This document shows positions 1-64,000 of a stretch of 64,000 bases of DNA, piece by piece (the first letter of the stretch is position 1; each line of letters starts with the position of its first letter). The notes beneath the pieces are model-generated. The model did not search any database, had not been told where the DNA came from, and saw only the letters and a list, made by a program, of their open reading frames with translations. The stretch is from Chlamydiota bacterium (lineage in GTDB: Bacteria > Chlamydiota > Chlamydiia > Chlamydiales > JABDDJ01). Location: positions 28,419 through 92,418 of the forward strand of contig JABDDJ010000001.1 in NCBI GenBank assembly GCA_013287645.1, in the 5' to 3' direction. The translations under genes and the position numbers were made by a program.

Positions 1-1536
1 AGTTGCGTTATCTTTGAGACCTGCGAACGGAGTGGCACCTCCTCGATAACTGATTGCAATCGATTGTTTAACAGGCGTGGCTTTTTCCAGAGCATCTGTC
101 AGCCAATCTGGGTGCGTATCGACAACTTGCTTGCGGCTAAATGAATCTACTTTGGTGCGTGTGCTATGATCTAGGCTGTCCAAAGTGGTGTGACGGTCAT
201 CTGCAGTATCGCTCTTCTTGACACCTAATTCAGGAAATTCCACTTTTAGTTTGTTCCAACCAGCGGTAGAGACCTCCCAATCCCACATTTGCTGAACAGT
301 GACCCGCCCTTCAAGAGAGCGCTTATCTACAGTAGCGATTTCGACAAGGTAGTTCTTTTGGACAAGTTCAGGGTGAGTTTGGATGACCTGGTCAATAGCA
401 AGGAAGGTGGTGGGTAAGGCAAGAGGGTCATTTCCTTTTTTTGTGACGCTTTTTAAGTACATTTCGAGATGGTGTAGTTTTCTTAAGTTATTGATTTGCA
501 ATGCTTTAGGCAAAGCGTACAACTCCCCTGAAACACTCTCACCAGCAAATTTGCCAAAGTTCTCAAATGCAAAGCGATCTACAAGAGCCAATCCACCCCC
601 ATTCTGATACATACGCCTAAACAGTAAAATCTGCTGCCATAGATGTGTCACTAGACTCTGGTCCATATTCATTTTCTGCAGCTGCTGCTTATAGTATTCT
701 GTCTGGTTAGAAACGCCCAAATTAGGATTATCGCTATTTTGCTGATAGCTAATCGATGCGTTGCGCAATAGATCTGCTAAAGCCTCTTCACGTGAGACAG
801 AATAGCCCATCTGCTTAGCTTGCATAGCGCTGTTAATAATAAACTCGGCCACTAAACGAGTAAAATGAGGTCCAAACCAGTCAATTAAGCTATGGTATCC
901 AAAGATAGAAAGGTCGGAACGAAGCAGAGTTTCGTCTGCAGGCAACCAGCTGTACTGTTTTTGCTGGTACATGAGCACTTGTCTTAGCATGGATTCAGGA
1001 AATCTTTTCTCTGCTAAATAGAGGGCTACTCGCGCACGCAGCGCTTCAGGAGAGAGAGCATTATCCTGCATCTGTAGAGCTGTTAGCTGCGTATTAATTT
1101 CTGGTGCAAAGTAGTCCCAGATAGCTGCAGAACTCATAAACGGCGCTTTAGGATTTTTATAGCCTTCAAATTTCTTTTCACGTTCCAGCCGTGACTGAAG
1201 ATCACTTCCCAATGTCGAAGCAAACTTCTCTGCCAAAACAGCAGCTATTCCGGTTTCTAATAGATCTTTTTTGATGACTCCATCATTTAGGAAATTCGCA
1301 CCCCAAGCACCTCCCTGCAGCTGCTTATCCTCTATATCGGTAGTGAGAAACGCCACCATCTCCTCCACATCAGCTTTTGAGACCTCCGTCCCATCCACTG
1401 CCCTAAATGCTGTCGTCGTATTGCGAGGCATTGAAGTGACTACATTAAATGTTCCAAAGAACGAAAAGGAAATAACCACAAAGAAAGTGATGATTAAAAA
1501 GAAAGAGCGTTGATACTTGCGGAAGAACTCGAGCAT
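1..1536 (-). CDS. PpiD/SurA-N-like membrane-anchored periplasmic chaperone, N-terminal 512 codons; gene runs off the left edge
   Basis: Absent from the ORF track, apparently because it has no in-window stop. My hand translation of the minus strand from ATG 1536-1534 gives MLEFFRKYQRSFFLIITFFVVISFSFFGTFNVV... (N-terminal TM anchor). It stays open for every stretch I translated (1536 down to about 960), and no stop-bounded minus ORF is listed to position 1. The layout resembles PpiD-type chaperones; the parvulin domain would lie outside the window. Confidence 0.5.
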   Translation of the reverse strand, partial: MLEFFRKYQRSFFLIITFFVVISFSFFGTFNVVTSMPRNTTTAFRAVDGTEVSKADVEEMVAFLTTDIEDKQLQGGAWGANFLNDGVIKKDLLETGIAAVLAEKFASTLGSDLQSRLEREKKFEGYKNPKAPFMSSAAIWDYFAPEINTQLTALQMQDNALSPEALRARVALYLAEKRFPESMLRQVLMYQQKQYSWLPADETLLRSDLSIFGYHSLIDWFGPHFTRLVAEFIINSAMQAKQMGYSVSREEALADLLRNASISYQQNSDNPNLGVSNQTEYYKQQLQKMNMDQSLVTHLWQQILLFRRMYQNGGGLALVDRFAFENFGKFAGESVSGELYALPKALQINNLRKLHHLEMYLKSVTKKGNDPLALPTTFLAIDQVIQTHPELVQKNYLVEIATVDKRSLEGRVTVQQMWDWEVSTAGWNKLKVEFPELGVKKSDTADDRHTTLDSLDHSTRTKVDSFSRKQVVDTHPDWLTDALEKATPVKQSIAISYRGGATPFAGLKDNAT

Positions 1537-1580
1537 GATAGAAGACTCCAATTTTGCTGACAACGATGCTAGCAAAAATA

Positions 1581-1664
1581 AAATTAAACGCAAAGGCGCA
1601 AAGCCGCAAAGAAAGCAAATAAATTAATTCTTTCTTTGCGGCTTTGCGCCTTTGCGTTTAATTT
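1581..1664. repeat. Palindromic intergenic element, NCGCAAAG-octamer family, copy A (terminator position after queF)
   Basis: Left arm aaattaaacgcaaaggcgcaaagccgcaaagaaag (1581-1615) is the exact reverse complement of the right arm (1630-1664). Each arm is 3 tandem octamers NCGCAAAG. It lies directly after the queF stop. Confidence 0.85.
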
Positions 1665-1665
1665 T

Positions 1666-2013
1666 TTATTCTTTGTAACTGCAAGTTGGGGTGATTTTTA
1701 CGCCTCCTCGAGCAGAAAACTCGCCTTTAACAATCAAGATTTTAGGATGCAGTACTTGCCCAAGGTCTTGGCAAATCTGGTTGATTGCAAATTCTTGAAG
1801 GATTTTGACATTTGAAAACGAGGCCAGGTACTGCTTTAGGGAGACAATTTCGATCAGTTTATTTGTGGGAGTATAGGTAATCGTTAGCGTGGCAAAATCT
1901 GTTTTTCCTGTGTAGGGGCAGAGGCAGGTAAACTCATCACAGGAAATCGTTACCTCATAGTGGCTGTCAGGCCACTGATTTTCAATCATTTCAAGAAGCG
2001 CAGGTTTTGACAT
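1666..2013 (-). CDS. queF: NADPH-dependent 7-cyano-7-deazaguanine (preQ0) reductase QueF, short type
   Basis: 115 aa. Contains the motif EFTCLCPYTGKTDFATLTITY (QueF signature E-x3-CP-x-TG-x-PDF with the catalytic Cys). Size fits unimodular QueF. Confidence 0.9.
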   Translation of the reverse strand: MSKPALLEMIENQWPDSHYEVTISCDEFTCLCPYTGKTDFATLTITYTPTNKLIEIVSLKQYLASFSNVKILQEFAINQICQDLGQVLHPKILIVKGEFSARGGVKITPTCSYKE

Positions 2014-2710
2014 AGGACTCTTCCTTAAAAATAGCGTATAAGCACTGCATCAGATCTTCTTTAGGTTCTCCGCACTCTTCTAGCAGAGGAAACGACATGG
2101 AAGCCATGGTTGATGGCAGAGTCTCTGAATTTTTTAAAATTTTTTGTAATAGAGTAGGATTCACTAAGGTTAAGCATACCGTCCCCTGATGTAAAAATCC
2201 ATACTTTGTTCTTCTCTGAGCTCCTCCTGCTACCTTTTTACCTTTGATGAGAAGGTCATACTGGATGGGATGTGCCATGCAGAACAGTGCATGAGAGGGA
2301 TGCTTTGCGATTAAAGGTTGTGGAACTAGCTCAGGAATGATTTTTGAAAAACAGCGTTGGATTGCCTTAGACAACATGCTATGGATGTATGCGTAATTTG
2401 TAAGAGTACATAGAGAATAGTTAGGATGGCCTGCAGGAATAAGGACAGAATAGGCTAAATCTCCTAAATGGAGTGTGATGCCTCCACCTGTAGGACGGCG
2501 AGCCAAATCTATCGCATAGTCAGATAGAGAATCTTGATTCAGCAAATCAAAGGGCTTGATGAAGTAGCCATATGTAATAGAGGGCCGATGCCACTTATAA
2601 GTGTGCAGTATGGGTCTAGGAAATTCTGAAAGGCTCTTTAACAATTCCGCATCGGTCGCCATATTCTCTTCAGCAGACCGAACGCCGGTATCTATAAATT
2701 CCCATTGCAT
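1991..2710 (-). CDS. Lipoate-protein ligase / octanoyltransferase family protein (LplA/LipM-like catalytic domain only)
   Basis: 239 aa. Contains RRPTGGGITLH and KGKKVAGGAQRRTK (conserved Lys of the BPL/LplA/LipB fold). Its end overlaps queF by 23 nt. Confidence 0.75.
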   Translation of the reverse strand: MQWEFIDTGVRSAEENMATDAELLKSLSEFPRPILHTYKWHRPSITYGYFIKPFDLLNQDSLSDYAIDLARRPTGGGITLHLGDLAYSVLIPAGHPNYSLCTLTNYAYIHSMLSKAIQRCFSKIIPELVPQPLIAKHPSHALFCMAHPIQYDLLIKGKKVAGGAQRRTKYGFLHQGTVCLTLVNPTLLQKILKNSETLPSTMASMSFPLLEECGEPKEDLMQCLYAIFKEESYVKTCAS

Positions 2711-2712
2711 GC

Positions 2713-3243
2713 TTACCGAAAGATAATCGGGTGTTGCTTATCGTTCAAACGATCTCCATGACTATACCCTAATTGCTTCAAGGCATGCGTATGAGGATCG
2801 TTTGTCCTCAGGACATAGACACTGTTTTTTTGGCAATAGGCGACGAGATAATGCGATTTTAAAGTATGGAAAGGAACGGGATAATCAGAAGAGACAATTA
2901 ATGCATTTCCGGGCTCTTCCAAATTAAAAATAATTCCTCCAATCACACCCTGAATACTGCCGATCTGTTCGAGGGTAGCATCAGCTTGATTCGTGGAAAG
3001 ATACTCATCATACGCCAATCGAATCGGTTTGACATCGGTAAATTCGAAGAGCAGCTCGCCTAAAGCACGGCTAGTAATAATTTTTTTTATTTCAGTATTA
3101 TTACGCCATATATCGCGTTTAGAAGTAGAATTTCTTTGTGCTTTTATGAGCTCTAACTGACTCAGATTGAGCAGACCTTCTATCTCGATATAATGGTTAT
3201 GCTCAAAAAAGCTTTTTTGTTCTGGCGCGACAGCAAATTTCAT
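2713..3243 (-). CDS. Hypothetical protein, first gene of the lplA-like/queF operon
   Basis: 176-aa ORF packed 2 nt from the next gene. I recognise no motif. Confidence 0.55.
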   Translation of the reverse strand: MKFAVAPEQKSFFEHNHYIEIEGLLNLSQLELIKAQRNSTSKRDIWRNNTEIKKIITSRALGELLFEFTDVKPIRLAYDEYLSTNQADATLEQIGSIQGVIGGIIFNLEEPGNALIVSSDYPVPFHTLKSHYLVAYCQKNSVYVLRTNDPHTHALKQLGYSHGDRLNDKQHPIIFR

Positions 3244-3303
3244 TGTTCATTTTTGTTGAATTTAGGATATATTCTACCATAGAGATCAATATGATCAATG
3301 AAA

Positions 3304-3379
3304 ATTTAAACGCAAAGGCGCAAAGTCGCAAAGAAGTATAATTTATTTTCTTTGCGCCTTTGCGCCTTTGCGTTTAAAT
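3304..3379. repeat. Palindromic intergenic element, NCGCAAAG-octamer family, copy B (in a divergent promoter region)
   Basis: Arms are 3304-3335 (atttaaacgcaaaggcgcaaagtcgcaaagaa) and 3348-3379, with one mismatch. It lies between the divergently transcribed genes 2713..3243(-) and rnc(+). Confidence 0.85.
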
Positions 3380-3407
3380 ATATACTAACGTTCGCAAATT
3401 AAATACA

Positions 3408-4133
3408 ATGCACACTTTGCAAGATTTACAAGATAAAATTCCTCAAATTGAAGCTGCTTTGGGTTACTCCTTCCGCAACAAAGATCTACTTATCATGGCT
3501 TTTGTCCACCGTTCGTTTGTAAATGAAAACCGGGCAACTCTCTACCATAATGAACGTTTAGAGTTTTTGGGAGATTCTGTATTGGGAATGCTGATCGCTC
3601 AACTTTTATACGAACGCTATCCTGAAAAACCTGAAGGAGAGCTCTCTTCCCTACGTTCAAGACTGGTTGAAGGCAGCTCCTGCACAGCCTATGTCCATAA
3701 AATCGGTGTAGACCCATTTCTGCTTTTAGGCAAAGGAGAGCGCGGAAATGATGGCAGGGGCAGACAAACCATCCTCTCAGATCTATTTGAAGCAATTGTG
3801 GGCGCGATATACTTAGATGGCGGACTAGAAGCAACGCGCAACTTTATTGTCGATACTTTTCAAGAGGCCATTGAAGAACGTGTATCAGCCCCTCAAAGCA
3901 ATTGGAAAGCGATACTACAAGACATTTGCCAAAGACAATTACATACAACCCCGGTCTACACACTGCTGCAGACAACTGGTCCAGAACATGACAAAATTTT
4001 TGAAGTTGCGGTCGAAGTTCAAGGAAAAATCTTAGGCAAAGGCTCTGGCGCTTCTAAAAAAGAGGCGCAACAAAATGCAGCCATGGATACTATAAAACAT
4101 CATTTTAACATTCCGGAAGAGCCTATTCCATGA
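3408..4133 (+). CDS. rnc: Ribonuclease III
   Basis: Contains ERLEFLGDSVLG (RNase III signature) and a C-terminal dsRBD (GSGASKKEAQQNAA). Confidence 0.95.
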   Translation: MHTLQDLQDKIPQIEAALGYSFRNKDLLIMAFVHRSFVNENRATLYHNERLEFLGDSVLGMLIAQLLYERYPEKPEGELSSLRSRLVEGSSCTAYVHKIGVDPFLLLGKGERGNDGRGRQTILSDLFEAIVGAIYLDGGLEATRNFIVDTFQEAIEERVSAPQSNWKAILQDICQRQLHTTPVYTLLQTTGPEHDKIFEVAVEVQGKILGKGSGASKKEAQQNAAMDTIKHHFNIPEEPIP

Positions 4134-5503
4134 TAGCTAAAGCGCGCAACGTTTGGGCCTGTGCAGAATGTGGCCATCAGTCCCCCCGTTGGCTCGGTCA
4201 GTGTCCACAATGTAGCCAGTGGAACTCTCTTCACGAAGAGGTTGTGTTACCCTCTCTACCGCGCAAATTCAAGGCCGAAACAACCGCTAAAAGCACACCT
4301 GTTAAACTGAATGAAATATCCAATAATCCCCTTCCAAGGCACAGCACAAACATTATTGAAATCAACCGTCTATTGGGTGGCGGGCTTGTTCCTGGGGCTT
4401 TGACATTAGTCGGTGGTGATCCCGGCATTGGAAAGTCCACACTGATGCTGCAGCTATCTGCTGCCATGGCAAAGCAAGGGCTTCTTGTCCTCTATGTCTG
4501 CGGAGAGGAATCGATCGAACAAACCTCTCTTAGAGCGCGACGCCTTGGCATTGATAGCGATAATCTTTACCTTTTGAACGAAACCGAATTCAATGCCATC
4601 AAAGCTCATGTCGATACACTCTCACCCGCTATTTTAGTGATCGACTCTATTCAGATCGTCTACAAAGCTGAATTAGCCTCTGCACCAGGTTCCGTGGCCC
4701 AAGTAAGAGAGACGGCTGCCGAATTCATGCATCTCTCCAAAGGGCGGAATATATCCACATTTTTAATCGGCCATGTCACAAAAACGGGTGAAATCGCCGG
4801 GCCGCGAGTTCTGGAACATCTTGTAGACACAGTTCTCTATTTTGAGGGAGATCGTCAACATAACTACAGACTCGTTAGAGCGGTTAAAAATCGTTTTGGA
4901 CCCACAGATGATGTCGCAGTTTTCCAAATGACTGACAAAGGTCTCTGCGAGGTGCATAACCCTTCTCAACTATTCCTTGAAGAACGTTCTAAGGGCCTAA
5001 TAGGCTCTACAGTAATTCCGGCTTTAGAAGGATCCAGAGCATTACTGATAGAGGCCCAAGCGCTAGTGACCGAAACCGCCTTCAGCACCCCTTCACGCCG
5101 TAGCACAGGCCTTGACCAAAACCGTCTTGCTCTACTGCTCGCTGTCCTTGAAAAACGTCTCCGTTTTCAAATGTTTCGCTGCGATGTCTTTGTCTCCATC
5201 GCTGGAGGGCTCAAAATTCAAGAACCTGGAATCGATTTAGGCATATTGGCCTCTATTGCTTCATCATTGAGTAACAAGCCTATCAACCCGGATACAGCGA
5301 TTATTGGCGAAGTTGGTCTAGGAGGCGAAATCCGTTCGGTTCCGCGCATTGAGAGTCGCTTAAAGGAGTGCATCCAGATGGGATTTAAAAAAATTATTTT
5401 ACCAAAACGCAACCTCAAAGGCCTCTCCAAAGAGTTACAGTCCGAAATCCAATGTTTTGGCGTAGAGCTAGCCGAGGAAGCTGTGCATGCCGTCCTCAAT
5501 TAA
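4130..5503 (+). CDS. radA: DNA repair protein RadA/Sms
   Basis: N-terminal Zn-finger CAECGHQSPRWLGQCPQC, Walker A GGDPGIGKSTL, the KNRFG motif and a Lon-like C-terminal domain. ATGA overlap with rnc. Confidence 0.95.
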   Translation: MIAKARNVWACAECGHQSPRWLGQCPQCSQWNSLHEEVVLPSLPRKFKAETTAKSTPVKLNEISNNPLPRHSTNIIEINRLLGGGLVPGALTLVGGDPGIGKSTLMLQLSAAMAKQGLLVLYVCGEESIEQTSLRARRLGIDSDNLYLLNETEFNAIKAHVDTLSPAILVIDSIQIVYKAELASAPGSVAQVRETAAEFMHLSKGRNISTFLIGHVTKTGEIAGPRVLEHLVDTVLYFEGDRQHNYRLVRAVKNRFGPTDDVAVFQMTDKGLCEVHNPSQLFLEERSKGLIGSTVIPALEGSRALLIEAQALVTETAFSTPSRRSTGLDQNRLALLLAVLEKRLRFQMFRCDVFVSIAGGLKIQEPGIDLGILASIASSLSNKPINPDTAIIGEVGLGGEIRSVPRIESRLKECIQMGFKKIILPKRNLKGLSKELQSEIQCFGVELAEEAVHAVLN

Positions 5504-6842
5504 CATAAACATCAAGACAGGCGCGCGCAGTTCACCTCTGTCTAAAGCACAGCTCGCCGAAGTGCAAGCAGAACTGGCTCCTTTTCATCCTAACGTCATT
5601 TTAGAAGCTCTTTTTTTAGATACTGTCGGTGATAGAGACCTAAAGACCTCTTTGCGCACCCTCGATAAGACCGACTTCTTTACTCGCGATATCGACCAAG
5701 CCCTATTAGAAGGAAAATGCCACATCGCGATCCATTCGGCCAAAGATCTTCCCGATCCCCTCCCCCAAGGCATAGAACTCATCGCCTTAACTCAAGGAGT
5801 CGATAGCAGCGATAGCCTAGTTTTTAACTCTCTGCCAGTTGGCGCAGTTATTGGTACTAGCTCCGCCCGTAGAGAAGAAGAAGTAAAAAAGCTGCGCGAA
5901 GATTTTCGTTTTATTGATATCAGAGGCAACATCCAGCAGCGACTCGCACTGCTCGAGCAAGGAAACGTCGATGGAGTTGTCATCGCGGAAGCAGCTCTAA
6001 TTAGGCTAGGATTGACCCGTCTCAATCGAATTCACTTGCAAGGACCTACGGCACCCCTACAAGGAAAACTCGCGATTGTGGCTAGGGAAAATGATGCCCA
6101 GATGGTCTCGCTATTTAGCTGTCTCGATTCTCGCGAAATCGACCTACATGTAGGGCTCACTCCTCCTAAAAAAGAGATTGAACGAAAGGCCATCCACTGC
6201 CCCTTTATCGAGACTCTACCAAGATCTTTTGATACCCCAAATCTCCTTGAAATTAAAAATAAATTTAATCAGTTTACACACCTGATCTTCACCAGTAAAC
6301 AAGCCGTCCACTACTGCATGGAATTCATCGACTCAGCTCAAAAATTAGAGGGAAGACAGATCATTTCCGTCGGAAAAGCCACTCAAAAAACTTTAGAAAG
6401 CTATGGATTAAAATCCCTAGTCACAGAGGAAGAGACCGCCGAAGGTGTTTGCGCACTGCTTGATACATTAATGACGAAGGACAGTCATTTCCTCTGGTTA
6501 CACTCCGCGCAAGCCAGATCGGTCATTTCAGACTATTTTTCGAATAAAAATGTGAGTTTTACCCATTGCGCTCTCTACGACACACTCCCTAAAAGACCAA
6601 CAACCTTGCCTAATTTAGACAAAGTCAACCGCGTCTGTTTTACCAGTCCCTCCTGCATCGACGCCTTCTTAGAATTTTACAATGAAATTCCCCCACTTAA
6701 ATACTCATTTATTGGACCTGTTACACAAAATCATTGGGAAGAAAAGAGCTCGCTCAATTTGCTTGAACAATTCACTGCTATAAGACAAAATCAGGAAAAC
6801 AGGAGATACCCCTATGGCACAGCTAATGGAAAAAAAATTTGA
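5487..6842 (+). CDS. hemC: Fusion of hydroxymethylbilane synthase (HemC domains 1-2 only) with uroporphyrinogen-III synthase (HemD)
   Basis: The N-terminal ~215 aa align by eye with E. coli HemC (SPLSKAQ..., [25 protein letters not shown]). The C-terminal ~230 aa carry HemD-like repeats (LIFTSKQAV..., [11 protein letters not shown]). Confidence 0.8.
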
Positions 6843-7437
6843 ACTACCAGCGCTACCCTATGAATTTGGCGACCTCGAGCCCACCATCAGCGCAGAAATC
6901 ATGATGCTACATTACACAAAGCATCACAACGCCTACGTTACTAACTTAAATAAGGCCCTTGAACAATATGCCGAAGCCGAAATGAGAAACGATCTGCCCG
7001 CTATGATCGCTCTCGAACCCGCTATTCGATTCAATGGCGGCGGCCACATCAACCACTCCATCTTCTGGACAAACCTAGCTCCTGTCAGCAAAGGTGGCGG
7101 TACTCCCCCCAAAGGTCCACTAGCTGATGCAATTAATACCCATTTTGGATCGCTACAGCGCTTTATCGACGAAATGAATGCTAAAACAGGAGCAATCCAA
7201 GGGTCAGGATGGGGATGGCTTGGCTTAGACAAAGCTTCAAAAGCTCTGCGTCTCACAACATGCTCTAATCAAGATCCTCTTAGTACTCAAGGACTTATTC
7301 CCCTCCTTGGAATCGATGTCTGGGAACACGCCTACTACCTACAGTATAAAAATGTTCGTCCCGACTACTTAAAAGCTATTTGGAACGTTATTAACTGGCA
7401 AAATGTCTCAGAACGCTATTCGCAAGCATTAAGTTAA
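6814..7437 (+). CDS. sodA: Manganese superoxide dismutase, eukaryotic-mitochondrial type
   Basis: Contains [19 protein letters not shown]-like [26 protein letters not shown] and [30 protein letters not shown]. The alternative ATG at 6826 is also possible. Confidence 0.95.
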
Positions 7438-7455
7438 TTAACTCTTTTTTATCTT

Positions 7456-7494
7456 AGCCATTTATTGAAACTAATCAATAAATGGCTTTTTTTA
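7456..7494 (+). terminator. Rho-independent terminator after sodA
   Basis: Stem agccatttattga (7456-7468) pairs with tcaataaatggct (7475-7487) and is followed by a T-run. Confidence 0.8.
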
Positions 7495-7561
7495 TTAAAA
7501 TTAATTGTTTATTTTTACAATTAATCGCATAATAAAATTATAAGATAAAAGAGAGTTTATT

Positions 7562-9127
7562 ATGAGTAGTGTAAACTTAAGAGTTCCAGGTACTGCTCCT
7601 CCTCTTCCTAATATCGGAGGGGATATTAACCGACTTTCAGGAAAAAATAAAGCACAGCAGGAAGGAGCACAACATACAAATGATGTTGCAACGCAAAATT
7701 CTAAAGTACTCAGTGCTTCTACGCAACCTTCATCTCATACTTTCCAAAACTTGGGCACATTTCAAGAGATGCAACAAAATTTTGCTAATCAATCGGCTTT
7801 ACTTGAACAGTTCACAAATCCTCCTGATTTTAATGCATCTAATTATACAGAAGAAGATGAACTTCAAGACTTTGACGAAAATCCTGAGCCTCAAACTCCA
7901 ACTTCTACTTCTTCTTCAAGTTCTCCCCCTTCCAGTTCTTCGTCTTCGTCTACTCACGAAACCAGTCAGACGACTCTTCCTCCGATACCTCCGGGAAGAC
8001 ACCTTCCTCGATCACTAAGTGTTTCATCTTCTTCCAGTTCTTCTTCGTCTACGTCTACTCATGATACCAGTCATACTACTCCTCCTATTGAACCTCAGCA
8101 TCAGCAAATAAACCCACCCCCAACGGCAAGTAATGTACATAGCGTTGATCATGATGAGCTTACAGATCCACCTGAAGAATTAGCACAGCAGACAGGAAAA
8201 AACTTTCTTCAAAGACTATGTAGTGGAGAATCCATAGAAAAACTAAAAGATGCATTTGGTTGGTTTTTGTCTTGTAGAGTTGTTAAATGTGTTGGTTTGG
8301 TAACTCTAGGAATAGCAATAATCGGAGTGTCGCTTCTTGCTGGTACAGCAATAATTGGAGCTGGAGTAGCAGTAACCATCAAGACTCTAGGTTTTGGACT
8401 TATTCCTGGAGCTCTGATTGCAACAGCAGGAGCAGGCATTATGGCTACAGGAGTACTTTTTGGTCTTAGCGTAGGAATCAAAGGACTTGCAGAAATTATT
8501 CCTGGCTTAGACGGTAGTGTGTTTGATAATAGAAAAAAACAAAAACCAGGACAGTTACCTCAAGGAACACCACCACAAAACTTGACACCTCCACAAGGTC
8601 AATCGCCAAATCCATCACAAAATCCACCAGGAGCTACTCCTTCTCCAAATCCATCAGGAGCTACTTCATCACAAAGTTCTTCTTCAACAAGCACTCCACC
8701 ACCTCAATCCACCCTTGCTAAAAAACAAAATGATAGTACTTTACGAGAAAAACAGGAAGAAGGAGAACAATTGCAACCTCCTTCACAAACTACTTCATCA
8801 TTTAAACCACTTCCCCCTATACCATCTCCTTTACCACCTCCTCCACAAACTATCTCATCATTTAAACCACTTCCACTTCCACCTCAAAGTGATGTCACAC
8901 CAAGTATATCTTCTTCATCAAGCAGTCCACCGCCATCTCCCACCACTGATCAGACTTCAACTAATTCAAATGTTGAGAGTCAAAAGGAAAAAAAACGAGC
9001 TCGTCGTACTCATGGTGCTGTTGGCGATCAACGACATAAAAAAACCCTTCAATCCTCTACTACATCAAATTCTTCTACCTCATCGTCTTCCTCTTCAAGC
9101 TCAAGTTCAGCTTCAGAAAAAACTTAA
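7562..9127 (+). CDS. Inc-like (inclusion-membrane-type) protein with a central bilobed hydrophobic domain and Ser/Pro-rich repetitive tails
   Basis: 521 aa with no signal peptide. The single ~70-aa hydrophobic block VGLVTLGIAIIGVSLLAGTAIIGAGVAVTIKTLGFGLIPGALIATAGAGIMATGVLFGLSVGI (nt 8291-8510) is split by TIK. The flanks are poly-Ser and PxxP-rich with internal duplications. Confidence 0.6.
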   Translation: MSSVNLRVPGTAPPLPNIGGDINRLSGKNKAQQEGAQHTNDVATQNSKVLSASTQPSSHTFQNLGTFQEMQQNFANQSALLEQFTNPPDFNASNYTEEDELQDFDENPEPQTPTSTSSSSSPPSSSSSSSTHETSQTTLPPIPPGRHLPRSLSVSSSSSSSSSTSTHDTSHTTPPIEPQHQQINPPPTASNVHSVDHDELTDPPEELAQQTGKNFLQRLCSGESIEKLKDAFGWFLSCRVVKCVGLVTLGIAIIGVSLLAGTAIIGAGVAVTIKTLGFGLIPGALIATAGAGIMATGVLFGLSVGIKGLAEIIPGLDGSVFDNRKKQKPGQLPQGTPPQNLTPPQGQSPNPSQNPPGATPSPNPSGATSSQSSSSTSTPPPQSTLAKKQNDSTLREKQEEGEQLQPPSQTTSSFKPLPPIPSPLPPPPQTISSFKPLPLPPQSDVTPSISSSSSSPPPSPTTDQTSTNSNVESQKEKKRARRTHGAVGDQRHKKTLQSSTTSNSSTSSSSSSSSSSASEKT

Positions 9128-9203
9128 TCCAACTTGACTTCATAGATAAAAAAGCATTAATGTATGCGCCATTCAGTGATATCGCAAATGGAAGAGATTG
9201 GAA

Positions 9204-18221: not shown

Positions 18222-19682
18222 ATGACGATTATTGGCCGAGAACACGAACAGAAGCAACTTAAAAAATTTCTAAAATCTAATAAAGCAGAATTTGCTGCTA
18301 TTTATGGGAGAAGAAGAGTAGGTAAAACATTTCTGATTAGAAAGTTTTTTGAAGAAAAACCATGCATATTTTTTCGGTCTTCTGGCATTCATAATGGAGC
18401 TCTAAAAAGCCAGTTAGACAAATTTAAAAAAGAAATAGAAAACACATTTTATAAAAATCGTAAAGGAGCTAGATTATCAACATTTTCAAATTGGCATCAT
18501 GCATTTGAAGCATTAACAGATGGAATTGAGCTATTCGCAGGAAAACAAAAAGTTATTATATTTTTAGATGAAATCCCATGGATGGCTACTCCAAAATCAG
18601 GTTTGTTAGAAGCACTTGATTACTATTGGAATCGACATTGGTCAGAAGACCCAAGAATAAAACTTATTATCTGTGGATCAGCAGCCTCATGGATTATTGA
18701 CAATGTATTACATAATACAGGCGGCTTACACAACCGAGTAACTTTAAGATTACCTCTCGAGCCTTTTACATTGTCTGAAACAAAAGCTTATTTGAATTAT
18801 AAAAATGTTCACTATACCAATGAACAAATACTAACCCTATATATGTGTCTTGGAGGAATTCCTTTTTATCTTGATTGTATTGAAAAAGGATTATCAGCAA
18901 TTCAAAATATTAATAATATTTGTTTCCTTAGAAAAGGAACCCTATACGATGAATTTAGTTTATTATTTGCATCTTTGTTTAAAACACATGGTATACATGA
19001 AGAAATCATTGTATTTATAGCAAGTAAAAGAGAAGGAGTAAGTAGAAGTGAGATTGAATCCAATTTTATATTTAAAGGTGGCCGATTAACAGAAAGATTA
19101 AAAGAATTAGAAGAAGCCGGCTTTATCATTGCGTTTACTCCTTGGAAAAGAGAAAGAGGAATTTATTATAAAATTATCGATGAATATACTTTATTTTATT
19201 TAACCTGGATTGCTCCACGATCAGCAAACCGTCTTTCGAAAAATATTGACGATCGATATTGGGAAATATTGTCAAGCAAACCATCATGGAGAGCATGGTC
19301 TGGATATGCTTTTGAATCAATTTGTTTTAAACATGTAAATCAGATTAGAAAAGCTCTTCATATTCCTGATGGATCGGACGTTTCTTCTTGGAGGCATATA
19401 CCTGAAAAAGACGAAGAGGAACCTGGAGTTCAAATCGACCTTATTTTTGATAGACCTGATGGAATAGTTAATCTTTGTGAGATTAAATATTGTCTTTCGC
19501 CATTTATCATTGATAAAAAATATGCATCACTTTTGCTTCTTCGTGAGAAAACATACTGTAAAGTCACAAAAACAAATAAACAGATATTTCATTCAATGAT
19601 TGTGTCTGGAGGATTAAAGAAAACAATGTACAGTGAAGAAATTATTTCATCGTATGCAGTGCTAAGTGATTTTTTTAAATAA
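18222..19682 (+). CDS. AAA-type ATPase of the 'archaeal ATPase' + DUF234-like family
   Basis: Walker A YGRRRVGKTF, Walker B VIIFLDEIPW and a long C-terminal winged-helix/nuclease-like tail. The track start 18210 is TTG; ATG 18222 follows the ggag RBS. Very AT-rich (12 G+C in nt 18421-18480). Confidence 0.8.
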   Translation: MTIIGREHEQKQLKKFLKSNKAEFAAIYGRRRVGKTFLIRKFFEEKPCIFFRSSGIHNGALKSQLDKFKKEIENTFYKNRKGARLSTFSNWHHAFEALTDGIELFAGKQKVIIFLDEIPWMATPKSGLLEALDYYWNRHWSEDPRIKLIICGSAASWIIDNVLHNTGGLHNRVTLRLPLEPFTLSETKAYLNYKNVHYTNEQILTLYMCLGGIPFYLDCIEKGLSAIQNINNICFLRKGTLYDEFSLLFASLFKTHGIHEEIIVFIASKREGVSRSEIESNFIFKGGRLTERLKELEEAGFIIAFTPWKRERGIYYKIIDEYTLFYLTWIAPRSANRLSKNIDDRYWEILSSKPSWRAWSGYAFESICFKHVNQIRKALHIPDGSDVSSWRHIPEKDEEEPGVQIDLIFDRPDGIVNLCEIKYCLSPFIIDKKYASLLLLREKTYCKVTKTNKQIFHSMIVSGGLKKTMYSEEIISSYAVLSDFFK

Positions 19683-19927
19683 ATCTTGTTTAGGACACTT
19701 TTTTGCGATTTTTACCAGCGAGATTCCAACCCAGGATCATGAATATTTTAATGCGAGTTAAGGAATTTCAGAAAGCTATTGAAGAAATTTCTTCGATTTC
19801 TCATATTCTCTCACTGAACCCACTGGCTCAGTGGTGGATTTGTGCATTAAACTTTCCGTAACTTACTTAATCTTTTCTTAACAATTGATAGATATAATTA
19901 CACTACTTATAATTAAAAAATTATCTT

Positions 19928-22900
19928 ATGAAAATTGCATCTGCTAAAACACTTATTAATTTAATCCCAAAAAAACAAACGATTAATGATGCAACATTTG
20001 ATCTATTTATTCCTACTTATATAGGAAATAACGCGATAAAAAAGAGTACTATTCGCGGTACTGTTGTTAACTTTTTTAGAGGTTTAGAGACCGAAGATGC
20101 TCTACGCAAAAGAGTTAAAAGCATTTTTGCCGAGGCAATAAACACTCTCTACGAAGATAAAGAGAACCATCTTAAGGGAATTGATGGAACCGTCGTCCGA
20201 AATCTCACGGCTCTCCTTCGCAAAGAAAAATATATCAACAGAGAAATAGAGTACCCCGAAGATGTCACTCCTCCAGAGCCACCCACTCAGCCTGAGTTCG
20301 ATCAACTCAAGACAATGTCTAGTGAAAAGACAGCTAAAGCTCGGGAGGCTACTCTTAAAAATTCTATTTTACGTTCTAATGTCGAAGATTATGACATTTC
20401 ACCCTCTCTTCTTGAAGATCTATTTAAAGGAGAGTTAACCGATCTATCCTTAAAATATCTGTCTCACTTCCTTTATAACCCTCAAAATCCGGAAGAGTTT
20501 GCCTTACGCTATATCTTTATTGACGCAGCTCGCGCTAAAGCTGAGGAGCGAAGAGAGGCTTTTGGAAAAGGAACTGCATTAAATACTCTTGCTGAACAAT
20601 GTAAAACTCTTGCAGAAAGTGATCTGAAAAATCCTGGCGATCGCTGGATGCTTTGTGGAGGCTATGGTCAACATATTGGCTCCATTGAAAGCCTCTTTAA
20701 ATTCTTAAGGATATTCCCCGAAGATGTTAGAAATTCTCTCCCAGCTCCTTTTCCACAACTTCTGCAGCTAGATAAACTGCCAAATCCTGAAGAGTTTGCC
20801 AAGATGGCGCTCGATCAAACATTGACAGAACTTTCTCCCCTTCTTCCTGGTATCAAAACGATTTTTGGAAATGAAACGCTTAGTCCTATTTTTCATGATA
20901 ATTCCCGTGCATTGCCCAAATTAATTTCCAAGTTAATTCCACATTTCTTATCTACACCTATGGATAACTGGATGAAGGAGGGCTTCTTAAAACAGATTTC
21001 AGCTTTCTTACCCCCAGATAGCGCTGACATTCTAGACTGGATAGCCTCTAACAGATCTACTTTCCTATCTTCTGATCAACGGGATAAAGCCATTCAAGAA
21101 CTTGAAAATAAGATTTCACAAGCCTTCTTTGTACAGCCTTCCAATCATGCTATGGAAAAACTTGATAGGTCTGTTGTCCAACTACTTCAGGGAATTTCTT
21201 CCCTTCCAGAACCTCTTCTTGAGCATGCAAATCTCGAAGTTTTTTTTAAAAATGGATCGATATGGCTAGAATTTATAAAGCAGGCCAATGGTAATTTAAC
21301 CCTCGAAGTTTATGCTTCAGGCACGGCATTAAATTATCATCAATGTCAAGAAGGTATTAAATGGCCACTACGCATTACTGACATTGATCCGAATAAGCTA
21401 ACTATCGACTTCTTTCAGCGTATGCTTTGGCATACTCTTGAACCATTAAAGAAGCCAGATGCCAGTTCACGTGCTAAAGACATCTATCTTCAGGGTACCT
21501 TAGATACTCTCGAAGGAAAAATTGCTCCTAGTTATCCTGAAGAAATCCTTTCACCTCATGAACGATTGTCAAATGAGCTTTCTATTGCTTTGGCTAATTT
21601 GGACTATTCCAAGTCTTCTCCTACTTATATGCAGTTTTGTCTCCGCTTAAATGCTCTCATGCAATTTTGTAAGCCACGGCTAACAGGCGAGAACCAGTCA
21701 CTTGAAATAAAAGATGCAAAGTCAGCCCGAGCTGTAGAAATTGCCATCGATACCCTTTTAGAAGATCTGCAAAAACTCCCTGATGAGCAGCAGCAACATC
21801 TCAATCTCAAAACCAATTTGATCGCAACGCGTCAAGAAATCGAAGCTGCAGTCACGAAGTTCCGTCAAGAAGAAAAACGCAATATCGTTTTAGAAAATCA
21901 TGCCCTTGTGATTCCAAAAAGGCTCCTTAAACAGATCAAAAAACTATTAAAGAAGTCTGGCTTAACGGTTGAATCCATTGAAAGAGCCAAGCCCTTTCTC
22001 TGTAGTTATTTAGGAAATGAGGTTGGAGAACTCTTCGATGTTGTGATTGAAACTTTAAAAAAAGATAAAATAGCTAAGGCATTAAAACCTAAAGAAACAA
22101 CGCCTAAAACGAAGCCTACTGTTGAAACTGCCTACTCACGTAGCGGATGGATGCGTAAGGTGGTTTCTAATACCTATTTTCAAACAACGTATCAAATATT
22201 CAATGCTCTCTGGTTTATCTATAAGATCTATAGCGGAAGCGCCACTCTAGCGCTTTTACTTACCTGGTCTCATTGGTGCCTCAAAAAAACTCTGCCTGCT
22301 CCGGTTTATGATTGGTATGTTCTGTCTGTAAATAAATTTATTGAATTACTGGCTTGGAGCGTGGGTGGATTAACCGCTATTTCCCTTTTCTTAGTGGATG
22401 AGTTAAAGAAATTTCATTCCATCTCAAAAGAATGGCAGCATCTTCTACAAAATTGGACAAAAACACTCAATGCTACCCAGCAAATCCACTATGATGCCGA
22501 TCAGAGAATCATTGGAAATAATATTTCTTTTAAAAGCGGAGTCAGTCAAATCCCCTTTGATCTCAAAAAGCAAACCGTAAAATTGAAGCAGCATATTCCA
22601 CAATTGATCTCAAAGCCTTTCAAAGATGTAAATGAAGTTGTTGACAGATTAAGAGCAATAAAAGAAGAGATGAATAAAGCTCCAACGTTTGGAAACTATC
22701 TTGCACTGCTTAATATTGCTGAGAATCTACCTATACCTGGAACGTTATCCGTCGGTGACTTCTGGTGGGGTTCCAATGAATTTGAAGCAATAGAGTTACT
22801 TAACGACCTAGCCATCAAACTGCATAATGATTTGCCCCATTTTAAAGAATCACAGGCATTAGTTAACAGAACCATTCTAGCGATGTACAGCACCCTAACT

Positions 22901-25900
22901 GTTGTTGATAGACTTGTAAAACAGTGTCCTGAAACAAACATTTTTGATGAGTCCATCAATGCCTATCCTCTCTTAGCTTTTGTCAATGGACATGGTAATC
23001 ATTTTGATAGCCCAGAACTACAAAAAAGACTGCGCGATGTTTGTGAATACTTCATGCCGGATATAAACATCGATCAACTGCCTACTGATCCATTCACTGA
23101 CTCAACTATTTTAGAAAAAGTGCAAAATTCTTTGTTCGACTACTCGAAAAAATCTACGCTTGATTACTTTTTTAATCGACAGGCCCTTCCAGAAGCGAAA
23201 TATTTACTTGATATTTCTAAAAAATGCGATTTTTCTTCTATTGGAATTCCAAAGGAGACCAATAATGAAACGAAACTCAATATTCTCTTTAACGAAAGCT
23301 TAGTATTTAACAGAAAAGATCCCCTCATTCCACGGCCCTTCAGCCTGCTGAAACTTCACACACTCCTCGCTAACCGAATCATCACTCTAGTGGGTTCAGA
23401 ACATAGCTGGGACAAACTCACACCCTGTCTCTTAAAAGACCCTAACGTTAAGCCTCCTGAACCTAATGAATATTTATCCAAAAGGTATACAGCTGCTCTC
23501 TATGAAACACTAAAGCCTCTCCAACAGGCCAACTTTATCCCCAAAAACCATCCTAATAAAGACAGCTCATTCTTTACCGATGCTAAGACATGGTCAGACT
23601 TTAGAAATGGATTAAGAACTCAGTCTGAAATCAATATCTCTTCGAAGGGACGACCTTCTCTCTTCCAGGAAGAAACTCCTGAAACCGATGAAGTCTCAAA
23701 AGCCTTCGAATCGATCTTTGTCGAGAAAAATGACCAGCCTCTACGCTTTTTTGATTTTATTTCCGAATATGCCCTAAAGCTGCCTGAAGACCCCTTTCAA
23801 AGCAAATTAAATGAACCTTTAGAGTCAGCCTTATTTGCTTATGGCATAATGGATAAGCATTTGTCACTCTCTCCTCACTCTGCAGCCTATATAGCTAAGT
23901 TCTTTGATGAACAATTCGAGCGCATGTTCGAAGCCAAGCGCTATCTATGGTGCTTATGGCTAATAAGGATAGGATTACGTTTAAAACCTCTCGTGCTCAA
24001 GCATAACCCTGACGTTAAGTTTCCTGACTTTTACGCTCAAGCACAAAGAATCATCGCCACACAGAATAATCACAGCCCTCTGATTGGAATAGCTCTTAAG
24101 CTACAAGCGCTCTCTCTTTCTGACAAGGATCCTAAAGAATCCATTATGCTAGCCTTTACAAGGGCCCATTTCTATCCAGATGTGGCCTACAACTTCGTCG
24201 AATTCAACGAAAAATATGGCAAGTGGCTGCCCGAGATAAAAAAAGAAAAAGAAAAATTCTATTTGAATCTCTTAGAAGATAGAAACATTCCAGAAGAAGT
24301 ATTGAAATTTGAATTTAATTTCGAAACAGGCGTGATAAATGGACCTCCACAATATCACCTAGACACACATTATGCTATCGAAGAAAAAACCGCTGAAGTC
24401 TGTGAGGAAGGCAAAGAATTAATTAAAATGGGTAACGCCGCGAAGCCCGACGAAATTTACTATGAAGATCCCTTGGGCAAAATATCTGTCTATCCTAACT
24501 TCGAAAAAAATACGATTGTTATCAAAAAAAGATTTAATGGTATCCCCAACATCTGTAGGTATGTTAAGACCCAACTTCCTGATGGATTATTAACATTTGT
24601 AGATGGCAACAGAGAGCTCCTGAACTCTGCCAAATGCTGGCAAGAAGAGACCATAGAACCTATCAAAAGAATGCATATTGAGTTCTCAAATGGCAAGTCA
24701 ATCGAGATTGAAATCGATACCTCCGCATTTACAATGCCTATTGTGTTAGCCTCAAAAGATTCCGTTACCACATCATTAAACATCACTCAAAAACCATCCC
24801 TTTCTAAGAAAGAAGGCTATGAAGCTGTAAATATTTCTTTACAGGATAACCTCTTCAGAAAAGTTTTTGATCTTAGTCAAGCACAAATCGATCATGCTAC
24901 TTTTTGGCTAGAATCCACAGAGAGGCCATTAAAAAGATTACTTATTGTTTTAGCTAACAAGGAAACCTCCGCTTTTGAAGTCGAGCAAGTCCCCCTTAAA
25001 ATCACTAAAGTTAAGCTCTCTGATAGTAAAGAACTCACCTATATCCCCAACGAGTCAATCGCTCACTCACTAGCTCCAATAACACGTTTCTGCCCTAGAA
25101 AGAAAATTCACACTTGGGCAAGCAAAGACCCACTCATAGCTGACACCATCTTTCTAGAACCATTTAACGTTACTTTTAAAGTCCAGAATAACAAAGGAAA
25201 AATTCAAGCTGATTGTATTTCTCACTTCCCCAACCATCATATCGCCGAACAGCAGCTCCATCCCTCTCTTGAAGGCTTTTGCTCCTACCTACTTCTCAAG
25301 AATGAGCATGGCGACTGCAAAGTGATGTTCCCTGATGCACAATGGGTCACTGCTGGTCTCGCTAGCTTTCTACCAGGCGCAGGACTAGAAGGTTCCATCG
25401 CGCGCGCGCTTGAAAACTGGATGGGCATCCTTCAAGAAAAACAGATTTCGAATGTACAATCCTTTTTTACTTTCGATATTGATAAAAATGGACGGCTCAG
25501 AAGTGAAGATCCTTTTGCACTCATTTACCTTACCTGTCTATACATTCTCCAAGGAAAGGAAGATCAGGCTGAGTTTACCTGTAAAGAGCTTTTACGCATC
25601 TATAAGTCGACTCACTGCAACGTTGACCTAAATAAATTTTTATTTCCTCTTTCACTTATTCCGCCAAAATTCACTTTAGTCTCTCGCATCCGTCGTAAAA
25701 TATTTGCAGCAGTTGAAAAAAATCGTCGGGACGAAAAATTAAAGCAACCAGAAAATACTAATCATAAAACACTTGCAGCGTCTCTATTCGAATCTTTTAT
25801 TCCTATCTACGCCTGCTATGAAGATCTAAAAGCCAATAATTCCGAAACTCAAGCACGTTATAAACTCACCATAGAAGAAGAGTGGTACCTATATAATCAT

Positions 25901-28900
25901 CTCCTTGGTCATATAAAAAATTTGCTTGAAAGAGTAGCCGGCTTTACGCCTGCTCAGTTCAAAGCCATTGACGACAAATTTGGCTGGGATTCCGTTTTTA
26001 CTCTCTTAGGCTTTACAGACCTCTCTAACAGATACATATTCCTTAGAACTAAGTTTGGTAAAGAAATAGGAATTGGAAAATCCATCCTAAATACTGCTTT
26101 ACAAGCCGTACATACTCCTTCAAGCATTCCTTCACTCTTTTCGGATTTACCCCTTCCAGCCAGTAACATGGGTCAACGCATTTTTAATGACCTTCGTCAA
26201 ATTGCGCAAACTGCAGTCATGGATCGCTTTATGGGGATTAAAGCTCTTGAAAACGAAAAATTTTTCGAAACAATGGAAACTGATATCTGTGATTCAGTAC
26301 CTCTTGTACCAGGACAACTACAGTCAAATGTCTCACGCTACTTCTTAACGTATTACGCGATCGCTAAAGGCGAGCTAGGTATCGAGAAAAAAGAAAAATT
26401 AAGGTCTATCCTCCAAATCGACAAAGGAGGATATTCTCCAGCCTCACGCCAACTCATGGACTATCTTGAAAATGTCGTCAGTACACCGTGGGCCTTCCCT
26501 AAGCCTCCAAAATTAGCTAGCGCATTGAGTACAAAAGAACAAGAATTAAAATTAACTCAACAAGAACTAAAATTAATTCAAAAAATTCTTCAAGAATTAA
26601 AATTAAAGCTCTGTTCCGAATTTATTGAAACCATCCACTCTCGCTGTACAAAAAAATCTTACTTAGTCGGAGCCGGTAATTTTATCTATCATACTGCTTG
26701 CCACTTAGGCTTCTCACAAACAGTTGGACGCACAGTCAATAGCAGTGCCCCATCCGTCTTAGGATTCGGATTTACAACAGCTATGACATTGACTAATTTA
26801 GCGGTTCAGGGTACTTCCAAGATAATCAACGCCGTCAAAACCCAAAGAGAACAATCAGAGAAAAATGAAGCGCCACAACTGCCTGTAACGAACCCATCTT
26901 CAGAAGAGATTTCGTTCGATTATAACTTTTTACAAAAAGAAGACGATTATGTGGATTCTGTTTTAGATAATCTGTTCACTATCGCATTCGAAGAAAAAGA
27001 AATCACTAAAAGAAATAGTATCACTATTGATAGATTTCAATCCAAAGAGACATCTACCGAAGCATTTAAAGAAAAAATAAAAAATGCAAATGAGAGCCTA
27101 GACGAATACCACGATAGCAACAACTCTCCCAATGAAAAAGTCTTCCAGTATAAAGGTAAACAATTTCTTTGTAATTTACACACTTCACTATTAACCTTCA
27201 AAGAATCCCTACAAGCGCGCTTTGACGAACAAATATCTATTATTCATGCAGCCGCAAATCCCGAAGGGCAAAAGGTAAAAACTTCCTTTGAAATTATCAA
27301 AAAATGCCTTCTAAATAATTCCATTCTTCAGTTAGGAAAAGAAATTGGCCTATCGCCTGAAGAATCCATCAACCTAGAAAAATCTGTCCTGCGCTATGCC
27401 GTTTTAGGTAGTCGCCTAAATCAAATGATTAGAATTCTAACCCATTTCGATAAACTTAACTCCATAGACACAAAAAATCAGCGCGATGCTTATAGAAATA
27501 TCCTCTGTGATATCGCCTCAGAGTTAAAAACACGCCGTACTTACCGCTTTGACAACATTGCAGATAAACGCTTACTTAAACGCTTCGTGCTACTCGAATT
27601 CCTTGACAATATCCTCCTATGGGATAAACAGACCAAACCCATCACTGAAAGCATTCAAAATAAGGATAACAACTATGTACAGGTCGTTCTCCCCTCTCTT
27701 GGAAAATCAAAAGCTTTAATCCCTCTCTATAACTCCTACTGGACTGATGGGAAACACATCACTTTTGATATTTGCCCCGAAGCAATCTCTGGACCATTTA
27801 CTAGAGACAATAGCCGACAAGGATCACAAGTCTACGACCTCCCCACAAATATCCTTGACATCTCTCGCAAAACATCCACAGATCCCACTAAAATACATGG
27901 ACTAAAAACCCTTTTACATAGCGTAGAAAATAACCAAGAAACTATTAGCGCTACACCTGCAGAAATTCAAACCATTGAACTACTTCTTATCGATTACCTA
28001 GAACGCGCTGAACGGTTGCCAGCCGATTCTGAATTTGAAAGCTGCTTTAAAGTACTCCAGAAATCCAATACAAAGATCTATGAAAATGGCATCCTAATCG
28101 CAGATGAGATTCATGAACTCTCAGACCCTTATAAAAAACTGATCTACTCTCTTGGCCCAGCCTACACTCTTCCTAAATCTTACTACTTAGTCATGGAGAT
28201 GTGTATACAAGAACTCTTGAATCAGGATAAAGACAGCTCGTTTACAAATTCCATTCGCTCACATACTTCTAGAGGCTACCCTAAAGATAAATATAATGAT
28301 ATGGCTCTTCATGCAGCTGAGGAGCTCTCCAACTCCTATATTTTCGAACTCACATCCGAACAAAAACAAGACTTTATTCAGTATGTCTCAGGTATTGCCA
28401 AGATAGTTCCCGCTTGGATCAAAGAACATCCCATGAGTAACGAAATCACTATGGCTAAAGGAACTATAGCTACCCTTATTCCACATCTACTATCCCTCAG
28501 AGCCAATGTCGATTACGGTCCAAATAAACAAGGATGCGCTATTAGCTATGGCGGAAACATGCATCCTCTTCACAATCTCTTGTTTAAAAGTCCTTTTGGA
28601 AATACCCTTAAAAACTTTTTTATCTATCTCCATTCCACCCTTACCCATGAACAAGCAACTCAACTCTGGGATAAACTTAAGCCCTTTGTAGCCTCACTCA
28701 TTCCAAACGCAACGCCAGGTTCATCTGCATATAATTCCCTTAAAAAAATGCTGCCCGAAGAAACAATAAATCTTATTTTTAAAAATGGCATTGAAGCAAG
28801 CTACAAAAAAATCATTGAAAGCCTACAAAAACATCCTCAAGCAGGTCTCCTCTTCGTCCGATTCTTCATCAGCAATCAAGTTGTCTATTGGAAACGCAGC

Positions 28901-35178: not shown

Positions 35179-36768
35179 TTATACAGCTTGTTGTTCCTTC
35201 AATACCAAGCTTTCTTCAATAACTAATGGCTTTGGCGCTTCTGTCGGTACAGAACGTGTCTTGCCAGACAATATATTAAACTGCTTTCCAAGCATATAGG
35301 TAGCCACTGTCCAAATCCCTATTGTCGTCATTAAGAAACCTGCCACATAAGGCGCTGAAATAGTCAAAGAACCAAATGCTACTAAAAGTCCTTGGTGAAT
35401 CAGCGCTCCGCCTGACTTTCCTAAGCGAGAGCAGACACCGTCAATTGCAGACTTAGCTTTGACCTTCTCCTCATGCGAAAGCGGAATGAATGCCATCTCT
35501 TTAGTTGCATCGAAGACAGAATACTTGGAGGCTCGGCTAAGTACGTTTTGAGCTGAGCCAAAAAAGACGACCATTGCTAAGGGCGACATGCTTAATGTGG
35601 CTAAGATGGCATCTGTTCCATATTCTTTCAAGAAAAAGAATCCAAAAAAACCGATACTCGTAACGAATAAAATGATTGGCGTAAGCATAGCTGTAAAGGT
35701 CCATCCACACTTTCTAACGGCATTTCCGGAGATAAACAACGCCGTAAAAGTTGCCAAGACACCAATTAAAGAAGAGACCTGGTTCATGTAGATGTTGTAA
35801 TCGTTTTCGCTCGGATAGAGCTCCTTAACTTCAAACTTCCATAACACTTCGACCAGATTGATCACTAAATTGTAGGATACCATAATGACAGCCATGCAGA
35901 GGACATAGCGGGAGTTGAAAAGCATCGAAAAGTTACTTCTCATCGAAAACTTCATTTTTTTGCCTGAAGCGTCTGCTTCTGCCAATGGCTTAAAGCGGTC
36001 GTCGGTCAAGATATTGCGGTTGAACCAGCGGAAAAGAATCATGGTGGCAATACCTGCAAGTGTCACAGCACCTATTTGTAGAAAAAGAGATTGCTCCCAG
36101 GCTGTAGAACCAAAAGGTATATCAGGATTATAAGCGCCTCTTGCAAGAAGGACACCCAGCTGGCCAGAGACGAATCCGGAAAAATTGGCTCCAATGCCAA
36201 AGAGGCCATAGAAGCGTTTAGCTTCGCCCATGCGAGTAATTTGGTTAGCGAATCCCCAAAAGAGGACAAAAAGGACGATATTTCCCCACAGTTCAGACAT
36301 GACGTAAAAGCCAGTTGCGGTCCAGTTGCGGATCATGGCAACAAAACCTTTGAAACCTATGGGAAGGATACTTTGGAGATAGTCGGCAGTTTCGTTAGGA
36401 TGTAAAGCATCGCGATTGGGATAGAGTACGAGTACATAAAGGATAAAATAGGCGAGAAATATGGAAGTCATCAGGTAGAAGACTCTTTCTCGATTAAGGC
36501 GGTTAGATAGTCTTGTGAATAGGTAGGTCATTAAGACTGAGCCAGGAAACATAACCCAGACTTTAATGAAGGGTATGACTTCTGCTCCAGAACCTTGAGC
36601 ATGCATGACAAGAGGATCTTTGAGAATGCGCAGGATGTTGTAGCAAAAGGAGATCAGGAAGAAGATGCAGAGCATCGGAACAAGCTTTTTGAGCTCGTAA
36701 TTATGTACAGGCCATAAGTAGGCCCGCCAACCACTAAATTCTTTAGTCTCTGACGGAGCAGTAGACAT
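35179..36768 (-). CDS. ntt: Nucleotide transporter (NTT/Tlc family), tandem paralog
   Basis: 529 aa. Carries the same family motifs (YELKKLVPM..., YSVFDATKEMAFIPL, AKSAIDGVCSRLGKSGG). Lies 20 nt from the neighbouring paralog. Confidence 0.9.
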   Translation of the reverse strand: MSTAPSETKEFSGWRAYLWPVHNYELKKLVPMLCIFFLISFCYNILRILKDPLVMHAQGSGAEVIPFIKVWVMFPGSVLMTYLFTRLSNRLNRERVFYLMTSIFLAYFILYVLVLYPNRDALHPNETADYLQSILPIGFKGFVAMIRNWTATGFYVMSELWGNIVLFVLFWGFANQITRMGEAKRFYGLFGIGANFSGFVSGQLGVLLARGAYNPDIPFGSTAWEQSLFLQIGAVTLAGIATMILFRWFNRNILTDDRFKPLAEADASGKKMKFSMRSNFSMLFNSRYVLCMAVIMVSYNLVINLVEVLWKFEVKELYPSENDYNIYMNQVSSLIGVLATFTALFISGNAVRKCGWTFTAMLTPIILFVTSIGFFGFFFLKEYGTDAILATLSMSPLAMVVFFGSAQNVLSRASKYSVFDATKEMAFIPLSHEEKVKAKSAIDGVCSRLGKSGGALIHQGLLVAFGSLTISAPYVAGFLMTTIGIWTVATYMLGKQFNILSGKTRSVPTEAPKPLVIEESLVLKEQQAV

Positions 36769-37104
36769 GAATATCCTTATGTATAAATGAATTATGAGAG
36801 GACACTACTTCCTTCGCAATGGTGTTGCGAGCGGGTTTATACCGTCTAGACGGTATGGTAAGAGTGGGACATAAGATCGAGAACATTTCCTGCCTAAGAG
36901 GCACGCTTTTATACCCTCCGTTTTGGAGTGTAAAAACGTTATTGAGCGAGCCAATTGCTCGCGCTTCGCCTATGGTTATAATGCAATCGCCTCTTTTTTG
37001 CAAATCTTTTCTCTCTATAGTAACTTACTAATTTAAAAAATTAATTATACTATATTTACTAATTAATTGCAATAGTAGTAACTATTTTTGTAATTTTTTA
37101 ATAA

Positions 37105-37144
37105 AAGGACAAGGACAATAAGGACGATAAGGACGCAAGGGACA
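37105..37144. repeat. AAGGAC short-period tract (single arm), GGAC family
   Basis: Sequence aaggacaaggacaataaggacgataaggacgcaagggaca. No inverted partner nearby. Confidence 0.6.
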
Positions 37145-37172
37145 TTAATAAACTCTTAAATTAGATGTAAAA

Positions 37173-38399
37173 CTAAAACTTCAGAAGTTGTTTTCTAAAA
37201 TCGTAGTCAAGTTCAAAAGAATCTACTAAATATTGATCAACGTTTAATGAAGGGACTCCATTATTAGAAACCGGTCCATCACCAGAAGATCGATCTTGAT
37301 CATACCACTTTGCCAAGCCGGACACAGCATAGGTATCATCACCTTTATTTTGGCTGACAATAATTGCATGTAATGAAACTTTAAATTCTTTTAATTCATC
37401 GTTCAAATATTTACTTTCAGCTTCTTCTTTTACTTGTTTGAGAGTATTTTTTAGGATGTTTTTTCTTTCTGCTTCACTGTCATTTTGGATTAGCATCACT
37501 TGATGATGAATATTATCATTCACAATGCAATCAAAGTAGACATTGCTGTTATTAGGCAGTTCATAGTCCCTAGAAAAAATATCATCATATGCATAGGTTA
37601 GATAAAGCTTTGCCTTCGCAGCTGAAGTTTCTTTGATTTCTGCAGGTTTTTTAAATACCGACAACATAGGATTAGCCAGAACAGTATGAACGTAGGGAGC
37701 ATTCAAAAGCTCTAACTTACTCAAGATATCCATATCTTCTTTTGAGAGAGCAAATAATCCAATAGATGGATTAAATCTCTCGGTTAATTCCGCTAAGGAC
37801 ATACCTGATTGCGGTTCTTGCAAAAAATCTATGTTGGTTTTTTTAGTTCCATTTTCTGAGAATTTATAGTTAAATGATTCATAGCCATATTTTTCTGTAT
37901 TAAGACGATGAAAGACATCTAGACTGACATTTAATTCACAAAAACTACAATAATCTTTTTTAGGTATTTTTTTATAACATTCACTTTCAAATACATTTAA
38001 CTGATTGGAAAGAGGATTCTTATTCTTCTCATCGATTGTAAAGCGTGCCATATATTCGGATTTTCCCTGCATATGAAATCTTAAACGAAAATAGCAGCAG
38101 CTATTGGATTTAGAAAATTTGTATCTCCGAAGATTTTGACAGGCGTTATAGAGGTCATTTCCCGTTTTAGTGACTAGGTATTCATTGCTGAAAAATTTAA
38201 TAAGCGGAAAGGTGGTGTAAAAAAGTAGGGTGAGGAGTGGATAGGCTAAGCCGGCTTTAAGGTATGTGACAGCTTTCTGCCAGCCGATGGATTCTTTGGA
38301 GCACTGAATATAATCGTTATAAGCGTTAACTAACGGCTTTGTTATATAGGGAACATCATATAATTGAACTCCACAAAATCGATTATTTACTTCTGCCAT
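37173..38399 (-). CDS. Hypothetical membrane-associated orphan protein (effector-like)
   Basis: 408-aa ORF, AT-rich. One hydrophobic stretch, AVTYLKAGLAYPLLTLLFYTTFPLIKFF. No recognisable motif. Confidence 0.55.
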   Translation of the reverse strand: MAEVNNRFCGVQLYDVPYITKPLVNAYNDYIQCSKESIGWQKAVTYLKAGLAYPLLTLLFYTTFPLIKFFSNEYLVTKTGNDLYNACQNLRRYKFSKSNSCCYFRLRFHMQGKSEYMARFTIDEKNKNPLSNQLNVFESECYKKIPKKDYCSFCELNVSLDVFHRLNTEKYGYESFNYKFSENGTKKTNIDFLQEPQSGMSLAELTERFNPSIGLFALSKEDMDILSKLELLNAPYVHTVLANPMLSVFKKPAEIKETSAAKAKLYLTYAYDDIFSRDYELPNNSNVYFDCIVNDNIHHQVMLIQNDSEAERKNILKNTLKQVKEEAESKYLNDELKEFKVSLHAIIVSQNKGDDTYAVSGLAKWYDQDRSSGDGPVSNNGVPSLNVDQYLVDSFELDYDFRKQLLKF

Positions 38400-38480
38400 A
38401 GTAATCTCTCTTTAAAAAGATGCAATTTTATAGAAGTAATAAATATTATTCAAGTTTTATTCAAGTTTGTTACGAGATAC

Positions 38481-38547
38481 GAGGGCCGGGCCTGCATAAC
38501 TGCGTAACTTCCTTAAAAACTTACGCAGTTACGCAGGCCCGGCCCTC
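38481..38547 (-). terminator. Long GC-rich hairpin immediately after the pgk stop
   Basis: Stem gagggccgggcctgcataactgcgtaa (38481-38507) pairs with ttacgcagttacgcaggcccggccctc (38521-38547): 27 bp, one mismatch, 13-nt loop. No clear U-run. Confidence 0.6.
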
Positions 38548-39750
38548 CTATTTTTTAGAAAGTGCCTCGATTCCTGGGAGGGTTCCAAATTCGATGTATT
38601 CTAAGGTGGCGCCTCCCCCTGTGGAGAGATGTGTGACTGTAGAAGCGAGACCCATCTGCTGAAGGGCGGCGATCGAATCCCCTCCCCCAACGATAGTGGT
38701 GGCCTTTAAGCGGCCGATCGCTTCTGCTATGGCGCGTGTTCCTGCGGAAAATTTGGGTATTTCAAATACTCCTAGTGGTCCATTCCAAAGTACTGTTGTC
38801 GCTGTTTGGAGTGCAGCAACGAAATCTCGGATGGTGCTGGGGCCAATGTCGACTCCTTCGAATCCTTTGGGAATTCCTTTGGAAGGGTTTACTGTGACGG
38901 TCTTGGCGGTCTCGTTCATAGCATCGGCGGCGATGACATCTGTAGGAAGATGTAGCTTGTTTTTATGGTCTTTGACGCTATCTAGAATGGAACGCGCTTC
39001 ATTTAACATCTCATCTTCATGGATGGAGTTGCCTATGGCAAATCCTTGTGCTTTAAAGAAGGTGTAGGCCATCCCTCCGCCAATGAGGAGTGTGTCGGCT
39101 TTGGCGAGCAGGCTTTTGATGACTCCGACTTTGGAGGAGATTTTGGCGCCTCCAATGATTGCTAAAAAGGGTCTTTTTGGACTAAATAGAGTTTTACCTA
39201 TACTGTCGATCTCTTTCTGCATCAGAAATCCGGCTGCAGCTTTTTGGGGGAAGTATTTGGCGATAACAGCTGTGGAAGAGTGTGCCCGATGAGCAGTTCC
39301 AAAGGCATCATTGATGTAAATATCGCCTAATTTGGAGAGTTTTTTAGCAAAGGATGGGTCGCTCTCGGGCTTCTCTTCCGCATTGTAAAAGCGTAGGTTT
39401 TCTAACATAAGCACTTGTCCAGGCCTTAAAGAGGCGGCTAGGCGTTCGACTTCGGGTCCGATGCAGTCTGGGGCCATGATGATGGGGTGGTCTAAGAGGA
39501 TGGACAATTTGGCGGCGACTGGTTTTAGGGAGAATTCAGGCTTTTTTTCGCCTTTGGGACGTCCGAGGTGACTCATTAGGATGAGCGATCCACCATGATC
39601 TAATACGTACTTGATAGAGGGTAGTGAGGAGACGATACGTGTTTCATCGGTGACCTCTTGTTTGTCATTTAGAGGTACATTGAAATCTACTCGCATGAGA
39701 ACTTTTTTGTTCTTCATGGATAGGTCTGTGATAGAAAGGACGTCAGACAT
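38548..39750 (-). CDS. pgk: Phosphoglycerate kinase
   Basis: Contains RVDFNVP, SHLGRPKG and GGGDS...STGGGA. ATG 39750 has the RBS aagagg and abuts the upstream gene's stop; the track start 39789 would overlap that gene. Confidence 0.95.
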   Translation of the reverse strand: MSDVLSITDLSMKNKKVLMRVDFNVPLNDKQEVTDETRIVSSLPSIKYVLDHGGSLILMSHLGRPKGEKKPEFSLKPVAAKLSILLDHPIIMAPDCIGPEVERLAASLRPGQVLMLENLRFYNAEEKPESDPSFAKKLSKLGDIYINDAFGTAHRAHSSTAVIAKYFPQKAAAGFLMQKEIDSIGKTLFSPKRPFLAIIGGAKISSKVGVIKSLLAKADTLLIGGGMAYTFFKAQGFAIGNSIHEDEMLNEARSILDSVKDHKNKLHLPTDVIAADAMNETAKTVTVNPSKGIPKGFEGVDIGPSTIRDFVAALQTATTVLWNGPLGVFEIPKFSAGTRAIAEAIGRLKATTIVGGGDSIAALQQMGLASTVTHLSTGGGATLEYIEFGTLPGIEALSKK

Positions 39751-39752
39751 GC

Positions 39753-41165
39753 CTAACCTCTTATTAAAGTGTCTGCTTCGAGTATCCAACCCCCTCCTAA
39801 TGCTTTATAGAGGGCTATGACCGAGAGGAAACTATTGCTTTGTGCTTCGGCATAATCGAGCTGGGCAGTAAATAGATTTCTTTGCGCATCCAAAACATTT
39901 AAATAGTCTGTCTCTCCATTATAATACTGCAAATTGGCTATTTTTAAAGCTTCTTGTAAATCTTTGACTCTTCTGACATTGACTGTAACAATTTCAAGGA
40001 ATTTTTTATGAGCAATTAATGCATCATCCACTTCGCGAAAGGCGGTTTGTATGGCAGAAATATACTCGTGATAGGCTTCGACATTGACAGCTTTGGCTTC
40101 GCTGACCTGACTGGCGATTTTCCCTGCGTCAAAAAGGGTTTGAAGATAAGAAATCCCATAGGTCCACAAGCGGGCTGGTCCTGTAAATAGCTTAGTGAGT
40201 TCCATGCTGGCATTTCCATAGGATCCGGTGAGGCTGATCTGCGGGAAAAAGAGCGCTCGTGCTTCCCCTATTCTTGCATTGGTGCTAACCAATAAATCTT
40301 CGGCTTCTAAAATGTCTGGGCGTTGTTCAAGTATTTGTGAAGGTAATCCTTCGGGTATTACTGGAGGCATCTGCAGATCATCTAGCCAGAGCCCTCTTTG
40401 GATGGCTTGTGGGTTGCGCCCGATGAGTACGCTTAAAAGATTTTCTTGCTGTGGAACTAAAATTTCAAATTGCTTGATCTGAATCAGAGCAGACTCCATT
40501 TCTGCTGCGGCTTGAGTCACATCTAGCTCGGAGGTAATTCCTTCCTTAAAGCGTGCGACAGCCAGATTATAAGATTCTACACGTGACTTATAGGTCTTTT
40601 GGGAGATATCAAGCTGCTTATCATACTGTCGCATTAAGATATAGGTGCTGGCTACAGAGGTAACTAAAGATTGTACTACAGTCCGCCTGGCTTCTATCTC
40701 ACCCATAAAGTCTGCTAAAGCTGCTTCGGTTGCGCTGCGAATTCTGCCCCAAATATCCAATTCATAAGAAAGGTTTAAGGCTATGCTATAAATAGTTGTT
40801 GTTCTTTTGACACCAGGAGGAATGGGAGTAGCCAAAAGTGACGCTTCGCTGCGAAAGTCTGAACCTGTTGATGTGATAGTGGGGAATAGGTCAGCCGATA
40901 CTACGCCTAACCTTGCATAGAATTCCCATACTCTTGCGATGGCTACTTTGAGGTCTTGGTTATTTTGGAGAGCTTCTAGAATAAGATAGTCCAAGACATG
41001 ATCGTTAAACTGTTCCCACCAGCGTACATTGGCAAGGGTTGTGATTTCATTATTATCTAGTCTCCACTCGTCAGGAATTATGATGCAAGGACGCGAGTAG
41101 GGTGAATGCAGTACACACGACGAGGTTAAAAAAAGAAGTATATATACTGCACAAAATGATCGCAT
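39753..41165 (-). CDS. Outer-membrane efflux lipoprotein, TolC/NodT family
   Basis: Lipobox LFLTSSC at the N-terminus. Duplicated OEP-type repeats (LDYAEAQSNSF..., ALYKALGGGW C-terminal motif). Confidence 0.85.
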   Translation of the reverse strand: MRSFCAVYILLFLTSSCVLHSPYSRPCIIIPDEWRLDNNEITTLANVRWWEQFNDHVLDYLILEALQNNQDLKVAIARVWEFYARLGVVSADLFPTITSTGSDFRSEASLLATPIPPGVKRTTTIYSIALNLSYELDIWGRIRSATEAALADFMGEIEARRTVVQSLVTSVASTYILMRQYDKQLDISQKTYKSRVESYNLAVARFKEGITSELDVTQAAAEMESALIQIKQFEILVPQQENLLSVLIGRNPQAIQRGLWLDDLQMPPVIPEGLPSQILEQRPDILEAEDLLVSTNARIGEARALFFPQISLTGSYGNASMELTKLFTGPARLWTYGISYLQTLFDAGKIASQVSEAKAVNVEAYHEYISAIQTAFREVDDALIAHKKFLEIVTVNVRRVKDLQEALKIANLQYYNGETDYLNVLDAQRNLFTAQLDYAEAQSNSFLSVIALYKALGGGWILEADTLIRG

Positions 41166-41190
41166 TACCCCTCATTTTAAAATTTGAATT

Positions 41191-42186
41191 TTAACGTAAT
41201 AACATTTCAACCCATTTTTCCCTACTCCATCCCTCGCCATAAAATATTTTTCTTGAAGGCTTACGCCTGTCTAAACTACGCGCATACATTTTGTCGTAGT
41301 AATCCATCAGTTGGCCGGCAGCATCCCTCATCTTTCCCTCGTGCAATTGACAAAGGATATTTTTAGTCCTTACTCCTCCCAATCTTTTATGCAGACGTAA
41401 GACCGATTCTTTTAAATATTCTGTGGGCAAATTGCCATAATCAACCAAAAGTCTTTCCAAGCGCTCTTCAGAAGGGATCGCTATTTCATACAACTCTGCT
41501 TCCTCTATCTGCGAAAAAAAAGCGTCGGGAATTTTACAATGTCCTACCATCCGACTCTCATCTTCAATCCAGATAGGCCGACTTATATCCTGCGAATGTA
41601 AAGCCACAGCTAAAAGATTTTCAAAATGTTCATTAGAGGGTTGAGAGGTATCTATGCTCAGACCAAAAGCACTGCCTCGATGACTTGAAAGTGCCTCTAA
41701 ATCAATGACCTGCTCCCCTCTTCTCGCTAACTCTTTCAAAATAGAGGTCTTGCCTACTCCCGTCATTCCTCCAAGGACTTTTAGTGAATAAGAAATCTGA
41801 AATTTTTCTAACACCCAGCGACGAAATGCCTTATATCCTCCACTTAATATAGAGGTCTTTACATTGGCCCAATCTAACAGCGTAGAAAATATTTGGCTGC
41901 GTAAACCTCCTCGCCAACAATAAATGCCAGGAGATCCTAAAGAAATTTTTTGACCTTGCTGAATCAGCCCAGCAAGTCTTGGCCCTGTTAACTCTACACC
42001 TTTTAAATAAGCAGCTTGTGCCCCTTGCTGCTTATAGAGAGTACCAACAACAGCTCGACCCTCATCCGTCAACAGCGGCAAATTCACAGAACCTGGAATA
42101 TGCCCTTGAGCATACTCAGACGGACTGCGTACATCAATGATGCGCCCTGCCGTTACAATTTCATTAACCGAAATTCTAGCTGTCAT
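41191..42186 (-). CDS. selU: tRNA 2-selenouridine/geranyl-2-thiouridine synthase (SelU/MnmH)
   Basis: N-terminal rhodanese domain (IIDVRSPSEYAQGHIPGSVNLP, CWRGGLRS) followed by the P-loop GGMTGVGKTS. Confidence 0.85.
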   Translation of the reverse strand: MTARISVNEIVTAGRIIDVRSPSEYAQGHIPGSVNLPLLTDEGRAVVGTLYKQQGAQAAYLKGVELTGPRLAGLIQQGQKISLGSPGIYCWRGGLRSQIFSTLLDWANVKTSILSGGYKAFRRWVLEKFQISYSLKVLGGMTGVGKTSILKELARRGEQVIDLEALSSHRGSAFGLSIDTSQPSNEHFENLLAVALHSQDISRPIWIEDESRMVGHCKIPDAFFSQIEEAELYEIAIPSEERLERLLVDYGNLPTEYLKESVLRLHKRLGGVRTKNILCQLHEGKMRDAAGQLMDYYDKMYARSLDRRKPSRKIFYGEGWSREKWVEMLLR

Positions 42187-42202
42187 AAAAAGCTAATTAA
42201 TA

Positions 42203-42279
42203 ATTTTAACGCAAAGCCGCAAAGGCGCAAAGAAAAATTATAACACTTCTCTGCGCCTTTGCGGCTTTGCGTTTAATTT
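42203..42279. repeat. Palindromic intergenic element, NCGCAAAG-octamer family, copy D (after serS)
   Basis: Left arm ttttaacgcaaagccgcaaaggcgca pairs with tgcgcctttgcggctttgcgtttaattt, which ends at 42279 and abuts the serS stop. Confidence 0.8.
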
Positions 42280-43557
42280 TTATTCTGGTTTCAAAATGCT
42301 GATACCATCCAGATAGGGACGTAATACCTCAGGCACATTCACAGAACCATCTGCGTTCTGATTGTTTTCCAACAGAGCCACCATCAATCTGGATGTGGCC
42401 AAGCCCGATCCATTCAGGGTGTGGACAAACTCTAGCTTTCCATCGCTTCCACGAAAACGGATTTGTGATCGGCGAGACTGGTAGTCTGTACAGTTCGACA
42501 CCGAAGAAACCTCGTAATAGCGATTTTGCCCTGGTAGCCATACCTCGACATCCACCGTCCTTGCGGCTGCAAACGACATATCCCCTGTTACTAGCAGGAC
42601 ACTACGGTAATGCAATCCTAGGGCTTCTAGAATACCCTCCGCAAAGCCTACCATCTGATTAAATATGTCGGTACTCTCTTCAGGTTTAGTAAAACAGAAC
42701 ATTTCAATCTTGTTAAACTGATGCATGCGGATCAGTCCTCGCTCTTGCGCGCCTGCTGCTCCCGCTTCGCGTCGGAAACAGGGTGAATAGGCTGTATATC
42801 GCAATGGAAGCTGTTCCTCTTCCAAAATTTCATCATAGTGCAGTCCATTTAGGGGCACTTCAGCAGTGGGAATCAAGTAGAGATGGTAATCTTCATCCTG
42901 TATCTTAAATTGCTGCTTTTCAAACTTTGGCAACTGACCAGATCCAAAAACAATTTCTTGACGCACTAACAGCGGAGGCATCCACATCTCAAAGCCATTC
43001 TGGATCTGACGTGAAAGCATAAAATTAATCAGCGCCCACTCTAAGCGAGCTCCTAAACCTCGATAGACTGGCCAACCCGATCCCGAAATCTTGGCTCCGC
43101 GTTTAAAATCAAAAAGATGCAGAGATTCATTCAGCTCTACATGGTTTTTGAATGGAAAAGAGAACTCGGGTTTTTTGCCATGCGTGTTGATGACTTCATT
43201 ATCTGCAGGACTTTGAGAGACTTTCACATCATCCATGGGAATGTTAGGAAGAGAGGCAAGTTCAGTTTCAAAGGTATTTTCAAGCTCAAGTATGCGAGGA
43301 TCGAGATGATGGATCTCTTCATTAATCTTCGCTACCTCCTGCATCAATCCAGAGGCATCCTGACCTTGGCGTTTCAGTGCGCCGATCTTTTGTGATTGCT
43401 CATTCCTAGAAGCCTTTAAAGCCTCTGCCTTGGTCTTCAAAGCACGTAACTCTTCATCTAAAGAGATCAATTTTTCAAGAGAAATGGAGGGATCTTTCGT
43501 CTTCAGCTTATCTTCGACAGCTTGACGATCTTTACGTATGAGCTTCACGTCTAACAT
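42280..43557 (-). CDS. serS: Seryl-tRNA synthetase
   Basis: N-terminal coiled-coil arm and class II motifs (FRREAG..., GSGLATSRLMVALLE). Confidence 0.95.
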   Translation of the reverse strand: MLDVKLIRKDRQAVEDKLKTKDPSISLEKLISLDEELRALKTKAEALKASRNEQSQKIGALKRQGQDASGLMQEVAKINEEIHHLDPRILELENTFETELASLPNIPMDDVKVSQSPADNEVINTHGKKPEFSFPFKNHVELNESLHLFDFKRGAKISGSGWPVYRGLGARLEWALINFMLSRQIQNGFEMWMPPLLVRQEIVFGSGQLPKFEKQQFKIQDEDYHLYLIPTAEVPLNGLHYDEILEEEQLPLRYTAYSPCFRREAGAAGAQERGLIRMHQFNKIEMFCFTKPEESTDIFNQMVGFAEGILEALGLHYRSVLLVTGDMSFAAARTVDVEVWLPGQNRYYEVSSVSNCTDYQSRRSQIRFRGSDGKLEFVHTLNGSGLATSRLMVALLENNQNADGSVNVPEVLRPYLDGISILKPE

Positions 43558-43579
43558 TTTTATCTCAGCATTAAAAGTT

Positions 43580-43620
43580 ATAGTTCCGAAGTGGATCTAA
43601 TTAAACCACTTCGGAACTAT
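43580..43620 (-). terminator. Hairpin terminator after the 43635..44429 gene
   Basis: Stem atagttccgaagtgg (43580-43594) pairs with ccacttcggaactat (43606-43620), a perfect 15-bp stem. Confidence 0.65.
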
Positions 43621-43634
43621 TTAGTGCGAGCCCT

Positions 43635-44429
43635 TTATTTAGGCAATTGGTAGTCAAAAATTTTATTTATCCTGTTAGGTAAAGGAAGCATTGCTTGACG
43701 ACATTTTGCTTCAAACAAAGCAGGAGGTTCGAATGACCTTTTCTTGGGAAGAGCATTAATAAACTCTCTTTCAGCATGGTTGACAAAACCCCTCTTTTTC
43801 TGCAGATCGGGATGATTTCTTCCCTTATCTGCGAGGCGGCGGATTTCTTCTTTTAATACTTGAAGAATGATATCATTGCAGTATAAGTTAGTATGGTGCG
43901 CATAAGCACTCAATTTAACTTCATCAGAAACATCACTATTTTCTTCAGAGTAGATCATATTTTTCATTTCATCAATTTTAGTTAGTGTTACCTGGATATT
44001 GACATTCTTTTCTTTAGCACGAGCAATCCATTCATTAAGGTATAACTCAGAAATTCTTGCGTCTTCTGCAGAACATTCAGTTAATCCAAGGACGAATATT
44101 GGTCGGTTTGATAGAGGAACAGGTTCAGGAAGAGGTGCAGGAAGAGGTGGAGGAACTGGAACAATAGCTTGATGATCTCGAATAGTATCTTCAAGCATCG
44201 TATGAAGCTTATGTAATGACCAAATCTTTTCTTTTAATTTATTTTCACAATAATGTTTAGGGTAATCACAAGAGGTGAATACAATATGATTAATATCTTT
44301 TAAGAAAGTAAGTTGCTGATTGACATCGATACCATACTGTCTTGCTTCTGCTAGTAAATCAGCATTTTTGCCTGATAAAAGGTTCATACTGTGTATCATA
44401 GGACGTGCTAATTCTTCTGAGATAATCAT
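43635..44429 (-). CDS. Hypothetical orphan protein with a proline-rich PVPPPLPAPLPEPVPL segment
   Basis: ORF. I moved the start to ATG 44429 because a strong aaggagg RBS lies 5 nt upstream of it. No known domain. Confidence 0.6.
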   Translation of the reverse strand: MIISEELARPMIHSMNLLSGKNADLLAEARQYGIDVNQQLTFLKDINHIVFTSCDYPKHYCENKLKEKIWSLHKLHTMLEDTIRDHQAIVPVPPPLPAPLPEPVPLSNRPIFVLGLTECSAEDARISELYLNEWIARAKEKNVNIQVTLTKIDEMKNMIYSEENSDVSDEVKLSAYAHHTNLYCNDIILQVLKEEIRRLADKGRNHPDLQKKRGFVNHAEREFINALPKKRSFEPPALFEAKCRQAMLPLPNRINKIFDYQLPK

Positions 44430-44559
44430 GGCAACCTCCTTTTTGAGGATGTACGGAGCAGAGATCACTGCTCCCTTACTCAACGCCATAAATCTTCAAA
44501 TAATTTTTTAACACTCTTTTCTATATCAAATCGGTACTGAAGCTTAGAGAGTGATCACA

Positions 44560-46161
44560 TTAGTTTGTGATTTTTCTGGCTTTGGAGGAATTGTTGAGAG
44601 CGTAGGAGGGCATTTTGGCATTGCAATAGTTTTCTAGAGCATGGTGGTGCAGGTTTAGAGCTCGAAGCGTAGGATGATCATTGAATTTTTGAGTGCCTTT
44701 GGGTGTTATATCGGAATTTTCGGCATTAAAATAGAGTAAGTTTTTTTGGTAAGTCAATATTTTATCGATGGTGGTATCTCCTATCTCACTTTCAGATAGA
44801 TCCAAAGCTGTTAAATTTGGCAGATGAGGTAGAATAAGAGCTACTTCCACATTTTTTAATTTATCTTTCCTATCGCTTAAAGCTAAAGATATTAGGTTGG
44901 GAAGCGGTTTCAACAAAGAATCAAGTAAGCTTGGTGCCAATGATGAATTGATACAGTGCAATTTTTCTAAATTTTCAAGGTTAAGAGCCTCAATATGTAA
45001 AAATCTGATTTCCAGCTCTTTAAGAGAGGGAAATGCATTAAAAATTGTGAATAATTGACCTGGTTTTGGTTTTACTATTTTAAAGAAGCCATCATCTAAT
45101 GCTAAAATAGAAAGATGTCGACAAGGAGTCTTTTTAGAATTTAGAGCTTTAATGATTTGTTCAGAAAAAAAACTTAAATGATGGACTTTTATGCTCATTA
45201 ATTTTTGGCCCAACACTTCAACTAGGTGGACAAAACATCCATTGCAATATTCATTGAAAAGCTTTTGGCTTTCATAATGAATTTCTTTGACATGATCCAA
45301 CTTCGCTAAATCATCAATAGCTTGATACATCTCTTTAAATGCTTGTTCACTATCAATTCGAGTCATACAAATTTTTAGACTTGTCTCCTTTAAATTAGGC
45401 AACCCGGAAAGGACAGATAGTGTCATCAGGGGATTTGAAACGGGTTCTCTTGAAAAAGGATTTCCAACAATATTCTCTAAGAAATGTGTGTGTTCAACTT
45501 TTAGTGAAACTAAAGATGTCGCTGTTGAGAGTTCATTTAATACGGTAGGTGGAATAAACCCATTTAATGTGAGATGTTTTAATGATTGGAGCTTTGTTAC
45601 AATCGTTTTTAAAGAGAACTTTACATCAGATTTGATTGTCAATATCTCTACAGAATGAAATCTACGGATTTCACTGACCTCAAAAGACGAACTTTTTAAC
45701 GTCACTTTTAGTTCCTTAAGCGAAATGCAAGGAGTTGTGTTTTCTTCAAACTTCCAAAGATGCTTACAGTTAGAAAGGGTAAGCTTTTGTAACCGTGTAT
45801 GATCAAAGATAGGCTTTAATGTTTTTAATCTTTCATTGCAGTAAGAGGGCTTAAGAGAAAACTCTTCTAATTTCTCCAAACTCATTAAAGTCACTAATTC
45901 AAAATGGCCTATATTGCTGTCTCTTAAGGTCAATGAGGTTAGGTTAGGAAAAGTTTTAATAATCCATTGAGGGCATAAGGTAGTAATTTTTTTAACCCAC
46001 CTAGGCTGTTGTTTTTCTTCTTCAAAGGGCATGTGGGATAGGTCTAAAGAAGTAACAGCAGCACCGTATTCCTCAAAATTAGATACCCACTTTGGTGGAA
46101 AGTCTAAGCTGCCATTATTGCGAAAATAGGCTTGTTCAAATCTTATTGGATATATGCTCAT
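44560..46161 (-). CDS. Leucine-rich repeat protein (RNI/FBXL-like LRRs), effector-like
   Basis: 533 aa with ~24-28-aa repeats carrying LxxLxLxxC/N patterns throughout ([55 protein letters not shown]). AT-rich (15 G+C in nt 45121-45180). ATGA overlap with the gltX stop. Confidence 0.8.
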
Positions 46162-47675
46162 GTGGCTTTAGTTTCCAACAGATCGGCACACTTTTTATCC
46201 CGCCACGCTTTTTGGAGTAGGGTATGTTTCTTATTGGAGAGTCCTCCTAAAAACTCCATGGCGCGGAGAAGGCGGGCTCGTGTACGGTCTTTGCCTAGGA
46301 TTTCGGCCGAATCAAACAAGGGTGGTCCGTGGCTTTTACCCATGAGGCTTCCGAAGAGGATGGGCATAAGGATTTTTTTGTGATTGACTCCAAAAGCTTC
46401 TGCAACTACTCTAGAAGCTTGATTTAGGCCTTCACCACCCCAATTTTCTTGCTCGTCGAGAGACCAGATGATACTTTGGATGATCATACAGGTAGATTCT
46501 GGTGTGAGTCCTTTGGGCGTCAGTAGCTCGTTGGTATATTTCAGATTGTTTATAAAAAAGAAGTCGCACAGCTCCATAAAATCACCAAAGGTCTTGACGC
46601 GAGTATGGATGAGCGGCATAAGCCTCTGCATATACTCGTCGCTATAGTTCCATTGGCGCAGGCGTTGCCAGAGCTGATCAGGTGTGATTGAATTGATGAG
46701 GTAGTGCTGATTGAGCCATTCGAGCTTATGGATATCGAAAACTGCGCCTGAGACACCAATACGAGATGGATCGAAGGCGGTGATAATCTCGTCTAATTTG
46801 TAAATTTCTTGGTCGTTGGGCATGCTATAGCCCATGAGTGTCAAGAAGTTAATAAAGGCTTCTCGCAAATAGCCGCTGTCACGGTAGTAAAAAATAGAAG
46901 TAGGATTGCGCCGTTTAGAGAGTTTTTTTCCATCGGTACCGAGCAGGAGTGGCATATGCATAAACTGGGGTGGTTCCCATCCAAAAGCTTCGTACAAAAA
47001 GACATGTTTGGGTGTCGAGCTCATCCATTCGTCCCCGCGAATGACATGGCTTATTTTCATGAGTCTGTCGTCGACGACATTGGCTAAATGGTAAGTAGGG
47101 AACTGGTCGGATTTGAGCAGTACTTGGTCGTCAATATCTGCCCAGGGTACAGTGACACGACCTTTGATGGCATCGATATACTCGCATTCTCCCCTTAAAG
47201 GGATTTTCAGGCGGATGACATAGGGTCTGCCCTCTGCTTCACGCAAAGCCACCTCTTCGGGGCTTAAGTTGCGGCAGCGGCGGTCATAACCGGGTCGATG
47301 GCCTAGTTTGGCTTGGAGTTCTCGCATCTCTTCGAGCTCTTCCGCTGTACAGAAGCATTTATAGGCCATTCCTTTGTCGAGAAGTATCTGTGCGTGCTGC
47401 TGATAGATTTCGGTGCGCTCTGACTGGCGGTAAGGGGCATAAGGACCGCCGACATCGGGGCCTTCATCCCAATGGATTCCACACCAATGGAGAGCTTTAT
47501 AGATATTCTCCTCATATTCTGGGCGGCTTCTTGTACGGTCGGTATCTTCAATTCTAAGGATAAATGTGCCGCCATGATGGCGGGCAAATATGAGATTAAA
47601 TAGAGCCATGTAGGCGGTACCTACGTGGGGATCGCCTGTAGGTGACGGCGCAATACGCACTCGAACATTACTCAT
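46158..47675 (-). CDS. gltX: Glutamyl-tRNA synthetase
   Basis: Contains [16 protein letters not shown] (HIGH) and KLSKR (KMSKS). Confidence 0.95.
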
Positions 47676-47740
47676 GGGTTAACCTTTGCTTTCTGAGGCT
47701 GCCATTTTGCGTGATTGGTAGATTATTTTCCAGATCTATG

Positions 47741-47893
47741 AGAAAAAATGACAAAAGGACAAAGACATAAAGACAAGGGACAAAGACATTAAGGACAAAA
47801 AGGACTTTGAGGACAAGGACAAGTGAGTTCATATGTCCTTGTCCTCAAAGTCTTTTTTTTCCTTAATGTCTTTGTCCTTTTGTCATTTTTTCT
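47741..47893. repeat. ~150-bp palindrome built of AAGGACAA-type short-period units (GGAC family)
   Basis: Left arm is agaaaaaatgacaaaaggacaaagacat...ggacaaggaca. The right arm atgtccttgtcctcaaagtc...ccttttgtcattttttct is its reverse complement, apart from a 21-nt internal duplication in the left arm. Lies between tsp and gltX. Confidence 0.8.
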
Positions 47894-47910
47894 CTCTGAT
47901 CTCACTGGCC

Positions 47911-49866
47911 TCAATGTTTATTAGTGAGTATAATCTCGTCACGCATGACGTTGAAGGCTTCTTCTAGTTGGAAGTCGTTCTGGAAAACGTGCTTATTTTC
48001 AGCTTCTTCAATCTCTTCTTCATTTTTGCCCTTCTTTTTGAGTTCGGCAAGGAATTCCTCATAGAGTTTATTGTGGGCAATGCGATAGGCGCTATTGGCT
48101 TTTAGGAGATCTAGGAGCTTTTTATTGACGGGTATTTTTTGTTGTAAATCATATTTATAAAATAGTGCGATGCGTGCGCGTTGTGTGAAGGGCACATCAG
48201 AGAGGTCATCGTCATAATTTTCTTTGATTCTGTCCGAATCGAGGGGATATTTAGTAAATTTCTCCCCAATTTCCAGTTCTGAAAGTGATCCAGGAATCAC
48301 AATATCAGACTGGACGCCATTCAACTGTGGGGTCTTGCCAGAAACTGTGTAGTACCTTCCGCGTGTCACTTTGTACTCCCCTTCCGGATTGGCATTTCCG
48401 GTCGCGGAAGGATTTAAAGTAAATGTTTGAAAAGACCCTTTTCCATAAGAGTGGTCATCGCCAATAATAAATGCTCTACCATAATCTTGGAGGGCCTGAG
48501 CGACAATTTCACTGGCAGAAGCGCTTCCTCGGTTAATCAAAACAACTAGTGGCCCATCCCAAACTGTGGTTCCATCTAAATCGCGTAGATGCTGGATATG
48601 TCCGTTTTCGTCTTTAATGGAAACTACTGTGCCTTTTGTAATGAATAAGCCTGTGACACTGACAGCCTGGGTTAAGAGACCTCCTGAGTTACTTCTGAGA
48701 TCCAAAATAACGCCAAGAACTTTATGCTCTTGCTTCATTTTTTCTAATTCACGCTCTATGTCTTGTGTGGAGGAACTCTCTTCATCTTGATAAAATGAAT
48801 AGAGGCGGAGATAGGCAATTCCTCCGTCACCAAAGGGAATAAAGTAGGCTTCGTAACGGCTCTCTTTAAGGATCACTTCTCCACGAGTAATAGTGATGTC
48901 CAGTTTTTCCTCTTTTTTCTTTTCGCCTTCTCCCTCTTCACGGATTACTGTCAATGTCACTTTTGTCCCTTTTTCTCCACGGATAAGATCAACAGCATCC
49001 ACGATATCCATCCCTACGACAGGCTCTCCATTCACAGCAATAATCCGATCCTTAGCCCGCAGCTCTTTCCCTTCTGCTGCTGGTCCGCCTTCTACTACCT
49101 TTACGATGGTAAATCCATTCAGATCATCGCGCAATTGTGCGCCGATACCAAAGAGTCTCTGCTGAACATTAATCATAAACTGTTTTGCTTCATCAGGCGT
49201 GAAGTAAGCTGTATGGGTATCGAGCGAAGCCGTGACTGCTTTTAGGACGTGTGTTAAAGTAAGTCTTTCGCGGAATGCGGGGTCGGGATTGAGGAAGTCA
49301 TCCTCGATCTTTGCTTGGCGCTTGGCAACCAACTGCATCATCTGGTCTTTATTTTCTGGGGCTAGCTTTGTAAAGGTCTCTAGCTGAAGTGCTCGTAATC
49401 GTGTGATGCGAGCCATGAGTTCATCGAGTGTTTTGGCCCAGGCAATATCTTTAAATTCTTCAGACCGGACATTTTTTGGGAGCTCATGCAATGCGATCTG
49501 TTTTTCCATCTCTCGTCTTCTGAGAATTGCAGATGCCATTTTTTGATCGATTTTTTCGAAAACAACAAAGGAATTATGGTGATAATCTTCAATAATTTCT
49601 TGTAACAAAGCATCGCTTGGCTTTAGCCATTCTATAATGTCTCCCTCGATAAAATAGGTTTTTGTGGGGTCTAAATTATCTAGATATATACCTAATGTGC
49701 GCTTAACAATTTCGGGAGTCAGCTCTTTATGAGTGGCATGCTGCGACATAATTTCTTGGACTTTTTCTGCTGTCGATTTGCTATCAATGGCAGGAAGTTT
49801 GGCGTCGAGAAAACCTATAAAAAAAAGATAGAAAAAAAATAGAACTTGAAAGAGTTGCCGCGGCAT
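47911..49866 (-). CDS. tsp: Tail-specific (C-terminal processing) protease, S41 family with PDZ domain
   Basis: PDZ domain (GFTIVKVVEGGPAAEGKELRAKDRIIAVNG) and S41 motifs DLRSNSGGLL and NRGSASASEI. Signal peptide runs from ATG 49866 (MPRQLFQVLFFFYLFFIGFLDA). The track start 49893 is TTG. Confidence 0.9.
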   Translation of the reverse strand: MPRQLFQVLFFFYLFFIGFLDAKLPAIDSKSTAEKVQEIMSQHATHKELTPEIVKRTLGIYLDNLDPTKTYFIEGDIIEWLKPSDALLQEIIEDYHHNSFVVFEKIDQKMASAILRRREMEKQIALHELPKNVRSEEFKDIAWAKTLDELMARITRLRALQLETFTKLAPENKDQMMQLVAKRQAKIEDDFLNPDPAFRERLTLTHVLKAVTASLDTHTAYFTPDEAKQFMINVQQRLFGIGAQLRDDLNGFTIVKVVEGGPAAEGKELRAKDRIIAVNGEPVVGMDIVDAVDLIRGEKGTKVTLTVIREEGEGEKKKEEKLDITITRGEVILKESRYEAYFIPFGDGGIAYLRLYSFYQDEESSSTQDIERELEKMKQEHKVLGVILDLRSNSGGLLTQAVSVTGLFITKGTVVSIKDENGHIQHLRDLDGTTVWDGPLVVLINRGSASASEIVAQALQDYGRAFIIGDDHSYGKGSFQTFTLNPSATGNANPEGEYKVTRGRYYTVSGKTPQLNGVQSDIVIPGSLSELEIGEKFTKYPLDSDRIKENYDDDLSDVPFTQRARIALFYKYDLQQKIPVNKKLLDLLKANSAYRIAHNKLYEEFLAELKKKGKNEEEIEEAENKHVFQNDFQLEEAFNVMRDEIILTNKH

Positions 49867-50177
49867 GTTAACCCCAATTAACGACTGTACCAAATATTTT
49901 TATCAGAATGGTCTTTGTTGTACAATGCAGGGATTTTACCATAGAGATCGCAGGGTAAAAATAAATCTCAAACTTTTTGAAAATTTTTGATGCAATTATT
50001 CTTTTAATTATGCATAATTTCAACCCAGATAGATGATTCGCTGCTGAATGGAGCGAAATATTTTTAAGATTTTATTAATAAATTACTTGATTTATATAAA
50101 TAAAAAAGATAAAATTTAACTTATGCTTTTAAATCAAGATCAAATTAGGTACTTTTAATAATTACAAGGAGGTTATT

Positions 50178-50633
50178 ATGCCTATTACTAAGGACACCAA
50201 AAAGTCCAAGCGCAAATCAGATAAAAAGAAATCTGACGCTAAAGTAGTTTCTATCACGGAAGCTGCTCGTATTAATGACGTTTCACGTCAAGCTATCTAT
50301 ATTGCTATTAAGCTTAATAAGCTAAAAGCACATAAAGAAACTACTCGTTGGACAATCAATCTAGCTGACTTAGAAGAATACCGTCGTCATAAGTATTCTC
50401 GCTCCAAGTCAACTTTTAATGGCGAGTTACTATTTGACAACGCTAAGGGCTACTATTCTATCAATCAAGTGGCTCGTATGCTCAAAGTTCCTGCCCAAAA
50501 GATCTACTATGCTACTCGCACTGGTTATCTTAAAGCAGTACGCAAAGGCGCTGCTTGGGTTATTCTCGAAGATAATATCAAGGAATACCGCAAGAGCTTT
50601 TTGAACAAAAAGAATAAGCGTAAAGCTAGCTAA
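50178..50633 (+). CDS. euo: EUO-like tandem helix-turn-helix DNA-binding protein
   Basis: Two excisionase/MerR-type HTH repeats (ITEAARINDVSRQAIYIAIKLNKLKA; SINQVARMLKVPAQKIYYATRTGYLKA). Its position directly upstream of recJ-secDF matches C. trachomatis euo (CT446) as I recall it. Strong RBS (aaggagg). Confidence 0.6.
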   Translation: MPITKDTKKSKRKSDKKKSDAKVVSITEAARINDVSRQAIYIAIKLNKLKAHKETTRWTINLADLEEYRRHKYSRSKSTFNGELLFDNAKGYYSINQVARMLKVPAQKIYYATRTGYLKAVRKGAAWVILEDNIKEYRKSFLNKKNKRKAS

Positions 50634-50652
50634 TCTATAATCTAGCTATATA

Positions 50653-50700
50653 ATTGGTTCGTGCACGGGCACGAGCGCGGGCACGAACCAATCTTTCTTC
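50653..50700 (+). terminator. Hairpin terminator after the euo-like gene
   Basis: Stem attggttcgtgc (50653-50664) pairs with gcacgaaccaat (50681-50692), followed by a T-rich tail. Confidence 0.7.
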
Positions 50701-51010
50701 TCATATTTCTTTCCTTGACAAGTCTAAAATATCCGTTACAATAAGCTTAAGTTTTATAAACAGATCAGTGAATCATAAGTATTCGAAAAAGCAAGTGTAA
50801 GGAATGTAAATAAAGAGTTAGTTATACGTGTCCAGGCATGTCGATTCATGCCTTTCACAGCTTATGTACAAGGTAATGCCCTAGCTTTATTAGCTACGCA
50901 TGTTTGCACCTCGTACGCCTCTTTCGCTGCGCTTGGTGTGACCCACCCAATGCGCTCGCACTCTTGCACCTGGAGGTATTCTTGATTGCTGGTCGCAATT
51001 GGAGCAAACA

Positions 51011-52783
51011 ATGCTTCCTTGGCATAGTAATCCTGAAGGCCCGCTGTGGGTGTACCCTCCTAGTAATGAGACTTGGAAAAATAAGATCGTTGAAGAATTT
51101 AATATCCATCCTGTTACCGCTCAGATTCTTGTCACTCGCGGTTTTACTTCTTTAGATGAGATCCACCACTATCTTTACGCAAAGTTGCCTGATCTCTTTG
51201 ATCCTTTTTTGATGGAGGGGATGGATCGTGCGGTTCAGCGCGTAGCTGCAGCAATCAAAAATAAAGAGTGCATCTTGATTTATGGAGATAATGACGTCGA
51301 TGGAATGACAGGAACAGCGCTTCTGGTCGAGTTTTTGCAATACATTGGGGCGAAAGTCTGCTTTTATGTATCGAGTCCTGGCAGTTCCCGTCAAAATCAG
51401 ATTGTTGAGGCACTAGAGTACGCTCATCAGTTCGAGTGTCGATTGATGATTACGGTCGATTGCGGCATTACTGCAGCCGTCGAAATAGCTCGAGTGAACG
51501 ACGCCAATATTGATGTCATTGTGACAGATCATCATGAGCCTACAGAGACCTTGCCGCGTTGCGTTTCTATTCTGAATCCCAAATTGAGCACAAATACCTA
51601 TCCAAATAGAGACCTAACAGGTGTTGGAGTGGCTTTTAAGTTAGCGCATGGCATCACGAAGCAGCTGATAGCTGACGGTACGATTGCACCTAAAAAAGTG
51701 GACCTTAAGCGCTATTTAGATCTGGTTGCTTTAGGGACTATCTCCGACATGGGAGCTTTGCTAAGTGAAAATCGCATCCTAGTAAGATATGGCTTACGCC
51801 AGCTCCGCAAGACAAAGCGCATTGGTTTAGCAAAATTGATTTCAATTTCAGATCCCGAGTTGGAGATGGGAGAGGTTTCGACCTATACTGTAGCCTCTAA
51901 GATAGCTCCAAGATTAAACAGTTTAGGAAGAATTGATGATCCTCGTAAAGGTGTCGAGCTTCTATTGGTTAGAAATACGCAGATGGCCGAGAAGATGGCC
52001 CTTGAACTTGATCTGAATAATATTGAGAGACAGCGTATAGAAAGGACCATGTCAAACGATATCGAGACTAAACTCGCGGCACATCCAGACCTATTTCAGC
52101 GCAAAGCGATCGTTATCTCCTCTGACAGCTGGCATCCTGGCATTATTGCTATTTTATCGACACGGATTTCCAAATATTACAATCGCCCTACGATTATGAT
52201 CTCTGTTGAGGAGGGAATTGGAAAAGGATCAGTCCGGTCTATTCCTGAATTTCCTGTGCTGGATGTATTAAAAGGCTGTTCAGACCTTTTGCTCAATTAT
52301 GGGGGCCATGACTTAGCAGCAGGGTTAACGATTAAGGTTGAGAACATTTTACAGTTTACTGAGCGCTTTATTTCTGCCGCGGAGCAGCGATTGCAGAGTC
52401 AAGATATTATGAATAAGCTCTATCTAGATGCAGAGGTACATCTACGTGACTTAACCTTTGATTTGATGGAGTCGATAAGTTTGCTCGCACCTTATGGGAA
52501 TGAGAATCCACAGCCCTTGCTATATTGTACGGCAAAACAGGCGTGGCCTCCTAAGGTAGTGGGCAAAAATCATTTAAAACTTTATTTAGAAGAGATGAAT
52601 GATCCAGGATTAGTGATAGAGGGCATTGCTTTTGGCCGTGCGCATGCTGGGGAGGGACTACGCAAAAAAAATCTAGCTATAGAGGTTGCGTTTACTCCAC
52701 AGATCAATAACTATCTTGGGCCTAGCATCCAGCTCTTGGTGAGAGATTTCAAAATCAAAGAAACCCTGAAAGTGACATCATGA
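51011..52783 (+). CDS. recJ: Single-stranded-DNA-specific exonuclease RecJ
   Basis: DHH motifs (YGDNDVDGMTG, VTDHHEP) and a DHHA1 domain (GGHDLAAG). The track start 50999 is TTG; the first ATG is at 51011. Confidence 0.95.
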   Translation: MLPWHSNPEGPLWVYPPSNETWKNKIVEEFNIHPVTAQILVTRGFTSLDEIHHYLYAKLPDLFDPFLMEGMDRAVQRVAAAIKNKECILIYGDNDVDGMTGTALLVEFLQYIGAKVCFYVSSPGSSRQNQIVEALEYAHQFECRLMITVDCGITAAVEIARVNDANIDVIVTDHHEPTETLPRCVSILNPKLSTNTYPNRDLTGVGVAFKLAHGITKQLIADGTIAPKKVDLKRYLDLVALGTISDMGALLSENRILVRYGLRQLRKTKRIGLAKLISISDPELEMGEVSTYTVASKIAPRLNSLGRIDDPRKGVELLLVRNTQMAEKMALELDLNNIERQRIERTMSNDIETKLAAHPDLFQRKAIVISSDSWHPGIIAILSTRISKYYNRPTIMISVEEGIGKGSVRSIPEFPVLDVLKGCSDLLLNYGGHDLAAGLTIKVENILQFTERFISAAEQRLQSQDIMNKLYLDAEVHLRDLTFDLMESISLLAPYGNENPQPLLYCTAKQAWPPKVVGKNHLKLYLEEMNDPGLVIEGIAFGRAHAGEGLRKKNLAIEVAFTPQINNYLGPSIQLLVRDFKIKETLKVTS

Positions 52784-53319
52784 CAATCACAAAGGCACTA
52801 GAACCCCTTGTAAATCTTTACAATCGTGTAGAAAGCTATGTTCATTTAGAAAAGCCTACACAATATGCTAAAAATTGGTTAAACCATCATCCAGAAGCAC
52901 TTAAGGCTAATGTCTTAGCGTGGCATGTATTTTATACAGGTACAATGGTAGCCTTTGTGACCTTCCTTCCTTTTTCTACTGTGACCAATTGTGCATTAAG
53001 TTTAGTAGCTGGTGTATCTTATCGAATTGGAATAGCAGGAAATTGCCCATTCAAATTCTCCATTCCCGCATGTTTGGGCGCAATGGCATTTTTGACTTCG
53101 AAAAGTTCATTATTGTTAATTATTAATGGACTGGCGTTCAAGTCGTTAGCTACTTACGCCATAGCAATCTTGGGGATAACACCTCTTGTTTTGTATGCAT
53201 TGTGTATTGTGATAATCACTCATCGAGATGTCGAAGAGTATATCCAAAACTTACCTAAAGACCCCGGTAGCTGCTGCGTGAAATTGTCAAAACCCTTAGA
53301 GAGAACAACCAAAACATAA
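52780..53319 (+). CDS. Small polytopic membrane protein of unknown function (possibly Inc-like)
   Basis: 179 aa. Paired hydrophobic helices (VLAWHVFYTGTMVAFVTFLPF...ALSLVAGVSYRIGIAG) plus two more. ATGA overlap with the recJ stop. Confidence 0.55.
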   Translation: MTITKALEPLVNLYNRVESYVHLEKPTQYAKNWLNHHPEALKANVLAWHVFYTGTMVAFVTFLPFSTVTNCALSLVAGVSYRIGIAGNCPFKFSIPACLGAMAFLTSKSSLLLIINGLAFKSLATYAIAILGITPLVLYALCIVIITHRDVEEYIQNLPKDPGSCCVKLSKPLERTTKT

Positions 53320-53420
53320 AGATAATTAATAACTCACCTTACGCAAACAACAAACAAATATTCTTCGCGTTTTCTTCTTCTTCTTCGCGACCTTCGTGGT
53401 TAAAAATCAGAGTAAAATCA

Positions 53421-53451
53421 ATAGCCGCGGCTTTTTAGGGCCGCGGGCTAT
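53421..53451. terminator. Bidirectional hairpin between convergent genes
   Basis: Stem atagccgcggc pairs with gccgcgggctat around the loop tttttagg, with T-runs on both strands. Lies between 52780..53319(+) and secDF(-). Confidence 0.65.
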
Positions 53452-53452
53452 T

Positions 53453-56400
53453 TTACACTTTGCGATGATTGAGTTCGGCACGCTCTGCGCGTTCTTCTCT
53501 GTTATGCAGAAGGAGCATAACAGGAGAGGCAACGAACAGCGAGGAGAGAGTTCCAACGACAATTCCCACCATCATGATAAAGGCAAATCCAAAGATCGCC
53601 TCGCCACCGAATAGAACTAGTCCTAATAGAACCAGCAGAGTTGTTCCTGATGTCATTAAGGTACGGCTTAGAGTGATGTTAAGAGCATGGTTGACAATAT
53701 CACGGAAGGGCATTTTGCGCATTAGCACGGCATCTTCTCTGATTCTGTCAAAAACAATGATGGTGTCATTCAAGGAATAACCGATGATCATCATGATGGC
53801 TCCGATCGCCTCTAGGTCAATTTGGATGGGGAAGCCTAGGTAATGGAAAAGTGCCATTGCTCCTAGGGTAATAATCACGTCATGGATGAGTCCAACCACT
53901 GCCGAAACAGCGTATTTAAACTCAAAGCGTACGGTGATATAAGCCATGATCGCTAACAGCGCAAGGACGATGCCAATAATGGCATTGTTACGCATGGTAT
54001 CAGAAAATTGTCCACTCATAATCGTCCAGTGACGATCTAGCGTTGAAAGTTGCGCATCACTGATCTGCAATCCCCCTTTCTGCAATGCTTTGACCACCCA
54101 GTCAATGCGAGGATTGCTCAGATAGGAGAAAGTATAATGGCCAGGTATCTCTTCAGGTAGCTGGTAGAAGGGATGATCTTTTTCTTCCATGCTCATCCCC
54201 AGTTGGATACGGAGCTGCTGCGGATAGGTCAGCTGACGGACTTGGATATCATTAATGGTTGCACCTTGAGCGAGAAGGGCATCTATCGCCTGTAAGCGGT
54301 AGTTGACATCACCAGGCTGTTCTTGCGCTTCAACAACAAGAGAATAACCGCCGGTGAAGTCCATTCCAAAAATGGTATTGCGTTCTTTAATAAACAGTCC
54401 TACTCCTAATGCTATGACTAAAGCAGAAGCAATGACGACTTTACGCGTTTGCGCTAAGAAGTCGAAGTGGGCTCCTTTGATCCATTCTGCCATGTTTAAC
54501 TGTTTATGCTTGGGATTTTGGACCCATCCTGCAAAGAAGTAGCGAGTCATAAAGAGCGCTGTAAACATGGAGGAAAGGATACCGATAATCAATGTCACGG
54601 CAAAGCCTCTGATAGGTCCAGAGTCAAATTGAATCAAAATCACTGCTACGATAATCGTGGTAATATTCGAGTCAAAAATAGCGCTAAAGGCTTTTCGATA
54701 ACCTGCCTGTATGGCCGAGGCTATCCTGCCCGAGTGCTTAAACTCTTCACGTACCCGCTCAAAGACTAGCACGTTGGCGTCTACGGCCATCCCGATAGTT
54801 AAAACGATACCGGCTATACCAGGAAGGGTCAGCGCCGCATCTAGATTTTGGAGAACTCCCCACATGATGAAGATATTGAAGAGCACTGCACAGGAGGCTA
54901 CAAGCCCTCCAAAGCGGTAGTATCCGACCATGGATATCACAACAAGGGCTAACGAAATCAGAGATGCCCTGATTCCTTTTGTGCGCTCTTCTTGTCCTAG
55001 TTCTGGACTGATGTTCTCCTCAGAAAGTATGCGTGGGGTAAAGCTCAAAGAACCTGCTTTCAAATCTGCAGCAAGCTGATTGATCTCTCTTTGCGTAAAT
55101 CTTCCCGTAATGCTCGCATTGTCGCGCAAGGCTTGTCGCAAGTTAGGCATAGTGATGATATGTCCATTGAGTATCACCGCCATACGCCATCCGTGTCCTC
55201 CGGAATAGACCTCTTTGGGTGTCCCTACAATTCTGTCTTCAGAAAACTGTGAGGTCCAGGTATAAAAATCTTCGCGAGGACTTCCGGTTCCACCTTCATG
55301 CGTGGTGTCATAAGAATTTTTTACACCAAATGTCAGCATATTTCCTTGAGTTTGATCCCAACCAACCTGAACGTTGGAGAGGCTGGAACCTTCAAGAGCG
55401 TAGTTATAGAATATGATGACAAGTGGATTTGTCTGTCCATGCCACTCAGTTAAGTCGTCACCGCGTTGTACTCCAATGGTGGATAGTGTATCGTTAAAGG
55501 CGGTGGTAGGCCTATCTTCACGTGGATTGGCAAAACGCAATCCATTGTCGTAAAGAATTTGAGCCGCTTCGCTACGAGGCTGTACTGAGAGCTCGTTTCC
55601 TTCACCCAAATGTCTATAGGCAATCGCATTGATACTTTCGGCATCTTTACGGTTGGTAACAACGGCTTCGTTCCATACGGCTTGGAGAAAACTCTGTACA
55701 GCGCCTCCGATTTCGCGGTTGTACGGTTGGAATTTTTCGTTGGCAATATGAAAGTACATGGCGGATGCTTTGACAAGCTCGCTAGCGGAGAATCCTTGCG
55801 ATCCTGGGAAGTCGAGAACGATATTGTTGCTTTCGATGCGGATTGTCCTTTCAGCAACGCCCATTTTGTTAACGCGTGTATAGAGTTCATTAACAGCTTG
55901 TTTTAGGTCATTGGGGTTGGTTACTGGTTTATTAGAGCTATCGCGCAGGCCGATGCGTACGGTTTTTCCACCAGAAAGGTCTAAGCCCCATTTCAAAATT
56001 TTGCGGTCATCACCTTGAAAGTATTTGATGGCGCTAATTTTTAAGTTTTGCCAATAGGGGTTTTGGGTAGGAGGAGGGATGAGGTAGTGTTTGCGGATAT
56101 CGAGATCGACCTGAGCAGCAGAGTACTCTTCGCTCCATTTCAATAGATCTTCTTGCATGCGGTCGTAGATTCTATTTTGGGTCAAAATGCGCTGTTCGAC
56201 ATCTGTAAAGTCTAGAACGGCATAGCGCTGGCTGCCTTTGACGACAAAATTTTCGCGTGTGGCTTTAATCAGATCGCCATAATAGTCGCTTAATTTAAAG
56301 ATGAAATCATCTTTAAAGCGAGGATCTACGCCAAAGCTATTCCCTGCAAAACCTGCAAATCCATTGCGTTGTAGGAGTTGAGACAGTTGCTTAACGTCCG

Positions 56401-58021
56401 CACTGAATGCCTCTGCACCTTCTGCTTTAGGATTGTCTTGGTATTTTTGTAGAACTGAGCCTAATCCTTTTGCAATTACGTAGATAGAGTCTGCCGAAAA
56501 TCCTTCTGGAGGGGCTGAGGAATAGACAGCAGGAGCATAAACCACTAAGCCTAGTCTCTGCTTATCTTTAGGAAGTTCTTGATAGTGTTCCCATGAGTTG
56601 ATTGGATAGGCAGAGCGAACAAAGTCGGGATGCTGTGGATTCCATGTAGTCGCTATCTGATCAAGAATTTGCTTTGCTTTTGTCTGAGCGACATAGCCTA
56701 AATCAAAGGTCAAAAAGCTTTGGCTATCTGTCAATTCATTAAGCTTAACAATAAATGTATCAGCACCAGAACTAAAATTCTCACGTGTTTCATTAGAAAC
56801 ACGCGCAATGTCGTCATAGATCCATTGATTCAGCTTTTCAACACGATAAGCATTCGATTCGCTCATGGTTGGGTTATCGCGAATGGCTACAACATCTTTA
56901 TAGAACTGAACGGAGACTTGGTTGATATTCCAATCGATCACTAGCGCTCTGATCAGGGGATCAGCACCGCCTAAACTTAAAACTTGCTGTAAATTTTTTG
57001 GAGAAAGGTTTTTTCCGCCCTCTTTCAAAGCCTGCAGATACTCTGCCTGCGTTTTTGGCTTGGGTGCCTTTGCAAATACGGGCATCTGCTTTTTGACAAT
57101 TTCGATCGCTTGAGTTAGTGCTTGAACTTGATTCTCCATAAGAGCAACTGACTGCTGCTCCTGTCCGGAAGCTAAATCGCCCTGCTCAATCTGCTGCGAC
57201 TGCTTCTTCTTCAACGCCTCTAGCTTTGTCTTAACTTGTGTAAGGGTCGCTTCGAGCTGTTGTTGATACTTCTGAAATAGAGCCTCTCCCCTAATGGTTC
57301 GGCCTTCTGCCAGACTAGCAAACCAGCGTTCAGCAAGTTTTGGCGAGCCGTTGACGATACGGTTTCCATCGACTAATTCCTTAGCAGACTTGATCACCCA
57401 ATCTTCTTGCACCTTATCTTGCGGGCTTTCTACAATGCCCAAAATCTGAGCTGCTAAACCACTTGGTGCTGTAAACGCTTCGGCCATTTGAGCGACACGG
57501 TCATAGGCAATCTGCTGATAGAGTGGAGTGGGGACACCCTCTTCATTCATAGGAGAAAAGTGAAAGAGTTTATCTACATCTGCGGGATTTAACTGCACAC
57601 CAATTTGTCGTGCGACATAGACTTCAGTCGGTTGTTGATCTTCGCGAGGTGGATTAAGAGATAGCTGAGCAGGCACAAAAGGAATTAAGTTACCTGCAGA
57701 GGGTAAAAAGCTCTTAAACTTTTTAGCATCTTGCTCGTTGGCAAAAGTTACCTTAATAAGTTGAGGATTGTTTTCTTGCATCTCAATCGATAAAGGCTTA
57801 ATACCCAACAACTTACTAAAAGAGGCTAGCCACTCTTTCGACTGCTCTTCAAGACTATTTACACGAGTAATAATCGATTCGGCAACCTCTTTAGCTCTAG
57901 GCGCATCGATAGATTGATGCAAAGGCTTAGAGTAGTAAAACACTGTAGGCAATATGTTATAAAGTGTCAGAATGATGACAGTGATGATCAGCCAAAACTG
58001 CCAGGGCTTTTGTCTCTCCAT
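53453..58021 (-). CDS. secD: Fused protein-export membrane protein SecD/SecF with a very large periplasmic domain
   Basis: 1,522 aa. Two SecD/SecF-type 6-TM modules (FDSNITTIIVAVILIQF..., SLNDTIIVFDRIRE) follow a ~900-aa N-terminal periplasmic region. A fused long form is typical of chlamydiae. Confidence 0.95.
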   Translation of the reverse strand: MERQKPWQFWLIITVIILTLYNILPTVFYYSKPLHQSIDAPRAKEVAESIITRVNSLEEQSKEWLASFSKLLGIKPLSIEMQENNPQLIKVTFANEQDAKKFKSFLPSAGNLIPFVPAQLSLNPPREDQQPTEVYVARQIGVQLNPADVDKLFHFSPMNEEGVPTPLYQQIAYDRVAQMAEAFTAPSGLAAQILGIVESPQDKVQEDWVIKSAKELVDGNRIVNGSPKLAERWFASLAEGRTIRGEALFQKYQQQLEATLTQVKTKLEALKKKQSQQIEQGDLASGQEQQSVALMENQVQALTQAIEIVKKQMPVFAKAPKPKTQAEYLQALKEGGKNLSPKNLQQVLSLGGADPLIRALVIDWNINQVSVQFYKDVVAIRDNPTMSESNAYRVEKLNQWIYDDIARVSNETRENFSSGADTFIVKLNELTDSQSFLTFDLGYVAQTKAKQILDQIATTWNPQHPDFVRSAYPINSWEHYQELPKDKQRLGLVVYAPAVYSSAPPEGFSADSIYVIAKGLGSVLQKYQDNPKAEGAEAFSADVKQLSQLLQRNGFAGFAGNSFGVDPRFKDDFIFKLSDYYGDLIKATRENFVVKGSQRYAVLDFTDVEQRILTQNRIYDRMQEDLLKWSEEYSAAQVDLDIRKHYLIPPPTQNPYWQNLKISAIKYFQGDDRKILKWGLDLSGGKTVRIGLRDSSNKPVTNPNDLKQAVNELYTRVNKMGVAERTIRIESNNIVLDFPGSQGFSASELVKASAMYFHIANEKFQPYNREIGGAVQSFLQAVWNEAVVTNRKDAESINAIAYRHLGEGNELSVQPRSEAAQILYDNGLRFANPREDRPTTAFNDTLSTIGVQRGDDLTEWHGQTNPLVIIFYNYALEGSSLSNVQVGWDQTQGNMLTFGVKNSYDTTHEGGTGSPREDFYTWTSQFSEDRIVGTPKEVYSGGHGWRMAVILNGHIITMPNLRQALRDNASITGRFTQREINQLAADLKAGSLSFTPRILSEENISPELGQEERTKGIRASLISLALVVISMVGYYRFGGLVASCAVLFNIFIMWGVLQNLDAALTLPGIAGIVLTIGMAVDANVLVFERVREEFKHSGRIASAIQAGYRKAFSAIFDSNITTIIVAVILIQFDSGPIRGFAVTLIIGILSSMFTALFMTRYFFAGWVQNPKHKQLNMAEWIKGAHFDFLAQTRKVVIASALVIALGVGLFIKERNTIFGMDFTGGYSLVVEAQEQPGDVNYRLQAIDALLAQGATINDIQVRQLTYPQQLRIQLGMSMEEKDHPFYQLPEEIPGHYTFSYLSNPRIDWVVKALQKGGLQISDAQLSTLDRHWTIMSGQFSDTMRNNAIIGIVLALLAIMAYITVRFEFKYAVSAVVGLIHDVIITLGAMALFHYLGFPIQIDLEAIGAIMMIIGYSLNDTIIVFDRIREDAVLMRKMPFRDIVNHALNITLSRTLMTSGTTLLVLLGLVLFGGEAIFGFAFIMMVGIVVGTLSSLFVASPVMLLLHNREERAERAELNHRKV

Positions 58022-58124
58022 GGATTGAATTCCCTTCTGCTATGTCGATAAAGATAGGTATTACAATACTAAACTATCAAGAAATTGTCTAGAGAAGAAA
58101 ATTTACCTCTTGCATAATTTATTT

Positions 58125-58156
58125 CCTTGCCCTTGCCCTTGCCCCTGCCCATGCCC
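58125..58156. repeat. CTTGCC short-period tract (single arm)
   Basis: Sequence ccttgcccttgcccttgcccctgcccatgccc, same style as the GGAC/CGCAAAG families. Lies in the divergent region between secDF and the riboswitch. Confidence 0.55.
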
Positions 58157-58208
58157 GATTAGTGCGGTTTTTGCTTTCACTTAAATTACACACTTTGCGA
58201 TGATGTTT

Positions 58209-58301
58209 CCTAAAACCTTTTCAGGGAAAGACCGGTGACAATCCGGCACTGTCCCGCAACGGTAATTGAGGATCCCTCATAAGTCCGATTGCCTGATTAG
58301 G
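58209..58301 (+). ncRNA. Cobalamin (B12) riboswitch aptamer
   Basis: Core cagGGAAagaCCGGTGacAATCCGGcaCTGTCCCGCAACGGTAA matches the conserved cobalamin-riboswitch core (compare E. coli btuB leader AGGGAAUCCAGUGCGAAUCUGGAGCUGACGCGCAGCGGUAAGG, from memory). B12-box-like AAGTCCGATTGCCTG is present. The closing helix is cctaa (58209-13) / ttagg (58297-301). The RBS gaggagg and the ATG lie 12-23 nt downstream. Confidence 0.8.
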
Positions 58302-58323
58302 TGCAACTCCCGAGGAGGAACCC

Positions 58324-58926
58324 ATGTTTCAACAAATTCGCTTAAAACTCGCTCAAACGATTCATTCATTTTTTCTTTGGTGCTCATTTTCTATGCGTAG
58401 AGCCTGCTTGCATAGAATTTTGGGATTCATCTTTCTAGGAATGATGAGCCGCTTATTACCCCATCCACCTAACTTCACGGCCATCAATGCCATTGCTTTA
58501 TTCGGCATTTGCTCTTTGGGGAATTTGGGTATCTCTCTTTTTACTGTATTCTCGACCATGTTACTTTGCGATCTTGTCATTGGGTTTCATTCAAGCATGG
58601 TTTTTGTTTACCTCAGTTACGGACTGATTGTGCTAATGGGATATTGGTTGAAATCAAAAAGATCGCTGATACGAAGCATTTTTTTACTTGCATTATCCTC
58701 TCTTCTTTTCTTCATCATTACGAATTTTGGCGTATGGCTCGTCGGTTCAATGTACCCAAAGACCATTATAGGGCTTGAACTGTGCTATCTCGCTGCAATC
58801 CCTTTCCTTTCAAACAATTTGATGAGCACTCTTTTATATGGGGGTATGCTATTTGGGTGGTTAGCACTCGCCGAGCGGGATATTCCTGCCCTGGCACCAA
58901 AGAACCGATACAGCTTAATTAATTAA
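58324..58926 (+). CDS. Riboswitch-controlled small 6-TM membrane protein; candidate cobalamin/corrinoid uptake component (ECF-S/BtuM-like)
   Basis: 200 aa with about six hydrophobic helices and the conserved-looking N-terminal motif RLLPHPPNFTAINA. Function is inferred only from the upstream B12 riboswitch and the topology. Confidence 0.55.
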   Translation: MFQQIRLKLAQTIHSFFLWCSFSMRRACLHRILGFIFLGMMSRLLPHPPNFTAINAIALFGICSLGNLGISLFTVFSTMLLCDLVIGFHSSMVFVYLSYGLIVLMGYWLKSKRSLIRSIFLLALSSLLFFIITNFGVWLVGSMYPKTIIGLELCYLAAIPFLSNNLMSTLLYGGMLFGWLALAERDIPALAPKNRYSLIN

Positions 58927-59031
58927 ATAGATACAGCTCGGAACAAGCGAATATCGCAACACTACAGTCTTGTTCAGGTTCCTTTAGACTTTGTAGAGAC
59001 GGTTCCAAGGCATAGATTTTAATGGGATTAT

Positions 59032-60831
59032 TTATGCTACATGAGTAAATAGAGCCTGTATTCCCATCGAATCGGTTAACTCTATATGAATGATAAAAGA
59101 AAGAAGATCATCTAAATCAAAAGGATAGTAGTCATTTAGGTTTTTGAATCTTTCAGATTCACTATCAACTTCTATTTCGAAAAGCTTATTTTCAGAAAAT
59201 AAGTGCGTTTTCAAAGTATAACCACCATGGTCCTCTACTAACATAGAGCTTCCATTTGAATCGGCAATGGCCAAGTGAAAACCATGATGTGTGGCCACCA
59301 TAAGTAAATCTAAAAAACATTCTTTATGTAACTGAGGAAGGATATAACCTGAATCCAAGATAAATTTATTTGTTCTTTCGTAATCCGAAGAGATCAAAAT
59401 AATATCAACTCCTCGTTTTGCTAGTGAAGTATGAGTTTCAGGAAAAAGAGCATCGACTGTTGAAAGGATTCCTATTCTAGCATGAGGGAGATCTAAGATT
59501 TTAGATTCTTTCACTAATCCTGCTTCACCTGAACTTCTATGGATGTTTCTTACAATGTCATAGGACCCGTCGCTTAAGAAATAAATCAAAGCTTCTTCTT
59601 TATCACCCTCTCCAAGATCTAAATTAATTGTAGTCAAAAGTAAGCCGACTTTATTGATAACAACTATCTCTTTCAATCGATACCAAATGTCATCATCAAA
59701 ACTTTTTTCCATTCCAAATTTAGTGAGTGTCACAGTTACAGCAAGTGCAGGAAGGACTAATGCATCGATCGTTTTGGTCGAACCTTTAATTAAGTTTTCA
59801 ATTTTTTTAATATTATTCTCTGGGGCTGCCTCTGGAGAAAAGTTTGCAATAGCAATGTTTGATTTCCCAGATATGGGGAGATCTTCTATGATCTTGTTAC
59901 CAGCTCCCTTTAAATAATAATCGTTTCTCATTGACGTATAGGCAGCTGGATTTCTCATACTAAGCGTATAAATTTGGCTTGAAGGAGCTCCTGCATTTGT
60001 GCGATTTATTTGAATATCTGAGTATAGAATAACATCTCCTGTCGCTTTGTCATCATCTTTTTTCCGGTACAATAAATTTATTTTTCCTGATGGATCAATG
60101 ACTACCGATGCTGCATCGTTCATGTCGTATGTGTAAGTTTCAGAATACCTTAAGTCTATTTCCATTCCCCATCGGTTATTGACCATTACCCAGATTCCAT
60201 TTTCAATTGCTCTTGTCCGCCATATCTTTTCTTGCCCTGCATTACCCCACCAGTTAGCGGGTACGAGTAAAACGTCAGCGCCTTTTACAGCAGCAATTCT
60301 ACTCATATCGGGAAGATAAGTATCGGAGCATACGACTACAGCGATGCTTCCAAAAGGAGTATGGATAACCTCAACTGGCAAATTTCCACGATCATTCCAG
60401 CCTGCAGTACCTCTTTTGCGGTTGGTCATCAGGGAGCCTGTGGGCCCGAACATAATAACTGAATTGTACAGACGATTTTCTTCAGTTTTTTCAACTGCTC
60501 CAACAAAGACATAACCCTGATAACGACTTGCCAAATTTTGCATTTGAGCAAGTTCTGAGAAAGGGTTCTCAATAGCAAGATTGAGAGCTTGTTCTTTCGT
60601 GAGAGAGTATCCTGACAGTGATAGTTCTGGGGTTAAAACAATTTGAGCATTATTTTTAAAAGCTTCTTCTACTAGCACATTCAAATTGTTAATATTTGAA
60701 TGAAGTTCGCCAAGACTAGGATTCCAATGTATAAGCGCAACTTTGACAGAAGTCTCGCTGCAAAATACAGAGAGTTCTAAACTGATAAACAGTATCCAAA
60801 TTAATCGGATTATCTTACTAAATTGACTCAT
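59032..60831 (-). CDS. Secreted tandem carbon-nitrogen hydrolase (nitrilase superfamily) protein; second domain degenerate
   Basis: Signal peptide MSQFSKIIRLIWILFISLELSVFC. Domain 1 carries an E-K-C triad context (LTPELSLSGY, NRKRG, AVVVCSDTYLPD). Domain 2 has the equivalent positions changed (LPALAVT, GILSTVDALFPE). Confidence 0.7.
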   Translation of the reverse strand: MSQFSKIIRLIWILFISLELSVFCSETSVKVALIHWNPSLGELHSNINNLNVLVEEAFKNNAQIVLTPELSLSGYSLTKEQALNLAIENPFSELAQMQNLASRYQGYVFVGAVEKTEENRLYNSVIMFGPTGSLMTNRKRGTAGWNDRGNLPVEVIHTPFGSIAVVVCSDTYLPDMSRIAAVKGADVLLVPANWWGNAGQEKIWRTRAIENGIWVMVNNRWGMEIDLRYSETYTYDMNDAASVVIDPSGKINLLYRKKDDDKATGDVILYSDIQINRTNAGAPSSQIYTLSMRNPAAYTSMRNDYYLKGAGNKIIEDLPISGKSNIAIANFSPEAAPENNIKKIENLIKGSTKTIDALVLPALAVTVTLTKFGMEKSFDDDIWYRLKEIVVINKVGLLLTTINLDLGEGDKEEALIYFLSDGSYDIVRNIHRSSGEAGLVKESKILDLPHARIGILSTVDALFPETHTSLAKRGVDIILISSDYERTNKFILDSGYILPQLHKECFLDLLMVATHHGFHLAIADSNGSSMLVEDHGGYTLKTHLFSENKLFEIEVDSESERFKNLNDYYPFDLDDLLSFIIHIELTDSMGIQALFTHVA

Positions 60832-60870
60832 AATTTCAGTCTTTTCGAAATTTTTCTGATGTTAGGGATT

Positions 60871-61557
60871 TTAGTGATCTTCGCATGTAAATTTATTAGA
60901 ATTTAATTGAACAAAACCATGGTCGCCCTCAATGGTGATTTTTCCAAGGTCTACTACAATGGGAGACTGAAAAACAGGTCCGTCGAATACAAAGGTGTGG
61001 AACTCGCCATTTTCTCCGCATGGATCAATGCTTGGGGGTAGGTCTGACAGAAATTCTTCATTGTATGATCTGCCTAAAAATGAAATAGGTAATGCTTTAA
61101 GATTAATGCTAGTGATGATTGCTTTAAATCCACTATTAATAATGCTTTTAGCAAGTTCAGATGTAGGTTTTTGCCATAAAGGAAAAAGAAGTTCAATTCC
61201 TGTTCCTTTCATTTTTTCTTCTCTGTAGGATCGAATATCTTCAAGAAATAAATCTCCAAACGCAATATGAGAGACGTTTTGATCCAAGGCAGTTTTTAGC
61301 AGTGTTCTCATTTGTTGTTCAAAACTTTGTTGGTATTTATTGATCCCTGCTTCTGTACAATATAAAGGCAGCCCCAGCTCTGAGGCTTGACTCTTTAGAA
61401 GATGTTCTGGCGTGCCATGCATGGCGACAGCGCGTGAAGTCGTTAGTGTAGTAAGTAATCCTTTGATTTCGTATTTTTTGTTCAACATTAATTGATGCAA
61501 AGCATACGCGCAATCCTTTCCAGTGCTCCAGCTTAACCAAATTTTTATTTTTTCCAT
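60871..61557 (-). CDS. Dph6/MJ0570-like ATP pyrophosphatase (adenine nucleotide alpha-hydrolase, DUF71 type)
   Basis: 228 aa. PP-loop-like LSWSTGKDCAYAL and C-terminal GENGEFHTFVFDGP (compare GE-GE-x-T/H-x-V in diphthine-ammonia-ligase-like proteins). Confidence 0.7.
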   Translation of the reverse strand: MEKIKIWLSWSTGKDCAYALHQLMLNKKYEIKGLLTTLTTSRAVAMHGTPEHLLKSQASELGLPLYCTEAGINKYQQSFEQQMRTLLKTALDQNVSHIAFGDLFLEDIRSYREEKMKGTGIELLFPLWQKPTSELAKSIINSGFKAIITSINLKALPISFLGRSYNEEFLSDLPPSIDPCGENGEFHTFVFDGPVFQSPIVVDLGKITIEGDHGFVQLNSNKFTCEDH

Positions 61558-61639
61558 AGAATCGCCATTTCAGTACATTTTGAGCTTCTTAGAGATGTGA
61601 CAAAATTAATCCCGTGCTGTTCACTATAAGAATTAACAA

Positions 61640-61669
61640 GATGCCCCCTCCTTTGTCGGAGGGGGCATC
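61640..61669 (-). terminator. Hairpin terminator after the third ntt gene
   Basis: Stem gatgccccctcc (61640-51) pairs with ggagggggcatc (61658-69), a perfect 12-bp GC-rich stem with a 6-nt loop. Confidence 0.75.
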
Positions 61670-61715
61670 TGAACTGTTATGTTAAAAACAGAATTTGCAG
61701 TTTGTGATACAGCTA

Positions 61716-63254
61716 TTATAGTGCTGCGGCTGCAGGCTCTTTCGATGAGGCCTTTGTAGATTTTTCGCCAGTCAGCAACAAGAATTGCTTATTGAGCGAA
61801 CGTACAGCCACTAACCAGGCGCCGATGGTAGCAACCATGATCACAGCTACGTAAGGAGCAATGGCTCCAAAACCTAACGAAAGGATCAATACTTGCTGGA
61901 TGAGGGATCCACCCGACTTACCCAATCTTGCACCCACAACGTCGATAGCTGCTTTACCCTTTACCTTCGACTCTTGATCGAGGGGGATGTAAGCCATCTC
62001 TTTAGTTGGGTCGAACAGAGAGTACTTTGTCGACTTACTTGCTAAGTTTTGGATCATACCTAGTACAACGGCCATAGAAACAGTTGTCGCACCGAAATAG
62101 GATACAAATCCTTGCAGCAGTGAGCTATCTTGGAAGATAACGAAACTGAAGAATCCGAGACCAGTCAGCATGAGGATGATAGGTGTCAGCATTGCAGCAA
62201 TGCCCCAACCAAATCGACGGATAATCCAGCCACCGATAAACATCATCGAGATATTTACGGCACCGCCAATTGTGGAAAAGAGACCCATAAAGGCGTTGTA
62301 ATCGTTTGGATTGGAATGCAATTTATTAATTTGACCTTTCCATGTAACCTCAACAAGGTTAATAGCGATACCATATCCGATAACAAGCAGAGCGATGCAA
62401 AGGATGTAGGGAGACTTAGCGAGGAAGAGGAAGCTTTCGCTAATGGACATTTTTGGCTTGCTTTTCTTCGCTTTTGCTTGTTGAGCAGGATCATAGAAGC
62501 GTGTATCGGTGAGAACATTGCGCTGAATCCACCAATAAATAGCATAGATGCAGAGGCAGGCGATGACGACCATTCCCATCAAATAATTGAGGGTTATTTG
62601 CCATGCATCCACATCGGGAGGTAGTAGTTTACGGATGTTAGAAAAATAGATAATGGAAGGACCGGATAAGAGAAGTGCTACGTTAGCGCCCATACCGAAG
62701 AAGGTATAGACACGCTTAGCTTCGGTCACTTTCATAATATCGTTTGCAAAGCCCCAGAACATCAGGGAGAGAACAGCGCTTCCCCATAGTTCGGAAAGAA
62801 TATAAAATAATGAGAAAGTCCAGTTACGGTAAACAGCGATCATTCCACCAAAACTTTCTGGTAGCGAAGCTTGCAGCCAGTTAGCAGATTCGTTAGGGTG
62901 AAGCATGTCGCGAAGAGGATAAAACACTGTCGCGAACAGAGCGAAGAAGATCATGAAAGGAAAGAGAGTGACATAGAATAGTTTTTCTTTGCTTAGGCTA
63001 TTGCTGAGTTTTGAGTAGATCAGCATGAAGATAACGGCTGAAGGAAGGACGCCCCAGAATTTAAGGAAAGGGATGACTTCTGCACCACCAGCGGTCACGA
63101 CGAGAGTATCTTTCGTGTCGCGTAGAATGGTGTAGTTAAAAGAGATGAATAGCATCATCAAAAACATCGGGAGCATTTTTTTGAGTTCGTACATATGTAC
63201 GGGCCAAAAAAACGATCGCAATTTGCCGAATTCGGCAGTAGCATCTTGTGACAT
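61716..63254 (-). CDS. ntt: Nucleotide transporter (NTT/Tlc family), third paralog
   Basis: 512 aa. Contains YELKKMLPMFLMMLFISFNYTILRDTKDTLVV, YSLFDPTKEMAYIPL and GKAAIDVVGARLGKSGG. Confidence 0.9.
   Translation of the reverse strand: MSQDATAEFGKLRSFFWPVHMYELKKMLPMFLMMLFISFNYTILRDTKDTLVVTAGGAEVIPFLKFWGVLPSAVIFMLIYSKLSNSLSKEKLFYVTLFPFMIFFALFATVFYPLRDMLHPNESANWLQASLPESFGGMIAVYRNWTFSLFYILSELWGSAVLSLMFWGFANDIMKVTEAKRVYTFFGMGANVALLLSGPSIIYFSNIRKLLPPDVDAWQITLNYLMGMVVIACLCIYAIYWWIQRNVLTDTRFYDPAQQAKAKKSKPKMSISESFLFLAKSPYILCIALLVIGYGIAINLVEVTWKGQINKLHSNPNDYNAFMGLFSTIGGAVNISMMFIGGWIIRRFGWGIAAMLTPIILMLTGLGFFSFVIFQDSSLLQGFVSYFGATTVSMAVVLGMIQNLASKSTKYSLFDPTKEMAYIPLDQESKVKGKAAIDVVGARLGKSGGSLIQQVLILSLGFGAIAPYVAVIMVATIGAWLVAVRSLNKQFLLLTGEKSTKASSKEPAAAAL

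Positions 63255-64000: not shown

Follow-up and report, generated by a model that had tools for sequence, protein, structure and literature searches.

A cobalamin riboswitch ahead of a DUF6580 gene, a candidate corrinoid importer, in an environmental chlamydia

Introduction

About half of the B12-dependent bacteria lack BtuCDF, and their inner-membrane B12 transporter is mostly unknown (PMC6072759). The closest described counterpart of the protein reported here is BtuM of Thiobacillus denitrificans (PDB 6FFV, 8C7P), a solitary S-component-like protein that serves as a vitamin B12 transporter and decyanase (PMC6072759). The closest described counterpart of the RNA element is env8HyCbl, a member of the RF01689 (Cbl-II) family, for which a kissing-loop mechanism has been documented (PMC5028336). 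A third point of comparison is the DUF71-B12 subgroup of COG2102: in bacteria, DUF71 genes are found in clusters with genes for B12 transport, and a part in salvaging or remodelling corrinoids has been proposed for the subgroup (de Crecy-Lagard et al. 2012, PMC3541065).

Chlamydiae were reported, on the basis of seven genomes, to lack cobalt and B12 utilisation (PMC2667541), and a later reconstruction inferred that the chlamydial ancestor had lost cobalamin synthesis and relied on uptake (PMC9816063). Our literature searches found no papers on cobalamin riboswitches in chlamydiae and none on DUF6580. Here we describe a locus in a 64-kb stretch of DNA from a Chlamydiota bacterium, referred to below as the window, in which an initial annotation, made from the sequence alone, had noted a cobalamin riboswitch controlling a small membrane protein similar in architecture to BtuM.

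Results

A short class-II cobalamin riboswitch

The leader of the DUF6580 gene contains a bona fide cobalamin riboswitch. A cobalamin-aptamer core and a B12-box-like segment had been annotated here, with a covariance-model scan suggested as a check, and all of the motifs (GGGAA, CCGGTGACAATCCGG, CACTGTCCCGCAACGGTAA and the B12-box-like AAGTCCGATTGCCTG) were found in place. An Rfam cmscan of the 64-kb window returned a match to RF01689 (AdoCbl-II) at 58208-58302 on the + strand, scoring 47.3 bits against a gathering score of 36.5 (E 2.6e-8). This match covers the full model, positions 1-81 of 81, and is the only one in the window at or above its gathering score.

From the Rfam match, the orthologous leaders and helix pairing we delineated the elements of this short class-II type aptamer, all on the + strand and named after Polaski 2016/2018 (PMC5028336, PMC6158498). 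P1 pairs 58209-58213 (cctaa) with 58297-58301 (ttagg) and is followed by J1/3 (58214-58220), P3 (58221-58225 with 58292-58296), P4/L4 (58232-58246) and P5/L5 (58250-58258, with the loop CCC at 58253-58255). P6 (58260-58262 with 58285-58287) carries a hairpin at 58267-58279, and the B12-box region occupies 58281-58296. The arrangement is that of env8HyCbl and the RF01689 family insofar as it is a short four-way-junction aptamer with a J1/3 bulge and L4 and L5 loops and has no large P6 peripheral extension. It differs in occurring in a chlamydia, not in a marine or free-living bacterium, and in that the orthologous copies score best against RF01482 (AdoCbl), so that the form of the ligand (Ado-, Me- or aquo-cobalamin) is not callable from sequence.

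Close relatives were collected by an alignment-based scan of genome contigs, a scan with the single protein having returned none. Eight of the 11 close chlamydial loci, the window included, have the riboswitch directly upstream of DUF6580. The leader upstream of the orthologue reaches the Rfam gathering score for RF01689 or RF01482 in L081/L082, L084, L085, L121, L122 and L124, and the aptamer of L083 was recognised by alignment and by a covariance model that we built (113 bits). Across the eight orthologous leaders the GGGAA junction, the L4 T-loop hairpin, CUGUCCCGCAACGGUAA and the 3' segment of the B12 box are present and invariant or nearly so. In the eight sequences pairing reaches 92-100% in P3, P4, P5, P6 and the P6 hairpin, against at most 46% for control helices that had been slid out of register. 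Five pairs are altered on both sides, a number matched by 1 of 500 shuffles, and compensatory changes are seen in P4 and the P6 hairpin. The outer helix P1 behaves differently: the initial annotation placed a closing cctaa/ttagg helix 22 nt before the ATG, and its position is correct, but just 55% of cells are paired across the relatives.

Three close relatives have lost the aptamer: it is missing from L086, deleted from L120 and degenerate in L123. No riboswitch was found at the more distant chlamydial DUF6580 genes (L001, L003, L004, L018 and L052).

A 26-mer scan showed that the exact 26-nt core is shared with riboswitches in 33 metagenome contigs, none of which (0/33) has DUF6580 downstream. 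About 18 of these 33 loci have an ORF for a lipoprotein of about 320 aa downstream, and the contigs range from 46 to 76% GC.

A proposed expression platform and a candidate promoter

The initial annotation also noted a strong ribosome binding site after the leader, and this is borne out by a Shine-Dalgarno (SD) sequence, GAGGAGG, at 58312-58318 (+), 5 nt before the ATG at 58324 and 10 nt after P1. From the sequence and by analogy with env8HyCbl (PMC5028336) we propose that the 22 nt between aptamer and start codon (58302-58323, +) form the expression platform, made up of a linker J1/13 (58302-58307), a mini-hairpin P13 of 3 bp (58308-58310 with 58317-58319) and a loop L13, CGAGGA (58311-58316). 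As in env8HyCbl, a short linker (6 nt in the window, 7 nt in env8) precedes a purine-rich loop that bears the SD, and translational control would be expected by the same analogy (PMC5028336). The stretch from the aptamer to the ATG contains no terminator, and no terminator-like site was found on the + strand.

The SD-containing stretch CGAGGAGGA is kept in seven of the eight leaders, both L5 and the SD are nearly invariant, and the CGAGG of L13 is complementary to CCCG of L5 given a bulged A58313. The same CGAGG loop motif recurs in unrelated riboswitches with an identical L5 (L088 and L105), where the P13 hairpin is clearer. The proposed P13 stem of the window differs from that of env8HyCbl in being 3 bp long and without covariation support. 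Neither MFE folding of single leaders nor alifold of the platform region found a conserved long P13 hairpin. An RNAalifold fold of five leaders gave a non-canonical structure in which the J1/3 region pairs with the SD, with no covariation; it was rejected because the middle of J1/3 varies freely.

Just 5' of the aptamer is a candidate extended -10 promoter, TGcGATGAT, at 58196-58204 on the + strand (TG at 58196-58197, hexamer GATGAT at 58199-58204), which we assign from the conservation of the block: TG-n-(G/A/C)ATGAT is invariant across 10 aligned chlamydial leaders, including the aptamer-deleted L120. Such a promoter would set the start of transcription at, or a few nt from, the first nucleotide of P1. 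A consensus promoter scanner listed another, weaker site, TAGAGA-17-CATAAT, at 58090-58118.

The DUF6580 protein and its predicted fold

The gene downstream of the riboswitch (58324-58926, +) encodes, as annotated, a 200-aa protein of about six TM helices with RLLPHPPNFT (residues 43-52), Cys82 and His89; an extra helix precedes the six TM helices at the N-terminus. It belongs to the DUF6580 family (PF20221; E 5.4e-41, 141 bits against a threshold of 27, profile positions 9-162 of 162), for which we collected 3109 homologues, some of them named 'DUF6580 family putative transport protein' by NCBI. Conserved motifs fall in predicted outer loops and helix ends: R43-LL-PHPPNFT in L1, D83-xxx-GFH in L3, Y144-P in L5 and C154-Y...P160-F in TM6.

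The AlphaFold model of the protein (pLDDT 88.5, pTM 0.81) has the fold of an ECF S-component. Its top solved match in Foldseek is BtuM with cyanocobalamin (8c7p; TM 0.62/0.68, probability 1.00), with an rmsd of 3.6 over 186 alignment columns and a weak E-value of 0.17, and the next matches are all S-components (4huq_S, RibU, FolT, PanT, ThiT and BioY). The likeness to BtuM stands at the level of predicted fold, and it does not extend to sequence. No PDB chain was matched, at E-values up to 10, by a phmmer search with the protein or by an hmmsearch with a profile of 26 sequences, and BtuM was among the chains covered (8c7p). DUF6580 is a Pfam family separate from that of BtuM.

Other features are common to the two proteins. 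Both are small six-TM proteins of about 20 kDa; in Gram-negative lineages the DUF6580 gene neighbours btuB or is controlled by B12, and its surroundings hold no ECF or ABC ATPase; and the protein's conserved residues in L1, L3 and L5 lie in what are, in S-components, the outward-facing substrate-binding loops. The window protein and its close relatives differ from BtuM in their extra N-terminal helix. The conserved residues also differ. The initial annotation compared Cys82 and His89 with the Cys ligand of BtuM, but conservation rules this out: among 120 homologues the Cys82 position is Cys in 1, Ser in 103 and Thr in 9, so the invariant loop-3 Cys that defines BtuM (Cys80 in BtuM_Td, the cobalt ligand) is absent from DUF6580, and the His89 position is His in 94, Tyr in 24 and Asp in 2. 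The residues that are invariant (120/120) are Cys154, which lies in TM6, Tyr96, Trp138 and Tyr144, and His47 is nearly so (118/120). We propose that the window protein is a solitary S-component-like corrinoid transporter.

DUF6580 loci across phyla

The link between DUF6580 and B12 holds across phyla. We sampled 80 DUF6580 loci from many phyla, and a riboswitch of the cobalamin clan (Rfam CL00101) is present at 53 of them, 25 times upstream on the same strand, 27 times divergent and directly upstream, and once downstream on the same strand (L032). Because the riboswitch is kept at 8 of 11 close chlamydial loci and found at 53 of 80 across phyla, its pairing with DUF6580 is more than chance. 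The commonest partner is a TonB-dependent receptor (49/80); a DUF71 gene is present at 18 of the 80 loci, and in L013, L014 and L023, from other phyla, a single operon led by a riboswitch contains both DUF71 and DUF6580. Fifteen of the loci have a BtuF-like protein with a Cys-rich DUF5522 domain and no signal peptide.

An ABC ATPase was found within 4 kb at none of the 80 loci, using a pattern that did detect the Wzt ATPase of the window, which served as positive control, and nine further ORFs flanking five riboswitch-led operons gave no match to FecCD or ABC_tran. In other phyla DUF6580 comes after the BtuB-type receptor, at the place in the operon where one would look for btuCD. Since these operons have an outer-membrane receptor but no other permease or ATPase, DUF6580 is the only candidate in them for the inner-membrane step. 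Like BtuB-BtuFCD and ECF-CbrT systems, the DUF6580 loci have a B12 riboswitch ahead of putative uptake genes; unlike them, they have no ABC ATPase or permease, and the BtuF-like partner in other phyla differs from that of BtuB-BtuFCD in its missing signal peptide and its DUF5522 domain.

Neighbouring genes at the chlamydial loci

In the window the riboswitch-DUF6580 unit lies downstream of SecDF and is followed by genes for a CN-hydrolase, a DUF71 protein and an NTT transporter. The initial annotation reported no adjacent energising module or btuB, and in agreement with this no btuB, btuCDF or ABC/ECF ATPase lies within about 5 kb of DUF6580; the 64-kb window contains no ECF genes and no B12-dependent enzyme. 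The chlamydial locus differs further from BtuB-BtuFCD in that no BtuB/TonB-type outer-membrane route was found at the window locus and no binding protein at the chlamydial locus.

The DUF71 gene (60871-61557, - strand) encodes a DUF71/Diphthami_syn_2 PP-loop ATPase (PF01902, E 6.9e-34) and is located 2 kb from the riboswitch-DUF6580 unit, linked to the locus and outside riboswitch control. It is a candidate 'DUF71-B12' salvage gene, and fits this subgroup by its PF01902 match, by its linkage to a candidate B12 transport gene and by the clustering seen elsewhere (adjacency in L085, the three operons in other phyla), rather than by phylogenetic placement. The published DUF71-B12 clusters are with btuFCD and cbiB, whereas here the partner is DUF6580, often in the same riboswitch-led operon. 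The gene for the CN-hydrolase, of amidase/nitrilase type (59032-60831, -; PF00795, E 4.7e-32), has the same orientation as the DUF71 gene and follows it at a distance of 40 nt; the two are probably co-transcribed, and it is uncertain whether the CN-hydrolase is part of a B12 module.

In the chlamydial locus L085 the DUF71 gene is convergent with and adjacent to DUF6580, an FmdA/AmdA amidase gene lies next to DUF71, and a cobQ fragment lies beside DUF6580. In L120 a bona fide cobQ (NF001989, 547 bits against a cutoff of 273) directly follows DUF6580, and a CN-hydrolase gene also flanks this pair. No nucleotide-loop assembly genes were seen at the chlamydial loci.

Discussion

Taken together, the data make it probable that the short class-II cobalamin riboswitch controls the translation of DUF6580, and that DUF6580 brings cobalamin or a related corrinoid across the inner membrane as a stand-alone, S-component-like importer. 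The mRNA would start at, or just ahead of, P1. When intracellular corrinoid is scarce, the SD at 58312-58318 would be free and the transporter would be made. Corrinoid bound in the four-way-junction aptamer would stabilise a contact between L5 (CCCG, 58253-58256) and L13 (CGAGG, 58311-58315, with A58313 bulged), and this contact would bury the SD and repress translation, probably also lowering mRNA stability. This OFF-switch logic and the L5-L13 pairing are modelled on env8HyCbl. We counted against this reading the poor pairing of P1, at the very place where the conserved promoter-like block would start transcription. Also on that side are the missing sequence similarity to BtuM or any solved protein, a Foldseek E-value that is weak beside a good probability and TM-score, the 3-bp P13, the chlamydial DUF6580 genes that have no intact aptamer, the reported lack of B12 utilisation in chlamydiae (PMC2667541), and the absence of a B12-dependent enzyme from the 64-kb window and of a BtuB/TonB-type outer-membrane route from the locus. 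We infer the substrate of DUF6580, the direction of transport and the use of the cofactor by this chlamydia, and that the organism senses and imports host corrinoids, as the initial annotation had it, is a reasonable reading of the locus.

The nature of the substrate is where the strongest alternative arises. The riboswitch may be real and yet DUF6580 may handle a substrate that is not intact cobalamin: a damaged or unfinished corrinoid, such as cobinamide, de-amidated B12 or derivatives of cobyric or cobyrinic acid, or else a precursor of the lower ligand, to be repaired by neighbouring amidating enzymes. Other S-component-like proteins under B12 control, such as CblT, carry lower-ligand precursors. 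The genuine cobyric acid synthase gene directly after DUF6580 in L120 points this way, as do the operons of several phyla that DUF6580 shares with DUF71, a homologue of diphthine-ammonia ligase, the ammonia-releasing amidases that adjoin DUF71 (the CN-hydrolase in the window, FmdA/AmdA in L085) and the salvage or remodelling role proposed for DUF71-B12 proteins (PMC3541065). We nevertheless consider this alternative unlikely: the commonest partner of DUF6580 is a BtuB-type TonB receptor, typical for whole corrinoids, cobQ has been lost in the window genome (over the 64 kb read), and the genes for assembling the nucleotide loop are seen at no chlamydial locus.

It is distinctly improbable that the window aptamer is an evolutionary relic that no longer regulates, with the gene expressed constitutively. 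The relatives do show loss, clean deletion and decay, P1 is weakly conserved, and the conserved promoter-like block abuts it. Against this, the window copy matches the whole model with a score above the gathering threshold, and it shares an identical core with six other intact copies, from which the decayed copy in L123 is clearly different. Pairing in P4 and the P6 hairpin is preserved by compensatory changes, and the SD-containing CGAGGAGGA stretch is conserved along with the aptamer.

DUF6580 could be B12-related and yet not an importer, acting instead as a membrane-bound corrinoid-processing enzyme or chaperone (a decyanase or reductase) or as an exporter. BtuM itself has a chemical activity, decyanation (PMC6072759), the invariant Cys154 and the invariant aromatics could do chemistry, and the BtuF-like protein with its Cys-rich DUF5522 domain that accompanies DUF6580 in other phyla is cytoplasmic. 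This we regard as very improbable, given that the top structural matches are all substrate-capture subunits of vitamin importers, that DUF6580 is the sole inner-membrane candidate in operons with an outer-membrane receptor, and that uptake genes are the norm under this riboswitch class (PMC5028336). A chance resemblance to an aptamer next to an unrelated membrane ORF, for which the short length of the aptamer and nothing else speaks, is already refuted by the comparative data: the E-value of the sole Rfam match in 64 kb, the conservation of the element in orthologous leaders and the cobalamin riboswitches at most of the sampled DUF6580 loci in many phyla.

With the importer reading preferred, a broader proposal can be made, to which we give a little less than even credence. 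DUF6580 proteins would be unrecognised, widespread, energy-module-independent corrinoid transporters that use a ligand set other than that of BtuM (His47, Cys154 and aromatics) and replace BtuCD behind BtuB in many Gram-negative phyla. They would feed a capture-and-repair pathway with DUF71 as an ATP-dependent amidoligase, cobQ and the cytoplasmic BtuF-like/DUF5522 protein, and their structural likeness to BtuM would reflect convergence or a very distant relationship. If so, obligate intracellular chlamydiae that keep DUF6580 and a working riboswitch would be monitoring and parasitising the B12 pool of the host cell, contrary to the earlier view of a phylum-wide loss of B12 use.

DUF6580 is a concrete candidate for the missing B12 transporter, having thousands of members, linkage to riboswitches and BtuB, and a BtuM-like predicted fold without the catalytic cysteine of BtuM. 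A B12-sensing RNA together with a putative importer and DUF71, and with cobQ in a relative, is the first locus-level evidence we have found for B12 sensing or salvage in chlamydiae, and it suggests that an environmental chlamydia senses and takes up B12-type cofactors. The locus also offers a new handle on the long-unsolved function of bacterial DUF71-B12 proteins.

The gene content of the window is chlamydial, with three TLC/NTT transporters, a SecDF fusion, and homologues named Waddliaceae, Chlamydiales and Parachlamydiaceae.

Identification of a cobalamin riboswitch

We scanned the whole 64 kb with Rfam at the gathering threshold and obtained a single match, RF01689 (AdoCbl-II, cobalamin clan CL00101), at 58208-58302 on the forward strand. 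The match spans all 81 model positions and scores 47.3 bits against a gathering score of 36.5 (E 2.6e-8). The initial annotation had described a cobalamin-aptamer leader before a small membrane-protein gene and had named a covariance scan as the check; the scan bears this description out, and every element listed is present. These are the GGGAA junction, the CCGG-UGACAAU-CCGG hairpin, CACUGUCCCGCAACGGUAA, the B12-box-like segment AAGUCCGAUUGCCUG and the outer P1 helix cctaa/ttagg (58209-58213 with 58297-58301, +), followed on the same strand by the Shine-Dalgarno (SD) sequence GAGGAGG (58312-58318) and the ATG at 58324 of a 200-aa DUF6580 ORF (58324-58926; PF20221, 141 bits, E 5.4e-41). The aptamer is almost certainly a real cobalamin riboswitch.

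The element is a typical representative of a familiar riboswitch class; it is the host that is unusual. The seven chlamydial genomes available in 2009 were reported to show no cobalt or B12 utilisation, a loss called complete for the phylum (Zhang et al. 2009, PMC2667541), and the chlamydial ancestor was later inferred to have lost cobalamin synthesis and probably to have depended on uptake (Dharamshi et al. 2023, PMC9816063). Our literature search found no report of a cobalamin riboswitch in chlamydiae.

Conservation among chlamydial relatives

Ten distinct contigs encoding close DUF6580 relatives (52-85% identity) were compared. Rfam places a cobalamin riboswitch directly upstream of the orthologue in L081/L082 (RF01482, 56 bits), L084 (RF01689, 42 bits), L085 (RF01482, 51 bits), L121 (RF01482, 55 bits), L122 (RF01689, 43 bits) and L124 (RF01482, 63 bits), while in L083 alignment identifies the aptamer, which reaches 113 bits against a covariance model built from this set. 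Because the best model varies between RF01689 and RF01482 among orthologues, the preferred cobalamin form is not callable from sequence. Across the 8 intact copies, 92-100% of cells in the inner helices are paired, against at most 46% in controls in which the 3' partners were slid by 1-3 columns. Five pairs are altered on both sides in these copies, a level of compensatory change equalled by 1 of 500 shuffles; for example, CCGG/CCGG is replaced by UUGG/CCAA in P4, and GAGG/CCUC by GAAA/UUUC in the P6 hairpin of L124. The helix singled out in the initial annotation, the outer P1, is paired in only 55% of cells across the 8 copies.

The riboswitch-DUF6580 pairing is kept in many close relatives and is not universal. 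L086 has no aptamer upstream of its orthologue, the copy in L123 is degenerate, and L120 has lost it through a clean deletion bounded by the GGGAA junction and the SD (L120 2340-2506). No aptamer was found at five more distant chlamydial DUF6580 loci (L001, L003, L004, L018 and L052).

DUF6580 and B12 in other phyla

When one genome per species was scanned with an alignment, at least 590 DUF6580 loci emerged, of which 80 were kept, spanning Alpha- and Gammaproteobacteria, Acidobacteriota, Ignavibacteria, Verrucomicrobiota, Planctomycetota, Elusimicrobiota, Bdellovibrionota, Chlamydiota and others. In 53 of the 80, Rfam detects a riboswitch of the cobalamin clan in the flanking 4 kb. It lies upstream on the same strand as an operon leader in 25 of these, is divergent and directly upstream in 27, an arrangement typical of Sphingomicrobium and other Alphaproteobacteria, and lies downstream of the DUF6580 gene on the same strand in one (L032). 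HMM searches of all flanking ORFs identified a TonB-dependent receptor at 49/80 loci, a DUF71/PF01902 gene at 18/80 and a BtuF-like Peripla_BP_2 protein at 15/80. By Pfam, a recurrent riboswitch-led operon comprises the TonB receptor, DUF71, DUF6580 and a BtuF-like protein with, or then, DUF5522.

Nine further ORFs flanking five such operons had no match to FecCD or ABC_tran, and a screen for Walker-A plus signature motifs found an ABC ATPase at none of the 80 loci, while recovering the window's own Wzt ATPase as a positive control. DUF6580 is therefore the only inner-membrane candidate encoded in these B12 uptake operons and has no local energising module, as has been described for BtuM (PMC6072759). 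We consider a functional tie between DUF6580 and B12 very probable, and the protein is likely, with somewhat less assurance, to be an importer of cobalamin or a corrinoid.

Several features of these loci were recorded in passing. At about 15 of the 80 (for example L013 4490-5884 and L023 4570-5799) the BtuF-like protein right after DUF6580 has no signal peptide, its domain starting at residue 4-6, and is fused to or trailed by a DUF5522 domain that is rich in Cys and contains CxxC motifs; such a cytoplasmic BtuF-like protein in a B12 uptake operon might serve to accept or chaperone corrinoids. Two Binatia MAG loci, L047 and L050, have tandem cobalamin riboswitch matches on one strand (232-549 and 1465-1804) upstream of a TonB receptor-DUF6580 operon, the second match being partial (model positions 45-169). 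Borderline matches to RF03128, the L31-Coriobacteria leader (33-35 bits, gathering score 33), occur a short way downstream of DUF6580 in loci of the Sphingomicrobium type (L025 4535-4568, L069 894-925, L072 4546-4577 and L077 4537-4569) and may be chance or a true L31 leader.

Predicted fold and conserved residues of DUF6580

We found 3109 homologues in a large protein collection, some of which, including proteins of Waddliaceae and Chlamydiales MAGs, are named by NCBI "DUF6580 family putative transport protein". No equivalent of DUF6580 was found in NCBIfam for the window protein, no sequence-detectable relative among solved structures by single-sequence or profile search, and no paper mentioning DUF6580 in our literature search. 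A confident AlphaFold model made from a 26-sequence alignment (pLDDT 88.5, pTM 0.81) predicts an N-terminal helix followed by six TM helices. This extra helix (residues 1-24, 58324-58395) occurs only in the riboswitch-bearing chlamydial clade (proteins P0003, P0006, P0014, P0030 and others); most DUF6580 proteins begin near residue 24.

The top Foldseek match of the model in the PDB is BtuM with cyanocobalamin (8c7p; TM 0.62/0.68, rmsd 3.6 Å), with a probability of 1.00 but an E of only 0.17, and the subsequent matches are other ECF S-components (4huq_S, RibU, FolT, PanT, ThiT and BioY). This ranking supports, at the level of fold, the earlier description of a solitary S-component-like protein.

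The same description had pointed to Cys82 and His89 and to BtuM, where a Cys ligates cobalt. Both residues are present, as is RLLPHPPNFT (residues 43-52), but in an alignment of the 120 best homologues position 82 is Ser in 103 and Thr in 9, with Cys in the window protein alone, and position 89 splits into His (94), Tyr (24) and Asp (2); we therefore rejected the two residues as BtuM-type cobalt ligands. Tyr96, Trp138, Tyr144, Gly150, Cys154, Pro160 and Phe161 are each found in 120/120, Pro46 in 119, Arg43 and His47 in 118 each, Asn50 in 117 and Asp83 in 116. Placed on the model, the conserved residues lie in loop 1 (PHPPNFT), in loop 3 with the end of TM3 (D-xxx-GFH), in loop 5 (YP) and at the beginning of TM6 (CY..PF), and by S-component topology they would share one outer face, the site of substrate binding in S-components. 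Should cobalt be ligated by a Cys or His in DUF6580, the candidates are Cys154 or His47.

BtuM is defined by an invariant loop-3 cysteine that ligates cobalt (PMC6072759). DUF6580 resembles BtuM in predicted fold, in genomic context and in having no energising module beside the gene, but it lacks both sequence homology and the loop-3 cysteine, and is therefore filed as DUF6580 and not as BtuM. The comparative evidence makes DUF6580 a strong candidate for a second and independent type of corrinoid transporter that is solitary and S-component-like. The system is a variant within riboswitch-controlled B12 uptake, a known kind.

Promoter-like block and probable control of translation

Immediately 5' of the aptamer, a TG-n-(G/A/C)ATGAT block (58196-58204) is invariant in 10/10 chlamydial leaders (the window, L081, L083-L085 and L120-L124), and L120 keeps it despite its deleted aptamer. 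The block looks like an extended -10 promoter, from which transcription would start at about the first P1 nucleotide; a start at the P1 edge may be connected with how weakly P1 is conserved. About 40 nt 5' of this block, the SecDF/DUF6580 intergenic region carries 5.3 tandem copies of the hexamer CCTTGC (58125-58156; TRF score 50, 92% matches).

No terminator-like site was found between the aptamer and the ATG, and the SD begins 10 nt past P1, so translational control is likely. Cobalamin acts on riboswitches of the RF01689 family by stabilising a kissing loop in which L5 meets L13, the loop of a downstream P13 hairpin that holds the RBS; P1 and P13 are separated by a 7-nt linker, unpaired purines occur in the kissing helix, and mRNA decay reinforces RBS occlusion (PMC5028336). 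By analogy, we propose for the window a 6-nt linker (58302-58307, +), a 3-bp P13 UCC/GGA (58308-58310 with 58317-58319, +) and an L13 loop CGAGGA (58311-58316, +), the same layout as in the family, compressed. L5 (5'-CCCG-3', 58253-58256, +) can pair with 5'-CGAGG-3' at 58311-58315, leaving A58313 bulged. The CGAGGAGGA stretch is kept in 7/8 leaders. In L088 and L105, unrelated riboswitches on high-GC metagenome contigs whose L5 is identical to that of the window, the CGAGG motif lies in a clear P13 hairpin (CCCU-CGAGGCA-AGGG) with the SD after it. Free-energy folding found no conserved P13 hairpin; P13 in the window is short, and L5 and L13 are both invariant, so their pairing is beyond the reach of covariation. 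Bound cobalamin would stabilise the L5-L13 contact, hiding the SD and lowering translation, and we lean modestly towards such an OFF switch on translation.

Candidate corrinoid genes in the chlamydial neighbourhood

In the window, the riboswitch is preceded by a divergent gene for a 1522-aa SecDF fusion, and the DUF6580 gene is followed by a convergent CN-hydrolase gene (599 aa, 59032-60831, -) and, 40 nt upstream of the latter on the same strand, a gene for a 228-aa DUF71/PF01902 PP-loop ATPase (60871-61557, -; E 6.9e-34). These neighbours agree with the earlier statement that no energising module adjoins the ORF. Bacterial DUF71 genes cluster with B12 transport genes, and a role in B12 salvage has been proposed (PMC3541065). 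In L085, DUF71 adjoins DUF6580 and lies beside an FmdA/AmdA amidase (DUF71 and amidase together at 3613-5138), with a cobQ fragment (model positions 136-368 of 480) divergently upstream. L120 encodes a full-length and genuine CobQ, cobyric acid synthase (3100-4560; NF001989 547 bits against a cutoff of 273, TIGR00313 487 against 310), 9 nt after DUF6580, with a CN-hydrolase just past it. A corrin-amidating enzyme, intact in L120 and fragmentary in L085, is unexpected in chlamydiae.

The gene content of L085, L120 and the window points to a small corrinoid module that this clade carries or carried, made up of riboswitch-DUF6580-(cobQ) plus DUF71 and an amidase, and of which the window genome retains the riboswitch, DUF6580 and DUF71. 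The pairing of an ammonia-releasing hydrolase with a PP-loop amidoligase mirrors glutamine-dependent NAD synthetase; this analogy suggests, speculatively, that DUF71-B12 proteins would act on a carboxylate by amidation, perhaps one on a corrinoid side chain. No B12-dependent enzymes were found within the 64-kb window.

Other features of the window

Five ORFs (7562-9127, 31090-32865, 37173-38399, 43635-44489 and 44560-46161) had no Pfam match at E 1e-5, and a 3659-aa ORF lies at 19928-30907 (+). The window holds no corrin-specific biosynthesis genes; it does encode a fused HemC-HemD (porphobilinogen deaminase plus uroporphyrinogen-III synthase, 5487-6842, +), the product of which is the precursor common to haem and corrins. 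The window is chlamydial by content, with the SecDF fusion and three TLC/NTT nucleotide transporters, two in tandem (33557-35158 and 35179-36768) and one at 61716-63254; this set of paralogues is characteristic of chlamydiae as energy and nucleotide parasites.
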